From contig CAVZJV010000014.1 of the NCBI GenBank assembly GCA_963775685.1, positions 2,112,001 through 2,176,000 of the forward strand: DNA of 64,000 nt, given 5' to 3'. The notes beneath the pieces are model-generated. The model ran no database searches and was not told the DNA's origin. It saw only the letters and a list, made by a program, of their open reading frames with translations. This DNA is from Candidatus Bathyarchaeota archaeon. Lineage in GTDB: Archaea; Thermoproteota; Bathyarchaeia; Bathyarchaeales; Bathycorpusculaceae. Below, in pieces: positions 1 to 64,000 of this stretch (position 1 is its first letter; each line of letters starts with the position of its first letter). Both the position numbers and the translations under genes were made by a program.

Positions 1-10
1 ATCAAAAGCT

Positions 11-1954
11 TCAGGAAGTTGGGGACTGAGCCCTAAAGAAACTGCTAACTTCAGCCGCTAAGACTCCTTTTTTGTCAGGCAGAACTTTCATTCCGCTCGT
101 TATCCATGAAGGCAAGAAACTTTTGCAATAGGCGGTTGAGAATCGGTAGTCCAAAAAGACAATGGCGCCGCGGTCATCGAGCGTTCTTATGGGTCTGCCG
201 GCTGCCTGCGAAGCTTTCTTCATGGCGGGCAACACGTAGCCGTATTCGCGTCCCAGCCCCAGAAAACACTTGTCATAATATTCGATCTGAGCCTTGACCC
301 GAGGAGTTGGCTCGGCATAAGGCACCCCAACAATCAAGACCGAGTTCATTTGGTTGCCTGGAAAATCCACACCCTCCGAAGTCCTGCCGCCTTGCACACC
401 CAAAAAAACCGCACCGCCTTTTTCTCCACATGCTTTAAAGTCCGAGACCAGTTTCTCGTTTGCCTTAGAGGTCATGCCCCTCTTCTCATGGAACAACGGT
501 TTTAAAAGACTGTTCTCTAAGCCTTCAGTAAGCATCGAGTTTAAGACTTCAAACGACGAGGCAAAAATTCCTGTGTTGGTTGGGGTGCTGTTCACAACCT
601 CATTTATACGCTCAATCATCGTCTGGTACATCGCGGGAGTTCTTTTCTCCATAGATGTGGTGACTCCGCAACTGACGGCTGAGAAAACATGTTCTTTTGG
701 AAACGGCGAAGGCGCAAGAAATTTCACGGTGCTCTCGGGTAATCTTGTTATTCGTGCAAAAGCTTCCAGCGGCTGAAGCGTCCCTGACATAATGACATTG
801 GCATATGTAGACGAAAATACTGGCTGGGTAACCTTGGATGGGTCAAGCGCCACTATCTCAAGCTTTGCGGTTTTGTTGTTTTCTTTGTTAAAGTATCGGC
901 TTGCAACGTTAATGAATGAATCATCATGCATGGTATCATACCACCTAAGTAGGAACTCGCTCATCGAGTGGACGTAGGAGCGAGGGTTCTTGCCCTCAGC
1001 TAATAAGGTTTTCTTAATGCCAGCGCCAGCTTCATGCATGTGCTCAAAAAACTCTCGGGGACGGGGGATGTTTCCCTGCTTTTGGATGATTTCAATTATG
1101 CTATCTGCCGAAATAATCTGTTCTCGATTTACTTTATCGGTTATTTTTTCAACTTCAGTTCTAAAAAAGTGGGCAAATTCCTCGATGTCTTTGTTGCCAA
1201 ATCGTTCAGCTTCCATTTCTGCTGCCCTCATAACGAATAGAGTGAGATTGCTGCCCGAAATGTCAATGGCTGTTTCAGGCAAATTATGCGCTTCATCTAC
1301 AACTAGGATAATTTTTTGCAGTTCCGTTTCAAGGTTTTTAAGAAAAGCTGTGCGGATTACGGGGTCGAAAACGTAGAGGTAGCTTAACGCGATTACTTGG
1401 ACATCTGAGAGCCCTGCTTTTACGAGTTCGTAGGGGCAAACTTCTTTTTTTTTGCAGATCCGCTGGATTTCAGAGCCCATGTAGGGGCGGCTCGCCACTT
1501 GCTGCTGAAGCTGCATGTAATCGTACGTGCGTTTTTCCACATTAGTATAGTACGGGCACCGTCTCTTGGTTTTCAATAACTCGCAGACTTCCATAAGCGA
1601 CTTCGAATCAAAGGCGCCTCTTGAGGCGAAGACGTTGAGGCACATTTCATTGCGTCCGCGGATGGAGAGACCGGAAATTTGGTGTTTCCTGAAAACGGCT
1701 CTTAATTCTTCGATGACGCGATCATGCTGGCGGTGGGTTCGCGCCACGTAGAGGATTTTGAGTTTTTTCTCGATTGCTATAGGTAACACGGCGGAAAGTG
1801 CTGAGATTGTTTTTCCCAAACCATTGCTTCCTTCAATTAGAACCGATCGTCGGCTGCTTACGGCATTGTAAACAGTTGATATGAATTCGTCTTGGTGGGG
1901 ACGCACGCTATCGTATGGAAAGTACTCTGCGACTTGACTTGGCAGCTTAATCAT
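11..1954 (-). CDS. xpd: XPD/Rad3 (DinG family) Fe-S ATP-dependent DNA helicase
   Basis: Q-motif RPHQ, Walker A GSNGLGKT, Fe-S cysteines (CLN..C..CPYY..CPY), DEAH, SGT, SEGVDF and QAAGRPIR motifs. Confidence 0.92.
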   Translation of the reverse strand: MIKLPSQVAEYFPYDSVRPHQDEFISTVYNAVSSRRSVLIEGSNGLGKTISALSAVLPIAIEKKLKILYVARTHRQHDRVIEELRAVFRKHQISGLSIRGRNEMCLNVFASRGAFDSKSLMEVCELLKTKRRCPYYTNVEKRTYDYMQLQQQVASRPYMGSEIQRICKKKEVCPYELVKAGLSDVQVIALSYLYVFDPVIRTAFLKNLETELQKIILVVDEAHNLPETAIDISGSNLTLFVMRAAEMEAERFGNKDIEEFAHFFRTEVEKITDKVNREQIISADSIIEIIQKQGNIPRPREFFEHMHEAGAGIKKTLLAEGKNPRSYVHSMSEFLLRWYDTMHDDSFINVASRYFNKENNKTAKLEIVALDPSKVTQPVFSSTYANVIMSGTLQPLEAFARITRLPESTVKFLAPSPFPKEHVFSAVSCGVTTSMEKRTPAMYQTMIERINEVVNSTPTNTGIFASSFEVLNSMLTEGLENSLLKPLFHEKRGMTSKANEKLVSDFKACGEKGGAVFLGVQGGRTSEGVDFPGNQMNSVLIVGVPYAEPTPRVKAQIEYYDKCFLGLGREYGYVLPAMKKASQAAGRPIRTLDDRGAIVFLDYRFSTAYCKSFLPSWITSGMKVLPDKKGVLAAEVSSFFRAQSPTS

Positions 1955-2622
1955 TGCCTTTCTCCATCAGTAAAATATAGCCACAGTATGGTCTGCATTG
2001 TATAAATACCAATTGAGTTGATATCTCCATTTTTTTAAGCTTACTTTAGAATTGTTTTGGATCTCAGGTAAGGTTAATGCGCCTCATCATTACTCTTTTT
2101 GCACTTGCTTCTCCACTGCTCTCCAAATTGCGGTTTATGATCAGAAAGAATAACTTTCGGCATCTACACTATTTCTCAAGCACCATCAGCGGTTTGAGCC
2201 TTAGATATCTTATAATCAAACACTTTGCTGCGACGATAAATCTGCTAAAATTATCAAGTTCAAACCAAAAATCGATACCGCTTAAGATGCATATCTAAAG
2301 ATTTTTACAGTCAATCTGCTTGAGTATTTAACTTTGAAAGATACAATTGTTGTACCGAATCTGTTGTAGCAACATCTTCTACAGACCCCTTTTGTTGAAA
2401 CATCAAGCGCTTTAGCAAGAAAGAACTTCTATGTTTTAATCCCGTAGATGATCATTTTGGCGTTCCTTGGCCGGTTATTGTTTTCTTCAGATCCTTATCG
2501 TTTGCATCTTCACCAGACTCTTAAAACATGCAGTTTTGATTTTGTTCTTATAGGAAAGGTTTTTAGTATAGTTATTATATGAGACTGTGAAAAAGTGTAT
2601 AGTGTAAAGTGAGGTTAACATT

Positions 2623-3351
2623 ATGTCTGTATTTGCAGCACCAGGAGCATATGACCGTGCCATTACCGTTTTCTCGCCTGATGGACGACTCTTCCAAGTA
2701 GAATATGCGATGGAACTTGTGAACCGCGGAGCCACCATTATAGGCATCCAATCTTCGGAAGGATTAGTTTTGGGTTCAGAAGAAAACATTGAAGTCCTTG
2801 AAGAAGCAGGGTACTCATGGAAAATCTTCCGAGTAGACGATCACATTGGCGCAGCCATAGTCGGGTTAAGTTCCGACGCAAGAATTCTAATTGACCAAGC
2901 AAGAATCTACGCTCAAAGTAACAAACTAACTTATGACGAACCCATCGACATAGAAGTCGTAACAAAACGCATATGTGATATCCAACAGATGTACACCCAA
3001 CATGCAGGTGTCCGACCCTTCGGTGTTTCAATCATCTTCGGAGGAGTCGACAAAACTGGAGCCCGCGTGTTTGGAACACACCCGAGCGGAACCTATAGAG
3101 GCTACAAAGCCACAGCTCTTGGCGCAGGAAGAGAAACAGTCCTAAGCATCCTAAAAGAAGAATACAAAGAAGATCAAACCCTTGACACTAGCATAAAACT
3201 CACAGTTAAATGTCTAGTAAAAGCCCTCGAAGCACGACAGTTGCCACCAAGGATCAAAATCGCAATTATCCCAGCAGCCACACAGAAAATGGAAATGCTA
3301 AATGACAACACAGTGGAAGGTTACATCAAAGAGCTGGGTTCAAGCAAGTGA
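2623..3351 (+). CDS. psmA: Proteasome subunit alpha
   Basis: YDRAITVFSPDGRLFQVEYA signature; RPFGVS. Confidence 0.98.
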   Translation: MSVFAAPGAYDRAITVFSPDGRLFQVEYAMELVNRGATIIGIQSSEGLVLGSEENIEVLEEAGYSWKIFRVDDHIGAAIVGLSSDARILIDQARIYAQSNKLTYDEPIDIEVVTKRICDIQQMYTQHAGVRPFGVSIIFGGVDKTGARVFGTHPSGTYRGYKATALGAGRETVLSILKEEYKEDQTLDTSIKLTVKCLVKALEARQLPPRIKIAIIPAATQKMEMLNDNTVEGYIKELGSSK

Positions 3352-3358
3352 AAAAATA

Positions 3359-4048
3359 ATGAGTGAAAAGTTCACTGTCGCTCGCCTGACAAGAGAAAAT
3401 GAACATTTTGAAGTTCTAGTCAAGCCACAAAAGGCACTTGACTATCGAAACGGCAAAATCGCGGGGATAACCGAGGTTTTGGCCGCAGAAATGATTTTTT
3501 CCGACGCAAACAAAGGCACCAAAGTCTCCGAAGAAGCCATGAAAAAGGCGTTCAAGACAACTGACCCACTCAAAATTGCAGACGAAATCCTAAAAAAAGG
3601 AACCTTGCAATTAACAACCGACCAAAGACGAAAAATGGTCGATGATAAAAGAAAACAAATAATTGACTTCATTTCTCACCAAGCGGTGGATCCAAAAACC
3701 AATTTGCCTCATCCGCCTGCTCGTATAGAAAACGCCATGGAGCAAATCCGTTACCCAATAGATCCATATAAGCCAGTTGAAGAGCAAGCTAAAGAAATAG
3801 TTAAACTGCTTAGGCCAATCTTGCCCCTGAAAATAGAACAGGTAAAGGTTGCGATTAAAATCCCCACACAGTATGCGGCAAGAGCTTACGGCACAGTTAA
3901 AACGTTGGGCACAATTAAACGGGAAGAATGGCGCGGTGACGGTTCATGGTATGGTGAACTTGAGTTACCTGCTGGATCTTACGCTTCATTGTTAAACAAG
4001 CTAGGTGATGCAACCAAGGGAAGTGGAGAAGCAAAAATAATCTCATAG
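3359..4048 (+). CDS. sdo1: Ribosome assembly factor SBDS
   Basis: FEVLV, IFSDANKG, DPKTNLPHPPARIE motifs; conserved position after psmA; start moved to ATG 3359. Confidence 0.95.
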   Translation: MSEKFTVARLTRENEHFEVLVKPQKALDYRNGKIAGITEVLAAEMIFSDANKGTKVSEEAMKKAFKTTDPLKIADEILKKGTLQLTTDQRRKMVDDKRKQIIDFISHQAVDPKTNLPHPPARIENAMEQIRYPIDPYKPVEEQAKEIVKLLRPILPLKIEQVKVAIKIPTQYAARAYGTVKTLGTIKREEWRGDGSWYGELELPAGSYASLLNKLGDATKGSGEAKIIS

Positions 4049-4061
4049 TAATGGAAAAAAA

Positions 4062-4790
4062 ATGATAGGTGATTTTATGCCAACATTCTTTGAAAAAAAA
4101 CAGCTTGTCACGCCCGGGGAAATGCTCGCTGAAGGAGACTATTTGCCCGGCGAAAACACGTATGTGGAAGCAGGCAAGATTTATGCCTCAAGGATTGGAC
4201 TCGTAGATAGTGACAATAAAAAAGTAAACGTTGTCGCACTAAGAGCGTTTTACGTGCCAAAAATGGGTGATATAGTAATTGGAACAGTTACAGAAGTCGG
4301 ATTCAACGGCTGGACCATTAACATCAAAGCACCCTACACAGCTATGCTTCGAGCATCAGACGTTCTGAGCAGACCCTTTAAACCCCAAAACGACGAGTTA
4401 TCTCAAGTCTTAACGGCAGGCGACTTAATCGTTGCCAAAATTGCAACCTTCGACAGAGCACACGACCCACAACTCACTGTCGGCGAACCCGGACTGGGAA
4501 AAATTACTCGCGGGCAAATCCTACATGTGACACCTACGAAGATTCCGCGTATCATTGGACGCAAAGGGTCAATGATTTCGATGATTAAGCAGGAAACCAA
4601 TTGTCAAATCATTCTTGGATTAAACGGTGTTATTTTGGTCACAGGCAAAACCTTGGAAGAAGAGGAACTCGCCATATTTGTGATTCGAAAGATCGAGGAA
4701 GAATCTCACACTAGTGGTCTTACTGATCGCATAACCCAGTTGCTAAAAGAAAAGAAATTAGGTAAAGTGGAGGAAAACAAAGTTGAATGA
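4062..4790 (+). CDS. rrp4: Exosome RNA-binding protein Rrp4
   Basis: VTPGE, S1 domain YVPKMGDIVIG, KH motif RIIGRKGSM; start may be 4077. Confidence 0.96.
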   Translation: MIGDFMPTFFEKKQLVTPGEMLAEGDYLPGENTYVEAGKIYASRIGLVDSDNKKVNVVALRAFYVPKMGDIVIGTVTEVGFNGWTINIKAPYTAMLRASDVLSRPFKPQNDELSQVLTAGDLIVAKIATFDRAHDPQLTVGEPGLGKITRGQILHVTPTKIPRIIGRKGSMISMIKQETNCQIILGLNGVILVTGKTLEEEELAIFVIRKIEEESHTSGLTDRITQLLKEKKLGKVEENKVE

Positions 4791-5517
4791 AAAACAAGAG
4801 AAATTAATCGATAAAAAAGGCATCCGATTAGACGGTAGAAAAGCGGATGAACTTCGTCCCTTAAAGCTTCAAGTAGGTGTACTTTCAAACGCTGATGGCT
4901 CAGCTTATGTTGAACATGGAAAAAACAAGATTTTAGCCGCAGCTTTTGGTCCTAAAGAAGTGCATCCAAAACACCTCATGCAAGCCGATCGTATGGTTCT
5001 AAAAGTCCGATATCATATGGCGCCCTTCTCTGTACAGGAACGAAAATCTCCTGCACCATCCAGAAGAGAAGTTGAACTCTCAAAAGTCATCAAAGAATCC
5101 TTAGAACCAGCCCTATTCCTTGAGCTATACCCGCGAACAGGTGTCGACGTCTTCGTTGAAGTCCTGCAAGCTGACGGAGGAACAAGATGCGCAGCCATCA
5201 CCGCAGCCGCACTAGCCATTGCTGACTCAGGCGTTCCGATGCGCGACCTAGTTGTGGGGTGCGCTGCAGGCAAGGTTGAAGACACAGTGGTCGTTGACTT
5301 ATACGATGCTGAAGATAAACTCGGTGCCGCAGATGTTCCAGTCGCTTATATGCCAAGCTTAAATGCAATTACATTGCTACAAATGGACGGTATTTTGGAG
5401 CCAGCCGAATTCGAGAAAGCTGTAAACATGGCGATGGAAGGATGCAAGAAAATCTACGCGATGCAAAAAGAAGCATTAAAGACTAAGTATATGGTTGTTA
5501 AAGAGGTTGAAGAATAA
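4783..5517 (+). CDS. rrp41: Exosome exonuclease Rrp41
   Basis: RLDGRKADELRP, ADGSAYVE, QADGGTR phosphate-binding motif. Confidence 0.97.
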   Translation: MNEKQEKLIDKKGIRLDGRKADELRPLKLQVGVLSNADGSAYVEHGKNKILAAAFGPKEVHPKHLMQADRMVLKVRYHMAPFSVQERKSPAPSRREVELSKVIKESLEPALFLELYPRTGVDVFVEVLQADGGTRCAAITAAALAIADSGVPMRDLVVGCAAGKVEDTVVVDLYDAEDKLGAADVPVAYMPSLNAITLLQMDGILEPAEFEKAVNMAMEGCKKIYAMQKEALKTKYMVVKEVEE

Positions 5518-6308
5518 TGTCATCCCTTGTAACTAAAGTTAGACTACGGCAAATCGAGCAGCTAATCGAGAAAGGTAAACGCCTAGATGAACGAGGTTTA
5601 CTAGACACCCGCGAAATCAAAATCGAACAAGGTCTAATCGAGAAGGCTGAAGGCTCAGCAAGAGTCTATCTCGGCAAAACTGAGATTCTCGTCGGCGTTA
5701 AAGTCGGACTTGGCGAGCCGTTCTCAGACACTCCAAATGAAGGCGTCCTAACTGTAAACGCAGAACTCGTTCCAGTTGCTTCACCGCACTTTGAGCCAGG
5801 TCCACCAGACGAAAACAGCATCGAATTAGCACGTGTTGTTGACAGAGGCATAAGAGAATCAAAATGCATCGATAACGAAAAACTATGCATTGAGCCCGGC
5901 AAAAAAGTGTTCGTGGTCTTCGTTGACGTTTACGTTCTAAATCACGACGGAAACCTAATTGATGCTTCTGCAATAGCAGCCATGGCCGCACTGATGAACA
6001 CAAAAATGCCCAACTACGAAATAAAAGATGGCGAACTAAAAATCAAGCAAGGCTACACACCGCTCCCCGTAAAGAGTCACCCTGTAACGGTCACCACTGG
6101 CAAAATTAACAACCACCTAATCGTTGACCCTCAAGCCGAAGAAGAACAAGTCATGGATGCACGCATCACCTTCGCAACCAAAGAAGATGGAACCATATGT
6201 GCCATTCAGAAAGGCGGCTCAGGTTATTTCTCACCGCAACAGATTTTAGAAGCCTCAAAGATTGCTCTGGACAAAGCAGCAGAACTGCGCAAGAAACTCG
6301 ATTGGTGA
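5517..6308 (+). CDS. rrp42: Exosome subunit Rrp42
   Basis: KAEGSARV, FEPGPPDE, HDGNLID motifs; follows rrp41. Confidence 0.97.
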   Translation: MSSLVTKVRLRQIEQLIEKGKRLDERGLLDTREIKIEQGLIEKAEGSARVYLGKTEILVGVKVGLGEPFSDTPNEGVLTVNAELVPVASPHFEPGPPDENSIELARVVDRGIRESKCIDNEKLCIEPGKKVFVVFVDVYVLNHDGNLIDASAIAAMAALMNTKMPNYEIKDGELKIKQGYTPLPVKSHPVTVTTGKINNHLIVDPQAEEEQVMDARITFATKEDGTICAIQKGGSGYFSPQQILEASKIALDKAAELRKKLDW

Positions 6309-6316
6309 AATGAAAG

Positions 6317-6637
6317 TTGCCTAAGATGAAGAAAGTTGGTCCAACAAGAGGTTTAGGTGTACGTTACGGTTCAACAGTTAGGAAACGGTACGCTAAAGTA
6401 ATCACTGAACTCAAAAAACCACACCGATGCCCACAATGCGGCTTTACCCGTGTTAAACGCGTAAGCGTTGGCATCTGGAAATGCAGCAAGTGCGAGTACA
6501 CTTTTGCAGGCGGAGCGTACACACCAGTAACTAAGCTTGGTGTTGTGGCCAAGCGTGCAGCCAAAGGTGCGCCAGTTGAAGAAACGGCGAAAGCTGTAGC
6601 AACTGTTGAGTCGGCAACTGAAGAAGAAACCGAATAA
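6317..6637 (+). CDS. rpl37ae: 50S ribosomal protein L37ae (eL43)
   Basis: GVRYG, CPQC...GIWKCSKC, FAGGAY; TTG start; acidic C-terminal extension. Confidence 0.96.
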   Translation: MPKMKKVGPTRGLGVRYGSTVRKRYAKVITELKKPHRCPQCGFTRVKRVSVGIWKCSKCEYTFAGGAYTPVTKLGVVAKRAAKGAPVEETAKAVATVESATEEETE

Positions 6638-6716
6638 ACCCTTCTTTTCCTTTAATTTTATTTGTTTGCAAGTTTTTATTTATTAATTTCAAAACCTCTT
6701 AGCGTATGAATGCTCA

Positions 6717-6974
6717 ATGTCAACCAGCTCAAAAGCTGAAATACTCCTAAAATTTGCATCCCAAAAACATGTTGTAACGCTGCTGGATGCATTAACTCCT
6801 GAAGCAAATGCGTTAGTAACAAGGCGAGCAAATGTGAAACTAGAAAAAGACGGCTTAACTCTTCTGTTGACGGTTGAGGCAGAAGACACCGTTGCCCTGC
6901 GAGCGACTCTTAACGCTTATCTGCGTTGGATAAACTCTGCAGTCAACGTCATGGATACAGTTGAGCGCGCTTGA
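6717..6974 (+). CDS. pcc1: KEOPS complex subunit Pcc1
   Basis: ALTPE and AEDTVALRATLNAYLRWI motifs; exosome-operon position. Confidence 0.85.
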   Translation: MSTSSKAEILLKFASQKHVVTLLDALTPEANALVTRRANVKLEKDGLTLLLTVEAEDTVALRATLNAYLRWINSAVNVMDTVERA

Positions 6975-7433
6975 ATAGTTGCTTGAGTGAAACTATAGCC
7001 CCCTTATTTAAAGCAGATTTGCGCTAAGTTGAAATGTTACAACCCCTAACCGTCGCCTCACCTCCTCTTATATAAGAGGCTTACCAAAAGAGCCTCTATT
7101 TGAAATGTTGGGTCCTTATCTCGCTAGAGAAAACAATAATGTTATTCGATCCATCTAACGGTGTTCATAGATTTTAACATAAAGCAGAAATTAGCAAACA
7201 AACATTTTGATAACATTTAATCCTTATCTATTTTCCCCTACGGGTATTTGATTTTCAAGGGATCAAAAAGAATAGTTTTGCTTGGAGACAACTATTTTCG
7301 CTGGTTTTTAGAGGACGCTATCCAAACATGCTGGTTGCTGGATGTAAATTTTCTATTTTTTTTATTAACTTTTGTAAAAAACATTTATAAGAAAAGCTTA
7401 CCGTATAACCGAAAATAATCAGAGGATAATAAG

Positions 7434-9632
7434 TTGATGATTTTTGACAACAAAACCTTAGAGGCTGCAATTTTCGACATGGATGGAACCATGTTCGATA
7501 CTGAAAGGTTACGCTTTAAGATGCTAAAACAAGCCTCTAAGGAAATCTTCGGAAAGGAAATCTCAGACCAAATCCTCTACGATTCTCTGGGGGTAAGTGC
7601 TGTGACTGCTGAAAAGCTTGCAAAAGAATGTTATGGCGATGATTATCCTTATAAAAAAATAAGAGAACGAGCAGATGAGCTGGAAAGAGGATATGTGAGA
7701 AAAAATGGGGTCCCTGTTAAAGAGGGTCTTTATAATTTACTTGAACGCCTAAAGAAAAATGAGGTGCTTATCGCTTTGGCTACGTCAAGCCGGCGAGAAA
7801 TTGCTGAAGAATATCTGCTCAATGCCCGAGTGCTTAGATTTTTTGATATAACCGTGTGTGGTGAGGACGTCGAAAAAGGAAAACCTGACCCTGAGATATT
7901 TCTCAAAGCGGCAAGTGAACTCAATTGTGAGCCTGCTAACTGTTTTATTTTTGAAGATTCACAAAACGGTCTTTTATCTGCAAGTGCTGCCGGCGGAATA
8001 CCTATTTTCTTTAAGGATATAAAGGAACCCGATTCAGAGGTTAAGGTACTTGCGTATAGAGCATATGAAAAAATGACGGATTTTTTGGATGAACTTATTC
8101 AGCAGATGCCCAAACTGCCAATGCCGCATCTTAATGAGCATTTTCCACAAAGTGTAGGTCACACGGTTGTAGGAATACACGGGTTTGGTGCGATAGGCGG
8201 CGGTTATCTTGCACAAATTTTTTCCCACTGGGACGGATACACAAGACCGCACCAGATAATCGGAGCTACAAATAATCGTGTTATGCGCCAGTTGATAAAC
8301 GCGCTGGGCAAATACCAAGTGAAGTACGAAAGACTTGCATTATTTCAAAAAATAACAAACGTTACAATTATTGATATGAACGATGAAGTCCAGATGATTG
8401 ATATGTACAAAAAAGCGCAAATAATAGGGTTGTCTCTTACAGAGCAAGGCATTAGATTTCAGGCAAAGACCATTGCAAAAGGATTGATAGAAAGATATGA
8501 GCACACTGGCCAAAGCATCACTTTGCTTATTGTCATGAACAAAATTAATTCGGCAAGATATGTCAAAAATCATGTTGAAAACTCCCTCAAAGCACTCGGT
8601 GGTGAAGAAAAAACGAAAAAAATTATAGAGCGTTCATTTTTCACTGAAACAGTGGTTAACAGGATAGTGTCAAAAATACCTGACGATATTATTTTATCAA
8701 ACGTTCAAAAAGAATTACATCGAATGCACACCTGCATTTCCGAATATTCCCAAAGAATGAAAGAAATTTCTGAGGTTTTGTGTGCTTATTTTTCAGAAAT
8801 CAATTCCATTAAAAAAAGTAAATCAACAAAAGACGAAAATAATGAACTTTATCAGACAATTAACCTTGCAGGTAATGTTTCGTCTGTAACTCACTTCGCT
8901 CGTGAACTCTCAAAACTGAATGTTACAATGTTTAGTAGCGAACCCGATATGCCAATTTACGCAAATAAAGGCAGTCCCATTTTGGAGCGATTAAGACAAG
9001 TGGTGGTCGTTGAAAACATAAAATCAATGCAAAATATAAAAAATAAATTGTCAAACGGAACACATGCGATAATTGCATGGTATTCGGCTCTTTTAGGGTA
9101 CAAAACTATTGGTCAAGGTATGGGTGATTTAAGGGTGTCAAAACTTGCTGAACACATCATTATAAAGGAGATTAGACCAGCGTTGCTTATTGAAAATCCC
9201 AATTCTAAGCATTACATAAATTCAATAACCTCAAATTTTTTTAAACGTTGCCGTTCTTCGTTTAAAGATGCATGTTCAAGAGTTGGAAGAGATCCTCTGA
9301 GAAAACTTCAATTCGGAGAACGAATAATGGGCACAATCGAGTTGGCACAAAAACATGGATTAGATACCGGCGGCTTGGAATTTGGCGCCGCCTGTGCAAT
9401 TATGTATTCTGTTTTGTCCATAAATGAGCATGATATGGAAGCTTTAAAAATCAAACAGTTGTACGAAAAAAATCACTCTATTGCAGATGTTATTACATAT
9501 AATGGTGAGTATAATAAAACAAAATATTCAGGTCTCGACATAAACAAAGATGATCAATTAATTAAGAGGATACAAGAATCCTTTAATGAGTTAAAGAAAG
9601 AGTTGGCGTCTTCAGGCGTAAGAACGCAGTAA
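7434..9632 (+). CDS. mtlD: Bifunctional HAD phosphatase / mannitol-1-phosphate dehydrogenase (Acinetobacter MtlD type)
   Basis: N-terminal HAD motifs DMDGT, ATSS, GKPDP, FEDS; C-terminal HGFGAIGGG, TVVNR, KNKLSNGTHA and RVGRDPLRKL motifs of mannitol dehydrogenases. Confidence 0.85.
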   Translation: MMIFDNKTLEAAIFDMDGTMFDTERLRFKMLKQASKEIFGKEISDQILYDSLGVSAVTAEKLAKECYGDDYPYKKIRERADELERGYVRKNGVPVKEGLYNLLERLKKNEVLIALATSSRREIAEEYLLNARVLRFFDITVCGEDVEKGKPDPEIFLKAASELNCEPANCFIFEDSQNGLLSASAAGGIPIFFKDIKEPDSEVKVLAYRAYEKMTDFLDELIQQMPKLPMPHLNEHFPQSVGHTVVGIHGFGAIGGGYLAQIFSHWDGYTRPHQIIGATNNRVMRQLINALGKYQVKYERLALFQKITNVTIIDMNDEVQMIDMYKKAQIIGLSLTEQGIRFQAKTIAKGLIERYEHTGQSITLLIVMNKINSARYVKNHVENSLKALGGEEKTKKIIERSFFTETVVNRIVSKIPDDIILSNVQKELHRMHTCISEYSQRMKEISEVLCAYFSEINSIKKSKSTKDENNELYQTINLAGNVSSVTHFARELSKLNVTMFSSEPDMPIYANKGSPILERLRQVVVVENIKSMQNIKNKLSNGTHAIIAWYSALLGYKTIGQGMGDLRVSKLAEHIIIKEIRPALLIENPNSKHYINSITSNFFKRCRSSFKDACSRVGRDPLRKLQFGERIMGTIELAQKHGLDTGGLEFGAACAIMYSVLSINEHDMEALKIKQLYEKNHSIADVITYNGEYNKTKYSGLDINKDDQLIKRIQESFNELKKELASSGVRTQ

Positions 9633-9674
9633 CAGACATTTTTCGTTAACGGCTGATGGTAGTTTTTGGAAGAG

Positions 9675-9690
9675 AAGGTTTAAATAAATA
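9675..9690 (+). promoter_or_regulatory. Putative BRE/TATA promoter of the rps13 operon
   Basis: GAAGGTTTAAATAAATA about 55-65 nt upstream of the rps13 ATG. Confidence 0.45.
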
Positions 9691-9741
9691 CCGCCATATT
9701 TCGTATATGCTTTAAGTTAAAAAAACGGATGAAAATTTAGC

Positions 9742-10227
9742 ATGTCACAGCAGGAATATCGCTATATACTTCGTATCATGGGTACAGATGTTCAAGGTAC
9801 CCTTAAGACTTCTTACGCGGTAGCGCAAGTTAAAGGCTTAAGCTCAGCGCTCTCTAATGCCATCCTCAGAAAGGCAGGAGTAAACCCTGACCTTCGTGTT
9901 GGCTTTATAACAGAGTCAGACATCTCAAAGATCGAGGATGTCATCCGGGACCCAGTTAAATATGGTATTCCCGGCTGGATGTTTAACCGTCGAAAAGACT
10001 CAGACTCCGGAAAAGACAATCATATTTTGAGCGCTGACCTTGCGTTGAAGATTAAAACTGACATTGATGGAGCCAAAGAAATCAGATCTTGGCGTGGATA
10101 CCGCCATGCTTACAGCTTGAAGGTACGTGGTCAAAGAACAAAAACCACTGGACGAGCAGGCAAAGCATTGGGAGTTAAGAAGAAGACTCTAATGCAGAAG
10201 TCAGGTGGAGCTGAAGGAGGCAAATAA
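9742..10227 (+). CDS. rps13: 30S ribosomal protein S13
   Basis: [30 protein letters not shown]. Confidence 0.98.
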
Positions 10228-10229
10228 GC

Positions 10230-10820
10230 GTGGGTGATCCAAAGAAACAGCGTAAGAAATTTGATACTCCTCGTTTCCGGTGGCGTAAAGATGTTCTCCA
10301 AGAAGAGCTTAAACTCTTGGGGCAATTTGGCTTAAGAAACAAGCATGAACTCTGGCGACATAAAACTACTTTGTCCAAAAACAGAAGTATCGCTCGTTCA
10401 CTTATCAGCAAATCCACAGAAGAACGTGCAAAAATGGAAAATGAACTGCTCGCACAGCTCAAAAAGAAAGGCATACTACAGGAGACTGCGGTGTTGGATA
10501 ACGTTTTAGATTTAACCATCGAAGACATATTGGAACGTAGACTGCAAACAATAGTTTTCCGCAAAGGCTTAGCCAGAACCATTTTCCAATCGCGCCAACT
10601 AATCACACACGGACACATTACAATTGACGGTCGCCGAGTAACCATTCCCGGCTACATAGTGCCCAAAGAAGCTGAGGCAAAAATCGTTTATTCACCCGCG
10701 AGTGCAATTGCTGACCAAGTTCACCCATTAAGAGTTGGATTAACAGTCGTAGCTAAACAGCCCGAAATTAGGGCTCCTGCCAGAGGCCGCAGAGGCGGAA
10801 GAGGAGGCGGCAGATTCTGA
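10230..10820 (+). CDS. rps4: 30S ribosomal protein S4
   Basis: [28 protein letters not shown]; RGG-rich tail. Confidence 0.98.
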
Positions 10821-11224
10821 GCGCTCCCAACAACAAGCGGAACGAGAAATGGGCAATTGTCCACATATTCAGTAGCTACAACAACACCTTAATCCACATA
10901 ACCGACATATCTGGTGCAGAAACCATCTCTCGCACCACAGGTGGCATGTTCGTCAAAGCTGACCGCATGGAGTCGTCCCCATACGCTGCTATGCGTGCAT
11001 CTACAGCCGCAGCCGAAATAGCTAGGGACAAGGGAATAACAGCCATCCACATCAAAGTCCGCGCTCCAGGTGGCGCAGGACCAAGAACTCCCGGACCAGG
11101 TGCCCAAGCAGCTATTCGAGCATTAGCCAGATTTGGTTTCCGCATTGAACGTATTGAAGAAGTTACACCAATTCCCCATGATGGTACAAGAAGGCCCGGT
11201 GGCCGAAGAGGCAGAAGAGTCTAA
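10817..11224 (+). CDS. rps11: 30S ribosomal protein S11 (probable CTG start)
   Basis: Frame of ORF 10946 extends upstream through the conserved [26 protein letters not shown]; in-frame TAG at 10769; no ATG/GTG/TTG in between; CTG overlaps the rps4 TGA. Confidence 0.93.
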
Positions 11225-11274
11225 TCTGCATTATCTCCCTTTATTTGATAGTAAATTATTGGAGTGTCTAGCAA

Positions 11275-12090
11275 GTGAAAATAGAAGTCCTTGAAAAAAC
11301 CGATACCAACCTCCGTATAGTCGTCAGAGATACCGACGTGCCCTTAATGAATGCTCTGAGGCGCATAGCACTTGCTGAAGTTCCCTGCATGGCGATCGAA
11401 GAAGTAGTCATGATAGAAAACTCCTCAATTCTCCAAGACGAAATAATAGCCCACAGACTGGGACTCACTCCCCTCAAGACTGATTTAGACGCGTACAATC
11501 TTCCTGAAGAATGCGAATGCAAAAGCGAATTCGGCTGTACACAGTGTCGCGTCACATTAACTCTTGACGCAGAGGCAAAGGATGGTACAAGAACAGTTTA
11601 CTCAGGAGAGATTGTGTCTGAAAACCAGGAAATCGTACCTGTCTCAGACAAAATTCCTATAATTAAACTAGCAAAAAACCAGAAACTAAAGCTTGAAGCC
11701 TACGCGAGGCTTGGGAAGGGTAAAACACATGCCAAGTGGCAGCCAGTTTCCATGTGCGCATACAAATATTACCCAAAAATAGCAACTCCAACTGGCAAAT
11801 GTGAAGGATGCCAAAAATGCGCTGACATCTGTCCCAAGAAAGTATACGTTGTCAAGGACGAGAAAATTGAAGTCCGCGACCTCATGGCCTGTAATCTTTG
11901 CATGGACTGTGTTGACGCTTGCCCACAGAAGCCTTCACCTCTAAAAGTTGAATGGGAAAAGAACGCTTTTGTTATGAACGTAGAGTCTACTGGTGCGCTT
12001 CTTCCGGATCGTGTCTTAAAAGAAGCCACTAAACTGTTAGGTAAACAACTAAACGAGTTTGAAGAACTAATAAAGGCTGAACCACAATGA
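11275..12090 (+). CDS. rpo3: DNA-directed RNA polymerase subunit Rpo3 (D) with ferredoxin-like domain
   Basis: MNALRRI, EIIAHRLGL, HAKWQP; two CxxCxxCxxxCP motifs. Confidence 0.97.
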   Translation: MKIEVLEKTDTNLRIVVRDTDVPLMNALRRIALAEVPCMAIEEVVMIENSSILQDEIIAHRLGLTPLKTDLDAYNLPEECECKSEFGCTQCRVTLTLDAEAKDGTRTVYSGEIVSENQEIVPVSDKIPIIKLAKNQKLKLEAYARLGKGKTHAKWQPVSMCAYKYYPKIATPTGKCEGCQKCADICPKKVYVVKDEKIEVRDLMACNLCMDCVDACPQKPSPLKVEWEKNAFVMNVESTGALLPDRVLKEATKLLGKQLNEFEELIKAEPQ

Positions 12091-12449
12091 GACAAACCAA
12101 AACTACAAACCCACAATTGATCAATCTTATAGGTCTTCTAAAGAAGGAAAGCCGCGAGAAACAGGCAGCTATCTGGCTAGATGTTGCTGACCACTTGGCA
12201 AAATCACGCAGCCAAAGTGTGTCCGTTAATTTAAGCCAGCTAAACAGGCACACAAAAAAAGCAGATTTTGTGGTTGTTCCAGGCAAAATCTTGGGTGCAG
12301 GCAGCATTGACCACGCGTTAACTGTGGCTTCCTTTGGCATCTCTGAAGCCGCAAAGGCAAAGCTTGAGGCTGTAAAAGCGAAACACCTCACGATTCCTGA
12401 GTTGATGGAGAAAAACCCTAAAGGCTCAAACGTTAAAATTATTCGGTGA
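12087..12449 (+). CDS. rpl18e: 50S ribosomal protein L18e
   Basis: TTNPQL, VVVPGKILGAG, NPKGSNVKII. Confidence 0.96.
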   Translation: MRQTKTTNPQLINLIGLLKKESREKQAAIWLDVADHLAKSRSQSVSVNLSQLNRHTKKADFVVVPGKILGAGSIDHALTVASFGISEAAKAKLEAVKAKHLTIPELMEKNPKGSNVKIIR

Positions 12450-12904
12450 AAAATATGCAAGCAACAAGAAAACCATCAGTTACATTGGTAAACGCTGAGG
12501 GCTTAATCGTTGGCCGCATGTGCAGTAAAGTTGCCAAAAGATTGCTAAACGGCGAAGAAGTAATCATACTTAACGCGGAGAAAGCCGTTTTCTCGGGTAA
12601 ACGCAAAAGCAAAGTCGCTGAAGCCCACCTATTCCTTGAAGTTGGCGCTCCACAACGCGGTCCATTCCACTATCGAAGACCTGACCGCTTTCTACGAAAG
12701 ACCGTTCGCGGCATGCTCCCCTTCAAGCAGCCTAAAGGCAAAAACGCCTATAAACGACTAAAAGTGTTCATGGGGATCCCACTTGAGCTTAAAGACAAAG
12801 AAATGATTACATTCACAGAAGCTTCAGTAGCCGATCTCAAGGGTCCACATTTTACCCTGGGAGAAATGGCGACTGAAATCGGATGGAGAAACAGGATGGA
12901 ATAA
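12446..12904 (+). CDS. rpl13: 50S ribosomal protein L13
   Basis: GRMCSKVAK, GPFHYRRP, VRGMLP. Confidence 0.96.
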   Translation: MKNMQATRKPSVTLVNAEGLIVGRMCSKVAKRLLNGEEVIILNAEKAVFSGKRKSKVAEAHLFLEVGAPQRGPFHYRRPDRFLRKTVRGMLPFKQPKGKNAYKRLKVFMGIPLELKDKEMITFTEASVADLKGPHFTLGEMATEIGWRNRME

Positions 12905-12906
12905 TT

Positions 12907-13317
12907 ATGCCCGCAAAAAAAGTCTTAGTTGTTAGTGGAAAACGAAAAACCGCAGTTGCCCGTGCCATAGTTAAACAAGGCGTTGGCAAAGTACGAATAA
13001 ACTTAACTCCAGTTGAAATAGTTGAACCTGATATTGCTCGAGCAAAAATCATGGAACCCCTCTTGCAGGCAGGTGGTGACGTTTGGCAACAACTTGACAT
13101 GGACGTTAAGACCAGCGGCGGAGGTTACATGGGACAGGCAGAAGCAGCCCGCATGGCAATCTCAAACGCACTCCTAAAATGGACAAGGAGCACGCACCTG
13201 CGCACAGTTTTTAACGAGTACGACCGAACCATGATTGCTGGAGACAGCCGGACCAAAGAAACAAAGAAAGTCGGCGGAGCAGGCGCACGATCCAAAGAAC
13301 AGAAAAGCTACAGATAA
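12907..13317 (+). CDS. rps9: 30S ribosomal protein S9
   Basis: [19 protein letters not shown]-terminal QKSYR; start moved to ATG 12907. Confidence 0.97.
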
Positions 13318-13330
13318 GGAGAAAACAAGA

Positions 13331-13561
13331 ATGATTATTCCCGTTAGATGCTTCACTTGCGGCAAATTGGTTGGTGACCGATGGGATGAATTCACACGCC
13401 GCATCAAGACAGGCGAGAACGCCAGCGATGTATTGGACAGCTTGGGATTGAAACGATACTGTTGTCGACGTATGTTGCTCTCTAACGTGGAAATCATCGA
13501 CGAAGTGTTGCGGTTCTACGAAGAAGCAGAGAAGCGTAAAGAAGCCCACAACTTCTACTAA
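13331..13561 (+). CDS. rpo10: DNA-directed RNA polymerase subunit Rpo10 (N)
   Basis: [12 protein letters not shown]...RYCCRRML. Confidence 0.97.
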
Positions 13562-13826
13562 CTATTTCTTTAAATTATTGACAATTTATGCCCAAAAAGT
13601 TAGATCAATCTCTGTGTGACCTGTCCCTCTCTTTAAATGGAGATCATTCGTGGATACTGCCTTTTACTCGATGACTTTCCACCCAAAATGAAACAATTAA
13701 TTCTATATCGAAAAAAGGTTCATTAAGGATAGCTTTCATGATTCTGTGCAAAAGATGTGGATTCTAAAGTGTTGAAAGCCAGACATAGCCTAAATATGAA
13801 AAACATCTGAAACAAGTAAAGAAGAG

Positions 13827-14630
13827 TTAGTGGGAGTATAGTTTTTCGTAAGGTCTCTTTGAGAGTGGCAGTATCTTTTTGAATTTACTAGTGAGAATTA
13901 CTCTGGGGTCGGCACCGAAATGGCTACAGTATTCGTTGACTAAGCCTTCGATTGTGTTCATGTCGCGTTTGCCCACCGGTTGGGTTTTAGTTCCATTTAC
14001 AGGTTCGAGGATGTCGCCGCGTTCGTAGATAACTCCGCCATGCATGCCTGTTCCCACAAACCTTGCTTTGCATTTGTCGCCTTCTTTTAGGTTTAGGCCC
14101 AAGATAAGAATAACTCCTCCTGCCATGTACTCTGCGAGGAAGTCGCCTGCTGTTTCACCGATGACGATTTGGGGAATTTTACGTTGGTACTCTTTCATGT
14201 GTATTCCGACTCGGTAGCCGACGTAGTCTTTGACGAAGATTTTGCCGCCTCGCATTGAGTGACCCGTTAAGTCTCCAGCGTGTCCATGAACGATTATTTG
14301 TCCATCGTTCATGGTGTTACCGCTTGCGTCTTGTGCACTGCCGTGGATTACCATTTTTGGTCCGCTCATAAACGCGCCAAGGTCATTGCCGGGGGTTCCG
14401 TAAACGTCGATTTGTATTGTAGTATCTAAATCTGTTCCAAGGTATCTTTGTCCGCAAACGTTGTGCAGTTCTATGCGTTCCACGTCACCTGTGATTACTG
14501 CTCTAAGGAGACAGTTTAGTTCTCTGTAGTAGAGTCCTTCCGCGTTGATTTTGACTAATTTGCCTTCAGTTTTTATTCGAGGCTGGTACTTTGTGTCGAT
14601 TTCTAAGGGTTTACATTTTTGTTGTTGCAT
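13827..14630 (-). CDS. Glutamate synthase domain 3 (GXGXG/FwdC-like) subunit
   Basis: GQRYLG, GNDLGAFM, GNTMNDG, AEYMAGG, GTGMHGG repeats. Confidence 0.88.
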   Translation of the reverse strand: MQQQKCKPLEIDTKYQPRIKTEGKLVKINAEGLYYRELNCLLRAVITGDVERIELHNVCGQRYLGTDLDTTIQIDVYGTPGNDLGAFMSGPKMVIHGSAQDASGNTMNDGQIIVHGHAGDLTGHSMRGGKIFVKDYVGYRVGIHMKEYQRKIPQIVIGETAGDFLAEYMAGGVILILGLNLKEGDKCKARFVGTGMHGGVIYERGDILEPVNGTKTQPVGKRDMNTIEGLVNEYCSHFGADPRVILTSKFKKILPLSKRPYEKLYSH

Positions 14631-14633
14631 TTT

Positions 14634-16145
14634 TTAGGCTCCTGCCATTTTAATGCCAAGTATCTTGAGTTCAGTCTTGGTCAAACCGACGCCTCGCAGG
14701 GCTAGTCGGTTTCCACGCAGGCTTTCAATGGCGTTTATGCCCATTCCGCCCATCATATCCTTAATTTCAAGACTCCAGCTGTTGAGCAAGTTAACGAGTC
14801 GTTTGGATGCGATGTCGGGATTGATGCGTTTGCTAATCCACGGGTCACTGGTTGCGATACCCCATGGGCATTTGCCCGTGTAGCAACGTTGGCAAACCGT
14901 GCAGCCTATAGCAATCAAAGCGGCAGTTCCAATATATACTGCATCAGCACCCAAAGCTATCGCTTTAAACACATCTGCTGCACCTCGGAATCCTCCAGCC
15001 GCCACAATGGAAGCATTATTTCTTATGCCTTCATCGCGAAGTCTTTGGTCTACTTGTGCAATGGCTAACTCGATGGGGATTCCTACGTTATCTCGAATGA
15101 CTTTAGGTGCTGCGCCTGTGGCCCCTCTAATACCGTCAAGGGCGATGATGTCTGCACCAGCCCGTACCATGCCGCTTGCGATTGCGGGTACATTGTGGAC
15201 CGCTGCGATTTTTACAGAGATGGGTTTGGTGTAGTTTGTGGCTTCCTTAAGGGCATAGATTAATTGACCAAGGTCCTCGATTGAATAGATGTCGTGTTGA
15301 GGTGCTGGTGAGAGTGCGTCTGTGCCTTGGGGAATCATGCGAGTTTTTGCTACGTGCTCGGTGACTTTTTCACCTGGCAAGTGACCGCCGATGCCTGGTT
15401 TTGCGCCTTGGCCGATCTTGATTTCGACGGCTGCGCCTGCGTCAAGATAGCCAGCGTGGACTCCGAATCTGCCCGAAGCAACCTGTACGATAGTGTGGGC
15501 ACCATACTTGTAGAGGCTCTTGTCTAATCCTCCTTCACCCGTGTTCCAATAAGTTCCACATTCTGTTGCGGCACGAGCCAAGGATTCATGCACATTTAAG
15601 CTGACTGCGCCATAAGACATAGCTGAAAACATGATTGGCGTATCCAAGCAAAGTTGGGGAGTCAACTGAGTTTTTAATATTGTCTCACCGTTTTCAACTG
15701 TTAAATCTAAGCGGTCGGGTTTTGCTCCAAGGTATGTGCGGATTTCCATGGGTTCACGCAACGGGTCGATTGATGGGTTTGTGACCTGGCTTGCGTTTAA
15801 GAGTAGTCGATCCCAGTACGTATATTCTGGTTTGTCGCAGCCCATGCCCGTTAAGATTACGCCTCCGCTTTCAGCTTGCTTTTTCACATCGCGGATTGCT
15901 TCCATTCTCCAGTTAGCGTTTTCTCTGCTGACGTTCGGATTCTTTTTGATTGTTATGGCATGGGTGGGGCAGAAAGTTACGCATCGCTGACAATTGACGC
16001 AGTTCTCATCTTTGCTGCAGATGGTGTCGGTTTCTGCATCGTAGGAATGGGTTTCGTAAGTGCATTGGTTAACGCATACTTTGCAGCGTATACAACGTTT
16101 CTCGTCTCGTTCAACTAAGTATTCAGGTATTAAGTAGGTTTTCAT
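14634..16145 (-). CDS. Archaeal-type glutamate synthase FMN-binding subunit with N-terminal ferredoxin domain
   Basis: Two CxxCxxCxxxC motifs; MSYGA, NTGEGG, QVASGRFG, EIKIGQGAKPGIGG, CTVCQRCYTGKCPWG; start moved to ATG 16145. Confidence 0.93.
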   Translation of the reverse strand: MKTYLIPEYLVERDEKRCIRCKVCVNQCTYETHSYDAETDTICSKDENCVNCQRCVTFCPTHAITIKKNPNVSRENANWRMEAIRDVKKQAESGGVILTGMGCDKPEYTYWDRLLLNASQVTNPSIDPLREPMEIRTYLGAKPDRLDLTVENGETILKTQLTPQLCLDTPIMFSAMSYGAVSLNVHESLARAATECGTYWNTGEGGLDKSLYKYGAHTIVQVASGRFGVHAGYLDAGAAVEIKIGQGAKPGIGGHLPGEKVTEHVAKTRMIPQGTDALSPAPQHDIYSIEDLGQLIYALKEATNYTKPISVKIAAVHNVPAIASGMVRAGADIIALDGIRGATGAAPKVIRDNVGIPIELAIAQVDQRLRDEGIRNNASIVAAGGFRGAADVFKAIALGADAVYIGTAALIAIGCTVCQRCYTGKCPWGIATSDPWISKRINPDIASKRLVNLLNSWSLEIKDMMGGMGINAIESLRGNRLALRGVGLTKTELKILGIKMAGA

Positions 16146-17284
16146 TACACTGAGTCTCCAACGAGGATTTCTGCAGCCCTCTGGCTGTTGTTTTTTAATC
16201 TGGCAACCACGGGTTCGCCGCCTCGGGGGCACCAAAACTTGTCTATGGTTGGAGAAACCAGTCGCATAGCTGATTCCTCAGAGGACAAGTACACGTAGTC
16301 ATCGTGTGTGCCTGCGACCATAGGTCGCAGTTTGATTCTATCGGTTAACCCTATCATTTCGCCATGGTGCGCGATGACTATGCTGAATGGTCCGTTCATG
16401 AGTAGGCTTCCGTAGGTTTGACGAAGGGTTCTTAGCAAGTTTGCTTGTTTGGGGTCCATATTGTCTATTTCACTCCAAAGTGGAGCAGCCAGCACTTGAG
16501 CCACCAAATCAATGGGTAGGCGTTGTCTTCTCATGAGCAAATCCACGGCGTACGCTAACACTTCAGTATCTGTTTGCATGGTGCATTTGTAACCGTACAT
16601 TTCCAAATAGCGACGGTTTATGCCGTACGATGACAGCTCACCGTTATGCACAACTGTCCAATCCAGAATGTTGAATGGGTGTGCTCCGCCCCACCAACCG
16701 GGGGTGTTTGTGGGAAATCGGCTGTGGCATGACCAAAGGTATCCTTGGTAATCTTCTAAACAGAAGAACTCTGCAACATCTTCCGGAAAACCGACGCCTT
16801 TGAAGACGCCCATGTCTTTGCCGCTTGAGAAGACAAATGCCTTGCCTGTTTCAGTGTTAATCCGCATGACCGCTTCTATCACGTAATCTTCTTCAGTTTG
16901 GTTTTCTGGTCTTTGTTTTTTGGGTTCAACAAAGTAACGCCAGACTAATGGGGGGTTGCGTACTTTGGCAGGTTTTGTTTGCATTTCTTCGTCGAAAACT
17001 ATGTCAAATTTTGAAGCGAGGATGCGGTCGGTTTTCTCTTTGGCGTCCTTGCTTAGGTACATTACATGGAATGCGTAGCAATATTTGAATTGTGGATATA
17101 TGCCGTAGACTGCGAAACCTCCTCCTAAGCCGTTTCCGCGGTCATGCATGTTTGCCATGGCGCGAACGGGGTCTTTTGAGCCGAAACGTTTGCCTTCAGT
17201 GTTCATAGCAGCGAATATGCCACAGGCTGAGAAATCCTTGTCGTCGCCGAATGGGTTGATTACTTTTCTGTCATTTTGATTCAT
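16145..17284 (-). CDS. Glutamate synthase glutamine amidotransferase (class II) subunit
   Basis: Propeptide then CGIF nucleophile; HSRFPTNT, AHPF, HNGE, DTE, DRIKLRP. Confidence 0.92.
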   Translation of the reverse strand: MNQNDRKVINPFGDDKDFSACGIFAAMNTEGKRFGSKDPVRAMANMHDRGNGLGGGFAVYGIYPQFKYCYAFHVMYLSKDAKEKTDRILASKFDIVFDEEMQTKPAKVRNPPLVWRYFVEPKKQRPENQTEEDYVIEAVMRINTETGKAFVFSSGKDMGVFKGVGFPEDVAEFFCLEDYQGYLWSCHSRFPTNTPGWWGGAHPFNILDWTVVHNGELSSYGINRRYLEMYGYKCTMQTDTEVLAYAVDLLMRRQRLPIDLVAQVLAAPLWSEIDNMDPKQANLLRTLRQTYGSLLMNGPFSIVIAHHGEMIGLTDRIKLRPMVAGTHDDYVYLSSEESAMRLVSPTIDKFWCPRGGEPVVARLKNNSQRAAEILVGDSV

Positions 17285-18564
17285 TATTGTACCACACTCA
17301 TTTTTCGTTGAAGAGTAACAGGCAGAACTGCCCAGCCGAAATCGTCTCTTAGTAGGTCTTGCTTGAACTTTTTCACGTTAACTTGCTTCTTTATCAGGTT
17401 GAAGAGAATTCCAGCGCGGTCGATGCAGTTAACCAGGGTCATGCCTACAATTACGTTGTTTTTGAGAACCATTTTCTTGTACACATTATTCTCTTTGTCT
17501 TCTTTAACGAGTACTTCCAGCGTTGGGTCATCTTTGGAGTTTGCTAAGCCGATTGAGACGATGGGTATGCCGAAGTACTTTAGACTACTCATGTTAGTGC
17601 CGCCTTCATAGCTGGTTTTTTTGCCAGCCATATTGTAGCCTGCGACTCTGCCTTCCAAAACCGCCAAAGGCCAAAGCGGCAAAAGTCGATTCTGGTTGAG
17701 GATGAAATCGTAAGCCTCTGCAACATCACCGCTAGCGTAGACATCGGGTAAATTGGTCTGCATCCAATTGTCCACAATTATGCCTCGGTTTAGTTTCACA
17801 GCAGTTCCCGTCACAAGTTCGGTTCTTGGAATAACGCCGATGGCAACGACAACTAGATCACAGATCACTTGGTCACCTTTGGTCAAGATTACCCCTCCAA
17901 CCGCGCTGTCATTTCCGGGTTTACCGATGATTTTTTGCACCGACTGCCCGGTTGCAAAGTTTACGCCTGCTTTTCTGATGACTGCTTCAACGATGTCTGA
18001 TGCTTTGGCATCTAAGAGCAAACTTAGGATTTTTTCTTGAAGTTCAACAACAGTGACTTTTATACCACGTTTAACCAGTGCTTCGGTCACGCTTATGCCG
18101 ATTAAACCTGCCCCGATAACTACTGCGCTCTTGGCTTGTAAGCTGTTGATCTTTGAGGCTAAAGTCTGGGCGTCGTTAAGGCTCGTGAAGGTAAATACGC
18201 CTTCTTTGTCTTGGCCTTCCATTTTAGGAACGAAGGGTTTTCCGCCTGTGGCAAGCAAAAGCTTATCATAAGCTACTTTTTCGCCGTCGTCTAAACTGAC
18301 AGTTTTGTCGGTTAAGTTCAGACTGACTGCTTTTTTGCCTAATCGCATTTCTGCATTAATTTCCTCCCAGAAACTATCAGCTTTACACTTCATTTTTTGG
18401 AGATCTGCTTTGCCGCTGACCAAATCGCTAATCATTGGTCGACTATAATGGGCACATGATTCTTCTGTGATTACTGTTATTGCGCCGGTTGGGTCAACTT
18501 TTCTTATGGCTTCAACTGCGGCTACGCCTGCTGCTGAGGCCCCAACAATCACGTACTTTGCCAT
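17284..18564 (-). CDS. NAD(P)/FAD-dependent oxidoreductase (NirB/rubredoxin-reductase-like)
   Basis: VIVGASAAG, LLATG, VIGAGLIG, YASGD motifs. Confidence 0.88.
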   Translation of the reverse strand: MAKYVIVGASAAGVAAVEAIRKVDPTGAITVITEESCAHYSRPMISDLVSGKADLQKMKCKADSFWEEINAEMRLGKKAVSLNLTDKTVSLDDGEKVAYDKLLLATGGKPFVPKMEGQDKEGVFTFTSLNDAQTLASKINSLQAKSAVVIGAGLIGISVTEALVKRGIKVTVVELQEKILSLLLDAKASDIVEAVIRKAGVNFATGQSVQKIIGKPGNDSAVGGVILTKGDQVICDLVVVAIGVIPRTELVTGTAVKLNRGIIVDNWMQTNLPDVYASGDVAEAYDFILNQNRLLPLWPLAVLEGRVAGYNMAGKKTSYEGGTNMSSLKYFGIPIVSIGLANSKDDPTLEVLVKEDKENNVYKKMVLKNNVIVGMTLVNCIDRAGILFNLIKKQVNVKKFKQDLLRDDFGWAVLPVTLQRKMSVVQ

Positions 18565-19008
18565 TTAGGGTCGCACCTCTTTGAATACCAGCGCTTGATT
18601 TGGGCAGTTAGCAACGCATGCTGGCTCTTCTAAGCCTTGGCAAAGGTCACATTTGGTGACGACTTTGCCTTCCTTGTCCATGATTAGAGCACCATATGGG
18701 CAAACCATGACACAGGTCCAGCAGCCAATACATTTGTCTTTGTTGTGTCTAACTTCACCAGTTTTGGGGTCTTTTGTCATAGCTCCAGCTAGGCAGGCAG
18801 TTACGCATGGTGCATCTTCGCAGTGACGACACTGGATGGCAAATGAGATGGGTTTGTTGACTTCGCGTCTGATTCTGCTGATGGGTTTGGGGTGTTCGCT
18901 GTTGTAGGCTTTAACTATGTCTTTTGTTTTAGAATGAGCTGTTGTGCAGTAGACTTCACACAGTCCACATCCCATGCATGCTTCTTGTTTTGCGATTATT
19001 TTCTTCAT
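18565..19008 (-). CDS. CooF-like 4Fe-4S polyferredoxin
   Basis: Four cysteine clusters: CMGCGLCEVYC, CRHCEDAPCVTAC, CIGCWTCVMVCP, CDLC..PACVANCP. Confidence 0.9.
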   Translation of the reverse strand: MKKIIAKQEACMGCGLCEVYCTTAHSKTKDIVKAYNSEHPKPISRIRREVNKPISFAIQCRHCEDAPCVTACLAGAMTKDPKTGEVRHNKDKCIGCWTCVMVCPYGALIMDKEGKVVTKCDLCQGLEEPACVANCPNQALVFKEVRP

Positions 19009-19269
19009 TCTTAAACATCTCTATTTTTTGTTAGCGGGGGCAAGTGAGCATTAACAAATGGAGGTCAGTGTCGTTTGTGCAAAGAACGCCTTTGCTGGTT
19101 GTCAATTGATTATTATTTATTATTATTATTTTACATATGTTTGATGGCATTTTATTGCCCTCTTTTTGGGAGATAGCCCACCAAATAACATGTATTCTAT
19201 ATAACTTTGTTGAAAATCATTTATATGTACCTTAAGGAAATATGTAATCTAAATGAAACATTTACCACG

Positions 19270-20382
19270 GTGAATGGTTTGGCAGAAAAAGACCTCGGGT
19301 ATAGACGAGTTCAGTGCACAGGCAGAGGCTCCTTCATAATCTCTCTCCCTAAAGAATGGGTAGAAGACCTAGGTCTAAAACGTGGAAGCGAAATCGCCTT
19401 CAATGTTCAACCCGACTCCACCTTAACCCTTGTTCCAAGAAAAATCATGGAAAAAGAAGGCAGAGAAGACGGCAACAAACCCAAAGAATACTATATAAAC
19501 ATAGACCCAAAGGAACCCCCACAGTCAACCATCCGCATGATCCGAGCATTGTATGCCATAGGCGCAGACATCATCAGAATTCACTTCAAAAATACCCCCG
19601 ATGCCACAAAAAATAAAAACGAGATAAAAAACCTTGCCCGTGATCACTTTTTGGGCTCAGAAATAATCGAAGAAACAGCTGACGAAATCACTCTTCAAAT
19701 TCTAATCAAACACTCAGAGTTTCCAATCGAAAAGGCTGTCCGAAGAATGGCCATCGTCGCTCTCGCCGCAAACAGAGACGCTATTGCCACCCTAAAAGAC
19801 ATTAGCAACACCCTATTTGACAGTGTCATAAGTGCTCACAACGACGTAAACCGCCTCGGACTCTACATTGTTCGCCAGTTGAAACATGGTATAGAACGCA
19901 ACCTCTACCGTGAACTCGGCTTTAAGACACCCAAGGAATTTCTTCTCTACCGGATAGCCGTAAACGACATAGAAAGCATAGCGCAAAACGCTATGAACAT
20001 CATAAACAACCTCAGTACCCTCCAAAAACTAATCGACAACGAGACTCTGTTTATGAAAGAGGCCGTGGACGAGGAAATATACAATCAACTTGTCTATTTC
20101 AGTTCGCAGGCTCATGAACTCTACGACGACGCTATAAAGGCGCTCTTCAAACGAGACTATAAAGACGCTGAGAAACTAATCTCTAAACGTGAAGCCCTAA
20201 TTCCACTGGAAAACGAGCTTATTATGTTGATGTCAAGCAAAAAAATCGACCCTAACATAGCTTCAGTTCTGCGTCTGATCTTTGAAAGCTCCCGACGCGT
20301 TATGGATTACAGCCGAAATATGGCAGAACTGACACTTAACCGCACCGTAGAAGAGCAATGCTCTATGCTCACAACCAAATAA
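19270..20382 (+). CDS. AbrB-domain PhoU-family regulator
   Basis: RRVQCTGRGSFIISLPKEW AbrB domain plus two PhoU-like helical repeats; start likely GTG 19270 or TTG 19279. Confidence 0.85.
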   Translation: MNGLAEKDLGYRRVQCTGRGSFIISLPKEWVEDLGLKRGSEIAFNVQPDSTLTLVPRKIMEKEGREDGNKPKEYYINIDPKEPPQSTIRMIRALYAIGADIIRIHFKNTPDATKNKNEIKNLARDHFLGSEIIEETADEITLQILIKHSEFPIEKAVRRMAIVALAANRDAIATLKDISNTLFDSVISAHNDVNRLGLYIVRQLKHGIERNLYRELGFKTPKEFLLYRIAVNDIESIAQNAMNIINNLSTLQKLIDNETLFMKEAVDEEIYNQLVYFSSQAHELYDDAIKALFKRDYKDAEKLISKREALIPLENELIMLMSSKKIDPNIASVLRLIFESSRRVMDYSRNMAELTLNRTVEEQCSMLTTK

Positions 20383-20407
20383 TGCTTTTTTCAAAAAAAT
20401 AGGTGAT

Positions 20408-20516
20408 TGGTGCTCCGGCCGGGATTTGGACCCGGGTCCGCGACTCGAGAGGCCGCTATACATAGTCCCCTAATAAGACAACTTAGTAAGGTTTGACCGG
20501 ACTATACTACCGGAGC
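20408..20516 (-). tRNA. tRNA-Glu(CTC) with 31-nt non-canonical intron near position 21/22 and encoded CCA
   Basis: Minus strand GCTCCGGTAGTATAGTCCGGTCAA[ACCTTACTAAGTTGTCTTATTAGGGGACTAT]GTATAGCGGCCTCTCGAGTCGCGGACCCGGGTCCAAATCCCGGCCGGAGCACCA; removing 20462-20492 gives a cloverleaf. Confidence 0.9.
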
Positions 20517-20600
20517 TCGAAAGATGTTTCTCTCTTATAAATAAATACATTGTGTACTTTGCAAACCAAAAACGGGGGCTTCACATATTAACGTCTATGG

Positions 20601-21554
20601 TTAATGAGGGGTTATTGGTTCTGCGGGGTTTTGGGTTTTAGATGATTTTAGAAGTTTGCGGGACATGTAGAATGCGATGCCGATCACGAGGAAGGTTACG
20701 ACTATAGGCACGTAAGAGGGCAAATTTATATGAAAACTTTCAATAAGCATAAACAACCCGAGGAATCCTATCGAAGTCAAAGCGCCATTCTTTAGATACT
20801 TGTACTTGGCGATTGCATCTATCCCTTTAATGGTTAATTCCCTAACGACTATAGCGCCGATTCCGATTCCAACTAATATGAGCAGAAGGTTTATGGTGAA
20901 GGCAAAGGCACCTATGACGCCGTCAAAACTGAAGGTTGTATCGAGTACTTCAAGGTAAACAAACTTTGAAAGGTCACTAAGTTCGCTTTTCCCTGAAGCC
21001 ATGTTCCGCTCGCTTTCTTCAGCGGTTTGTCTGAGACCGTACACTATAAAGAAAGTTGCGCTTCCTATAGCTGCTGCAAGCATTACCAAAGGGTTTGAGC
21101 GTGCTAAATACATAACAACTACAAGAAAGATGGCGACGAAAGCGAAGAACCAGACACCGTGTTTCTCCTTTAGGAACCTTTCAATGTAAAGAGGCTCTTT
21201 TTTTTCGAGAAATAACCAATGAAAGTATAGAAATAAGAGGAAAACCCCTCCGAACATGAGAATCAAAGGTTTCTGGAGTTCAATAGCTTGCGCGGCGACG
21301 TCGCTCCTTCCTAAGAAAGCCAGAAAAAGGTCAGGCGCGCTTAGGGTGGGAACAGAAATCCAAACTATAATTAGTGGCAATAGGAACCTTACCAAAAAAA
21401 CTGAGGTTATGATGCCAATCAAAAGGAATCTTTTGCGCCATAACACGCTCATTGTTTTTAATACGCTGGCGTTGACAATGGCGTTATCTACGCTGTTGAC
21501 GACTTCGAAGACCACCAAGCCCAGTACTATTGCCACTGACTCTGCTAATGACAA
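20601..21554 (-). CDS. DUF475 / TerC-like integral membrane protein
   Basis: EVVNSVDNAIVNASVL and YLEVLDTTFSFDGVIGAFA motifs; many TM helices. Confidence 0.88.
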   Translation of the reverse strand: MSLAESVAIVLGLVVFEVVNSVDNAIVNASVLKTMSVLWRKRFLLIGIITSVFLVRFLLPLIIVWISVPTLSAPDLFLAFLGRSDVAAQAIELQKPLILMFGGVFLLFLYFHWLFLEKKEPLYIERFLKEKHGVWFFAFVAIFLVVVMYLARSNPLVMLAAAIGSATFFIVYGLRQTAEESERNMASGKSELSDLSKFVYLEVLDTTFSFDGVIGAFAFTINLLLILVGIGIGAIVVRELTIKGIDAIAKYKYLKNGALTSIGFLGLFMLIESFHINLPSYVPIVVTFLVIGIAFYMSRKLLKSSKTQNPAEPITPH

Positions 21555-21683
21555 TTATAGAGCACGTCCAATCTTATGGTATCCCGTATAAAATCAAGTG
21601 TCTTATAAACAAACGCTTGCTTAAAGCAGCAAAAAACCAAATAACAATAAGGAAAGATTACAAAAAAGAAAAAATAGAGGAGC

Positions 21684-23333
21684 TTATTCCTCACCCATGC
21701 CGCCCGGCATTCCGCCTGGACCACCCGGACCGCCTTTTGGCGATTTGGATGTGATGACATCGTCTATTCTTAGTATCATGGCTGCTGACTCGGCTGCAGA
21801 TTTGATGGCTTGCTCTTTGACTACTATTGGTTCGATTACGCCGTTTTCGATGCTGTTTTGGAGTTTGCCTGTAAATACGTTGATTCCCATGTATTTTCCG
21901 TTGTCTTTATCGTGTACTTGTCGTAGTTCAACGAGTATGTCGATTGGCTCTAAGCCCGCGTTCTCTGCAAGTGTGCGTGGGATGACTTCAACTGCGTCTG
22001 CGAAGGCTTCAACTGCAAGTTGCTCGCGTCCACCGACTTTAGTTGCGTACTTGCGTAGTTCTTTGGCGATTTCGATTTCAACTGCGCCACCGCCTGCTAC
22101 GATTCTGTTGTTTTCTAAGACGTCTGAGACGACTGAGAGTGAATCGATCATGGCTCTTTCTGCTTCGTCAACCATTCGTTCTAAGCCTGCGCGGATAAGA
22201 ATTGCCACTGAGTGTGCATCTTTGCATTTCTCGACGAAAATCATCTTATCATCGCCGATCTTGCGTTCTTCAACGTGACCTGCCAATCCGAGGTCTGCTT
22301 TCTTGAGGTCATCAAGGTCGCTGACTATTCTTCCGCCTGTGGCTCTAGCGAGTTTCTCCATGTCGGATTCTTTAACGCGTCTTGCTGCCATTATGCCTGC
22401 TTTAGATAGAAAGTGTTGGACCATGTCGTCGATGCCTTTTTGGCAGAAGATTACGTCTGCGCCTGAGGCTTTGACTTTTGTAACCATGTCTTGCATCATG
22501 TCGGTTTCCTGATCTAGAAATGCTTTCATCTGTGAAGGGTCTTTGATGCGAATTTCAGCAGTGATTTCAGTTTTTTCGATTTCTAAAGCTGCATCTAAGA
22601 GAGCAATCTTGGCGTTTTCTTTCATTTTTGGCATCCCAGGGTTGACGACTTCTTTGTCTATTATTATGCCTTGGATTAATTGGGTTTCAAGGAGGCTTTT
22701 GCCTGTTTTCTTGATTAGTTGGATGTTGTCTATGTCAGCGATTGTTTTGTCTCCGCGTTTTTCAGCGATTTGTGACACTGCATCGATAGATATTTCTGCT
22801 AAGTGTTCTTTCGCTGAACCTAGTGATTTGCTGCTCATGGAAGTTAAGGCGACTTTGAGGAGTGTCTTACGGTCGTTAACGTCTAGTGGAACCGCCATTT
22901 TTCCAATGGCTTCGATTGCTTTCACTGATGCTTTTCGGTAACCGCTTACCAGAATTGTTGGGTGAATGTTTTGGTCGAGGAGTTCTTCGGCTTTTCTGAG
23001 TAATTCGCTTGCGAGAACGACTGCGGATGTGGTTCCATCGCCTACCATATCATCTTGGGTTTTGGCGATTTCAACCATCATTTTTGCTGCGGGGTGTTCT
23101 ACGTCGATTTCTTTGAGGATTGCTGCGCCGTCATTTGTTATGGTTATATCGCCTAGGCTGTCGATGAGCATTTTATCCATGCCTCGTGGTCCCAGCGTTG
23201 TTTTTAGAACTTCGCCGATTACTCGTGCGGCCATGATGTTGTTTCTTTGGGCTTCTTTGCCTCTGCTTCTTGTTGTTCCTTCTTTAAGGATAAGGACTGG
23301 TTGTCCTGAACCTGTTGTTGTTAAATACGCCAT
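21684..23333 (-). CDS. ths: Thermosome (group II chaperonin) subunit
   Basis: [30 protein letters not shown]; GGM tail. Confidence 0.98.
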
Positions 23334-23689
23334 ATTATCATTCCTACTTGTCGTAGAATCTTGTTTTATTTCGGATTATTGCAAAAATCAAACGTGCATA
23401 TAAACTTTAAGGCTTAGCGACGTATTTGCTGGTTTGTTTTGCTTTAGAAACAAGGAATTTGGCTGCTTAAGGGTTTTTTCTTTGGATCTGTATGGTCTTC
23501 ACTCTATTTTACAACTTTCGGATGCTTTTTTTCTTTAGGAGTTGTGGAAGAAAACTTGCTATAGTATCACTACAACCAACCGGAAAAGGAGCTTTTGCAG
23601 TTTCCGTTTCTGCATCAGATTTGGCGTACAAGGGGGGTGTGCACAGTAGCCTCAAGCAATCGCCGCACTTGTTAAATCAATGGTTACTT

Positions 23690-24300
23690 TAATTGTGGCG
23701 TTTTTTGAAATAAACAACTAAACCCACAACAACCACGCCTGCGGTCGCTGCTAAAACTGCGGCTGTTGCGGTTGGAAGAGGCTCAAGCATGGCCACACCA
23801 AAGGTAAATGAAGAAGTACCCATGTCACCAAACGTGTCGTAGCGTAACCATAATGCTGTGCAATCCGTCGGTAAAACTAACGATGATGCCCTTGCCAGTT
23901 AGGTTAGGTTTTGTTTTCCTTCCACGGTGTAAGTCTGTCAATTTACAGCATTATCAACGGTGAAAACTAAGGTACATCGCAGATGCGTGGTATGTCTGGG
24001 TCAGAGGTGACAGGATGGATATTTTTGGTGGGATAATCTGAACTGCATAAAAAGTGCTGTTGAAGGGCTTAATGAGTGAATCCCTGTCTTTATTCTACAG
24101 GTCTATACCTTAGAGAGGTTGAATATTCCTGATTTGCTCCTAACATCAACGTTGGGATATTTGTACATGTAATCCCCAATAGTTTCCACTATTAGGAAAA
24201 CTATAATCCCATATGTTAACAGAATTTGAGACCACGGCCGTGCAGTGCTGTTAATGAAATTATTATGGAAAATCGTGTTGAGACACTTCTATGGGCTGTA
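23690..24300 (-). pseudogene. Decayed cell-surface protein (NosD-like beta-helix tail, Ig-like domain, C-terminal TM anchor)
   Basis: Minus-strand fragments GNYW-DYMYKYPN, PPKISILSP, DGLHSIMV, DTFGDMG and intact EPLPTATAAVLAATAGVVVVGLVVYFKKRHN*, broken by stops and frameshifts; 5' limit approximate. Confidence 0.6.
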
Positions 24301-24437
24301 TTGGTGGTTTTCAATAAACTAAAATGTTATCCTGCAATATTCTGTGCCTGCAGAGCAACAAAAAAATAATCTGTCTATTAGAGTATTTTTACCATCGATT
24401 TTTAATATCAACATTGCAAAATAAGTCACCAGGTATC

Positions 24438-24923
24438 ATGTTGGAAGCGCCCCAAAAGAAAAAACCCAACCAAGTCTATGTAATTGCAATAGCCGCTGTG
24501 TTGACTGTGGCAGCTTTAAGTCTTTCCCTGTACGTCCTAACTTCCCCTGCTCCAATGGGTCCTGGTCAAGTCCAAATTGAAATCACAACCGACAAGCCCA
24601 CGTACATTCAAGGCGAACAAATTCACTTCTCAATCTATGTCAATAACACCTAAAAATGGAACGTTCCTCAACCATTCACTATCACCTTCCAAATAGGGAA
24701 TTACTCCTGCGAAACAATATGCATCGATTATGCATATCCTAACATAGCCTTCGCAGCACACACACGAACCCTCTTTGTCAATCACCAATGGAACCAGCAG
24801 ACAGGAACAGACAGCCAGACGTTTGTGGACCCGGGTTTCTACACACTCACCGTTACCTTGAGCGGACCAGTTGACTACGGCAACCCAGCCGCGTACACTT
24901 TTGAGATAAAACCATGCACCTAA
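24438..24923 (+). pseudogene. Membrane-anchored Ig-like protein with one in-frame TAA (24651-24653)
   Basis: N-terminal TM helix, TDKPTYIQGE; frame continues after the TAA as KWNVPQ...WNQ...DPGFYTLTVTL...EIKPCT*. Confidence 0.7.
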
Positions 24924-25005
24924 AGGTAATTCTAGGCACTAAATTTGGAGCACAAACAAAAGCAAAATTAACTTCCCACCACACTCCATTCCTCGGGACA
25001 CTCTC

Positions 25006-25533
25006 ATGATTGAAGGCTTCAACCTTATAGCAACCACCGCCCGCGGAAACGAACGCCCAATGATAAACGAAATCCTGTTCTTACTCAAGGATGAGTTAGG
25101 TGACGCCCAGGCACAGGCAACTAAAACCAAAATCCGCGGCTTAGTAGTTGCCAAAACCACGCTTGACCCATGCATAGTTATAGAGAAATTCCGTGCAATC
25201 CTAACTGAACGCCCATACGAATTCCGTTACGCCCTGAGAATTTTGCCAATCCAAAAGGTTGTGTCCACCGAATTGGAGGAAATAAAAAAAGCCGCGGCGG
25301 AAGTAGCCACAAAAATCGGCGAAAACGAAACCTTCAGGGTTACAGTCGAAAAACGTTTCACTTCTCTTCATACAAAAGACCTTATAGAGGCTGGAGCAGG
25401 AGACCTCAAACAAAAAGCAGACCTCGAAAACCCAGACAAAATCTTGCTTATAGAGGTTCTGGGGGCACTAACAGGTTTGTCTTTGCTAAAGCCCTTTGAG
25501 ATTATGGCTGTTGTTAAAGAAAAAATGCTTTAA
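25006..25533 (+). CDS. THUMP domain RNA-binding protein
   Basis: LRILPI, TFRVTVEKR, ADLENPDKILLIEVLG. Confidence 0.88.
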   Translation: MIEGFNLIATTARGNERPMINEILFLLKDELGDAQAQATKTKIRGLVVAKTTLDPCIVIEKFRAILTERPYEFRYALRILPIQKVVSTELEEIKKAAAEVATKIGENETFRVTVEKRFTSLHTKDLIEAGAGDLKQKADLENPDKILLIEVLGALTGLSLLKPFEIMAVVKEKML

Positions 25534-25534
25534 C

Positions 25535-26098
25535 CTAATATTGCGTCGCTAATAGCGCGACTTGCTCAATAACTAAGTCTGTAATTGCTTTGTTTGGGCT
25601 GCCGTTTTTTACAAGTTTTAATTCTTGGTCTGTAATTTCGAAGGCCTTTCTGATTTTAGCCTCTTTGATCTTTGTTAAGTTAAGGACTGCCTTATCTGGT
25701 TTGCCGTCAACGCATTCAGTTATGGCTTTAAGAGTTTCTTTTATTTTGTTTGGGTCGTCACTGATGATTGCGACCGCCATAGTTGTTGTTTGGGGTTTTA
25801 TTCCGGAGCGGTCAATGGCTTTCTGGATTTGACATTGAGCCGAAGCGTACAGCATTGTTTCCATGGCTGGGCTCTTTGAATAGTTGGTTTTGCTCTTGAA
25901 AGCTTGCAGGGCATTTAGGACGGCAAAGTATAGGTGTTCATGGGTGGAGATTAGTTGGGCGTCGAAGAACTGGACATTGAGGTTTTGATGGGTTTGTTTA
26001 CGGTTAGCCTTCAAGAATGCCTCTGCCTTATCAAATGTTACATTTCGGTACCCAGTAATTTCAACGTATTGTCCAAATTCTTTCATATACTGCGGCAT
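25535..26098 (-). CDS. cgi121: KEOPS complex subunit Cgi121
   Basis: QFFDA..HLYFAVLNA..ETMLYASAQCQIQKAI..G motif. Confidence 0.85.
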   Translation of the reverse strand: MPQYMKEFGQYVEITGYRNVTFDKAEAFLKANRKQTHQNLNVQFFDAQLISTHEHLYFAVLNALQAFKSKTNYSKSPAMETMLYASAQCQIQKAIDRSGIKPQTTTMAVAIISDDPNKIKETLKAITECVDGKPDKAVLNLTKIKEAKIRKAFEITDQELKLVKNGSPNKAITDLVIEQVALLATQY

Positions 26099-26110
26099 GC
26101 GAAGGCTCCT

Positions 26111-26695
26111 TTACTGCATGTTTTTTAGGAGTTTTTCAGTTAAATGGTTGGGCAAGCCTGCTTTTACGAGTTTTGCAACTTCGTGGTTCAATGCGCGTTT
26201 GCCCTCTCGTTTTTGGATTATTTTTCTTAGTGTTTCTTTTGTGTCCCAAGGGAAAACTACCCAACTATTTGTTTGTTTTTCGAAAAAGTCTGGGGCTGTT
26301 GTGGATTGGGGTTTTTGGTATAGGGTGGCTGTTTTGATTTCGAGTGCACCAAGGGTTTTAAGGTGGGTTTGAGCGAGTTTTAAACTCTCTCCAGTGTCGG
26401 CGATGTCGTCAACTAATAGCGCTTTTTTGCCTGTTACTGGTAGGGTCATGTTCTGTTTTATTGTGGGTTGTTGACTTGTTTGGTTGATGCCGGTGTAGAA
26501 CTTGATTTGGATAAACCCAAGTTCTTTGGTTTCCAGCAAATCTGTTAGAATGCGTGCAGGCACTAACCCGCCTCGTGCGATGCTTACGATGACATCGGGT
26601 TTGAAGTTGTGGATTTGGATCGTTTGGGCTTGGCAAAGAAGCATGTCGTAGATATGACTCCAAGTTGGAACTTCATAGTCGATGTTGGCAGCCAA
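26111..26695 (-). CDS. Type I phosphoribosyltransferase (purine PRT-like)
   Basis: IARGG, PRPP-binding LLVDDIADTGESL, WVVFPW. Confidence 0.9.
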   Translation of the reverse strand: MAANIDYEVPTWSHIYDMLLCQAQTIQIHNFKPDVIVSIARGGLVPARILTDLLETKELGFIQIKFYTGINQTSQQPTIKQNMTLPVTGKKALLVDDIADTGESLKLAQTHLKTLGALEIKTATLYQKPQSTTAPDFFEKQTNSWVVFPWDTKETLRKIIQKREGKRALNHEVAKLVKAGLPNHLTEKLLKNMQ

Positions 26696-27018
26696 AAGGT
26701 TTTCCTTCTTTGAATAGAAACTAGTTTTTTGGTTCTGTTAAGCCTTTCGATATAGCAAATTTGCCATGCAACTTAATTCAGATCTATTTTTTGGTATTTA
26801 GCTATTTGGTAGTTTTTTGTGCATGTGGTTTCATTTTTATGTTGCATTTTGTTGGAGGATGATTTGTTTTTGCTTGCTTGATTGCATGTTTATTAAGGTG
26901 TTTTTGCAATTGATTTTATTCGAGAGATAAGCGTCTGCAGATATGTGTCGCGTTTCGTAATATAGTTTAAATGTCTTGACGTCTTTTCCAATACTAACAA
27001 TGAAAGGAGATTTAAAAA

Positions 27019-27354
27019 ATGGTGAAGAATGTGGAAGAAGAGAAGATAAAGCGCATACTTACCGGGCCCAAGCTGGCTGCCATGAAATCAATGCTTGAAA
27101 AAGACCATGCTATCGACTGCTTGCTTCTGCTCCATGTCGGCCGCGGCAAATGGAAGGATGCAAAAGACTTCATGAAAGACAACAACTTAACCCTTAGCGA
27201 CGGAACCTTTAGGGCTAGAATGATTGAGATTGAATCCCTTGGGTTGGCTAAGAGTGAACGGATTGACCCACTCAAGAAGTACTATGTTAAGACTGAGCTT
27301 GGGGAAAAAGTAGCGCAGCTTCTTCTCGGTTTCTTTGACGAGCTTGGAGCTTAA
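27019..27354 (+). CDS. Winged helix-turn-helix protein
   Basis: LSDGTFRARMIEIESLGL..YYVKTELG wHTH pattern; GGAG upstream. Confidence 0.7.
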   Translation: MVKNVEEEKIKRILTGPKLAAMKSMLEKDHAIDCLLLLHVGRGKWKDAKDFMKDNNLTLSDGTFRARMIEIESLGLAKSERIDPLKKYYVKTELGEKVAQLLLGFFDELGA

Positions 27355-27532
27355 TTGGTTTTTTTAGCTTGGATGGCTTGGTGCCTTTTTTTTCTTTTTC
27401 TTTTGATTTTTATTTTTGGTCTTTATTTGTGGGTCTGTTCTACAGATCTTTGGTAGTGTGTAGTAAGACGTAATATTTAAAAGGCTGGATTTGTCGATAA
27501 GTAATACAAACCTACAAAAAGGTAAAAGAAAA

Positions 27533-27967
27533 ATGAACACATACCTAAGAAAAATAAAGAAAAACTCGAAAGCACTAAGCCCCGTAATCGCATCCATCAT
27601 CCTAATCGCCGTCACAGTCGCCGTCAGCGTCGTTGTTGCAGCCTGGATGGGGGGTATCTCTCTCGGATTCATGAACAACGCAGAACAAGTAACTTTATCA
27701 AACCCAGTGTTTACTGGCACTACTGTTACAGTAACAGCTAGAAATAGCGGAGCAGGGTCAGTTACCATACAATCAGGAACCGTAGATGGAGCCAACGCAG
27801 TACTATCAGTTCCAGTTACAGAACCCGTAGGAAGTTTAACCGTTGCTAAAGGCGCGACCCAAGACATCATTCTCACGGCTGGCACCTTTACATCAGGTGC
27901 ACAATACCAAATTCAACTGATCACTTCAAAGGGAACAACTATAGTCTTCACTGCAACTATGCCATAA
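27533..27967 (+). CDS. Archaeal type IV pilin (class III signal peptide)
   Basis: KKNSKA/LSPVIASIILIAVTVAV prepilin motif; beta-rich C-terminus. Confidence 0.9.
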   Translation: MNTYLRKIKKNSKALSPVIASIILIAVTVAVSVVVAAWMGGISLGFMNNAEQVTLSNPVFTGTTVTVTARNSGAGSVTIQSGTVDGANAVLSVPVTEPVGSLTVAKGATQDIILTAGTFTSGAQYQIQLITSKGTTIVFTATMP

Positions 27968-27997
27968 ACTTTCCAATCTTTAAAAATTTCGGGTTAA

Positions 27998-28036
27998 GGT
28001 GAAGAAAGCCTTCACCCAACTTTCCTCTTTCTCTTT
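27998..28036 (+). terminator. Hairpin plus pyrimidine tract after the pilin gene
   Basis: GGTGAAG-aaagc-CTTCACC followed by a T/C-rich run. Confidence 0.4.
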
Positions 28037-28060
28037 AGAAAAAATCAGGAGTCAAAAATC

Positions 28061-28486
28061 ATGGTTACACAAATCCGAGAATACACGTCCGCCCAAGCCA
28101 TAGCTGAAACAATGGATAAACAGCTGTCTGAAACCAAAAGCGTGTTGGGCGAGTATCTGCGCAAGCTCGATGAAATCCGCACATTAGCGGAGAAATCAAA
28201 GAAAGTTCGTGAAGTAGTCTTAAAGTTAGCAGGCAAAAAAGCCTCAACTGAGAACACCAGCGAAATCACCGTGGGAACCTTAAATATTGTTCTGGATGCC
28301 AGCCCCTTCCATGAGCTTGGCGCCATAGAATCCGTGGTGCGCAGCCATCAAGAGCGATTGTTGGTTTTACAGAAGGTACGTGAGGCGCTGAAATGGCTTG
28401 ACCAACTCGGCGATACAGACGGTCTCAAGTACCTTGTGGTGGAAGACGAAGGCATCCCAGAACGCATACTATTCAAAATATCTTAA
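28061..28486 (+). CDS. Coiled-coil hypothetical protein
   Basis: AGGAG SD; two long amphipathic helices with short beta strands. Confidence 0.7.
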   Translation: MVTQIREYTSAQAIAETMDKQLSETKSVLGEYLRKLDEIRTLAEKSKKVREVVLKLAGKKASTENTSEITVGTLNIVLDASPFHELGAIESVVRSHQERLLVLQKVREALKWLDQLGDTDGLKYLVVEDEGIPERILFKIS

Positions 28487-28506
28487 CACAACGGGGAGAA
28501 CAAACG

Positions 28507-29310
28507 GTGACGGTGACTGAGGCGCAAACTAACCCGATCCAAACGATAATAGACGAATTCAAAACCTTAAGCCCAGAAACCACTATGGTCCTGATTTTTA
28601 AAAACAATGGTCAAACTATAGCCAACACCCAGGCAACAACCGAAGACCAAACAAAGAATTTTATTCTCAGCTTCTGCAGCATCGCTCATCAGGCCCAAAC
28701 CATCGGCGGCATAGAAAGCCTAACTATCCAAGCAGCCAACAGTCAACTATGCATCACCAACATCGATAGCCTCTTTCTGGCGACGGTTTCTTCGCATGCA
28801 GTAAACCAAAAAATCCTAAAGTCCTTAACTCAGGTTGTGGTTCCAACAGTTGTTAAGCTTATTGACCAAACTGCTTCTCTTCCTCCAGAAAACCCGTTTC
28901 CCCAACCAGTTCAACTCGAAAAACCTCAGCTCGAAGAAACAAGCTTCCATCTTGAAGATGAACCAACCGTAGAACCTATCGCTGAACCTCAGCTACTCTG
29001 TGAACCGGTTCTTCCAACAACGCCCGTTAGCCAGTTCATGGTAGAAAAAATCGGAGGTATACTTAATCCATCTGACCTTGTGAGAATCGATCGAGAAATT
29101 ATAACGAAATGGATTGAACTCTATAACGGGGAACTAATCCAAATGGTAAACATTGAAACTTTAGATGGTAAAAAGACCACCTGCGAATTCAGAGCGATAA
29201 GAGACCCAAAATCCAACGCTAAAGGTATAATCCAAATTCCAGAAAAAATCCTCAGAACAATGCAAGCAGAAAATGGTCAGCTGGTTTTGGTTAAGCCAGT
29301 AATCGCATAA
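28507..29310 (+). CDS. Roadblock/LC7-like N-terminal domain, Pro/Glu linker and C-terminal beta-barrel-like domain
   Basis: alpha-beta-beta-alpha-beta-beta-beta-alpha pattern (LIFKNNGQTIA..IESLTIQA); P/E-rich linker; GIIQIPEKI..VLVKP. Confidence 0.55.
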   Translation: MTVTEAQTNPIQTIIDEFKTLSPETTMVLIFKNNGQTIANTQATTEDQTKNFILSFCSIAHQAQTIGGIESLTIQAANSQLCITNIDSLFLATVSSHAVNQKILKSLTQVVVPTVVKLIDQTASLPPENPFPQPVQLEKPQLEETSFHLEDEPTVEPIAEPQLLCEPVLPTTPVSQFMVEKIGGILNPSDLVRIDREIITKWIELYNGELIQMVNIETLDGKKTTCEFRAIRDPKSNAKGIIQIPEKILRTMQAENGQLVLVKPVIA

Positions 29311-29326
29311 AGTGAGGTTATGATCT

Positions 29327-29728
29327 TTGAAGCAAAAAATAACCATCGAACCCTCAACTGAACTAAATGATGGCGCCGCTGTTATTTCTGTTGGAGACAA
29401 CGACTCTGTTTTTGCAAAATTAGCTACCAGTTTAGCTGAAATACGCAAACTCAAAGGCATCAATGGCTATATTCTAAGAAGTAGCACCTCCGCCATAATA
29501 GACCTAAATGATCAAGACAAAATAATCGAGTATGCACTTTTATCGTCTCAAATCTCTGAGTCAAGCTGCGAAATAGCAAAACAATTCAGCTTGGCAAATA
29601 TTGAGAGCGTGATAGTTGAGGGCAAAAACGTAAAAGCGCTTTGCATGAGCATCGGCGAAAACAAAATCGACGTTTTTATGGAGAAAACCGTCACCCATGT
29701 ATTGATAATAAAAAGAATCCTGCTATAG
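29327..29728 (+). CDS. Roadblock/LC7-like domain protein
   Basis: LAEIRKLKGINGYILR..IESVIVEG..IDVFMEK roadblock pattern; GAGGT SD. Confidence 0.65.
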   Translation: MKQKITIEPSTELNDGAAVISVGDNDSVFAKLATSLAEIRKLKGINGYILRSSTSAIIDLNDQDKIIEYALLSSQISESSCEIAKQFSLANIESVIVEGKNVKALCMSIGENKIDVFMEKTVTHVLIIKRILL

Positions 29729-29808
29729 AACTTTTCAGATATTTTGGGTCTATTCTTTATTTGCCGATAGCCGTAACATATTGTAACCTTTATTCGCTCA
29801 AACTGTCT

Positions 29809-30120
29809 TCAACTAATATGTGGCAGCATTGACCGTTTTGTCTGTTTTCCTGCATCCATGAAGTCGGTTAAAGTAAGGTTTTCGAATGGAAGTTCAGCAG
29901 TCAGTGCCAAAACAAAAGACGGATGTTTCTCTAAAGACACCTGTAACACGTACTTTGTTTTAACAAAGGATAAGGCTGTGGTTGCTCTTTCAGGCGTCAT
30001 TTCTTGGAGCGTTGCGAAATAATCGATGGTGCGCCATGGAGGCGAGCTAGTCGCCTGCGGCGAATCCTGGAAAAAACTCATCTGCCTGGAATGTTCAGGG
30101 CAAACATTAGGCTGAGCCAT
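29809..30120 (-). CDS. Hypothetical protein (uncertain)
   Basis: 103-aa ORF in an otherwise empty interval; no motif recognised. Confidence 0.25.
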   Translation of the reverse strand: MAQPNVCPEHSRQMSFFQDSPQATSSPPWRTIDYFATLQEMTPERATTALSFVKTKYVLQVSLEKHPSFVLALTAELPFENLTLTDFMDAGKQTKRSMLPHIS

Positions 30121-30264
30121 TTGTAGGTTTAGTTATTAATTTCTGAGGCATCTTGTTGTTCCCCTTGTATGGAAGCCAGTTACGTTATTCCCTTCCTTTT
30201 TAAGATGTTAACAAAACAACATAACGGGGCAGGGGAGGGTCAAATGATAGTGAAAAATATGCAT

Positions 30265-30489
30265 TTAGGCTTGATCTCGCCGAAGTTCTCTTTGTTGCCG
30301 CAAAAGTCCAGCCGCCAAAGTTGCTAAGAACATGATAGTGAAAACAATCACTGCAATACCTATCTTGTACATGAAATCCAGGTCAACGTAGAAGAGCACA
30401 AGAAAGAAAACAAGCATCAACGCTAAAACAAGCGCTTCCTGAACCCCACTAAAAACCTTCAGGTTCCCAAAACTCAATTTTACCCTCAC
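30265..30489 (-). CDS. Small two-TM membrane protein
   Basis: Two hydrophobic helices and a basic tail. Confidence 0.6.
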   Translation of the reverse strand: MRVKLSFGNLKVFSGVQEALVLALMLVFFLVLFYVDLDFMYKIGIAVIVFTIMFLATLAAGLLRQQRELRRDQA

Positions 30490-30631
30490 TATTTTCCATT
30501 CTCATGCACAGGCGTGCCATATTAATTTTCTGCTTCAAAATTGGAAATTGAAAATTGAGCAATAGACTATGAAAATTTAAGGAATTGATGAAAAATGGAA
30601 TAAAATAGAGGAAAATTTGGGTGATGATTGC

Positions 30632-31084
30632 TCAAACCTGGTCAATTGACAGTTCTTTAACTCGGCTTTCTATGAATTCTGCGACTTTCTGCTCGCTAAA
30701 GTTTCGTTCGGTCTCTTGTGCTTTAAGTTGTTCCTTCACGGTGTTTAGCAATTTTTCAATGTCCACGGGCTTTAGCAAGTATGCATCAGCGTCTTTGTTT
30801 AGTGCACTTATAGCGTTTTGCATTGAAGGGTAACCTGTTACCATTATTTTGCGTGTCTTTGGAACGCTGTCCTTCATTAGTTTTAAGAGTTCTATGCCTT
30901 CCATGTCTGGCAATCGAATGTCAAGCAATGCAACGTTGTAGTTTGTATTCTGTGTTTTCTGGATAGCTTCTTTTCCGGTGCCCGCTAAATCAACTATGTA
31001 TCCTTCGTCTTCAAGTATAGCTTTCATTGTTGTTCTGATGGTTTCATCATCGTCAACTACAAGAATTCGGGTATGTTTATCCAT
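30632..31084 (-). CDS. Response regulator (receiver domain)
   Basis: ILVVDDD, LLDIRLPDMEG, MVTG, LLKP; GGAGGTG SD. Confidence 0.95.
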   Translation of the reverse strand: MDKHTRILVVDDDETIRTTMKAILEDEGYIVDLAGTGKEAIQKTQNTNYNVALLDIRLPDMEGIELLKLMKDSVPKTRKIMVTGYPSMQNAISALNKDADAYLLKPVDIEKLLNTVKEQLKAQETERNFSEQKVAEFIESRVKELSIDQV

Positions 31085-34000
31085 TTGTTTTCACCTCCAA
31101 CATCCATTTTCGTTTCAATAGGTAGGGTTATCGTAAAAGAGGTTCCTTTACCCCTAATAGTTTTAACCGCTATCGCTCCTCCATGCGCCTCTACAATGCG
31201 TCTGCAAATTGCTAAGCCAAAACCCATGCCTTGCGCTTTAGTTGTAAACAGGGGCGTAAAAAGCTTGGGCAAAACATCATCCGCTATGCCTGCACCAGTA
31301 TCTGAAAAAGAAATATCCAATCTTCCCTCGAATAGATTGCTATTGACAACTATTTTGCCTCCATTGGGCATAGCGTCGACTGCATTTTTAATCAAGTTTA
31401 TGAAGACTCTTTTTATTTTGTCTGCATCAACCTTTAAGGTTGGTTCATCATTAAGTTGATTTTGCACTTCGATTTTTTTAGAGATATCTAAAAGGCTTAG
31501 CGATTCTGCGATTAGTTTTTTAGGGGATTCCTCGTGAAGTTCTAGTTGAACTTCTTTTGAGTAGTCTAAGAGATCGTTAACGATTTTATTTGAGTAATCT
31601 ACACATTTATTTATGTTCTCCAGCATTTCCTGCGCTTGACTTGGCGAGATTTCGCTGCCCTTCTTCTTTATGAAGTAGGCTGAGTTTTTGATTCCCGTCA
31701 AGGGGTTGCGTAGATCGTGTCCAACCATTCCTGCTAATTCGCCGATAGCCGCAAGTCTCTCTGATTTTACAAGCTCCGTTTGAGTTTTCTTAAGTTGCTC
31801 AGTTCTCTGTTGCACTAATTCCTCAAGTTTTTGAGAATATTCTCCAAGTTTGGTCTGTAATTTTTTTCTTTCGGTAATATTCACGGCTAGTTCCAAGGCA
31901 GCGATGACTTTGCCGTCTTTGTTTTTGATGGGAGTTACAATGAGTTCAACCCAATCGTCTCGACCATTTATGTTGAAGTGATAATCGTGTCTGTCAACTA
32001 TTGCTCCGTTTTCAAAAACGTTTCTTACACCACAATCAGGGCATATTTGGGTGGACTTGTTATAGGTGGAATAGCATAGTTTGTTTTCTATATCGCTACC
32101 GTTAATTTGTTTTAGCAGATGGTTAGCCCATAAGATGCGGTAGTCTCTGCTTATAATTGTCAGACCTGCGTCTATGTTTGTCGCCATGTTTTCAAGCATA
32201 TCTCGCTCTTGCCTAAGAGCTTCTTCCATGGCTTTCCACTCTGTGATATCCCTAACAATTGATAGGAGACAAGTTTTGTCTTTCAGCTTAACCGATACCA
32301 CAGCCAGGTCAATCGGGAATAAGCTTCCATCTTTTTTTGAGGCCAAGTAACCGAAGTGTTTCTCGGTTAATTGTTGCTTTCGGAGCTCTTTTAGTAAAAG
32401 TTCATGTTTTATTTTTCCATGAGGTGGGATAACCAATTCAGATAGTTTTCTTCCCATCGCTTCGCTCTCATGGAAGCCAAATGTTTTTTCTGCAGCAGGA
32501 TTCCAATAAATAACTCTGTCTTCTTCATCGCTAAGAATAATGGCGTCCATAGCTGAGGTGCTGATCGCGCGGAATCGTTCTTCACTTGACTTTAAATCTT
32601 CTTCTAGCTGTTTGCTCTTAGTTATATCTTCTAGTTCGGCAATGAAAAGTATGGGTTGTCCGTTTTGGTTTAGAATAATGTTAGAGCTTACTTTGCCGAC
32701 TATTGTCGTGCCATCTTTCCTTATGTAGCGTTTTTCTTTGGAGAAAGAGACTGTTCTTCCTTTACAGAGGTCGTTTACCTTTTCTATGCTCTCTTTGAGA
32801 TCTTCAGGATGAGTGATGTCTTTGAATGTTAATTTCCGTAGTTCATCCTCCGTGTACCCAAGTATTCTGCAGAATGCCTCATTTGCGCTTACAAAATGGT
32901 AGCTTTTTTCTGATGTTGCTATTCCAATCGGAGCGTTTGTAACTATTGCTCTTGACAGCTCTTCACTTTTTATCAAGGCATTTTGCACTTTTTTGATTTC
33001 GGTAATGTCCCTGTAAACGCAGTGTAGAAATGTTTTGCCTGCCGACTTAAACGTTCTAGCAGACACCAAAATATTCTTAACTTCGCCATTTTTTGTTCGA
33101 TGCAGAGTTTCAAATTCTACTTGATCCTCTTTCAACATTTCTTTTACATGAGACTTAATTTGTTCTGGCGATTCATTGACCTCTATGTCGCAAATTGTTA
33201 ATTGTTCAAATTCTTCTCTTGAATAACCCAGTTGTTGGTGCGCAATATCGTTGAATTCAACAAACTCTGATGTTTCCGGATCAACAACTAAAACGCCTAA
33301 GAGGGGCTTGATTAAAAATCGCGTGATAGCGTTGTTCAGTGTCCATTAGTTTTTGTTCGGCTTGTTTTCTGCTGGTAATGTCTTTGACTAACCCTACGGC
33401 ATTCCATTTTCCTCCTAATTTCGTGGGAGAAATCGATAACTCTAATGGAAATTCGCTGCCGTTTTTGCGGCGACCGACTAATTCAACGTTTCCGACGGCG
33501 AAGTAGCCCATTCCTGTCTGTGTAAAAGTCTTCACCCCCATAGCGATGCGTTCTTTTCCTTCCCTGCACATCGAATTTGGCACAACAAGTTCATGTATAT
33601 CTTTTCCAATTGCTTCTTCAATTGTGTAGCCGAATGTTTTTTCTGCGGCGGGGTTCCAATAGGTCACTCTGGCTTGGTCATTAACCAAGACTATTGCTTC
33701 TTTAATCGAATTGATTAGTCCTTGCATTTTTTCTTGGCTTTCAAATAATCCTTGCCGAAGTTCATTTTGAATTTTATTTTCTTCTGTTACGTCGTAAAAA
33801 ATGGCGAGGACTAATGCTTCTCCTTCGTTTATGAAGCGGTTTCCGTTTACTTTTAAGCATCTTAGCTCTCCGTTCTTGTCTGTTATCTTAATTTCGTAAG
33901 GTGGTATGTTGGAGCCATCCAATCTGTCTTTTGCGTTTTTTTCCATCAGCCGTTTGTATTTGTCACTTATGAAACTTAAACTGGAAAAATTCTTTTCAAT

Positions 34001-34159
34001 CAGCTGTTCTTTTTTGTATCCAGTAAATTTCCCAATCATTTTATTTGTGGCAATTATTTTTCCTGAACTGTTTATAACTAGAACGGGATTAGGAATAAGG
34101 TCGATCAAAACTAACAAGGATTCAGCGTGTTTGTTGTTCTTGTTGCTCTCCAGCGTCAA
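31057..34159 (-). pseudogene. Cytoplasmic multi-PAS sensor histidine kinase with a +1 frameshift near 33301
   Basis: Removing one base joins ...FNQAP to LGVLVVDPETSEFVEFN..., merging ORFs 33281-34159 and 31057-33138; about six PAS domains, H-box GHDLRNPL, N/G1/G2 boxes. Confidence 0.85.
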
Positions 34160-34535
34160 TCATTACCTCCACTTCCCCTGTTTTCTCTGTATCTTCGCAC
34201 CAAACCTGAAGCATCTTCACATATTTTGCAAACGTTAAGTTAGGAATAAGCCATTTTGGGCCAACCCAGCGGTAGGAGCAAGCGATTTTTTCATTTAGGT
34301 ATTTCATGATTAAAATTTCAAGTTGCCGAGCTGCTAAACCGAATATTTGTTCAAGGGCTTCGGAAAAGTCATCAATTCTATCAGGAATATTCTGTTTGGA
34401 GATCGCAAATTTGTTTGCAAGATGGAAGTATATTGATGCTTGTGCGGTTCTTCCTAACGTTAACAGTGCTTCATCGATTGTCTCCAGTATGATTTCATTA
34501 AATTTTTCATTTTTTCTTTCTGTTTTTCTATTCAT
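34122..34535 (-). CDS. DUF3227-like protein associated with archaeal two-component systems
   Basis: ETIDEALLTLG..IYFHL..FSEALEQIFG..LEILI pattern; overlaps the kinase start. Confidence 0.65.
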   Translation of the reverse strand: MNRKTERKNEKFNEIILETIDEALLTLGRTAQASIYFHLANKFAISKQNIPDRIDDFSEALEQIFGLAARQLEILIMKYLNEKIACSYRWVGPKWLIPNLTFAKYVKMLQVWCEDTEKTGEVEVMIDAGEQQEQQTR

Positions 34536-35085
34536 TCTTAGTCCGTGCCCTAAGCTGGTTGTGAATGCAGTCTTGGAATGAATAGTTAAATGAGTGAAAG
34601 CAAGTAAAGGCTTATGAAATCGTAATTCTGACTGCTAATTCACTAGAGCAAAAACTTTTTTAAAGGTGGTTTTACAGTTGGCACAATTGTAGCAGTTCAA
34701 TTTGTCAGGTACTGAAGTTAAGTTGCCACATCCCAATAGAATGTATAAACATGAGCGAGAACATAGAATTATTGTTGAATCTTATCGTTAAGCCAATTTA
34801 GTTTATTTCTGGTTACCCTTCTGGTTCATTCTTTTTCTTAAAGTGAACTCCAAGATTTTAGGTAACTTATACCAAAGTTACGAAAAAAATATTTAGGTTC
34901 GTTTCAAGTCGTTTTTATCTTTATTTTATTTAAACAAAATTTATTGGGTAATTTAGTTACCAGTGACCACTTGCCACTCGATTTTATAAACTAAAACAAA
35001 GTAAAATAAGAAATGGTTAACCAAATTGGCATTTTAATGTTCTATTTGCTCGACCAAAAGAAAATTATAGGAGAGAAAAAAACGA

Positions 35086-37551
35086 ATGACAAAAAGTAAA
35101 ATGATTATTGCTATTGCACTAACAATTATGATGATTTTGCCTTCTATTGCTTTAATAACAGAAGTGGCAGGCGTTGATGTCGAAACTAGAATGTTCATAA
35201 GCGCAGTTCCAAATCCTATCGGTGTCGGCCAAAGAGTGAACGTACAATGGTGGCTTGCAATACCGAATCCTGTTGCTGGGACCTCTTGGGAAAACGTCAA
35301 AGTAATAATTGAAAACCCCGACGGGCAAATCCAGACTTTTGACAACTTAAAATCTGATATAAATGGAGGAGCATACATTTCCTTTGTCCCCGACAGAGTT
35401 GGGACATATAAAGTACATGCAAGCTTTCCTGGACAATGGGTAAACACCACCGGACCAAACGGTTACACTCGATATTACACGCCTCTTGAATCTAAAGTAG
35501 TCGAAGTCACTGTTCAAGAAGAACCAATTTCTGTCACGCCAGAATTGCCTTTTCCAAGCGAATACTGGACCAGACCAATAAACTCCGAAAACAGAGAATG
35601 GTTCCAAATTAGTGGTAATTGGTTAATGGGCAAAGGCGACAAGGATGCCGTAGCTTTTGAAGGCAGTGGCAACGCAAACTTCTACTCTACCGCACCAAAC
35701 ACAGGACACATAATGTGGACAAAACCACTACTTCCCGGAGGAATAGTTGGAGGAGAAATTGGCTATGGCGAAGCATACTACGGCGGACTCAATTACGAAC
35801 CCATGTTCAGACCACCAATAATAATGAATGGCGTACTTTATTACGAAACAGCCGAACCACCAAGATATGGAGTGATAGCCGTTGACGTGCGCACAGGAGA
35901 AACGATCTGGTACCAAAACATCTCTTACGGCTCAGGTTTTAACAGCTTAAGATTAGGTCAAGTATTCGACTATGACTCAGAGAATCAACATGGTAGCTTT
36001 GCGTATCTTTGGTTTAGCAGCGGCAGTACCTGGTACATGCACGACGCCTTCACCGGAAACTACATTCTAAGCGTAAGCGGCGTACCAAACGGTTACATTC
36101 AAATGGGGCCCAAAGGTGAGATTCTAATCTACAATGTTAACAATGCTCAAGGTTACGTACAGCTATGGAACTCATCCGCAATGCCCGGGTTATTTACCGC
36201 TTCAAACCCCTCAGAGAACCCAAATTCTGAGTGGCGACCAGAACAATCACAAGGACAAACGATTAACGGCTCGACTGGAATTCAATGGAAAGTTTCAGTA
36301 CCAACCGTAACTGGCGCAGGAAATGGCATCCAATGGCTTGATGAAAAATTAGGAGTATTTATCACAACCTCAACTGTTCAGCGGCCTACTGATGCATGGC
36401 CAACATTTGTTCACACAGCTTATAGTACCGAAACAGGCAATTTGCTTTGGACACAGAATCGAACCAATATAGGCGATATGAAATACCCCGTATACATCAA
36501 ACCCTACTCCGGAGTGTATGCACTTCCTTACAGAGAGAATAAACAATGGATCGGCTGGGATATGAAAACTGGCGATGAACTGTGGAGAGTTGATGGTCCC
36601 GAAGATGACTGGGGTATCTTTGATGTAGGAGGTGGCTTTGTTGGCGATATATTCTATACTGCAGGATTTGCTGGAGTTGTAACAGGTTACAATATTGAAA
36701 CCGGACAGAAAGTATGGGAGTTCTACAGCGGCAATTCAGGATTTGATACAACCTACGGTACTTGGGGATTCTACGGTGCATCAATAATTGCTGATGGAAA
36801 AATCTTCATAGCACACAATGAGCATTCACCTGACCAACCATTATGGCGAGGAATGAAGATGTGGGCTATCAACGCAACGACAGGAGAGGGCATATGGAAC
36901 ATTTCTGGAGCCTATCAAGGTGGAAGAAATGCCATGGGTGCCCTTGCCGACGGATTACTGGTGTCACACAATGCCATGGATAATCAAATATACGCATTCG
37001 GTAAGGGTCCAAGCACCACAACCGCTACAGCGTCGCCGAAGGTTACAACACGAGGAAACAGTTTGCTGATTGAGGGAACAGTTATCGATATAGCTTCTGG
37101 CACTTCACAAAATGAGCAAAGGGCTCGTTTTCCAAACGGTGTTCCAGCAGTCTCTGACAATAGCATGACTCCTTGGATGGAATACGTATACATGCAGAGG
37201 CCTCGTCCAACCGACGTTACTGGTGTTACAGTATTAATCGATGTCACCGATGCCAATGGCAACTATCGAAACATCGGCACAACCACAAGTGATGCCAGCG
37301 GCGCGTTTAGTTTCCAGTGGACTCCTGACATTGAAGGAAAATACACAGTTACTGCTACTTTCGCAGGATCTGAGTCTTACTGGCCATCATCAGCAGAAAC
37401 AAGCTTTGCTGTGGACTCAGCAGCTCCAACAGCATCTCCGTATCCAGAGATAACTTTACCTCCCACAGAAATGTACTTCGCAATCAGCACCATCGCAATT
37501 ATAATTGCAATATCAATAGTCGGCTTGTTATTACTCAGAAAAAGACCATAA
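35086..37551 (+). CDS. Secreted PQQ-like beta-propeller surface protein with Ig-like domains and C-terminal TM anchor
   Basis: Signal peptide; PNPIGVGQ; repeated AVDxxTGExxW blades; C-terminal hydrophobic helix ending RKRP. Confidence 0.9.
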   Translation: MTKSKMIIAIALTIMMILPSIALITEVAGVDVETRMFISAVPNPIGVGQRVNVQWWLAIPNPVAGTSWENVKVIIENPDGQIQTFDNLKSDINGGAYISFVPDRVGTYKVHASFPGQWVNTTGPNGYTRYYTPLESKVVEVTVQEEPISVTPELPFPSEYWTRPINSENREWFQISGNWLMGKGDKDAVAFEGSGNANFYSTAPNTGHIMWTKPLLPGGIVGGEIGYGEAYYGGLNYEPMFRPPIIMNGVLYYETAEPPRYGVIAVDVRTGETIWYQNISYGSGFNSLRLGQVFDYDSENQHGSFAYLWFSSGSTWYMHDAFTGNYILSVSGVPNGYIQMGPKGEILIYNVNNAQGYVQLWNSSAMPGLFTASNPSENPNSEWRPEQSQGQTINGSTGIQWKVSVPTVTGAGNGIQWLDEKLGVFITTSTVQRPTDAWPTFVHTAYSTETGNLLWTQNRTNIGDMKYPVYIKPYSGVYALPYRENKQWIGWDMKTGDELWRVDGPEDDWGIFDVGGGFVGDIFYTAGFAGVVTGYNIETGQKVWEFYSGNSGFDTTYGTWGFYGASIIADGKIFIAHNEHSPDQPLWRGMKMWAINATTGEGIWNISGAYQGGRNAMGALADGLLVSHNAMDNQIYAFGKGPSTTTATASPKVTTRGNSLLIEGTVIDIASGTSQNEQRARFPNGVPAVSDNSMTPWMEYVYMQRPRPTDVTGVTVLIDVTDANGNYRNIGTTTSDASGAFSFQWTPDIEGKYTVTATFAGSESYWPSSAETSFAVDSAAPTASPYPEITLPPTEMYFAISTIAIIIAISIVGLLLLRKRP

Positions 37552-38075
37552 GCCAACAAGAGGACACAAATAACCTCTTTTCCCTTTTTTATTGATGACT
37601 ACCTTTAAGGTTTTACTAATTTTTCTGGAAGGCTATAAGGTGATTTGCTGGTATCTTGTTAGGTGTCAAAGTTATGACTTTTACTAAACAAAACCAGAAA
37701 GGAAGATTCACTTTCCCGAAAGTTGGACGTAAGTTGTGACGGATGAGTAGCTAGTAAAAAATGCGGCGTGGTAAGTAAAATTGAAATGTGACCATACCTT
37801 AACTATTACGGGAAAGAATAAGCGGTTAATAAAAACAATTCACGGCTAAATTTACAGAGGAGCTAAATTTTGACGAAGAAGACTACACAAACCAAATTTG
37901 AAGAATATAAGCTGAGCGCTGTCAAAATTCCAGGCAAACTATTCGAACATTTCTATCGCCTCATAATTTCTGAAATTAAATATACAAATATGGCACTTTG
38001 CCAAATTGACCTTAAAGAAGCGGACTGGACGCAACATTTTTTTACAACGTGCTCTTTTTCTGGAGGAGACTGAAT

Positions 38076-39176
38076 ATGTCTGTTTTTGTGTTTGACCAAG
38101 AAACAATAGGAATGATTCGCTACATCCTGGCGCTCCAACGTTTTAAGGAGTATTCAGCTGGACCTCAAGGGCTAGACGAACATCTTTGTGTTCTGTCTTT
38201 CGAAAGGGTTCTGATCCAAACCGGGCTAAACTTTCCAAAGTTTCAGAAAGAAGCTCCGAGTGATATCCGAGCATATGATGTCATCCGATTCTTGGAGCAG
38301 AAAAGCCAGATAAGTGCTACAACAGCTAAGAAACTGAGAGAATACGTGGATTTTCATGACTCCCTATTATCTTCCTCCTCTCAAACCACCCAAAAAAAGA
38401 CTAATCCTAAAGCACAAGAAATTTTGCGGTTCCTTTGCACCGAAGCGGGTGTGGATCAAGATGAAGAACTCAAAAATAGAACATTTGAGGACATAGCAAC
38501 TCTGGGAACAAAGAAATCTTCCGAAAATGAGTACTTTGAGAAACTTGTTGAATCGGATTTTGACAATCTCGATAAACTCTATGAGAAATGTCCAACCTTG
38601 CAGTTGGAAATAGAAAAAAAATTGACGACCTCATTGCGAGGTGCAAAAATATCAGGGTTCACACCTAATACTGGAGGGATATGGTTACCTTTTGTTTCAC
38701 TCAAAGCACCTAATAATAGAACACATATTGATAAGGCAAGTATTGGAGTTGTCTTTACACCGGTCGATATTAGGATAGGCTTGGATTTCGGAAGTCAAGC
38801 TCACAAGTATAGGATAAGATATTATGAACTGCTCCTGAATGGAGAATTAATTAACGAGGTTGAATCTCTTAATAATAGAGATATGGGATACTGTCTCTGT
38901 GATACTTTTTGGCACTACCACATAAGAAACTTGCAATCTCTCCAATGGTGTCTTACTCTTTACAGTAGCACCAAGATGACTATTGAGGGTGCTATTGAAG
39001 AGACCAAACAACTCGAAGGAACCCCCTTGACGGCAAACAGGTACTTAATTAGTAAAGTGATTAGGAGACGACCGGAAGACTTTGCTTACATTATAAATGG
39101 GGTTGTCGATGAGATTGCGAAGACTTTAAACGAACTTTACCCCACGATGGCACTTATTAACAAAGCCGAAATCTGA
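38076..39176 (+). CDS. Hypothetical protein (possible degenerate HEPN-like N-terminus)
   Basis: GGAGGAG SD before ATG 38076; 366 aa; helical N-terminus, alpha/beta C-terminus. Confidence 0.7.
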   Translation: MSVFVFDQETIGMIRYILALQRFKEYSAGPQGLDEHLCVLSFERVLIQTGLNFPKFQKEAPSDIRAYDVIRFLEQKSQISATTAKKLREYVDFHDSLLSSSSQTTQKKTNPKAQEILRFLCTEAGVDQDEELKNRTFEDIATLGTKKSSENEYFEKLVESDFDNLDKLYEKCPTLQLEIEKKLTTSLRGAKISGFTPNTGGIWLPFVSLKAPNNRTHIDKASIGVVFTPVDIRIGLDFGSQAHKYRIRYYELLLNGELINEVESLNNRDMGYCLCDTFWHYHIRNLQSLQWCLTLYSSTKMTIEGAIEETKQLEGTPLTANRYLISKVIRRRPEDFAYIINGVVDEIAKTLNELYPTMALINKAEI

Positions 39177-39753
39177 ACACTTCGACGTGATGCAGACAGA
39201 AATGTTTTGAGCTTTGATTCTATTCCTTCGTAAGTTACCAATAATCTCAGCTTACGATGCATTGAACTTTAAAACCCTTTGGGAATTGGGTTGGAAACTT
39301 TGCTAATTAAACCAACGGCAAAGTTCCAAAAGCCCAAGATACTTAACATAAACGGGTAGAACGTACCATGAAGTATACATTCCGCTACTCAACTTACAAG
39401 ACGACAACTTCGAAGTAACAGAGGCAAGTACTTAGGAGGAAATAAGAAACTGAGTATAGCAGGATGGAGGAAGTACGATAAATAACAATTAACAGAACAT
39501 CAATATGCCCTTTTACAAAAAACCTGATAAGTTCTAAACATAGTACTTCTAATGTTATCGTATAAACGCAGCTGCATATGTAAAGCTTTTATAACGTCTC
39601 CCATGGCAACACCTAAGGCATCTCCCGCAAAACTTCTGCCGCAGATGTAAGCATAGTCCTTGTCCGGAAATAACATTTCTGCCTGAATGGATTTTCGGCT
39701 GATTATTAGAACTTTCAGATCTTTCGGACTGTGGATATTTGTTTGTTTTCGGC

Positions 39754-40101
39754 TCAGCAGGTTACGTGAATGATGGCGACCGCTTTTCTTTTTTCGTTTT
39801 CGATTTTGTCTATGATTTCTGGCGTCGGCATCGCGTATGTCTCGTATTCGTCCAGTATTTTCTGGGCTTTTTCAGTGATTGGCAAAGCTGCCTCATAGCC
39901 TGTTCCGACATAAACGACTTCTGGCTTCTCTTGCGACAAAAAATCCATTTCTTTCTCAGACAAAGGCGTATGGCCATAAATCGGTTTAAACTCTTTGGAT
40001 TTTTTCTTTTTTCGTTTTGAGATGTTACCGTCGACATGCATTATGATGTCTTCTTCATATTTGTGCCCGAATAATTTGACCGAACCAAAAGAGTCTTTCA
40101 T
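39754..40101 (-). CDS. Mth938-like (DUF498/AAMDC) protein
   Basis: SFG..YEEDI, PEVVYVGTG, PTPE, C-terminal IHVTC. Confidence 0.85.
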   Translation of the reverse strand: MKDSFGSVKLFGHKYEEDIIMHVDGNISKRKKKKSKEFKPIYGHTPLSEKEMDFLSQEKPEVVYVGTGYEAALPITEKAQKILDEYETYAMPTPEIIDKIENEKRKAVAIIHVTC

Positions 40102-40206
40102 TCAACACACCACTGCCCATTGGGCACTATTATGAAGGCATCGACTCGATTTGAACCTATTCCCTCACAGTTGCCCCTGCAATGTACGCTGAATCAGGGC
40201 ATGCGC

Positions 40207-40340
40207 AAGGTCTTCCAAAATCTGGGGGGTATAGAGGGAGTGAGGCTTTACGGGTTTTAGCTTATCATCAGAACATATAAAAAATATAAAATAGATATCG
40301 ATTTGTATTTCTCTTTCTATCCCGTTTCACGACAAGCCTT
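40207..40340. repeat. Cassette-delimiting repeat R1 (134 bp)
   Basis: AAGGTCTTCC-N13-TATAGAG...TTATCATCAGAACATATAAAA...GACAAGCCTT. Confidence 0.88.
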
Positions 40341-40505
40341 CGCCATCGTTAGTCCATGAGCCACCGGCGACAGTAAACGTTGACAACGCGCATTTTGGAA
40401 AGAGGTTTCACAATTCATATCCTGAATATTATGCTGGCTTTCATAAGTGAGTTAAGTACCTTGAATCTTAGTTGATCATCAACAACAGAATTCGAGGAAA
40501 ATAGT

Positions 40506-40709
40506 TTGAGCCAACAGTTGGATGTTAAAGGCAGGAAAGAATTGGAAGCTCAGATGGCTACGGTTTTCGGCGAAAAAATCAAAGACCTATCTGTGGAACT
40601 ACAAGAAATACTATTAGATGACTTGGCAACCGCGTTTGAGAATAGGCTTATCGTATTCAAACGTTCCAAGGAAACTAGGCGAGAAGGTTGGAACCATGAG
40701 ACGGTCTAA
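40506..40709 (+). CDS. Small hypothetical protein
   Basis: GAGG SD, TTG start; LSVELQEILLDDLATAFENRL helix; overlaps the downstream wHTH gene. Confidence 0.6.
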   Translation: MSQQLDVKGRKELEAQMATVFGEKIKDLSVELQEILLDDLATAFENRLIVFKRSKETRREGWNHETV

Positions 40710-40989
40710 ACTGGAAATGTATGTTGATATATTGAATGTCTTGGCTCAAAGGGGGCCTTTGAAGTTGACTCACGTTATGTACAAGGCTAATGTCAACTGC
40801 GGCGTTCTGAAGGAGCACCTTGAATTCCTAATTAAGCAGGGACTGGTTGATGAGAGAATTATTCGAAGAGAAAGAGTAGTCTACGCGATTACGCAACGGG
40901 GCATTAATGTGCTCAAGCAGTTCAAAGAGCTCAAAGAAGTGCTTCCTATAATCGAAGAAACAAAAAACCAAACACCCTATATGTTCTAA
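40696..40989 (+). CDS. Winged HTH transcriptional regulator (HTH_45-like)
   Basis: MRRSKLEMYVDIL..LTHVMYKANVN..YAITQRG. Confidence 0.88.
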   Translation: MRRSKLEMYVDILNVLAQRGPLKLTHVMYKANVNCGVLKEHLEFLIKQGLVDERIIRRERVVYAITQRGINVLKQFKELKEVLPIIEETKNQTPYMF

Positions 40990-41065
40990 CACTCCAATTC
41001 TTTTTCATATTCAACTGCGTAAACTGTCGACTAAGAGAACTCTGCCTTCTTCCTGCAAGCCTACC

Positions 41066-41205
41066 AAGGTTTTCCACGAATTTGTTCTCTTCTGGAGAGG
41101 AATGGGCTGTCTTAGTTTTATATTATCATCAGAACATAGAAAACAAAATAAATAAAATAAATTATGATTTGGCTTATCCTATGGCGTCCAATCTTGAAAG
41201 GCCTT
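41066..41205. repeat. Cassette-delimiting repeat R2 (140 bp)
   Basis: ACC-AAGGTTTTCC...TTATCATCAGAACATAGAAAA...CCTATG...GAAAGGCCTT-GGT. Confidence 0.85.
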
Positions 41206-41227
41206 GGTTATGGAGTGTTTGTGGCAT

Positions 41228-41557
41228 CTAATGTACACGCTTTGACAGGCGATTCTTCTGAGCATAAAGCAGTGGGGTTGTTTGATTTCGGGTTTCGTCT
41301 ATTATAGGTAACGCTTGTGTGAGTTCATGGAAATACTTCAGAACATTGATGCCGCGTTGAGTGATTGCGAAAACTACTCGCATTTTCGTGATCGTTCGTT
41401 TTTCGACCAGAGCTTGCTTAATTAAGAAGTCTAAGTAATCTGTAAGAACGTTACAGTTAACGTTAGCTTTGTACATGATATGTGTCAGCTTTGATGGACC
41501 TCTATGAGCTAACACGTTGAGAATGTCAACATAAATTATTAGTTTTGATCGTCTCAT
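41228..41557 (-). CDS. Winged HTH transcriptional regulator (HTH_45-like), paralog of 40696
   Basis: MRRSKLIIYVDIL..LTHIMYKANVN..FAITQRG. Confidence 0.88.
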   Translation of the reverse strand: MRRSKLIIYVDILNVLAHRGPSKLTHIMYKANVNCNVLTDYLDFLIKQALVEKRTITKMRVVFAITQRGINVLKYFHELTQALPIIDETRNQTTPLLYAQKNRLSKRVH

Positions 41558-41920
41558 CTTTGAACCCTTTCCCTCTCACATAAACGTATATATCTGCATG
41601 TTATGTGGCTGATTGGTATAAGCTTTTGCTATTTTTCGTTGTTTAATTCAAGCAATTATGCTTTTTATTAACAAATTATGATATTAGTATGATAAAAAAG
41701 AATTAAATGATGCATAAATTAGTGAATAATTGATGAATTGCAATGTGACTTGTGACTGTGCCGTGCCTACTACAATATTTAATATGATTTTCAAAGAATA
41801 ACTAGAATTTTCCTTGCTCAAGGATAGAGGAAATGAGAATGAGAAAAAAGGACATTCAAGAAAGTAATTTCATTTTGAGTAAAGATCGTACACGAAAATG
41901 TTGTTGCTCATAAAACACGC

Positions 41921-42118
41921 ATGCCTATTATCAAGTGTGTCTGTGGCTTCGAAATTTTAGTTGTGCCTGATTTGAAGGCTATGGACCGAGCCATAAAAAA
42001 TCATGTTGCCAAACACAAGAAATCGGATTATGGTATAGTGTTTGATTCTTTGGAGGAGTTTTTGACAGAGCGGACTTTGATGGCAGCAAGCAAAATGAGT
42101 TTGCCAAATGTAAGTTAG
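41921..42118 (+). CDS. Small putative zinc-binding protein
   Basis: CVCG...HVAKH motif; ends 9 bp before R3. Confidence 0.65.
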   Translation: MPIIKCVCGFEILVVPDLKAMDRAIKNHVAKHKKSDYGIVFDSLEEFLTERTLMAASKMSLPNVS

Positions 42119-42127
42119 TCGCTAGCC

Positions 42128-42260
42128 AAGGTCTTCCAAAATTTGGGCCCCATAGAGGAGAAGGTCTTCTGGAAAATATCTAATCATCAGAATATATAAA
42201 AATCAAATAAATTAAAATCAAACTTTTCTACTCTATACTCGCCAATTTTCGGCGGACCTT
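42128..42260. repeat. Cassette-delimiting repeat R3 (133 bp)
   Basis: AAGGTCTTCC-N13-CATAGAG..AAGGTCTT...TAATCATCAGAATATATAAAA...CTCTATA-N13-GGCGGACCTT. Confidence 0.9.
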
Positions 42261-42287
42261 TGTTCCCGCAATGGTCAATTAATTGTG

Positions 42288-42515
42288 TCATGGCTTAAAG
42301 ATAATGCAAACGCCCATTTCATTGTTTATGCGAAACTTTAGGCCTTTTTTGGCGATGAAATTTTGCAAAGGCGGTCTGCATTCATCCTTTATTGCCAGTT
42401 CAAACTTGCCCTTGTTTTCTCTGACAAAAATGGCTGTTGGCTGCGCTAAGTCATTAGCGATAATCTCTTTTAGCAGCGCCACTGTCTGCTCTCTTTGCAA
42501 GTGTACGTTCCCCAA
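42288..42515 (-). CDS. Small hypothetical protein
   Basis: 75-aa alpha/beta ORF ending 27 bp before R3; AAGGA upstream. Confidence 0.6.
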   Translation of the reverse strand: MGNVHLQREQTVALLKEIIANDLAQPTAIFVRENKGKFELAIKDECRPPLQNFIAKKGLKFRINNEMGVCIIFKP

Positions 42516-42684
42516 GTCCTTTAGTTGTTGACTTTGTATATAACGATTTGGCGAATTTCAATGTACATTGTATCGATTTTAGCCAGAGATTTTTCCGGAA
42601 ATTTTCGGACGCGCCCACACATAGGATCCTAGCCTTTGGACGGATTTAACATTTCTACCCAAGTGGATTTTCAGTGGACGGGTT

Positions 42685-42885
42685 TTAGATTTTTCTTACA
42701 GTGGCTACGCGTCCGGTTGGCGTGTCGGTCATTTGCCATTCGAGCGTATCGCCTGGTTGTAAATTCAAAAATTCAGCTATTCCCTCGGGTATTGTTGCCC
42801 TCAAGCTTTTCGATTTTGGCCTGGCTATTGATGTTTTCGATTGAAGAGGCATGTGGCTTTTTCTCCGTTTACTTCTATGTTCCAT
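42685..42885 (-). CDS. AbrB/MazE/SpoVT-family DNA-binding protein
   Basis: SLRATIPEGIAEFLNLQPGDTLEW. Confidence 0.85.
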   Translation of the reverse strand: MEHRSKRRKSHMPLQSKTSIARPKSKSLRATIPEGIAEFLNLQPGDTLEWQMTDTPTGRVATVRKI

Positions 42886-42964
42886 AGATTATTTATTTCT
42901 ACCTATTTATTGGCAGATAAGTTTATATGTGTTTTTGACCATGCTTTATTGTAGGTAGATATGT

Positions 42965-43244
42965 ATGGCAACACAAGTCTTAACTCGAAAACAAATGGGC
43001 GACATGATTGCCCTGGAAGACATCGTTGAATTGAATCCTCAAACCTATTTCGTCAAGTCCCAGAGTTCGAGAGGTGGCTACTCTGTGACAAGGTTCGGGC
43101 AAAGTTGGACGTGCGATTGTCCCCGACTACCGGTACCGGGGAATCAAATGCAAGCGCATCCACGCTGTTGAAGCTCAAATTTCGCAGGTTTCCTCTAAAC
43201 AGGCATGGCCGTTTCCGATAGGGTTATGGGAGGCGACGCGATGA
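42965..43244 (+). pseudogene. SWIM zinc-finger protein with a +1 frameshift (CCCC at 43121-43124)
   Basis: YFVKSQS..YSV..WTCDCP then, minus one C, DYRYRGIKCKRIHAVE; SWIM His replaced by Arg; stop overlaps next ATG. Confidence 0.75.
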
Positions 43245-43456
43245 TCGAGAGCTGTCCCGACTGCGGATCGAAACATCTTAAGACTTTAGGAATAGAAAAG
43301 AGCGATCGGCTTGGCGACAACTGCACCGTTCTCGTTACAATGTGTAAGTGCAAAGACTGTGAGTGCGAGTTCCGCGAATTCATGGTCACCCACTGGCACC
43401 TCGCAATCACCAAGCACGACCGAATAGAGAGGCTGTTCATGGAGGCGCAACCTTGA
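43241..43456 (+). CDS. Small zinc-ribbon protein
   Basis: CPDCGS...CKCKDCECEF; GGAGG SD; ATGA coupling. Confidence 0.75.
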   Translation: MIESCPDCGSKHLKTLGIEKSDRLGDNCTVLVTMCKCKDCECEFREFMVTHWHLAITKHDRIERLFMEAQP

Positions 43457-43659
43457 CGTGCCCTGAGTGCCGCGAGATGAACTCCAAGGTTCTCGGATTC
43501 ACAGAATCAAGCAACCTACGAATTGCCCAATTCAAATGTAAGAGTTGTGGATGCGTCTATTCCGTCAAAACTCAAACGGAAATCAATGTCTTGGAACATG
43601 GCAAACGGGCTTGGATGATGGAAGTCTATCAAAAAAAAGAGGAGCGTCAAGCCCTATGA
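43453..43659 (+). CDS. Small zinc-ribbon protein (similar to the preceding one)
   Basis: TTG start after GGAGG; CPEC...FKCKSCGCVY. Confidence 0.7.
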   Translation: MTCPECREMNSKVLGFTESSNLRIAQFKCKSCGCVYSVKTQTEINVLEHGKRAWMMEVYQKKEERQAL

Positions 43660-43701
43660 AATCTCCTATAATAGGCTTGAACACATTTGCCGTAAATCCT
43701 G

Positions 43702-44295
43702 CTATGCTTTCCCCGCTTTGTCTTTAGGAGCTGAAGGAGCAACAATTATCTGGCCTTTTAGGACATCAAACGTAATGCTGTGGTCTTTTAAGAAATTAGA
43801 AACCGAGGCCTTGATATTCTTAAAATATCGATCCCATGTAGCTTTGTATCTATCAAGTTTTGCATTGATCATGGCGTCTCTAACTTCACCTTGCAGATAA
43901 AGGTTAATTGTCTCAGTTATGCAAGTGCTAGCTTTGGTTAAATCGTTTAGAAGATCAGAATTGTCAATTCTTGCAAAGGCAACATCTGTTTTGTCTTCGG
44001 GATTCGTAGAAAATAGAGATTTAGCCGAAATTATAACCGCAGGGCTACCTTTTATTTTGAAGGTTTTTATCACTTGCTTGTATTCTTCAGCCGCTAAACT
44101 CCATGCTCCAACGAAAATTGTCTTGCCGGCATCTTTTCCGTAATCCAATAACGCCTTTTTCAACTCCTCATATTTTATCATTCCTGGAATGTAGAAAACG
44201 TACACATCGCAGTCTTCCGGAATTTCAGAGGATAGTTTCAGGTCAGGAACGCTAATTTTCATTATTGTTTGAGGTTTAAAAAGTAGTTCAGGCAT
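43702..44295 (-). CDS. Hypothetical protein, possible thioredoxin-like fold without CxxC
   Basis: VYVFYIP..helix..FKIKGSPAVIIS pattern; starts 62 bp from R4. Confidence 0.65.
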   Translation of the reverse strand: MPELLFKPQTIMKISVPDLKLSSEIPEDCDVYVFYIPGMIKYEELKKALLDYGKDAGKTIFVGAWSLAAEEYKQVIKTFKIKGSPAVIISAKSLFSTNPEDKTDVAFARIDNSDLLNDLTKASTCITETINLYLQGEVRDAMINAKLDRYKATWDRYFKNIKASVSNFLKDHSITFDVLKGQIIVAPSAPKDKAGKA

Positions 44296-44357
44296 TTCAA
44301 CCGCCGGTTTTGGATATGATGTTTTCTTAATTTAAGCCTTTGCAGACCTTAAATTAT

Positions 44358-44492
44358 AAGGTCTTCCAAAAATTTACCCCCATAGAGGGAAGAAGGTCTT
44401 TCCGGTTTAAGCTAATGCTCAGAACACAAAAATATAAAAAAATATAATATTGAATGAACCTGCTCTATACCCCTCCGTCGGTGGAAGGCCTT
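44358..44492. repeat. Cassette-delimiting repeat R4 (135 bp)
   Basis: AAGGTCTTCC-N13-CATAGAG..AAGGTCTTTCC...TAATGCTCAGAACA...CTCTATA-N13-GGAAGGCCTT. Confidence 0.9.
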
Positions 44493-44928
44493 ATTTGGTG
44501 AAGCTGTCGGGTTGAGCGTCTTCTTCAAGCAAGCTTGTATACAAGCGAAATTTTTCATCGTAAATGTCGGCCAAATGCGCATCATCCCAGATTTTTGATC
44601 GGCTCCTGACGGCTGCGTGCCAAAACTTCTGCTCTTCTTCATATCCGGCAACGTAAACTTCAAGAAAATAGAAGACTTCGCATTCTTGATTCTCTATCTT
44701 AGGAATGAAGGCATAAGTGACAATGCCTTGTTCGTTGTCCGAAGTAAATTTCATCGCGTTTTGGATGCTGGCAGACATTGTTTTTAGCGTTTCTTTGATT
44801 GCTGTTTTATGGCTTTTGGGAATCTTGTTTTTCTTGTTCCAGAGGATTTCGCAGTCTAAAGACAGAGAACTCTTCCATGTGGCATCTTGCACATTAGTGG
44901 TTCCTCGGGATATAAGGCCTTCCAACAA
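44491..44928 (-). CDS. Hypothetical cassette protein
   Basis: ORF fills the R4-R5 interval; TAA overlaps the R4 end; true start may be an internal GTG near 44893. Confidence 0.65.
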   Translation of the reverse strand: MLEGLISRGTTNVQDATWKSSLSLDCEILWNKKNKIPKSHKTAIKETLKTMSASIQNAMKFTSDNEQGIVTYAFIPKIENQECEVFYFLEVYVAGYEEEQKFWHAAVRSRSKIWDDAHLADIYDEKFRLYTSLLEEDAQPDSFTK

Positions 44929-44965
44929 TTGGGGGGGTATAGAGGGAAGAAGGTCTGTCTGGTTA
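44914..44965. repeat. Left-half repeat R5 (attI-like position upstream of the recombinase)
   Basis: AAGGCCTTCC-N14-TATAGAGGGAAGAAGGTCTG, then diverges; no central motif or right arm. Confidence 0.8.
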
Positions 44966-45073
44966 GCCTACGGCCTCTTTTTGAGCTTATTTTCTTGCCC
45001 ATTTCTTACCATAGGGACGACTTGTACAGTATTAATTCAGATTGCTTTGGGCTTTCCTTTGAGGTAATCCTGA

Positions 45074-46279
45074 ATGAGCTTTCTCGCCTGCCCAACCTGC
45101 AAATCATTGCGACTGTTCAAGAACGGCAAGCGCAAGCTTCGGACTGGCGAGAAGGTTCAAACTTACATATGCCGCGAGTGCGGGAAACGGTTTGCTGAAC
45201 CTCGGCCGCAACAGGTTTCTCCTGAGAGGTCAATAAATAGCCCAGGCGGTACATCGATAGATAGTCAAATATGCGCTTTAAAGGAAGCGAAAAATTTGGT
45301 CTTTGCACAAAAAACCAAGATTTGTGCGGGAGAAAAACAACCACATGAACCAGCAAAGTTATTGCCACCAGACGCAGTAAGCTTAATCACACAGTTGATG
45401 GCATGGCTTGAGAAAGAATGCTATGCCCACGAAAATAGCTACCCCGCCTTTCTACGTTCGCTTGTTAATCGCGGCGCCAACCTAAGGGACCCCGAAAACG
45501 TCAAAGAAATCATCGGGAAAATGAATTGCAAGAACGGCACCAAGATGCTGTATAGCTATGCCTACAAAGCCTTGGCAGATATGCTGAAAATACCTTTTGA
45601 GCGACCTAAGAACCTGAAACAAGACGACTTTGACCCTACATTCCTGATGAGTCTGAACTTGACGCAGTGATAAACGCAGCACTAAAAAAAAGAATGGCTA
45701 CCTACCTGCAAACACTCAAAGAAACTTTCGCTGACCCAGGAGAGGCTTTACGAATCAAATGGATTGACATCAATGAAAAAAATAGCACAGTCAAAATCAA
45801 CTACCCTATAAAAGAACACAATACGCGGACGCTCGAGGTCTCAAACAAGCTAATTGCCATGCTCAACGCTTTACCCAAGACATCCGAACTTATTTTTCCC
45901 ATAAAATACTCCAGTATGCTATATACTTACGTCCGCCTGCGTAAGCGTGTCGCTGAGTTGCAGCAAAACCCTCGTATTCCATCAGTCGAGCTTAAGGTCT
46001 TTCCGCCATTGGGGAGGCACAATGCTTGCTTGGAAGTCCAACGGCAATGTTTTGATAGTGAAAAATATGTTTGGACATAAGAACGTAAAAAACACGATGA
46101 GGTATATCGGAAAGATACATTTCAAGGATGACGACTTTGAAACAACAGCCGCAACTACTCTCGAGGAGGTCCTTGCATTAGGAAAAGCTGGTTGGATAAA
46201 GTATGATGAAATCACCGTCGGCGGCACAATTGTACACGTTTGCAAGAAACCCAAGAAGTTCCAAAGCGCTGCGGTCTAA
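45074..46279 (+). pseudogene. Tyrosine recombinase/integrase with N-terminal zinc ribbon; two compensating frameshifts
   Basis: CPTC..YICRECG; box I LKETFADPGEALRIKW; box II (R/K)SFRHWGG..FGHKNVKNTMRY; -1 near 45635 and +1 near 45995; repaired length 401 aa. Confidence 0.88.
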
Positions 46280-46401
46280 AAAAACCGCTCAGAATCTCGA
46301 TATATACTATTAAGGTCAAAATAGATATCATTAAGCTTTTATACGTATGTTGATGAGAGATGTTAAAAAGAAGATGAGCGCTTCCGAGAGGTAAAGACTA
46401 A

Positions 46402-49400
46402 ATGCCCTACATAAAAAAAATCGAGTTAAAAGGCTTTAAGTCTTTTGGACCCCAAACAGTAAAAGTTAATCTAGATAAGGGGTTCACGGCCATAACTGGT
46501 CCAAACGGAAGCGGCAAAACCAACATCATGGACGCACTCCTCTTCTCGTTGGGCGAATTGAGCACCAAAAGGCTCCGTGCCGAAAACTCGGCTAAACTGA
46601 TTTTTCATGGTTCCGAGAAAGCTGGGCAAGAAAAAGCAAAAATGGCAAAGGTAGTTGTCCAATTCGACAACACTGATGGCACCATGCCTGTTGATACGAC
46701 TACCGTAACGATTTCAAGAGAAGTATACCGCAACGGGCAAAGTATTTACCGCTTAAACGGGCGCAGAATGTCCCGCACACACATTACCGAAACCCTCTCC
46801 ATGGCTGCAATCAGTAGCATGAGCCAAAACATCATCCCCCAGGGCACAATCACGCGTTTAACCGACCTAACCTCTATGGAAAGGCGAAAAATCATTGAAG
46901 ATCTCATCGGCATAGCTCAGTACGACTCTGAAAAGACTGAGGCGGAAGAGAAACTTCGTGCTGCCGATATATCCATCCGTACCGCCATGGGCAGAATCGA
47001 CGAAGTTCAAAAACGCCTCGACGACCTTGAAAGGGAACGCAACCAACTCCTTCGCTACAATTTTATCCAAGCCGAAATCCGAAAATTTCAAGCCGTCAAA
47101 ATCTCAAACGACGTTGCCCAGCAAAACACAAAAATTAGCGAAAACACAGCCCAAGCCCTGAAGGTCAAAGAGAGAGTTGACAAGCTAAAAGAACAACGGG
47201 ACCTACGAAGGAGCAAACGTCATACAATTGAGGGTGACTGGAGAAAGCTCAGCGGTGAAGGCCTTGAACAAGGAGGCTCAGAAGTTCTCAAGGTCCAAAT
47301 AAAGATTGGGGAGCTAAAATCCAATTTAACTGAATTAACCACCAAGATTAGTTCGGGGCAGTCGAGCCTAGAAAGCTTCAGACGTGTTAGAGAAAACAAC
47401 CTAAACCAACACGACACGTTGCAGAAAGAAATAAGGGAAAACAGGCTTAGAATCCGCTCCTTCCGTACGGAGCTCGAAAAACTAAAGGATCAGTTGGCAG
47501 AAAAACAAGTAGCACATGAAGGGCTAGCAAAGGAAACTGCCCAGCTCTGGGAGGGACTAGACGGCAACAACCAGCAAATCCGCGCTCTAGATAACCAGAC
47601 CCAAGAGCACCTTAAGCGACTGGCATACTTGCGTTCTGAATACAAACAAGACAAAGCAGCCTTACGCCTCTGCGCTGGCAGACTCAAGAACCTGAGCGTA
47701 CGCAAAGAGAAATTCCAGTCAAGCCAAGTTGAAATCGAAAAATCCTTGTCTGAACTTGAGCAGGTGCAGCGTGACCAGAGAGCCCAATTCAAAAACCTTG
47801 AACATACAATCGAACGCAAAAAACTTCAAAAAGAAACTGTTCAAAAAGAAATTGCGGAAGCAGAAAAAATCGCTAGCTCCGCAAAAGACGCCGTAGTAGA
47901 ATTCGCGACACAAAGAGACCTTGCCGCAACCATCGCTGCCGAAGAAAAAGCCCTGCGAGGAATTGAAGAAATGGGCGATGTGGGCGCGATTTCGGGTATT
48001 CATGGTCGGCTTCGCAACTTGATAAAGCTCGATAAGAGCTTCAAGAAAGCCATCGAAGCAGCCGCCACAGGCTGGCTAGACGCACTGGTCGTAAAGGACG
48101 TCGACATTGCCTTCACCTGCACAGAAACACTGCGTCGCATGAAACTTGGAAGAATCAAAATCATTCCCCTCCAAGGCGCAATAACCATCAAAAACAAAGC
48201 ACCCCCCAAACGCGAAGGCGTCATGGGGCCCCTCTCTAGTTTCATGAAGTATGATGGCGAATTTGAACTAGCGGTTAATTATGTGTTCGGAGATACAATA
48301 GTTGTCTCAAACGACAAGACCGCTTTTGCCTTATCAAATGAAGGTTACCGCGCTGTCACTACAAGTGGCGACCTCTATGAGCCAGGCGCTTTTGAGGGAG
48401 GTTACTACCGTGCACCAATCGACTTCTCTACAATAATCCCCAGTGAAGGCGCACTAAAGAGCCTTGACGAAGCTGTAAAGGCGCTCCAGACCCACCTGAT
48501 CCAACGCGGCACGGACATTGTAAGCATCGAAGAAGAGCTTGAACACGCCAAGATTGAGATAACCCGGCTAGTTGACTCTATCGCCACCTTAGACAGGGAA
48601 ATCATTAGGGTAAAGAGGGGCGTTAAACGTACTCAGTTCAACATTCGCCACATCGACAAGTACGGCGGCAAACTTGAACGCGAAGCAGCCGCTTACAAAG
48701 GACGCATGGCTATGTTCCGCAACGAACGCAACTCCATTCAGGGAAGCCTCAAAAAAATCCACACTGAAATCGCAAGCTTGAGGTTGAAAACTGACCTAGC
48801 ACACATCCAGGAGATGGAGGTTCAGCGGGAAAAGCTCGGTGAAGAAGCCAACACTCTTCGGCAAAGGTTAGGGTCAGTGCAAACGGAAATATCTACTCAC
48901 CAATCCCAGTTTGACAGGGTTTTGCGGGTGAGTTACAAGAACACCAAGATAACGCTTTCAAGAATGGATCAGCAGCAAGGTAAACTTGCAAAAGAAGTGG
49001 CAGATGCACTGCTTGAACGCGACACAATCAAAAAAGAAGCCGAGGAGCTGGAGAAGAGTCGCGTGGAGCTTTCAAATGCTGTGCTCTCTGCGCGTGAGGA
49101 ATCCAAAAAATTCACCAGCCAAATCGATAGCATCGACGGGGAGTTGCGGCTTTTGGACACCGAGTACGAGCAGGCTGACAGGCTTCTAAATCAACTTAAC
49201 CTGGGTATAGAAACCACTCAGATGCGTCTTCAGCAGCTTCAAGGGCAACTTAAACAGTTCGGCTATGAGCAGCCCTTAGAAACTAGTCCTCGGCAGGTGC
49301 AGGAGGCAGAAACAACCATTCGCATGATGCAGTTTGAAATGGAACGCATCGGCGCCATAAACCAGCTGGCGGCCCAGCATTACTCTGACCAGATTTCACG

Positions 49401-49953
49401 TTACCGAGAACTGTCCGTGCGCCTAAACGAGTTGGAGCGGGAAAAACAAGCCATTGTGGCGTTTATGGATGAGATTGAAGCCAAAAAACGCAAGGTTTTT
49501 ATGAATGCGTTTGAAAAAATTAACATCAGCCTAAAAGTGTATTTTGCCAAGCTTACAGGCGGTGGAGAAGCAACCCTTAAGTTGGAAAACCCAGAAGAAC
49601 CCTTCTCCGGAGGTATAGACATGGTGGTGCAGTTCCCAAACAAACCCTCCATTGTTGTAAGCGGTGCAAGCGGCGGCGAACGTTCCGTTTCAGCCGTTAG
49701 CTTCATATTCTCCCTCAAAGAATTCTCTCCCGCATCCTTTTACATCCTAGACGAAGTTGATGCCCACTTAGATGCGTACCACACAACCAAACTTGCCGAG
49801 GTACTTTTGGAGGAAGCGGGAAAAATCCAGTTCATTGTAATCAGCCTACGCCCGGAAATGGTTAACAAAGCACAGAAAGTCTACGGCGTCTACGAACGCA
49901 ACGGCATCTCAAATGTGGTAACGGCAAAATTCCCGCAGGAGGCACCACACTAA
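46402..49953 (+). CDS. smc: Chromosome segregation protein SMC
   Basis: Walker A GPNGSGKT, coiled coils, hinge, SGGE signature, Walker B ILDEVDA. Confidence 0.97.
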   Translation: MPYIKKIELKGFKSFGPQTVKVNLDKGFTAITGPNGSGKTNIMDALLFSLGELSTKRLRAENSAKLIFHGSEKAGQEKAKMAKVVVQFDNTDGTMPVDTTTVTISREVYRNGQSIYRLNGRRMSRTHITETLSMAAISSMSQNIIPQGTITRLTDLTSMERRKIIEDLIGIAQYDSEKTEAEEKLRAADISIRTAMGRIDEVQKRLDDLERERNQLLRYNFIQAEIRKFQAVKISNDVAQQNTKISENTAQALKVKERVDKLKEQRDLRRSKRHTIEGDWRKLSGEGLEQGGSEVLKVQIKIGELKSNLTELTTKISSGQSSLESFRRVRENNLNQHDTLQKEIRENRLRIRSFRTELEKLKDQLAEKQVAHEGLAKETAQLWEGLDGNNQQIRALDNQTQEHLKRLAYLRSEYKQDKAALRLCAGRLKNLSVRKEKFQSSQVEIEKSLSELEQVQRDQRAQFKNLEHTIERKKLQKETVQKEIAEAEKIASSAKDAVVEFATQRDLAATIAAEEKALRGIEEMGDVGAISGIHGRLRNLIKLDKSFKKAIEAAATGWLDALVVKDVDIAFTCTETLRRMKLGRIKIIPLQGAITIKNKAPPKREGVMGPLSSFMKYDGEFELAVNYVFGDTIVVSNDKTAFALSNEGYRAVTTSGDLYEPGAFEGGYYRAPIDFSTIIPSEGALKSLDEAVKALQTHLIQRGTDIVSIEEELEHAKIEITRLVDSIATLDREIIRVKRGVKRTQFNIRHIDKYGGKLEREAAAYKGRMAMFRNERNSIQGSLKKIHTEIASLRLKTDLAHIQEMEVQREKLGEEANTLRQRLGSVQTEISTHQSQFDRVLRVSYKNTKITLSRMDQQQGKLAKEVADALLERDTIKKEAEELEKSRVELSNAVLSAREESKKFTSQIDSIDGELRLLDTEYEQADRLLNQLNLGIETTQMRLQQLQGQLKQFGYEQPLETSPRQVQEAETTIRMMQFEMERIGAINQLAAQHYSDQISRYRELSVRLNELEREKQAIVAFMDEIEAKKRKVFMNAFEKINISLKVYFAKLTGGGEATLKLENPEEPFSGGIDMVVQFPNKPSIVVSGASGGERSVSAVSFIFSLKEFSPASFYILDEVDAHLDAYHTTKLAEVLLEEAGKIQFIVISLRPEMVNKAQKVYGVYERNGISNVVTAKFPQEAPH

Positions 49954-49954
49954 C

Positions 49955-50674
49955 ATGGTATCAACCTCGGCAACCCCAATGAGACGACCCTTCTATTTGC
50001 GTCCACCCTGGAACATTCTGTTCGAAATCAGCAAACTCGAAAAACTAACCCCTTGGAACATCAACATAGCCTACCTGCTTAGGTCTTTTCTGTTAGAGAT
50101 GGAGAAATCAGCCCCGGACAAAGTTGATTTTCGCGCCTCAGGAGTTGCCTTAGATTCTTCCGCATTAATCTACCTCATGAAATCTAAACTTTTGCTTACG
50201 CTTCAGGAGCCGCCCACACCGCCAGCGAAGATTCCAACAGACTTTGTTCCGCCGCCCCTATTTTTGCCGTTGCGCCACGAGTTAACCTCCACAACCATCC
50301 AGAACTTGCTCGCAGTTTTAGACGACGTGTTAAAAGGCGAAAAACTGCTAGCCCTCAAACACGTAGTCGAGCAGCATCCGATTTTGCCAGCTATGACGGA
50401 TTTGCTTCCGAAATTTGACAAGTTTATTGCTGAACTCGAGTTTGAAGTCGACAAACTTTACGCTATACTCTGCGAGAAAGTTAATGGCCAAGGCATTATT
50501 GACTTCACAACCCTCTCCAAAGGCGCAACCCGCATCGAAGCCCTCAGAATGTTTATCTATTTGTTGTTCCTTGCGCAGGATGGTTTAGTTAGCCTTTGGC
50601 AGAATGAGGAAACAGAGGAACTCTACATAGCTGTGGGGAAACTAAATGTTGGAAAAGCCGAACCGAACTGTTGA
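49955..50674 (+). CDS. scpA: Segregation/condensation protein A (kleisin)
   Basis: PWNINI, DFRASG, FIYLLFLAQDG..LWQ; follows smc. Confidence 0.85.
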   Translation: MVSTSATPMRRPFYLRPPWNILFEISKLEKLTPWNINIAYLLRSFLLEMEKSAPDKVDFRASGVALDSSALIYLMKSKLLLTLQEPPTPPAKIPTDFVPPPLFLPLRHELTSTTIQNLLAVLDDVLKGEKLLALKHVVEQHPILPAMTDLLPKFDKFIAELEFEVDKLYAILCEKVNGQGIIDFTTLSKGATRIEALRMFIYLLFLAQDGLVSLWQNEETEELYIAVGKLNVGKAEPNC

Positions 50675-51311
50675 ACAGAGCCCAACCCAGAACCCTGCGG
50701 TTGAGGTTGCGCATGAAGTCGACAGAAAAGCTCATCTTTTGGCACTGTTAGAGGCAGCCCTCTATGTTGCTGGTCGCCCATTAGACCTAAACGAGCTGTG
50801 TCAGGTTGTTGGCAGCCGCTCCAAGAAGAGGACCCAAACCTACATTGAAGTGCTCATGAAAGAATATGCTACACGGAATACGGCTTTGGAGCTGTTGGCG
50901 CTTAAGAATGAACGCTACGTTTTACAGGTAAAAGCAGAATTTACTCATTTGATTAAGAAACTGGTAAATCGCCCCTTGCTCTCGTCAGGTCCACTTAAAA
51001 CACTCTCCTACATCGCCTACCGCCAACCCATCTCCCAGAAAAGAGTAATAGAGGTTCGGGGACAACACGCCTACGGACACGTCAAGTTACTCAAGGACAT
51101 GGGCTTAATATTGTCTGAGAGAAGTGGGCGCACCTTGGCACTGAAAACTACTGATTACTTCTCTGACTACTTCGGCTTGACTACGGATACTTCGATCATG
51201 AAGAAGGACCTCAAGAAGATTTTCGGAGAAGCCATAAAAGAGGATTTGGCAGGGCGTCAACAAAAAGAAAGAGTGCAAGAAAACCAAGAAAATAATGTCG
51301 AGGACGCGTAG
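50646..51311 (+). CDS. scpB: Segregation/condensation protein B
   Basis: LEAALY, TLSYIAYRQPI, IEVRG, TTDYFSDYFG. Confidence 0.93.
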   Translation: MLEKPNRTVEQSPTQNPAVEVAHEVDRKAHLLALLEAALYVAGRPLDLNELCQVVGSRSKKRTQTYIEVLMKEYATRNTALELLALKNERYVLQVKAEFTHLIKKLVNRPLLSSGPLKTLSYIAYRQPISQKRVIEVRGQHAYGHVKLLKDMGLILSERSGRTLALKTTDYFSDYFGLTTDTSIMKKDLKKIFGEAIKEDLAGRQQKERVQENQENNVEDA

Positions 51312-51539
51312 GCCACTTCTAAATACTAATAACCAGCGCAACCAACAAACAGTCGGAATCTAAGAACATTAAACGCGATTAGTCTGTCGTCGCGTTAGTT
51401 GTTGTCGTGGTAATAGAGGCTTTTCTTTCGCATAGTAAACAAAAACCCAAACACAATACGCAACGAAGGTCTTTTGACGGATATGTTTATATTGAAATCT
51501 ATGGTTTTAGTTGCTACTCGAATCAAGGATAGGTAGAAT

Positions 51540-51932
51540 ATGTCTACTCATAGTAGTTTACGCAAAAGAAAGCTCACAGGCGGCAAAAAACGCGCTTACC
51601 GTAGCAAGAAGAAGTATGAAGCAGGTGGGTTCCCAGCTGAAACAATTTTGGGTGAGCCAAAACGCAAGGTCACCAGAGGCATGGGCGGAAACACCAAAAT
51701 CAAAGTCTTAACCGACAAATTTGCCTCCGTTACTGACCCAAAAAGCGGCAACACTGAAAAAGCTGAAATTACCCGAGTCGTCAAAAACGCCGCAAACGTC
51801 GATTATAACCGACGGGGCGTCATAACAAAAGGCGCAGAAATCGAAACCTCACTGGGCTTAGCAAAAGTTACTAGCCGACCCGGCAGCGACGGCATAATTA
51901 ACGCTGTCCTGATCAGCAAAGAAAAAGTCTAA
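51540..51932 (+). CDS. rps8e: 30S ribosomal protein S8e
   Basis: RKLTGG, RRGVITKGAEI, VTSRPG..GIINA. Confidence 0.97.
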   Translation: MSTHSSLRKRKLTGGKKRAYRSKKKYEAGGFPAETILGEPKRKVTRGMGGNTKIKVLTDKFASVTDPKSGNTEKAEITRVVKNAANVDYNRRGVITKGAEIETSLGLAKVTSRPGSDGIINAVLISKEKV

Positions 51933-51938
51933 AATTTT

Positions 51939-52259
51939 TTAACGCTTCTTGACGTTAACTGGCTGCTGGCCTTGTTGACTTTTAATTTTCACAAGTTGCT
52001 TAGCTAATTTTTTGATAATTGCTTCTTTTGCTTCCATCTTCTCTACAAGCAGCATTCCAGACTTAACCCAAGGTACCTTGGGGAAATGTGCATCAATGTT
52101 CAGTTGGTTCTCTAATCCTAGTTTGTCTGCGGCTTCTTTGATTTCTAGGATTTTGGGCGAATTGACAGCTTGATTTTTTGGAACACGGCGTCCTTCCTGG
52201 CGTGACTTGTTTATATCAAAGTAGACTGGCCAGATTATGGCTTTATCGAGTTTACGCAT
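51939..52259 (-). CDS. srp19: Signal recognition particle subunit SRP19
   Basis: IIWPVYFD..SRQEGRRVPK..P. Confidence 0.93.
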   Translation of the reverse strand: MRKLDKAIIWPVYFDINKSRQEGRRVPKNQAVNSPKILEIKEAADKLGLENQLNIDAHFPKVPWVKSGMLLVEKMEAKEAIIKKLAKQLVKIKSQQGQQPVNVKKR

Positions 52260-52268
52260 ACCTTGTAC

Positions 52269-54026
52269 CTACTTTTGAGAGTAATACACTACTAGTTTTT
52301 CTCCGACCTCGGTTATGTGGACAAATCCGAAGCGTTCAAATTGTATGATGGCGTCTGGCTTTAACTTTTTGCAATCAGATTCCGAAAATCCCTCGGTAAT
52401 TGATGCGTCCTGATTAAACACTTGAGTAGGGTACTCAGTGCCAAGGGGGATCCACTGGATAAGTTGAACCTTGATTTTCCGCACATCTTCATAGGATTCA
52501 CTAGCATAAGCCGCGAAGACGCAGGTTTGGTTTTTCTCTTGAATTTTAATGTTAAAGAGCTCCATGAGCCGAATCGTCTCATCAGGCTCCATGGCTTGAG
52601 CATCTTTCTGTGAAATCCACAAACTAACCGATCTCTCGTCACCCTCGGGAACTATTACGTATTCTCTAAAACCACGCTCGGGATGTTCAGGATGCATGGG
52701 CAACTTAGCCATAAAGGCTTTAGGTAACCCTATAACTTTTAGTTCAGTTGGCTGCGCAACGAAGAAGTAGCGGTCGCTTGTGGCGTCAAGAAGTTTGCGG
52801 TTATAAGCGTAAAGGTTCTCCCAGCTAAGTGTAACATCATTTGGTTTTATGCCGACGTCGATAATCATTTTTTTGATGGCTTCAGGGATGATACCCCTTT
52901 TTCTAAGCGCTTGGAATGTGCCAAGTCGAGGGTCATCAAAATCCGCATAGTCGCCTTCTTTTATGCCTGCAACGATTTTGGATTTGCTTAGGGCGGCGCC
53001 AGTTATCTTTAGCCTTCCATAATGTATGGCTTCAGGGTATTCCCAGCCCAAATGCAGGTACATGTATTTTTGCCGGACCATGTTTGTGTAATGCTCTTTA
53101 CCGCGGATTATATGCGTCATGCCCATTAAGTGGTCATCTAAACCTGCAGCAAGATTGTAGAGCGGCCAAACAATGTATTTGCTTCCTTGCCTTGGATGCG
53201 GATATTTTTTAGTGTTAATTATACGCAGGGCTGGCCAGTCACGCACAGCAGGGTTTGGATTATCCAACTCTGTCTTCACCCGAACGACCGCTTGTCCCTC
53301 TTCGTAGCCGCCTTCTAACATGCGGTGCCAACGATCCATCTGATTATTAACATTGATCTTTCGGCATGGACAGGCTTGTTTAGCCAAGGTTTTGTTTCGA
53401 AACTCCTCAGGGCTGCATTCGCAAACGTATGCGTTACCGTCGCTGACCAGTTTCTCGGTGTACTGATAGTAGATTGGGAGGCGATCGCTTTGGATGTATT
53501 CCTCGTCGACTTTGCAGCCGAGCCATTTTAGGTCTTGCCGGATGCTGTCATAAAATTTGAGGACTGGCTTTTTGACTTTGGGATCAGTGTCTTCAAAGCG
53601 TAGGATGAATTTACCATTGTATAAGCGGGCGTACTCATGGCTAAGCAATATGGCTCGGGCTGAACCCAAGTGCAAAACGCAGTCAGGGTTTGGCGAGAAA
53701 CGGGTTACTATTTGCTTGTATTTATCAGCGTTAGGCAGGGGCGGTAATCGTTTTTCCTCAGCTTTTTCTTTCTTTTGGGTTTCAGGCCAGTTTTTCTCCA
53801 CAATAGCTTTCTGCTCAACTAATGTTAAGCTGTTAACTTCAACAACAACAGCCGTAATGACGCTTGAGAGCTCTTTAAATTGGCTTCGGAGTTCAGATCT
53901 CTCACCGAGAATCTTACCAACCATGGCGCCTGCCTGCGCTTTTCCATCATGCCCGACTGCATTTAGCAGGGCAGCTTTTCGAATAAACTCACGTAATTCA
54001 ATATCGTTTTCTAAATCCAAATCCAA
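52269..54026 (-). CDS. gltX: Glutamate--tRNA ligase
   Basis: RFSPNP..LHLGS, RFEDTDP, HIIRGKEH, LSKS, QFERFGF. Confidence 0.96.
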   Translation of the reverse strand: MDLDLENDIELREFIRKAALLNAVGHDGKAQAGAMVGKILGERSELRSQFKELSSVITAVVVEVNSLTLVEQKAIVEKNWPETQKKEKAEEKRLPPLPNADKYKQIVTRFSPNPDCVLHLGSARAILLSHEYARLYNGKFILRFEDTDPKVKKPVLKFYDSIRQDLKWLGCKVDEEYIQSDRLPIYYQYTEKLVSDGNAYVCECSPEEFRNKTLAKQACPCRKINVNNQMDRWHRMLEGGYEEGQAVVRVKTELDNPNPAVRDWPALRIINTKKYPHPRQGSKYIVWPLYNLAAGLDDHLMGMTHIIRGKEHYTNMVRQKYMYLHLGWEYPEAIHYGRLKITGAALSKSKIVAGIKEGDYADFDDPRLGTFQALRKRGIIPEAIKKMIIDVGIKPNDVTLSWENLYAYNRKLLDATSDRYFFVAQPTELKVIGLPKAFMAKLPMHPEHPERGFREYVIVPEGDERSVSLWISQKDAQAMEPDETIRLMELFNIKIQEKNQTCVFAAYASESYEDVRKIKVQLIQWIPLGTEYPTQVFNQDASITEGFSESDCKKLKPDAIIQFERFGFVHITEVGEKLVVYYSQK

Positions 54027-54036
54027 TACGCTCGTT

Positions 54037-55107
54037 TTACTTGCTTCGTTGTATCAAGAATTCAGCGAACGCTTTTAATTTTTCCTTAGCCTGAGGTGTG
54101 GGCAGAAGTTTTTCTGTTTCACGCCAGCTTTCCGCAACCATTTGTTCCGCTGTCTGCTTAACATGATCCATGGCCCCGTATTTCTGCATAACTGCTATGG
54201 CTTCGTCTCGAAGGGCTTGGTCTGAGGTGTGAATGTTAAGGATTTCAATTAGCTTTTTTTTGTCTTTACTGTTAGCTTTTTTTAGTGTGTAAATAACCAT
54301 CAGCGACCTTTTGCCCTCAGTGATGTCTTGTCCGACGCCGCCCTTTTTTTTGGCAAACTCTTGGCCCGTTAAATCTAAGATGTCATCCTGCATTTGGAAG
54401 GCCACACCAATGCTTTCTGCAAATCTGCCTAGCGCCTCGACCAATGGTTTATTGGCTCCTGCGAGAACTGCTGCAATTTTTGCGGCCATGCGTGCTAGGG
54501 TACCCGTTTTGTATGCACACATCTGCAGATAGTCGCCTTCGTCAAGTTCGTCGGCTTTAGCTATGCCCCTGTGCCATGCAATATCCATTGCCTGCCCCAT
54601 GCTCAGGTTAATCATCTCCTGAACATAAATTTCGTAAACATCACGTTGTATATCAGGCGAAATTCTCTCTTTTTGCTCCATCAGGGGCAGAAGTGGCAGG
54701 TAATACATGGCGTTTCCAGCGTTAACTGATATGTCCAATAGGAAAATCTTGTAGGTGCAGGGTCTGCCACGGCGCATTTCTGAGGAGTCTTCGATGTCGT
54801 CGATGACTAGGGTGCCATTGTGGATGACTTCTGGGATTATTGAGAAGTCCAAGCAGTAGTCCGCTTTTTTGCCCAGAGCTTCACAAATCAAAAGGAAAAG
54901 AGCTGGGCGCCAACGTTTTCCTCCTCGGTCCAGCATGTCCCAAATGGGGTCAGCAATCCCCTTGTTAATCGGCTCCAAGGTGTAACTGTATCTGGGCGGG
55001 GTAACTTTGAATAAAACCGCGTCCTCGCCAAACTTGCGGGGAATGTATTTTTCGATAGCTTTGTCGACTAACAGTGCGGTCTCTTCGAGAAATTTTTCGA
55101 TGTCCAA
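54037..55107 (-). CDS. idsA: Geranylgeranyl diphosphate synthase (polyprenyl synthetase)
   Basis: GGKRWRP, DDIED..RRG, GQAMD, KT, FQMQDDILD. Confidence 0.92.
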   Translation of the reverse strand: MDIEKFLEETALLVDKAIEKYIPRKFGEDAVLFKVTPPRYSYTLEPINKGIADPIWDMLDRGGKRWRPALFLLICEALGKKADYCLDFSIIPEVIHNGTLVIDDIEDSSEMRRGRPCTYKIFLLDISVNAGNAMYYLPLLPLMEQKERISPDIQRDVYEIYVQEMINLSMGQAMDIAWHRGIAKADELDEGDYLQMCAYKTGTLARMAAKIAAVLAGANKPLVEALGRFAESIGVAFQMQDDILDLTGQEFAKKKGGVGQDITEGKRSLMVIYTLKKANSKDKKKLIEILNIHTSDQALRDEAIAVMQKYGAMDHVKQTAEQMVAESWRETEKLLPTPQAKEKLKAFAEFLIQRSK

Positions 55108-55108
55108 G

Positions 55109-56203
55109 TTAATATGCTCCTCTTTTTGCGTATGTTTCCAATTTAAATCCGCGGGCTTGTAGCCACTGAGCAGTTTTCCCAGTTATGACTACAGGAGACT
55201 TTGTTAAATCGTTTAGTTTTTCTGATCCCACAAGGAACATGACGTTGCGTAGTTCCTCTATTAGGCAGGATAGTTTTTCCTCAGTTTCTCTGGCGCCTTT
55301 GACGGCTGTTTCCAGTATAGGCTGTGATACGCTGGCTAAACTTGCTCCAAGAGCTAAAGCTTTGGCTATATCGGTGCCGCTACGAATGCCCCCTGAAGCA
55401 ATCAAGGGCAACTTTACTGTCTGCGCATTCTCGACAAGGCTCACTGCAGTGGGTATGCCCCAATCCCAGAAAGCCTCTCCTAAGTAAACATCTTTTTGTT
55501 TAGTTGAGCGGTAATATTCAACTGCTGCAAAGCTGGTTCCGCCCAAGCCGCCAATGTCTATTGCTTTGACTCCTGCTTTCTCAAGGGCTTTTGCGTCTTC
55601 GGCTGCAATTCCTGCGCCTGTTTCCTTAACGATGACGGGTACATCGAGGGCGCCTGTGATTTCGCCAATTTTTTCGAGGACTCCATGAAAATCGGTTTGT
55701 CCCTCTGGTTGCATTGCTTCTTGTAAAGCATTCAGGTGGATTGCGACAGCGTCAGCATCAATCATTTCTACAATTTTCTTTACTTCTTTAACGCCATAGC
55801 CTTGAACAAGCTGAATTCCGCCGACATTGGCAATTAAGAAAGCTTTTGGAGCTTTTTCACGTGCCACACGATAGGTTTTTTCTAGATTTTTATTTTCGAT
55901 GGCCGCTCTTTGGCTACCCAAGCCCATCCCTAATCCAAGTTTCTCCACGGCTTCGGCTATGGAAGCATTTATGGTGGTTGCTTCTTGGGCTCCTCCAGTC
56001 ATAGCTCCCACAATTATGGGTGCGTTGAATTTTTTTCCAAGAAAAGTGGTTGAGAGGTTGATTTTGGATTTGTTTATTTCTGGCAATGCACGGTGAACCA
56101 GTGAAATATCCTGAAAGCCTGGGGTAACATTTTTGGCTTGCGCTTTTTTATCTAAGCATATTCGGATGTGGTCAACTTTGCGTTTGCCAGTTTCTTCCGC
56201 CAT
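55109..56203 (-). CDS. fni: Type 2 isopentenyl-diphosphate delta-isomerase
   Basis: RKVDHI, AMTGG, GSQR, HLNALQE..QPEG, KETG, ASGGIR. Confidence 0.96.
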   Translation of the reverse strand: MAEETGKRKVDHIRICLDKKAQAKNVTPGFQDISLVHRALPEINKSKINLSTTFLGKKFNAPIIVGAMTGGAQEATTINASIAEAVEKLGLGMGLGSQRAAIENKNLEKTYRVAREKAPKAFLIANVGGIQLVQGYGVKEVKKIVEMIDADAVAIHLNALQEAMQPEGQTDFHGVLEKIGEITGALDVPVIVKETGAGIAAEDAKALEKAGVKAIDIGGLGGTSFAAVEYYRSTKQKDVYLGEAFWDWGIPTAVSLVENAQTVKLPLIASGGIRSGTDIAKALALGASLASVSQPILETAVKGARETEEKLSCLIEELRNVMFLVGSEKLNDLTKSPVVITGKTAQWLQARGFKLETYAKRGAY

Positions 56204-56204
56204 C

Positions 56205-57008
56205 TTAGGTCTTCTCTATTTCAGTGCCTAACACACTTTGGTCTGTTAAGGCTCTGTAAATAGATAACCCTTTTGTGGCGCCCGTCACAGTCACATGGAC
56301 TCCCGCTTCGATTGCTGGGATAAGCGCTGCTATTTTGCCTGCCATGCCGCCTGTAACGTCTTTACCTTGTGATTTGCCGAGTTTTGGCTGAATCGCTTTG
56401 AGTTCCTCCAAGGTTAGTTTTTTATAGGGTTTTGCGTCTGGGTTAGTTTTGGGGTCTGCGTCGAATAAGCCGTCTGTATCTGTGCCGACAACGATTTTTG
56501 AAGCGTTGTATTTTATGGCTAAGTACCCTACTAGTTGGTCCCCTGAGAGGATTGTGAAGCCTAACTTTTCATCTAAAACTGCGTCGCCATACATGACTGG
56601 GGTGAAATTCATTTTTTGCATGGCTTTAAGGACGGTTTCGTCGAAGAATTTGATTTTTCCGTTCTCTGTCAAGAAGCAAGATGAAGGCGCTATGCTTACG
56701 GCTGGTGTCTCATGCCAAATCATAGCATCCATAACTAAACCGTTTAGAACCGTCATGACGTGATGTGTTTCAGCGAAGCCCAATTTCTGAGTTGGGTCCT
56801 CATTGTAGCCTTCTTTTAACCCATATTTTAGTGCAGTCGGGTGACCAAAACTGCCGCCTCCATGGACAACAATAAGGTTGTCGAGGTCTGCCCGCTTGAT
56901 TTCCTCCGCTAGGCGATTAATGATTTGGGTTTTCGCTGCTAACTCTCCAGTTTTGTCGGTGATGGCTGAGCCGCCGAGTTTTAGGATTATTGGCTTTAAA
57001 TCGTTCAT
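56205..57008 (-). CDS. ipk: Isopentenyl phosphate kinase
   Basis: LKLGGSAITDK, HGGGSFGH, SGD, DVTGGM; start moved to ATG 57008. Confidence 0.94.
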   Translation of the reverse strand: MNDLKPIILKLGGSAITDKTGELAAKTQIINRLAEEIKRADLDNLIVVHGGGSFGHPTALKYGLKEGYNEDPTQKLGFAETHHVMTVLNGLVMDAMIWHETPAVSIAPSSCFLTENGKIKFFDETVLKAMQKMNFTPVMYGDAVLDEKLGFTILSGDQLVGYLAIKYNASKIVVGTDTDGLFDADPKTNPDAKPYKKLTLEELKAIQPKLGKSQGKDVTGGMAGKIAALIPAIEAGVHVTVTGATKGLSIYRALTDQSVLGTEIEKT

Positions 57009-57389
57009 GGCAATCGTAACCAACCTATGTATTTGTATTCTGCTAATTTAACATTACAGTTTGTTGTTGCAATCTTTAGCTAATGAACTCTTGTTGCCTG
57101 TCATATTTGTAAATGCGTCAGTTTTATTATGCACAAATTTTGGAGGTAATTTTTATAATATTTATGTATGAAACCATTTTACCACAACAGCACCCAGTAC
57201 CCAACCGACTGCACTGCCTTTTGCATTTGCCATCCACGTCCGCCCCACATATGCAGACTGGTTTTGCAAACAGCCAAAGCAAAGCCAAAATGTAAGCTCG
57301 CAAGCGGAATGCCTCGATATAAAAAAAAGAGTTGAGGTAGAATTCGGCCGAAGGTTCTTTTTTTATTGCATACATAGTTTCTATAAATT

Positions 57390-57785
57390 TTATTGAACTG
57401 ATGTTATTGAGACGGTGTCGTTTTCTATTATAATTTTGTCGCCTGTTTTGATTTTGCAAATATCGATTTTGTCAATGCAGGGGATTTCGCTTATTATGGC
57501 GCCGACTGCTACTATGGTTTCGCATTCTTTGTTTATCATACCCCTTGGTGCGGTTCCGTTTTTCTTCATGCGGTAGAGTGTGTAGCTGCCTACGGTGGAG
57601 CCTTTGCCCTGTGGGAAGACGAGGATTTTGTCTTTGACGCTTTGACCGTTTAGTTGGTGTCCTTTTTCTAAGACCACTCCTGTATTTGGGTCAACGCCGC
57701 CGTAGAAGGAAATCGGCATCTCCGTGACTAACGCTTCGCCTTGCGCCTTGCCTTTGTAGATTATTCTCCCCTTTAGCTGTTCCAT
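57390..57785 (-). CDS. Aconitase X small subunit (DUF126); phosphomevalonate dehydratase small subunit
   Basis: [17 protein letters not shown]; mevalonate operon context. Confidence 0.9.
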
Positions 57786-58978
57786 TTTCCAGTCACCGCC
57801 GCCTCAACGCATTCTTTCATGCTGCCCATCTTGGTTTTCATAAGGTTCTGCCTTGAATAGAAACATCCCTTAGCTGATGTTGTTGCTAGCGATTTGAACC
57901 TGCCTTTCAAGGGCGCGACTGCCATGCAGGTGTCGCATGCGAATTTTCCGCCTGCTGCCTCAATTGTCGCTGTGTAGCCGCGTTTATCCGCTAGCTGCTT
58001 TGCTGTTCGTGAGGTGGCAACCCAAAACTCTGTGCTTTCCGCCACCTGTCTGCCTTTCACTAACTCGGCAATTTCAGAGATTTCTTTGATTGAGCAGTGT
58101 GGGCAGCCCACGCATACAAGCTCAATTTCGGATACATCGTCGTTGATGTTGTCGTAGGCGTTTTTAAGGTCGCTTTGGTCAATGATTACTTTTTCTTTGA
58201 GTTGCGGCTGTTGCTCAGCTCCAGGTGTTACACCTTTCATGTAGAAAAGCGGTTTCGCACCATAAGTTACCACGGAGGCGCAAAATGATTTGAGTTCGTC
58301 TAGTTCCGCTGCTTTTATACCTGTTATGTATGGGATTTTGTTTTCTGCCTTCCTGCCAATTGCGTAGCCCAATGCACCCCAATCGGAGAGCTTGGTTAAT
58401 TCTGCGTTAACTCGAACGTGTACGTCGGGTATTCGGTTCTCGTCTAGGTGTAGACCGTAACAGGGGGTTTTGCCGACGAAAGCGGCTGCGAGTGCCGATG
58501 GCCCCCCTTCCCGGTTAGTTTTAGCTCCCAAAACGGAGTTGGCAAATGTGACTGCACTACTCTCTGACCATGCGACGTGTTCGCCGTAGAGCGGTAAGTT
58601 GCCGATGAGGTAGGGTGTGCAGGTACAGCTGATTATGATGCCCATGCGTTTGAAGGCGTCGATTACTAGGTTTTGTTTTTCTGCGAATTCTGGGCTGATG
58701 CCGAGTTGCTGCCAATTTTCGAGGTCCATGCCTGCGGGGTTTAGGGTGGTTAGAACTTTGACTCTGCCGTCAACTGCTAGATCGTTTAGGAATTCGAGTC
58801 CTGCATCTCCAAGGTTGTGGTAGGATACGCCTGCGACTTGGACGCTGCCTACTTTGATTAGGCTTTTTGCGCCAAAGATGTCGCCTAGTGCAGTTAGGAT
58901 TTCCATGCTTTTGCGTACGGCGTAGCCTTCTTTGCCTTCTAGCATTGCTTGTTCTTGTTTAGTTAACTCCATATTCAT
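57773..58978 (-). CDS. Aconitase X large subunit (DUF521); phosphomevalonate dehydratase large subunit
   Basis: [32 protein letters not shown]. Confidence 0.92.
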
Positions 58979-59251
58979 TCACTATCTTGATATCCCGTTT
59001 CATACGCCCATTTCTTCATTTGTTCGCTAACTTTCGGGTCATTTGTGCGTAGACGCAAATAGGCAATTATGAAGTTGGCGGGCACATGTCCTAAGTTAAT
59101 GTCGCTTTTAAGCCATTCCAACAGTTGCTTGTGTGGGGCGACGATTTTGCCGTTGACTATGTAACCTTCTCTCTGTGGCTATGCGGTAGAAGTCCGCTGC
59201 GGTTTTGCCGCTTTTCGTCTGAACGTTTTGCATGTATGCTTTGAAGGACAT
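58975..59251 (-). pseudogene. DUF4287-like small protein with a +1 frameshift near 59170
   Basis: MSFKAYMQNVQTKSGKT..ATE / GYIV..HKQLLEWLKSDINLGH..; stop overlaps the AcnX ATG. Confidence 0.7.
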
Positions 59252-59261
59252 AGCATTCCGC

Positions 59262-60569
59262 CTAGAGGTACTTGTTTAAGTTAACTTTGATATAGTCTAC
59301 TTTCTTGAAGCCCTTTCCCGTGGATACCAGAGGCGCGGTGGCGTCTAAGCCGGCTTTGGCGGTTGTGGCTTTTTTGCCCTCTGAGAGGTCGCCTGATGGG
59401 TCAAGCGATGAACCAGGCTGGTTAGATAAGATTACAACGTTTTTGTCTGCTTGGAGCCTTGTGGCGATTGCCCATTCAACGTCTTGTGGATCATAGATGT
59501 TAATGTCTTCGTCCACGACGATGCAGTGTTTGAGTGATCCATGTCCTTTAAATGCGGCGGATATTGCTTTTTTGCCATCGTCGGTATTCTGTTTTTTGAT
59601 TTGTACAACGGCGTGGAGCCAGCTGCATCCGCCCGGGGTAACGTAGACGTCTCTGACTTGGCAGACTTTGCCCACTTCGTTGTAGATGGTGGGTTCTTTG
59701 GGCATGCCCATGAGGAACTTGTGCTCGTTTTTGCCTGCCAGGATGGTTTGGTAAATGGGGTTTTTGCGGTGGGTGATGCATTTGATTTCTACGACGGGTT
59801 GTTGGCGTTCGCGGTCAACTATGCCGGTTAAGTCCAGAAATGGTCCTTCTGTTGCTTTTTCCTTTGTTATTCTGCCTTCGAGGATGAATTCGGTGTCTGC
59901 TGGTACCATTAAATCGACGGTTTTGCATTTTACTACGTTGATTTTTTCTAATGCGTTTGCCATGCCTAACTCGTTTATGCCCATAGCCAAAGTAGTGGCC
60001 GCCGCCAAGAGCACTGGTGTAGAGTTGCCGATGCAGATTGCGATGTCGAGTTCGCCTCCTGCCTTTGTTAATGCTGTGTCGGTGCCTCGGTGCTCGACGA
60101 TACGGGAAACGAAGTGGTTTTTGTCTTTGAGCATTAATCGGTGAAAGCACATGTTTGGACCGAGTTGTGGATCTTTGACGACGGATACGGCTGAGGCGAT
60201 GTATTTTCCGCCGTCTTTGTCAGTGTAGTGCATGATTGGAAGCTTGGTTAAATCAACGTTTTTCTCGACTACTTCCTGGCAAGGTGCGTTCTCAACCTTT
60301 TGGGGTGGGATAGGCTTTTCGATGGCTGATAGCAATTTCGGGAGAAGTTGCTCTTTGGTTATGCCCATTGAGCGGCAAATTAGCTCTTTGGAGGAAACCA
60401 GCCCAGCCACTACGGGGTAGCTGGATTCTTTAACGTTCTCAAAATAGACTGGTTTTTCGCCTAGCGCGGCAATTATGCCTGCCATCTCGTACTCGACTGA
60501 GACAGGCTTTATAATCTTTTTTAATTCATCCTTCAGTTGGAGTTCTTCAATAAAGTCTCTAAAGCCCAC
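59262..60569 (-). CDS. UbiD-family decarboxylase (probable anhydromevalonate phosphate decarboxylase)
   Basis: DGGKY, FHR, EGPF, VDEDIN..VEWAIATR, SLDPS; start likely GTG 60569. Confidence 0.92.
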   Translation of the reverse strand: MGFRDFIEELQLKDELKKIIKPVSVEYEMAGIIAALGEKPVYFENVKESSYPVVAGLVSSKELICRSMGITKEQLLPKLLSAIEKPIPPQKVENAPCQEVVEKNVDLTKLPIMHYTDKDGGKYIASAVSVVKDPQLGPNMCFHRLMLKDKNHFVSRIVEHRGTDTALTKAGGELDIAICIGNSTPVLLAAATTLAMGINELGMANALEKINVVKCKTVDLMVPADTEFILEGRITKEKATEGPFLDLTGIVDRERQQPVVEIKCITHRKNPIYQTILAGKNEHKFLMGMPKEPTIYNEVGKVCQVRDVYVTPGGCSWLHAVVQIKKQNTDDGKKAISAAFKGHGSLKHCIVVDEDINIYDPQDVEWAIATRLQADKNVVILSNQPGSSLDPSGDLSEGKKATTAKAGLDATAPLVSTGKGFKKVDYIKVNLNKYL

Positions 60570-60639
60570 TTTGGTTCGCCTTAAGTCAATGTAGCTTTTT
60601 TCTATCTTAAAAAACAATCGCAAAACCGTTCTTGTTTGG

Positions 60640-60830
60640 CGCTTTGTTTTTTTTTGCGAGTATGGGGTGCTCTGGAGTTTTCCTATCCCGTCTTTTGTTG
60701 TGGGGAGGTTTGGTTTTTTGGTTTGGGTTGTTTTTCTGGTTGTGTTGGGATGGGAAGTGTGGGTTTTTTGGTTGCATTCTATGTTGGGTTGGTTGGGATG
60801 GGATGGGGGCGATCGGGTTTACTTGGGCGT
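60640..60830. repeat. Low-complexity G/T-rich tract
   Basis: Plus strand almost entirely T and G (TTTGG/TTGGG/GGGATGGG). Confidence 0.7.
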
Positions 60831-60941
60831 AAATTGTGGGTCGAGTTACAGTAGGTAGGTTTATGCGTGGATCGTTTGCTCATACATTAAGCAATTAACT
60901 GCTTGTGCCGAAATAGAGAAGTCACTATTGTTATGTAAGCG

Positions 60942-61514
60942 TTGTATTGGCATTGTTTTATCCGGTTGATTTTCTGCACAGAGAAACAGTTGATGGTAAT
61001 GGTTGCTTTCGCTTTGACGGAGCCTACATTCAGTGGGTGCCAAAATGGAACCGTTGACCCAATTGTCGATTTGAACCATGACGACAAGATTGGCTCGAAC
61101 GACTTCTTCCCTTTCATAAGCGTTAAACAGCTTATTGGCAATCAGGAACTTGACACAACAATTAGAAATCACCAAAAAAGAGAGGAGCTTGCGGGCGATT
61201 ATCCTATGGATAAGAGTTCGATGCAACTGCTGCTCAAAATGCCAGGGGGTGTTGCTTCTAACTCCTCTACGTCACTTCTTTTTGAGGATATGAGTTCTAT
61301 TTTCTGCCAATATCGAGGGTTCGAGTTCAACCCCGCTTGCCTTTGGAGAAATAATGTTAGTGTGAATCTACTTTGGAGTAATGCCTTTCCCCACCTTTCT
61401 CTTCAGCCTTCAAGTTGCCTAGTGCATACTGAGCTTGAACGACAGCTTCAACGTACGCCATATCCAATACTTGCTTGCAGAACTATCAGAGTTTGTTTCG
61501 AATCGTGTATGTGA
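60942..61514 (+). other. Possible gene remnant with a dockerin/EF-hand-like motif
   Basis: DLNHDDKIGSNDF motif; the rest is not protein-family-like. Confidence 0.25.
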
Positions 61515-61653
61515 ACAGAGTTTTCTAAAATCAACTTATTTAGGGTGGAAAGAAAGAATATAAAAAAAAGTTGTTTTCGGCTAACTCTAAATTAACACTG
61601 CAAAGTCTATTTGGATTATTTGACTTTTTGAGACAACTCTACTCGGTGACAAA

Positions 61654-62209
61654 TTGGGCCTATCAACAATCCTCTTAATTGCGGTCGGGTTAGCAATGGA
61701 TGCCTTTGCAGTTTCAATCGCAGAAGGAATTGTTATAAATCGTCAAAGGCGAAAATTCGCGTTGTTGTTAGCTGGTTTTTTTGGAGGCTTCCAAATGTTG
61801 ATGCCTGTAATCGGGTGGTTAGTAGGCTTAAGCTTTCAAGAAATAATTATGGGCGTTGACCATTGGATAGCCTTTGGATTGTTAGCTTTTCTTGGCTCCA
61901 AAATAATTTTTGACGGCACAAGAAAGTCGAGGAGGAAAAAGAAGAGCAACTTGGGCTGCATTTGATTGTTGTTTTGGCGGTCGCAAGTAGCATGGGTGCC
62001 TTGATGGTTGGCTTAAGCTTAGCCTTTTTAAAGACGCCAATTATTCAGCCAATACTAATTATTGGGTTGGTCACTTTTCTGCTTTCAATAGTTGGATTTT
62101 TTACTTTGGCTGTGGGTTAGGACGAATCTTCGGAAACAAAATCAAAATCGTTGGAGGACTGATTCTAATAGCCATAGGACTGAGAATCCTATTAGAGCAT
62201 ATACTCTAA
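61654..62209 (+). pseudogene. mntP: Manganese efflux pump MntP, two frameshifts
   Basis: GLAMDAFAVS, FQMLMP, DHWIAF; shifts near 61923 and in the T-run 62097-62102; second motif reads SSMGAL rather than TSIDAL; ends GGLILIAIGLRILLEH. Confidence 0.88.
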
Positions 62210-62347
62210 AAGAATTGGATTCTGTTTTTAACGTCAAAATTGTGGTTATCACGCTATAACATAAAACCCCTTTTTTTGTCATTATTGATTTAGAAAAAAG
62301 GGGAAATGCGGGTGAAATCTCCATGGATATGGGTTCGAATCCAATCA

Positions 62348-62776
62348 CTATCGGAAAAGCACCGGGGATTTGCCTTCAATCAGGGTACTCGGGTATATTC
62401 CAAACATTAATGTTAACCTTTCAATTTTGTTCATATCTTTAACATGAATTAGGTTAACAAAGTTCCTATTTTGATCTTTCATGACGCTTAATTGCGCATC
62501 TCCTCGCGTTGTCAAGGAATAATCGCTCTTTTTCCTTTTCCAACTCTGGTAACCCATTCTTTTCCTCATCATTTCTTTGATGGTGCGAACGATAGATGAC
62601 GGGTACTTGTTAAGTTGCTCACTCAAGTCACTGGGTGTAAGCCGAGATGGCAAGAAACGGGGCGGATTATTACAATCGTTTTTCTTTTGTTTGGCGCCTG
62701 AAAGCAATGGGTTGGAGCCTTTGGAGGGGATCAATGTTTTGACTAAAAGCCATCTAATGCCATTGTTTGGTTGCAT
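62348..62776 (-). CDS. Hypothetical protein
   Basis: 142-aa ORF divergent from the terminase module; no motif. Confidence 0.35.
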   Translation of the reverse strand: MQPNNGIRWLLVKTLIPSKGSNPLLSGAKQKKNDCNNPPRFLPSRLTPSDLSEQLNKYPSSIVRTIKEMMRKRMGYQSWKRKKSDYSLTTRGDAQLSVMKDQNRNFVNLIHVKDMNKIERLTLMFGIYPSTLIEGKSPVLFR

Positions 62777-62843
62777 AGTTTTTTCTTTATTGGTTGCAAC
62801 TAGACTTAAAGGTTGCTTTTTGTAAGCAATTCACTGATCTACA

Positions 62844-63305
62844 TTGACGGGCAAAGTCTGGGCGGCTCAAGAAGAAGCTGAATTAAGAACACTTGTCGAA
62901 GCGGACTCAAGTTTCGACGAAATTGCCGCTAAACTCCAAAAAACACCCAAAGCAGTAATCACAAAATGTCAACGCTTGGGTTTGCGGCTTCACACCGAAG
63001 GCTATGTGAACACTTCTGTAGCTATCCCAAGGGAGTTGCCTAGTGTTGAAGAAGCCTTAAAGGTGTTGGCGGGTGCCCTCAAAGCCTCGATTAAACCTGG
63101 GCTCAATAGGCTGGAGGTTCAACGTTTGGAAGCCGTAGCAAACATTTCTAAAACCTACAAAGAACTCCTAGTTGACTATGTTCGTTATCGAGATGTTGAG
63201 CGAAAACTCAAGGAAATGGAAGAGCAAAATGCACAGCTTAAACAGGCGCTCAAGGAGATCCAAGAAAGAACCTCGAGCTCTACGCCCCAACCAGTTCATA
63301 GCTAA
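62844..63305 (+). CDS. Myb/HTH protein with coiled coil; possible small terminase subunit
   Basis: WAAQEEAEL..IAAKLQKTPKAV..RLGL; overlaps the large terminase gene. Confidence 0.65.
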   Translation: MTGKVWAAQEEAELRTLVEADSSFDEIAAKLQKTPKAVITKCQRLGLRLHTEGYVNTSVAIPRELPSVEEALKVLAGALKASIKPGLNRLEVQRLEAVANISKTYKELLVDYVRYRDVERKLKEMEEQNAQLKQALKEIQERTSSSTPQPVHS

Positions 63306-64000
63306 ATGGCATGAGGTACAGCAAGAAAACAGTCAACTAAAGCAAACAGTTACGGAGCAGACTGAACAAATAAGCACCAATACAATCGATTTCTTTGAGT
63401 GCATCTTGGGCTTCAAACCCTATGCATACCAAAAAGAGTTCATTGAACTCTTTGAGAACAATCAGTTCACCGCTGCGCGCTGGTGTAGACAGAGTGGCAA
63501 GACAGAAACGATATCTGCCCTGCTGCTAAAATACGCGGTTACACATTCAAACGCTGCAATCTGCATAGTGGGACCTTCTTGGCGTCAAACCAAGCGAATC
63601 ATAACACGCGTAGTAGCCTTCGCACATAAGCTTCCGCCGGGCATTGTTTTTAAGCCACAGAAAACGCAGATTTATTTCGTCAACGGCAGTAGCATTGAGG
63701 CTTTCCCAAACAACCCCGAAACAATCAGAGGCCCAACGTTTGATGTAGTATACGCAGACGAGTTTAATTTCGTGGCTAATGACCAAGACCTCTACGACGC
63801 CATTCTCTACACGCTTGGAACAACTGATGGCAAATTCGTATGCAGCAGCACGCCTTGGAACACCGACAGCGTCTTCTACAAAATATTTACCCACAAAAAC
63901 TTCGCCCACTTCAAAACCACGCATGTCACATACGAAAAAGCCCTAAGCCCAAACGGCCCCCTAAAACTCAATACTATCCAGCAGATAAAGGCACAGATGG
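63229..64000 (+). CDS. Terminase large subunit (ATPase domain), truncated by the window edge
   Basis: Frame of 63301: PYAYQ, RWCRQSGKT (Walker A), IRG, VYADEF (Walker B), SSTP; start uncertain (frame open from 63172). Confidence 0.88.
   Translation, partial: MHSLNRRSRRSKKEPRALRPNQFIAKWHEVQQENSQLKQTVTEQTEQISTNTIDFFECILGFKPYAYQKEFIELFENNQFTAARWCRQSGKTETISALLLKYAVTHSNAAICIVGPSWRQTKRIITRVVAFAHKLPPGIVFKPQKTQIYFVNGSSIEAFPNNPETIRGPTFDVVYADEFNFVANDQDLYDAILYTLGTTDGKFVCSSTPWNTDSVFYKIFTHKNFAHFKTTHVTYEKALSPNGPLKLNTIQQIKAQM

Follow-up and report, generated by a model that had tools for sequence, protein, structure and literature searches.

A block-conserved 135-bp repeat separates exchangeable gene modules in integrative elements of a Candidatus Bathyarchaeota genus and may be a junction and regulatory element

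The window, a 64,000-nucleotide stretch of a Candidatus Bathyarchaeota genome (G000, C14:2112001-2176000), carries an 11.55-kb island upstream of smc (34680-46234; Table 1). Three relatives (G001, G014 and G015) have the same flanks but lack the segment from 34.6 to 46.3 kb; the island is an insertion with a conserved gene on one side and smc on the other. A 12-bp direct repeat, GGCACAATTGTA, is present at both island ends, at the synteny break; the window holds only these two matches at one mismatch or fewer (0.41 expected), and the shortest integrase-tail remnants found upstream of smc in relatives start at ~46223.

Table 1. Features of the island and its right flank (positions in the window)
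Feature	Position	Strand	Remarks
Left GGCACAATTGTA, candidate attL	34680-34691	+	Synteny break versus G001, G014, G015
821-aa predicted surface protein, cargo	35086-37551	+	N-terminal and C-terminal hydrophobic segments
375-aa ORF, cargo	38049-39176	+	No match in family searches
115-aa ORF	39754-40101	-	Weak DUF498 match, 22.4 bits (below cut-off of 33)
R1	40206-40341	+	Full copy, degenerate right arm; covariance model 100 bits
Winged-helix (HTH_45) protein, 123 aa	40618-40989	+	PF14947, 59.5 bits
R2	41064-41207	+	Full copy; covariance model 72.7 bits
Winged-helix (HTH_45) protein, 109 aa	41228-41557	-	Belongs to commonest module
65-aa Cys/His-rich protein	41921-42118	+	Partner of the winged-helix gene in commonest module
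R3	42126-42262	+	Full copy; covariance model 88.8 bits
Module 3	42288-44295	both	Six ORFs between R3 and R4: 75 aa (-), 66 aa AbrB/MazE-like (-), 68 aa (+), two Zn-ribbon-like (+), 197 aa (-)
R4	44357-44494	+	Full copy, best-preserved inverted arms; covariance model 93.4 bits
145-aa ORF	44491-44928	-	No family assigned; module shared with other species
R5	44913-44965	+	Left arm and second AAGGTCT motif only; model positions 4-55 of 142
Tyrosine integrase, N-terminal Zn ribbon	45074-46279	+	Interrupted by two 1-nt frame shifts
Right GGCACAATTGTA, candidate attR	46223-46234	+	Within last 19 integrase codons
smc	46402-49953	+	Conserved flank outside the element; 71-88% aa identity in 37/40 congeners

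No Pfam family passed for the 821-aa protein, which gave only a weak BamB-like NCBIfam hint; at another locus (L022), large beta-propeller proteins likewise lie between repeat copies. The cargo end of the island, its integrase-proximal half, is occupied by an array of repeats of ~135 bp, here called R. The sequence-only reading had described four full co-oriented copies and a left-half copy, and a repeat search of the window recovered them between 40206 and 44965; a genome-wide nhmmer search placed only R1 to R5 inside the window, in agreement with the view that it holds no further full copy. According to the coordinates of the covariance model (142 positions at full length), all five lie on the plus strand. 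Every full copy ends in inverted arms that the earlier reading overlooked (AAGGYCTTCC..TATAGAG and CTCTATA..GGAAGGCCTT), with a conserved central box, ATCATCAGAAC followed by TATAAAA, between them; the truncated R5 breaks off at the left edge of this box. Neither a stable hairpin nor a consensus structure was found in R. The remark that ORF ends abut the repeats was borne out for the four ORFs checked next to R2, R3 and R4: the stop of the 145-aa ORF overlaps the last bases of R4, the 65-aa ORF stops 8-10 nt short of R3, and the minus-strand ORFs at 41228-41557 and 42288-42515 end ~20-25 nt past R2 and R3, respectively.

About 15 further copies, also overlooked earlier, lie elsewhere in the genome, which has ~20 R matches in three arrays and as singles. 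Profile searches detected R in 14 of the 36 further congeneric genomes and gave no match for the 24 genomes representing 11 other families of the order, so that the family was found in a single genus; this distribution does not agree with the proposal of a system anchored next to smc. The resulting set comprised 76 copies from 27 sources, in which 41 of the 42 neighbouring pairs within 5 kb were co-oriented. Alignment of the 62 full copies revealed conserved blocks (AAGG, TTCCA, TATAGAG, AGGTCTT, CTTATCATCAGAAC, TAAAA, CTCTAT and GGAAGGCCTT) separated by variable stretches, the central box and not the arms being the most conserved part. The copies are 60-75% identical to each other, with longest identical runs of ~19 nt, and the block pattern suggests selection on the sequence rather than decay. 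The right neighbour was a minus-strand gene for 39 of 56 full copies, and its stop overlapped the R terminus in at least 9 of the 56. The orientation of R agrees only loosely with that of the flanking genes (the four combinations occur 22, 17, 11 and 6 times among the 56), much less strictly than R copies agree with one another, and the distance to the next downstream gene start ranges from 37 to more than 1000 nt. On the minus strand, R shows runs of T5-T7 followed by TTTTATAT, which resembles the conserved smc promoter box TTTTATAC.

Comparison of loci showed that modules are gained, lost and swapped among loci and species, which supports two earlier proposals, namely that the repeats are co-oriented junctions separating gene modules and that module content varies between paralogous loci and between species. 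The commonest module is that of the 109-aa winged-helix and 65-aa proteins: homologues of the former adjoin R in L001, L002, L019, L020, L025 and L032, and close homologues of the latter (E<1e-15) are present in 11 of the 14 R-positive and in none of the 22 R-negative congeners. The segment 41118-42238 recurs at C14:1524915-1523811 (86% identity) and 44360-44952 at C14:1523918-1523332 (90%); there the two modules are adjacent, module 3 is missing, and the joint repeat is R3-like in its left part and R4-like in its right part. Part of module 3 is found again at C14:2282367-2284121 (72-75% identity), and at L001 it is missing between the same neighbours. Apart from insertions and deletions, the window, L001 and L019 share the order winged-helix/65-aa followed by the AbrB module, and in the window and L001 the 145-aa module comes next. 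The 145-aa protein is 97% identical to its G012 copy and 92% identical to its G001 copy; at the nucleotide level its module shows 95.1% and 93.7% identity to these genomes, versus 80.9% and 82.5% for smc, and the module has been exchanged between species recently. Homology break points inside R fell at the left terminus, at positions 36-55 and 86-87, and in the right arm, often at the box. A single fixed crossover position is therefore not sustained, and homology-guided exchange fits these several positions better.

Sister arrays lie inside elements bounded by 22-47-nt att repeats derived from tRNA genes. At L019, all seven R copies are contained in a 6.1-kb element that lacks an integrase and is bounded by a perfect 47-nt repeat of a tRNA-Thr 3' half; the elements at L001, L002 and L020 are likewise bounded by tRNA-derived repeats of 22-46 nt. 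No tRNA-derived repeat fragments were found between the R copies of the sister arrays.

The recombinase of the window starts 109-110 nt past R5 and reads away from the array, as had been reported. Its frame shifts (~45632-45637 and ~45985-45995) leave pieces in three frames (45074-45670, 45634-46080 and 45947-46279), of which the middle one has a weak PF00589 match (20.5 bits). An intact 429-aa paralogue scored 87.7 bits with PF00589 and carries a DUF7838 Zn ribbon below the cut-off; the window gene belongs to a mobile-element integrase family with ~12 paralogous members, counting copies and fragments. The IntI model TIGR02249 gave 56 bits with the intact paralogue (cut-off 265), in keeping with the earlier statement that the enzyme is not IntI. 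The idea that it acts on R is not supported: arrays elsewhere are part of elements that have tRNA-derived att repeats at their ends, and the integrase family therefore has att sites of its own. Most arrays have no integrase within reach, and in comparison with their paralogues the R-adjacent integrases did not form a lineage of their own. The interrupted recombinase gene encodes the enzyme with which the element itself integrates, at a target site other than R, and the locus is integron-like in layout only.

The enzymes of archaeal integrative elements include a classical pNOB8/SNJ2 type and a 'suicidal' SSV/pTN3/pT26-2 type, with PF16795 as a domain of the latter, and module exchange between related integrated elements has been described (PMC8371274). 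The elements studied here resemble those covered in the sections of that work considered here in having the integrase at the island end beside an att site, in using tRNA 3' ends as targets that yield 22-47-nt direct repeats, and in tandem accretion and decay to integrase remnants. They differ from them in that the enzyme combines an N-terminal Zn ribbon (DUF7838, below cut-off) with a PF00589 core, that family scans of the integrase gave no PF16795 match, and that the candidate core in the window lies within the last 19 integrase codons, so that integration would swap the tail only. Internal arrays of a 135-bp repeat were not met among the elements treated in those sections of PMC8371274.

Two further explanations of R can be weighed against these data. 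BIME/REP and Correia-type elements are ~100-150 bp long and built from two inverted palindromic units joined by a linker; they are located at the 3' ends of genes, where they may affect termination and promoters. R is like them in size, in its layout of two inverted units around a linker and in its position at gene 3' ends, and a MITE or REP/BIME-like element spread by a transposase, with arrays as accumulations in permissive accessory DNA, would also agree with its ~30-nt inverted arms, its intergenic position, the solo copies and the patchy occurrence among congeners (14/36). However, identical flanks of 3-5 nt (k) were seen in 0 of 51 cases and of 2 nt in 5 of 51 (5.4 expected), so R has no target-site duplication, TA-type or other; its orientation is non-random, its copy number is low, and its copies form co-oriented arrays inside mobile elements. 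In addition, G000 has no Y1/RAYT-type transposase (6 of 14 R-positive versus 9 of 22 R-negative congeners have one), the sole DDE IS family beside the arrays has unrelated terminal repeats, no simple pair of filled and empty sites was obtained (both flank searches ended in variable regions), and the block conservation across species favours function over decay. This explanation is thus improbable, in line with the earlier opinion that these are not ordinary MITEs. Even less probable, and in our opinion very improbable, is that R is a mini replication origin of small host-dependent replicons, with two inverted origin-recognition-box-like arms (TTCCA..GGGG) flanking an A/T-rich unwinding stretch. 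The arms do hold TTCCA and then a G-run around an A-rich centre, and at the candidate chromosomal origin (C14:1876181, next to orc1/cdc6) an A/T-rich stretch is flanked by TTCCAGTAGAA..GGGGT boxes; however, the spacing from TTCCA to the G-run differs (6-8 versus 11 nt), as does the dyad, a search of this chromosomal region with the repeat profile gave no match even at E 10, as many as seven origins over 5 kb of a single element would make little sense, and the box, not the arms, is most conserved.

It is possible, if rather doubtful, that a dedicated site-specific cassette system, analogous to an integron, uses R as its site of recombination. R would then be attP-like, with three AAGGYCTTCC motifs and CCA-N5-TGG palindromes as arm-type protein sites and the core at the ATCATCAGAAC box, and circular modules with one R each would enter or leave resident R copies or core-only secondary sites through the Zn-ribbon integrase family or another tyrosine recombinase of the genome, in cis or in trans. 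The near-absolute co-orientation (41/42 pairs) agrees with this proposal, as do the attC-like abutment or overlap of gene stops with the R terminus and the divergence of the window integrase and most module genes around R5, like intI versus cassettes. The unit of the 145-aa ORF and its downstream R4-type repeat recurs at L047, L050 and partly L045 with unrelated outer flanks, homology stopping at the R terminus, and single modules are found between right-type and left-type partial copies that have no more than the box in common, in the manner of attL and attR (C14:2392206-2392303/2392813-2392881; G002:C9 7898-7811/7424-7338). By manual reading of the profile matches, the box is kept in 27 of 28 left-type and 12 of 12 right-type partial copies, a biased count, since most of the profile score comes from the box; in a manual tally of polarity, right-type partials came first in 6 arrays and not first in 3, and left-type partials came last in 8-9 and not last in 2-3. 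Two independent left-type copies share an end point directly after ...CAGAAYATA and are joined to integrase remnants whose tails differ in length. Box retention, polarity and identical end points resemble the outcome of cleavage at a defined core more closely than that of homologous exchange. Of ~18 arrays or solo loci examined, 5 also have an integrase gene or fragment no more than 3 kb away, which in every case reads in the same direction as R; given about one integrase copy per 250 kb, this is an enrichment. In contrast, the integrase family uses other att sites (12 bp here, 22-47 nt and tRNA-derived at sister loci), and in a 10-kb search R resembled neither the 3' regions of integrases nor att sites (best E 0.2). 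All five R-adjacent integrases are broken or truncated and are no closer to one another than to other paralogues (the last ~100 aa of the window integrase are 24-35% identical to all 8 compared), and 13 of the ~18 loci have no integrase in the stretch examined (up to 20 kb). Heterogeneous break points, modules of up to six genes in both orientations, and a box that is only a weak palindrome (10/15 positions) without the usual pair of inverted binding arms separated by a 6-8-bp spacer also argue against it.

Integrons and CALINs, with their IntI, attI and attC components, among them those of archaea (Ghaly et al. 2022, PMC9668308), share with the R arrays co-oriented repeats between small, mostly uncharacterised genes whose ends abut the repeat, the recurrence of a module in different arrays and species, the scarcity of recombinases near arrays, and a recombinase (that of the window) divergent from most module genes. 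The R system differs from them in having no IntI; its 135-bp sites have a conserved centre and no single-strand hairpin, RYYYAAC/GTTRRRY ends or consensus structure, so they are not standard attC, as stated earlier. Its modules comprise from one to six genes, which lie on both strands, a single genome carries several arrays, located inside att-bounded integrative elements, and its crossover points are not fixed.

The explanation that we tentatively prefer, at somewhat short of even odds, is that R is a junction and probably also regulatory repeat of a family of integrative elements, comparable to the promoter-early stem-loop (PeSL) motifs of T4-type phages (PMC2839356). In these composite motifs a terminator is combined with a promoter, and homologous recombination between them gives rise to indels and swaps (PMC4122927). 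As far as the sections of PMC4122927 considered here describe them, R and PeSL are both short conserved intergenic motifs that follow one another head to tail where a mobile genome is hyperplastic, bracket small orphan genes, contain the end points of indels and swaps, and involve no dedicated recombinase, presumably so in the case of R. Judged against the same sections, R differs in residing in an archaeon and in an integrative element instead of a lytic phage, in being about twice as long, with inverted arms, in having more diverged copies (60-75% identity), and in that its promoter/terminator function is proposed from motif resemblance. The divergence and short identical runs of the copies make R a poor substrate for ordinary homologous recombination. 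Among the public sequencing runs screened, none holds the locus (share of words at most 0.06).

According to the junction-repeat explanation, R would be a block-conserved element located among the cargo of small integrative mobile elements, whose multi-copy integrase family would integrate at tRNA 3' ends or, here, at a site upstream of smc, leaving att repeats of 12-47 bp; the degraded integrase of the window would not be the enzyme of a dedicated cassette system, and such a recombinase would be absent. Read on the minus strand, R would most probably be a composite regulatory module, in which a small arm hairpin and a U-run would terminate the gene ending at the right arm, TTTTATAT could serve as a TATA-like box, and the arms may be operator-like sites for the winged-helix or AbrB regulators of the element itself. 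Recombination between two head-to-tail copies, with crossovers mostly in or beside the central box, would loop out or insert the intervening genes. The element family would thus be modular in the way that T4-type phage genomes are through PeSL promoter-terminator motifs.

Repeat search and a covariance model recovered, at their places and all on the plus strand, the four repeats and the half copy that the sequence-only reading had described. A full copy of this repeat, R, is ~135 bp long. Its left arm reads AAGGYCTTCC, a small palindrome (CCA-N5-TGG), a G- or C-run and TATAGAG; a second AAGGTCTT motif lies 3′ of this arm, the central box (CTWATCATCAGAAC) is directly followed by ATATAAAA and an A-rich stretch, and the right arm is the left one inverted (CTCTATA..GGAAGGCCTT), the termini being AAGG...CCTT. 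The terminal inverted arms are ~30 nt long (for example, 40207-40236 and 44463-44492, with 77% complementarity). Across 62 full copies from ~16 genomes, these blocks are conserved, the box most of all, and the stretches between them are variable. Beside TATAGAG, some copies have the run GGGGGTA where others have TACCCCC, its reverse complement (R1, 40225-40232, and R4, 44375-44382; columns 17-27 of A3, our alignment of R copies), a 7-nt segment seemingly flipped between R subtypes.

Positions of the repeat R and of two compared integrase-associated tails (R1 to R5 in window coordinates; C14, the contig of the window)
Feature	Position	Strand	Genome	Basis
R1	40206-40341	+		sequence-only covariance model
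R2	41064-41207	+		sequence-only covariance model
R3	42126-42262	+		sequence-only covariance model
R4	44357-44494	+		sequence-only covariance model
R5, half copy	44913-44965	+		model positions 4-55 of 142
R array	window		G000 (genome of the window)	
R array	C14:1523.2-1525.0 kb		G000	
R array	C14:2383.9-2392.9 kb		G000	
Single R copies	1469.2 kb, 2284.8 kb and C5:119.9 kb		G000	
R fragment	466.6 kb		G000	
Orphan tail	C14:1484402-1484536			compared with int1513 tail
int1513 tail	C14:1514427-1514562 (L001 4427-4562)			compared with orphan tail

No stable fold of R was found in seven DNA folds of six copies (z-scores −1.35 to +0.99), RNAalifold gave a consensus of 0 pairs for 14 copies, and Rfam, searched over 38-48 kb with E up to 1, returned only a chance PrfA match outside the repeats. 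Long-range pairing between the arms was also rejected: inspection of A3 revealed no covariation and showed copies with GGGGGTATAGAG on the left that lack CTCTATACCCCC on the right, and RNAalifold proposed no such pairs. The minus strand of R carries T5-T7 runs, located directly after the gene that ends at the right arm, and then TTTTATAT, which resembles the smc promoter box; operator-like palindromes are present as well. From the resemblance of these motifs, R may have a putative promoter/terminator role on the minus strand.

Using nhmmer, we detected ~14 full and several partial copies of R in the 3.06 Mb (14 contigs) of this genome. Among 60 relatives, the R model had matches in 14 of the 36 other genomes of the genus and in none of the 24 that represent 11 further families of the order, and overall the 142-position model gave ~130 matches in 15 of 61 genomes. 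Many R-positive congeners also have close arrays, such as seven copies within 5.3 kb in L019 (a tRNA-Thr locus of the congener G016) and eight in L020 (a tRNA-Cys locus of G002). The sequence-only reading had proposed a system anchored next to smc; this confinement does not hold, since the family has further arrays and single copies both in this genome and in congeners. A literature search found no description of R, and for mobile elements of Bathyarchaeia it returned virus and provirus surveys only; the 19-nt pattern of the box matched viral contigs three times, in each case by the box alone. R is a new, genus-restricted repeat family. One of its fragments, of the left type (C14:466585-466655), lies ~540 nt from a DDE (DUF772/DDE_Tnp_1_6) insertion sequence at 467194-468627; fragments of this IS and four full-length copies, of which one is interrupted by a stop, occur in the genome.

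The gene blocks between R copies proved to be mobile. The module between R2 and R3, a winged-helix (wHTH) gene with a 65-aa ORF, recurs at C14:1524915-1523811 (86% identity), and the module between R4 and R5, with a 145-aa gene, at C14:1523918-1523332 (90%). At this other site on C14 the two modules are direct neighbours, the 2.1-kb block that separates R3 from R4 in the window (module 3) is missing, and the joint repeat is R3-like on its left and R4-like on its right, a chimera that marks the deletion of module 3; next to a solo R at 2282-2284 kb, parts of this module are found again. The wHTH/65-aa pair was also found beside R in five further loci (L002, L019, L020, L025 and L032), and in G023 it is the last module before smc. 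At tRNA-Cys, the module nearest to the tRNA differs in all four species with R at this site. The 145-aa gene, together with a whole R4-type repeat, occurs with unrelated outer flanks in the window and in the loci L047 and L050, and it is 95.1% and 93.7% identical in nucleotides to its copies in G012 and G001, as against 80.9% and 82.5% for the first 498 nt of smc, which points to recent transfer between species. The order wHTH/65-aa pair, AbrB module is common, with indels, to the window and L019, and the 145-aa module then follows in the window and in L001, a further locus of this genome; part of the array is therefore a conserved backbone of the element.

The earlier view of co-oriented repeats that separate mobile gene blocks was thus borne out, and the comparison of module content that it had called for showed modules that differ, recur and are swapped between loci of this genome and between species. 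It is well supported that R is where the elements acquire, lose and trade gene modules, and this accounts for the strict co-orientation of neighbouring copies (41 of 42 pairs within 5 kb, from 76 copies in 27 sources). The right-hand neighbour is encoded on the minus strand in 39 of the 56 full copies with called neighbours, its stop often overlapping the last bases of R; the four classes of neighbour orientation count 22, 17, 11 and 6 copies. It is also well supported that R is a functional, selected junction element of a family of integrative elements.

Winged-helix, AbrB and zinc-ribbon proteins abound in these elements. Searches of the module proteins in PHROGs, Pfam and NCBIfam yielded only wHTH and weak AbrB/MazE and Zn-ribbon matches, and for the 145-aa and 197-aa proteins recognition in the ESM Atlas stayed below a useful level and gave no family. 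Two paralogous HTH_45 winged-helix genes face each other across R2 and form a 167-nt inverted repeat with 71% complementarity (40684-40850 and 41403-41569). A ~450-nt module adjoining R (L005 5720-6200; L002 14323-14800) is 93% identical between two loci of this genome; because homologues of 67-88% occur in nearly all congeners, some without detected R among them, it is a multi-copy small-gene family. No sequencing run contained the window locus (share of matching words 0.05-0.06). In four runs, which consist of contigs of other soil organisms, one repeat is joined to another, as at 44953>41115 and 44391>41116; we rejected excision in the present genome as the source of these joints and read them as other arrangements in relatives.

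To the left of the array, synteny breaks at about 34.6 kb, and to its right at about 46.3 kb. Since the genes at 30.2-34.5 kb lie directly upstream of smc in three congeners (G001, G014 and G015), the DNA between these breaks is an insertion. The 12-bp sequence GGCACAATTGTA has only two matches in the window, at 34680, the left synteny break, and at 46223, within the last 19 codons of the integrase. Such a 12-mer alone is weak evidence, as scans of this kind yield several chance matches of 11-14 nt, but it counts here because it coincides with an independently found break. The segment is absent from relatives, has direct repeats at both ends and carries an integrase at one end, as an integrative island would. 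Most relatives retain the decayed tail of an integrase directly before the conserved smc promoter, and the shortest of these remnants begin at about the position of the repeat; since most of the congeners compared have such remnants, the site upstream of smc is a long-standing hot spot of repeated integration in this genus. The remnants (window 46097-46330; L036 12323-12409; L037 12338-12546; L040 11986-12159) span ~70 codons in some congeners and the last ~15 in others. In G001, the region corresponding to 13.8-21.4 kb is inverted and adjoins the 30.3-kb block, and 21.4-30.2 kb is thus a second variable segment.

Other arrays are bounded by tRNA-derived repeats. They adjoin tRNA-Cys in G000, G001 and G023, with the nearest copy 19, 38 or ~70 nt from the 3′ end of the tRNA, and tRNA-Thr in G000 and, at a distance of 33 nt, in G016. 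The 3′ half of tRNA-Thr is perfectly repeated over 47 nt in L019 (6750-6796 and 12938-12984), 6.1 kb from the tRNA; this repeat delimits a 6.1-kb element that contains all seven R copies and no integrase, so this element would depend on an integrase supplied in trans. Repeats derived from tRNA also flank the arrays of L001 (46 nt), L002 (25 nt) and L020 (26 nt and 22 nt), and the 26-nt repeat of L020 is placed right behind an integrase fragment, a signature of tandem accretion. The order at this tRNA-Cys of G002 is integrase fragment, 26-nt tRNA-Cys fragment, 22-nt fragment and tRNA (L020 14488-15089 and 19302-19323; L021 582-658). Between the R copies of arrays with such flanking repeats, no tRNA fragment was found. 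As tRNA fragments flank R copies and never separate them, R is not the att site of the integrase family, and the arrays are cargo; for the same reason, tandem accretion was rejected as the source of the periodicity of R. An origin of R from the 3′ end or att site of an integrase was discarded as well, there being no similarity (best E 0.2, 10-kb database). Between tRNA-Leu and tRNA-Thr, L001 has two very large ORFs of 929 and 1407 aa without a Pfam family (4995-11973, C14:1514995-1521973); the same two tRNA genes are 175 nt apart in G016.

The tyrosine recombinase of the window, which begins at 45074 and is read in the direction of smc (46402-49953), combines an N-terminal zinc ribbon with PF00589 and is split over three frames, with single-base shifts near 45632-45637 and near 45985-45995. 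Real decay is favoured over assembly errors, since other integrases of its family in this genome carry breaks too, whereas ORFs of 800-1400 aa are uninterrupted. The genome has 19 matches to PF00589 and about a dozen paralogous copies or fragments of this integrase. The sequence-only reading had called it a non-IntI enzyme, and this was confirmed on an intact paralogue of 429 aa (int1513, C14:1513280-1514569), which scored 56.2 bits with TIGR02249 (cut-off 265) and 29.4 bits with NF011946 (cut-off 435), both models of integron integrases; its best NCBIfam model was archaeal XerA, at 91 bits (cut-off 220). The middle and C-terminal fragments of the window integrase matched no NCBIfam model. By curated models, the enzyme is neither integron integrase nor XerA.

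In contrast, the proposal that this enzyme serves the array was not upheld. Integrase genes or fragments are present within 3 kb of 5 of the ~18 arrays or solo loci examined, all oriented as R and all broken or truncated; the last ~100 residues of these R-adjacent integrases do not group together, the window enzyme being 24-35% identical to all eight others compared. No recombinase tracking R was found. The candidate att core falls within the final 19 codons of the window integrase and ~45 codons before the stop of int1513, whose 22-nt core (21/22) and diverged tail are shared with an orphan tail 30 kb upstream. From the position of this core, integration would seem to exchange the C-terminal tail alone; in comparison with 'suicidal' integrases of the SSV type, which are marked by PF16795 (Phage_integr_3), Pfam returned PF00589 alone. 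Another paralogue ends beside a tRNA gene, and the 3′ part of this tRNA is duplicated next to an orphan tail. The integrase beside the R array is the island's own degraded, att-specific enzyme, the candidate att sites of its family being the 12-bp repeat here and tRNA-derived repeats at sister loci, not R. A review of archaeal tyrosine recombinases describes integrases whose gene contains their att site, as well as integration in tandem and the trading of modules among integrated elements (PMC8371274).

How modules are exchanged was approached through break points. Among 43 high-identity alignments between arrays, a set dominated by the 145-aa module, 33 alignment ends fall inside R: 6 at the left terminus, 7 at positions 36-55, 2 at 86-87 and 18 in the right arm. 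We tentatively favour, at somewhat short of even chances, an exchange guided by homology between R copies, as in PeSL motifs, which PMC4122927 describes as composite terminator/promoter repeats that mediate swaps by homologous recombination. As with PeSL, the repeated motif is intergenic, lies in the variable part of a mobile genome, here of att-bounded elements, and contains the end points of indels. This preference is based on the minus-strand T-runs with TTTTATAT, the operator-like palindromes, the regulator-rich elements, the heterogeneous crossovers and the lack of an R-tracking recombinase. The last two points speak against a system dedicated to site-specific exchange, which would have the box as its core and a fixed crossover in or beside ATCATCAGAAC. 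However, partial copies at array ends and box-only halves resemble attL and attR. Breaks in partial copies lie close to the box, which 27 of 28 of the left type and 12 of 12 of the right type retain (a biased count, as the box carries most of the score); by manual tally, right-type copies come first in 6 arrays and not first in 3, and left-type copies come last in 8-9 and not last in 2-3, one contig-end case being dropped. Two single modules each lie between a right-type half and a left-type half with only the box in common, and in two independent cases a left-type copy stops immediately behind ...CAGAAYATA, where an integrase tail is attached (~14 codons in one case, ~45 in the other). This pattern looks like attL/attR or cleavage at a core, and it is mainly for this reason that we keep the site-specific system as a substantial, if minority, possibility. 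Its fullest form, in which integrative elements carry their own integron-like cassette system, independent of IntI/attC, with R as a 135-bp attP-like site, crossover at the 11-bp box and circular one-repeat modules moved by a tyrosine recombinase in trans, is likewise a minority possibility; if true, elements could swap their cargo across species during their stay at tRNA genes.

That R spread as an inverted-repeat element of the MITE type, as its ~30-nt terminal arms could suggest, is quite improbable. The random orientation and target-site duplications that the sequence-only reading had named as its marks were not seen: the co-orientation of 41 of 42 pairs is not random, identical flanks were found in 0 of 51 copies for k=3, 4 and 5, and for k=2 in 5 of 51, where shuffling gave 5.4 on average. 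Among the DDE insertion sequence adjacent to arrays, Y1 transposases and serine recombinases of this genome, no autonomous partner with R termini was found; the latter two enzymes are absent, and derivation from the former was rejected since its 31-nt terminal repeats are unrelated (one IS family was seen). We also rejected REP/BIME elements mobilized by a RAYT, as PF01797 has 0 matches in this genome and, among congeners, occurs in 6 of the 14 with R and 9 of the 22 without. No clean pair of filled and empty sites emerged, the flanks of two solo copies having met variable regions or multi-copy modules, and at the tRNA-Cys hot spot 8 genomes without detected R and 3 R-positive ones without R there showed only unrelated DNA beside the tRNA and no recognisable core-only site. 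A role of R as a replication origin, for which the resemblance to chromosomal ORBs is loose, was discarded as very improbable.

Compared with known systems, R arrays resemble integrons in that co-oriented sites separate mobile modules. However, archaeal integrons, as treated in PMC9668308, the main text of which does not contain the string 'Bathyarchae', use IntI with an additional domain and folding attC sites, whereas the intact paralogue of the R-adjacent integrase is far below the cut-offs of IntI models. The sites also differ: attC is a folding hairpin with RYYYAAC...GTTRRRY boxes, and R has neither the fold nor, as had been claimed, the boxes, its termini being AAGG...CCTT. Of the proposed integron-like capture system, the layout and the shuffling of modules stand, and the array enzyme beside the repeats and the anchoring to smc do not. 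The R system is integron-like in layout and behaviour, not in parts.

Mobile elements of Bathyarchaeia are little described, and the R model provides a searchable marker for a family of small integrative elements, one that shows the reshuffling of their cargo and its passage between species. If the exchange is driven by homology, the PeSL idea of a 'mobile regulatory cassette' extends from T4-type phages to archaeal integrative elements; if it is driven by an enzyme, the integron principle would have been invented a second time, independently, within an archaeal mobile element. Either way, these results advise caution against taking a recombinase that adjoins a repeat array as the enzyme of that array, and R makes archaeal integrative elements modular.
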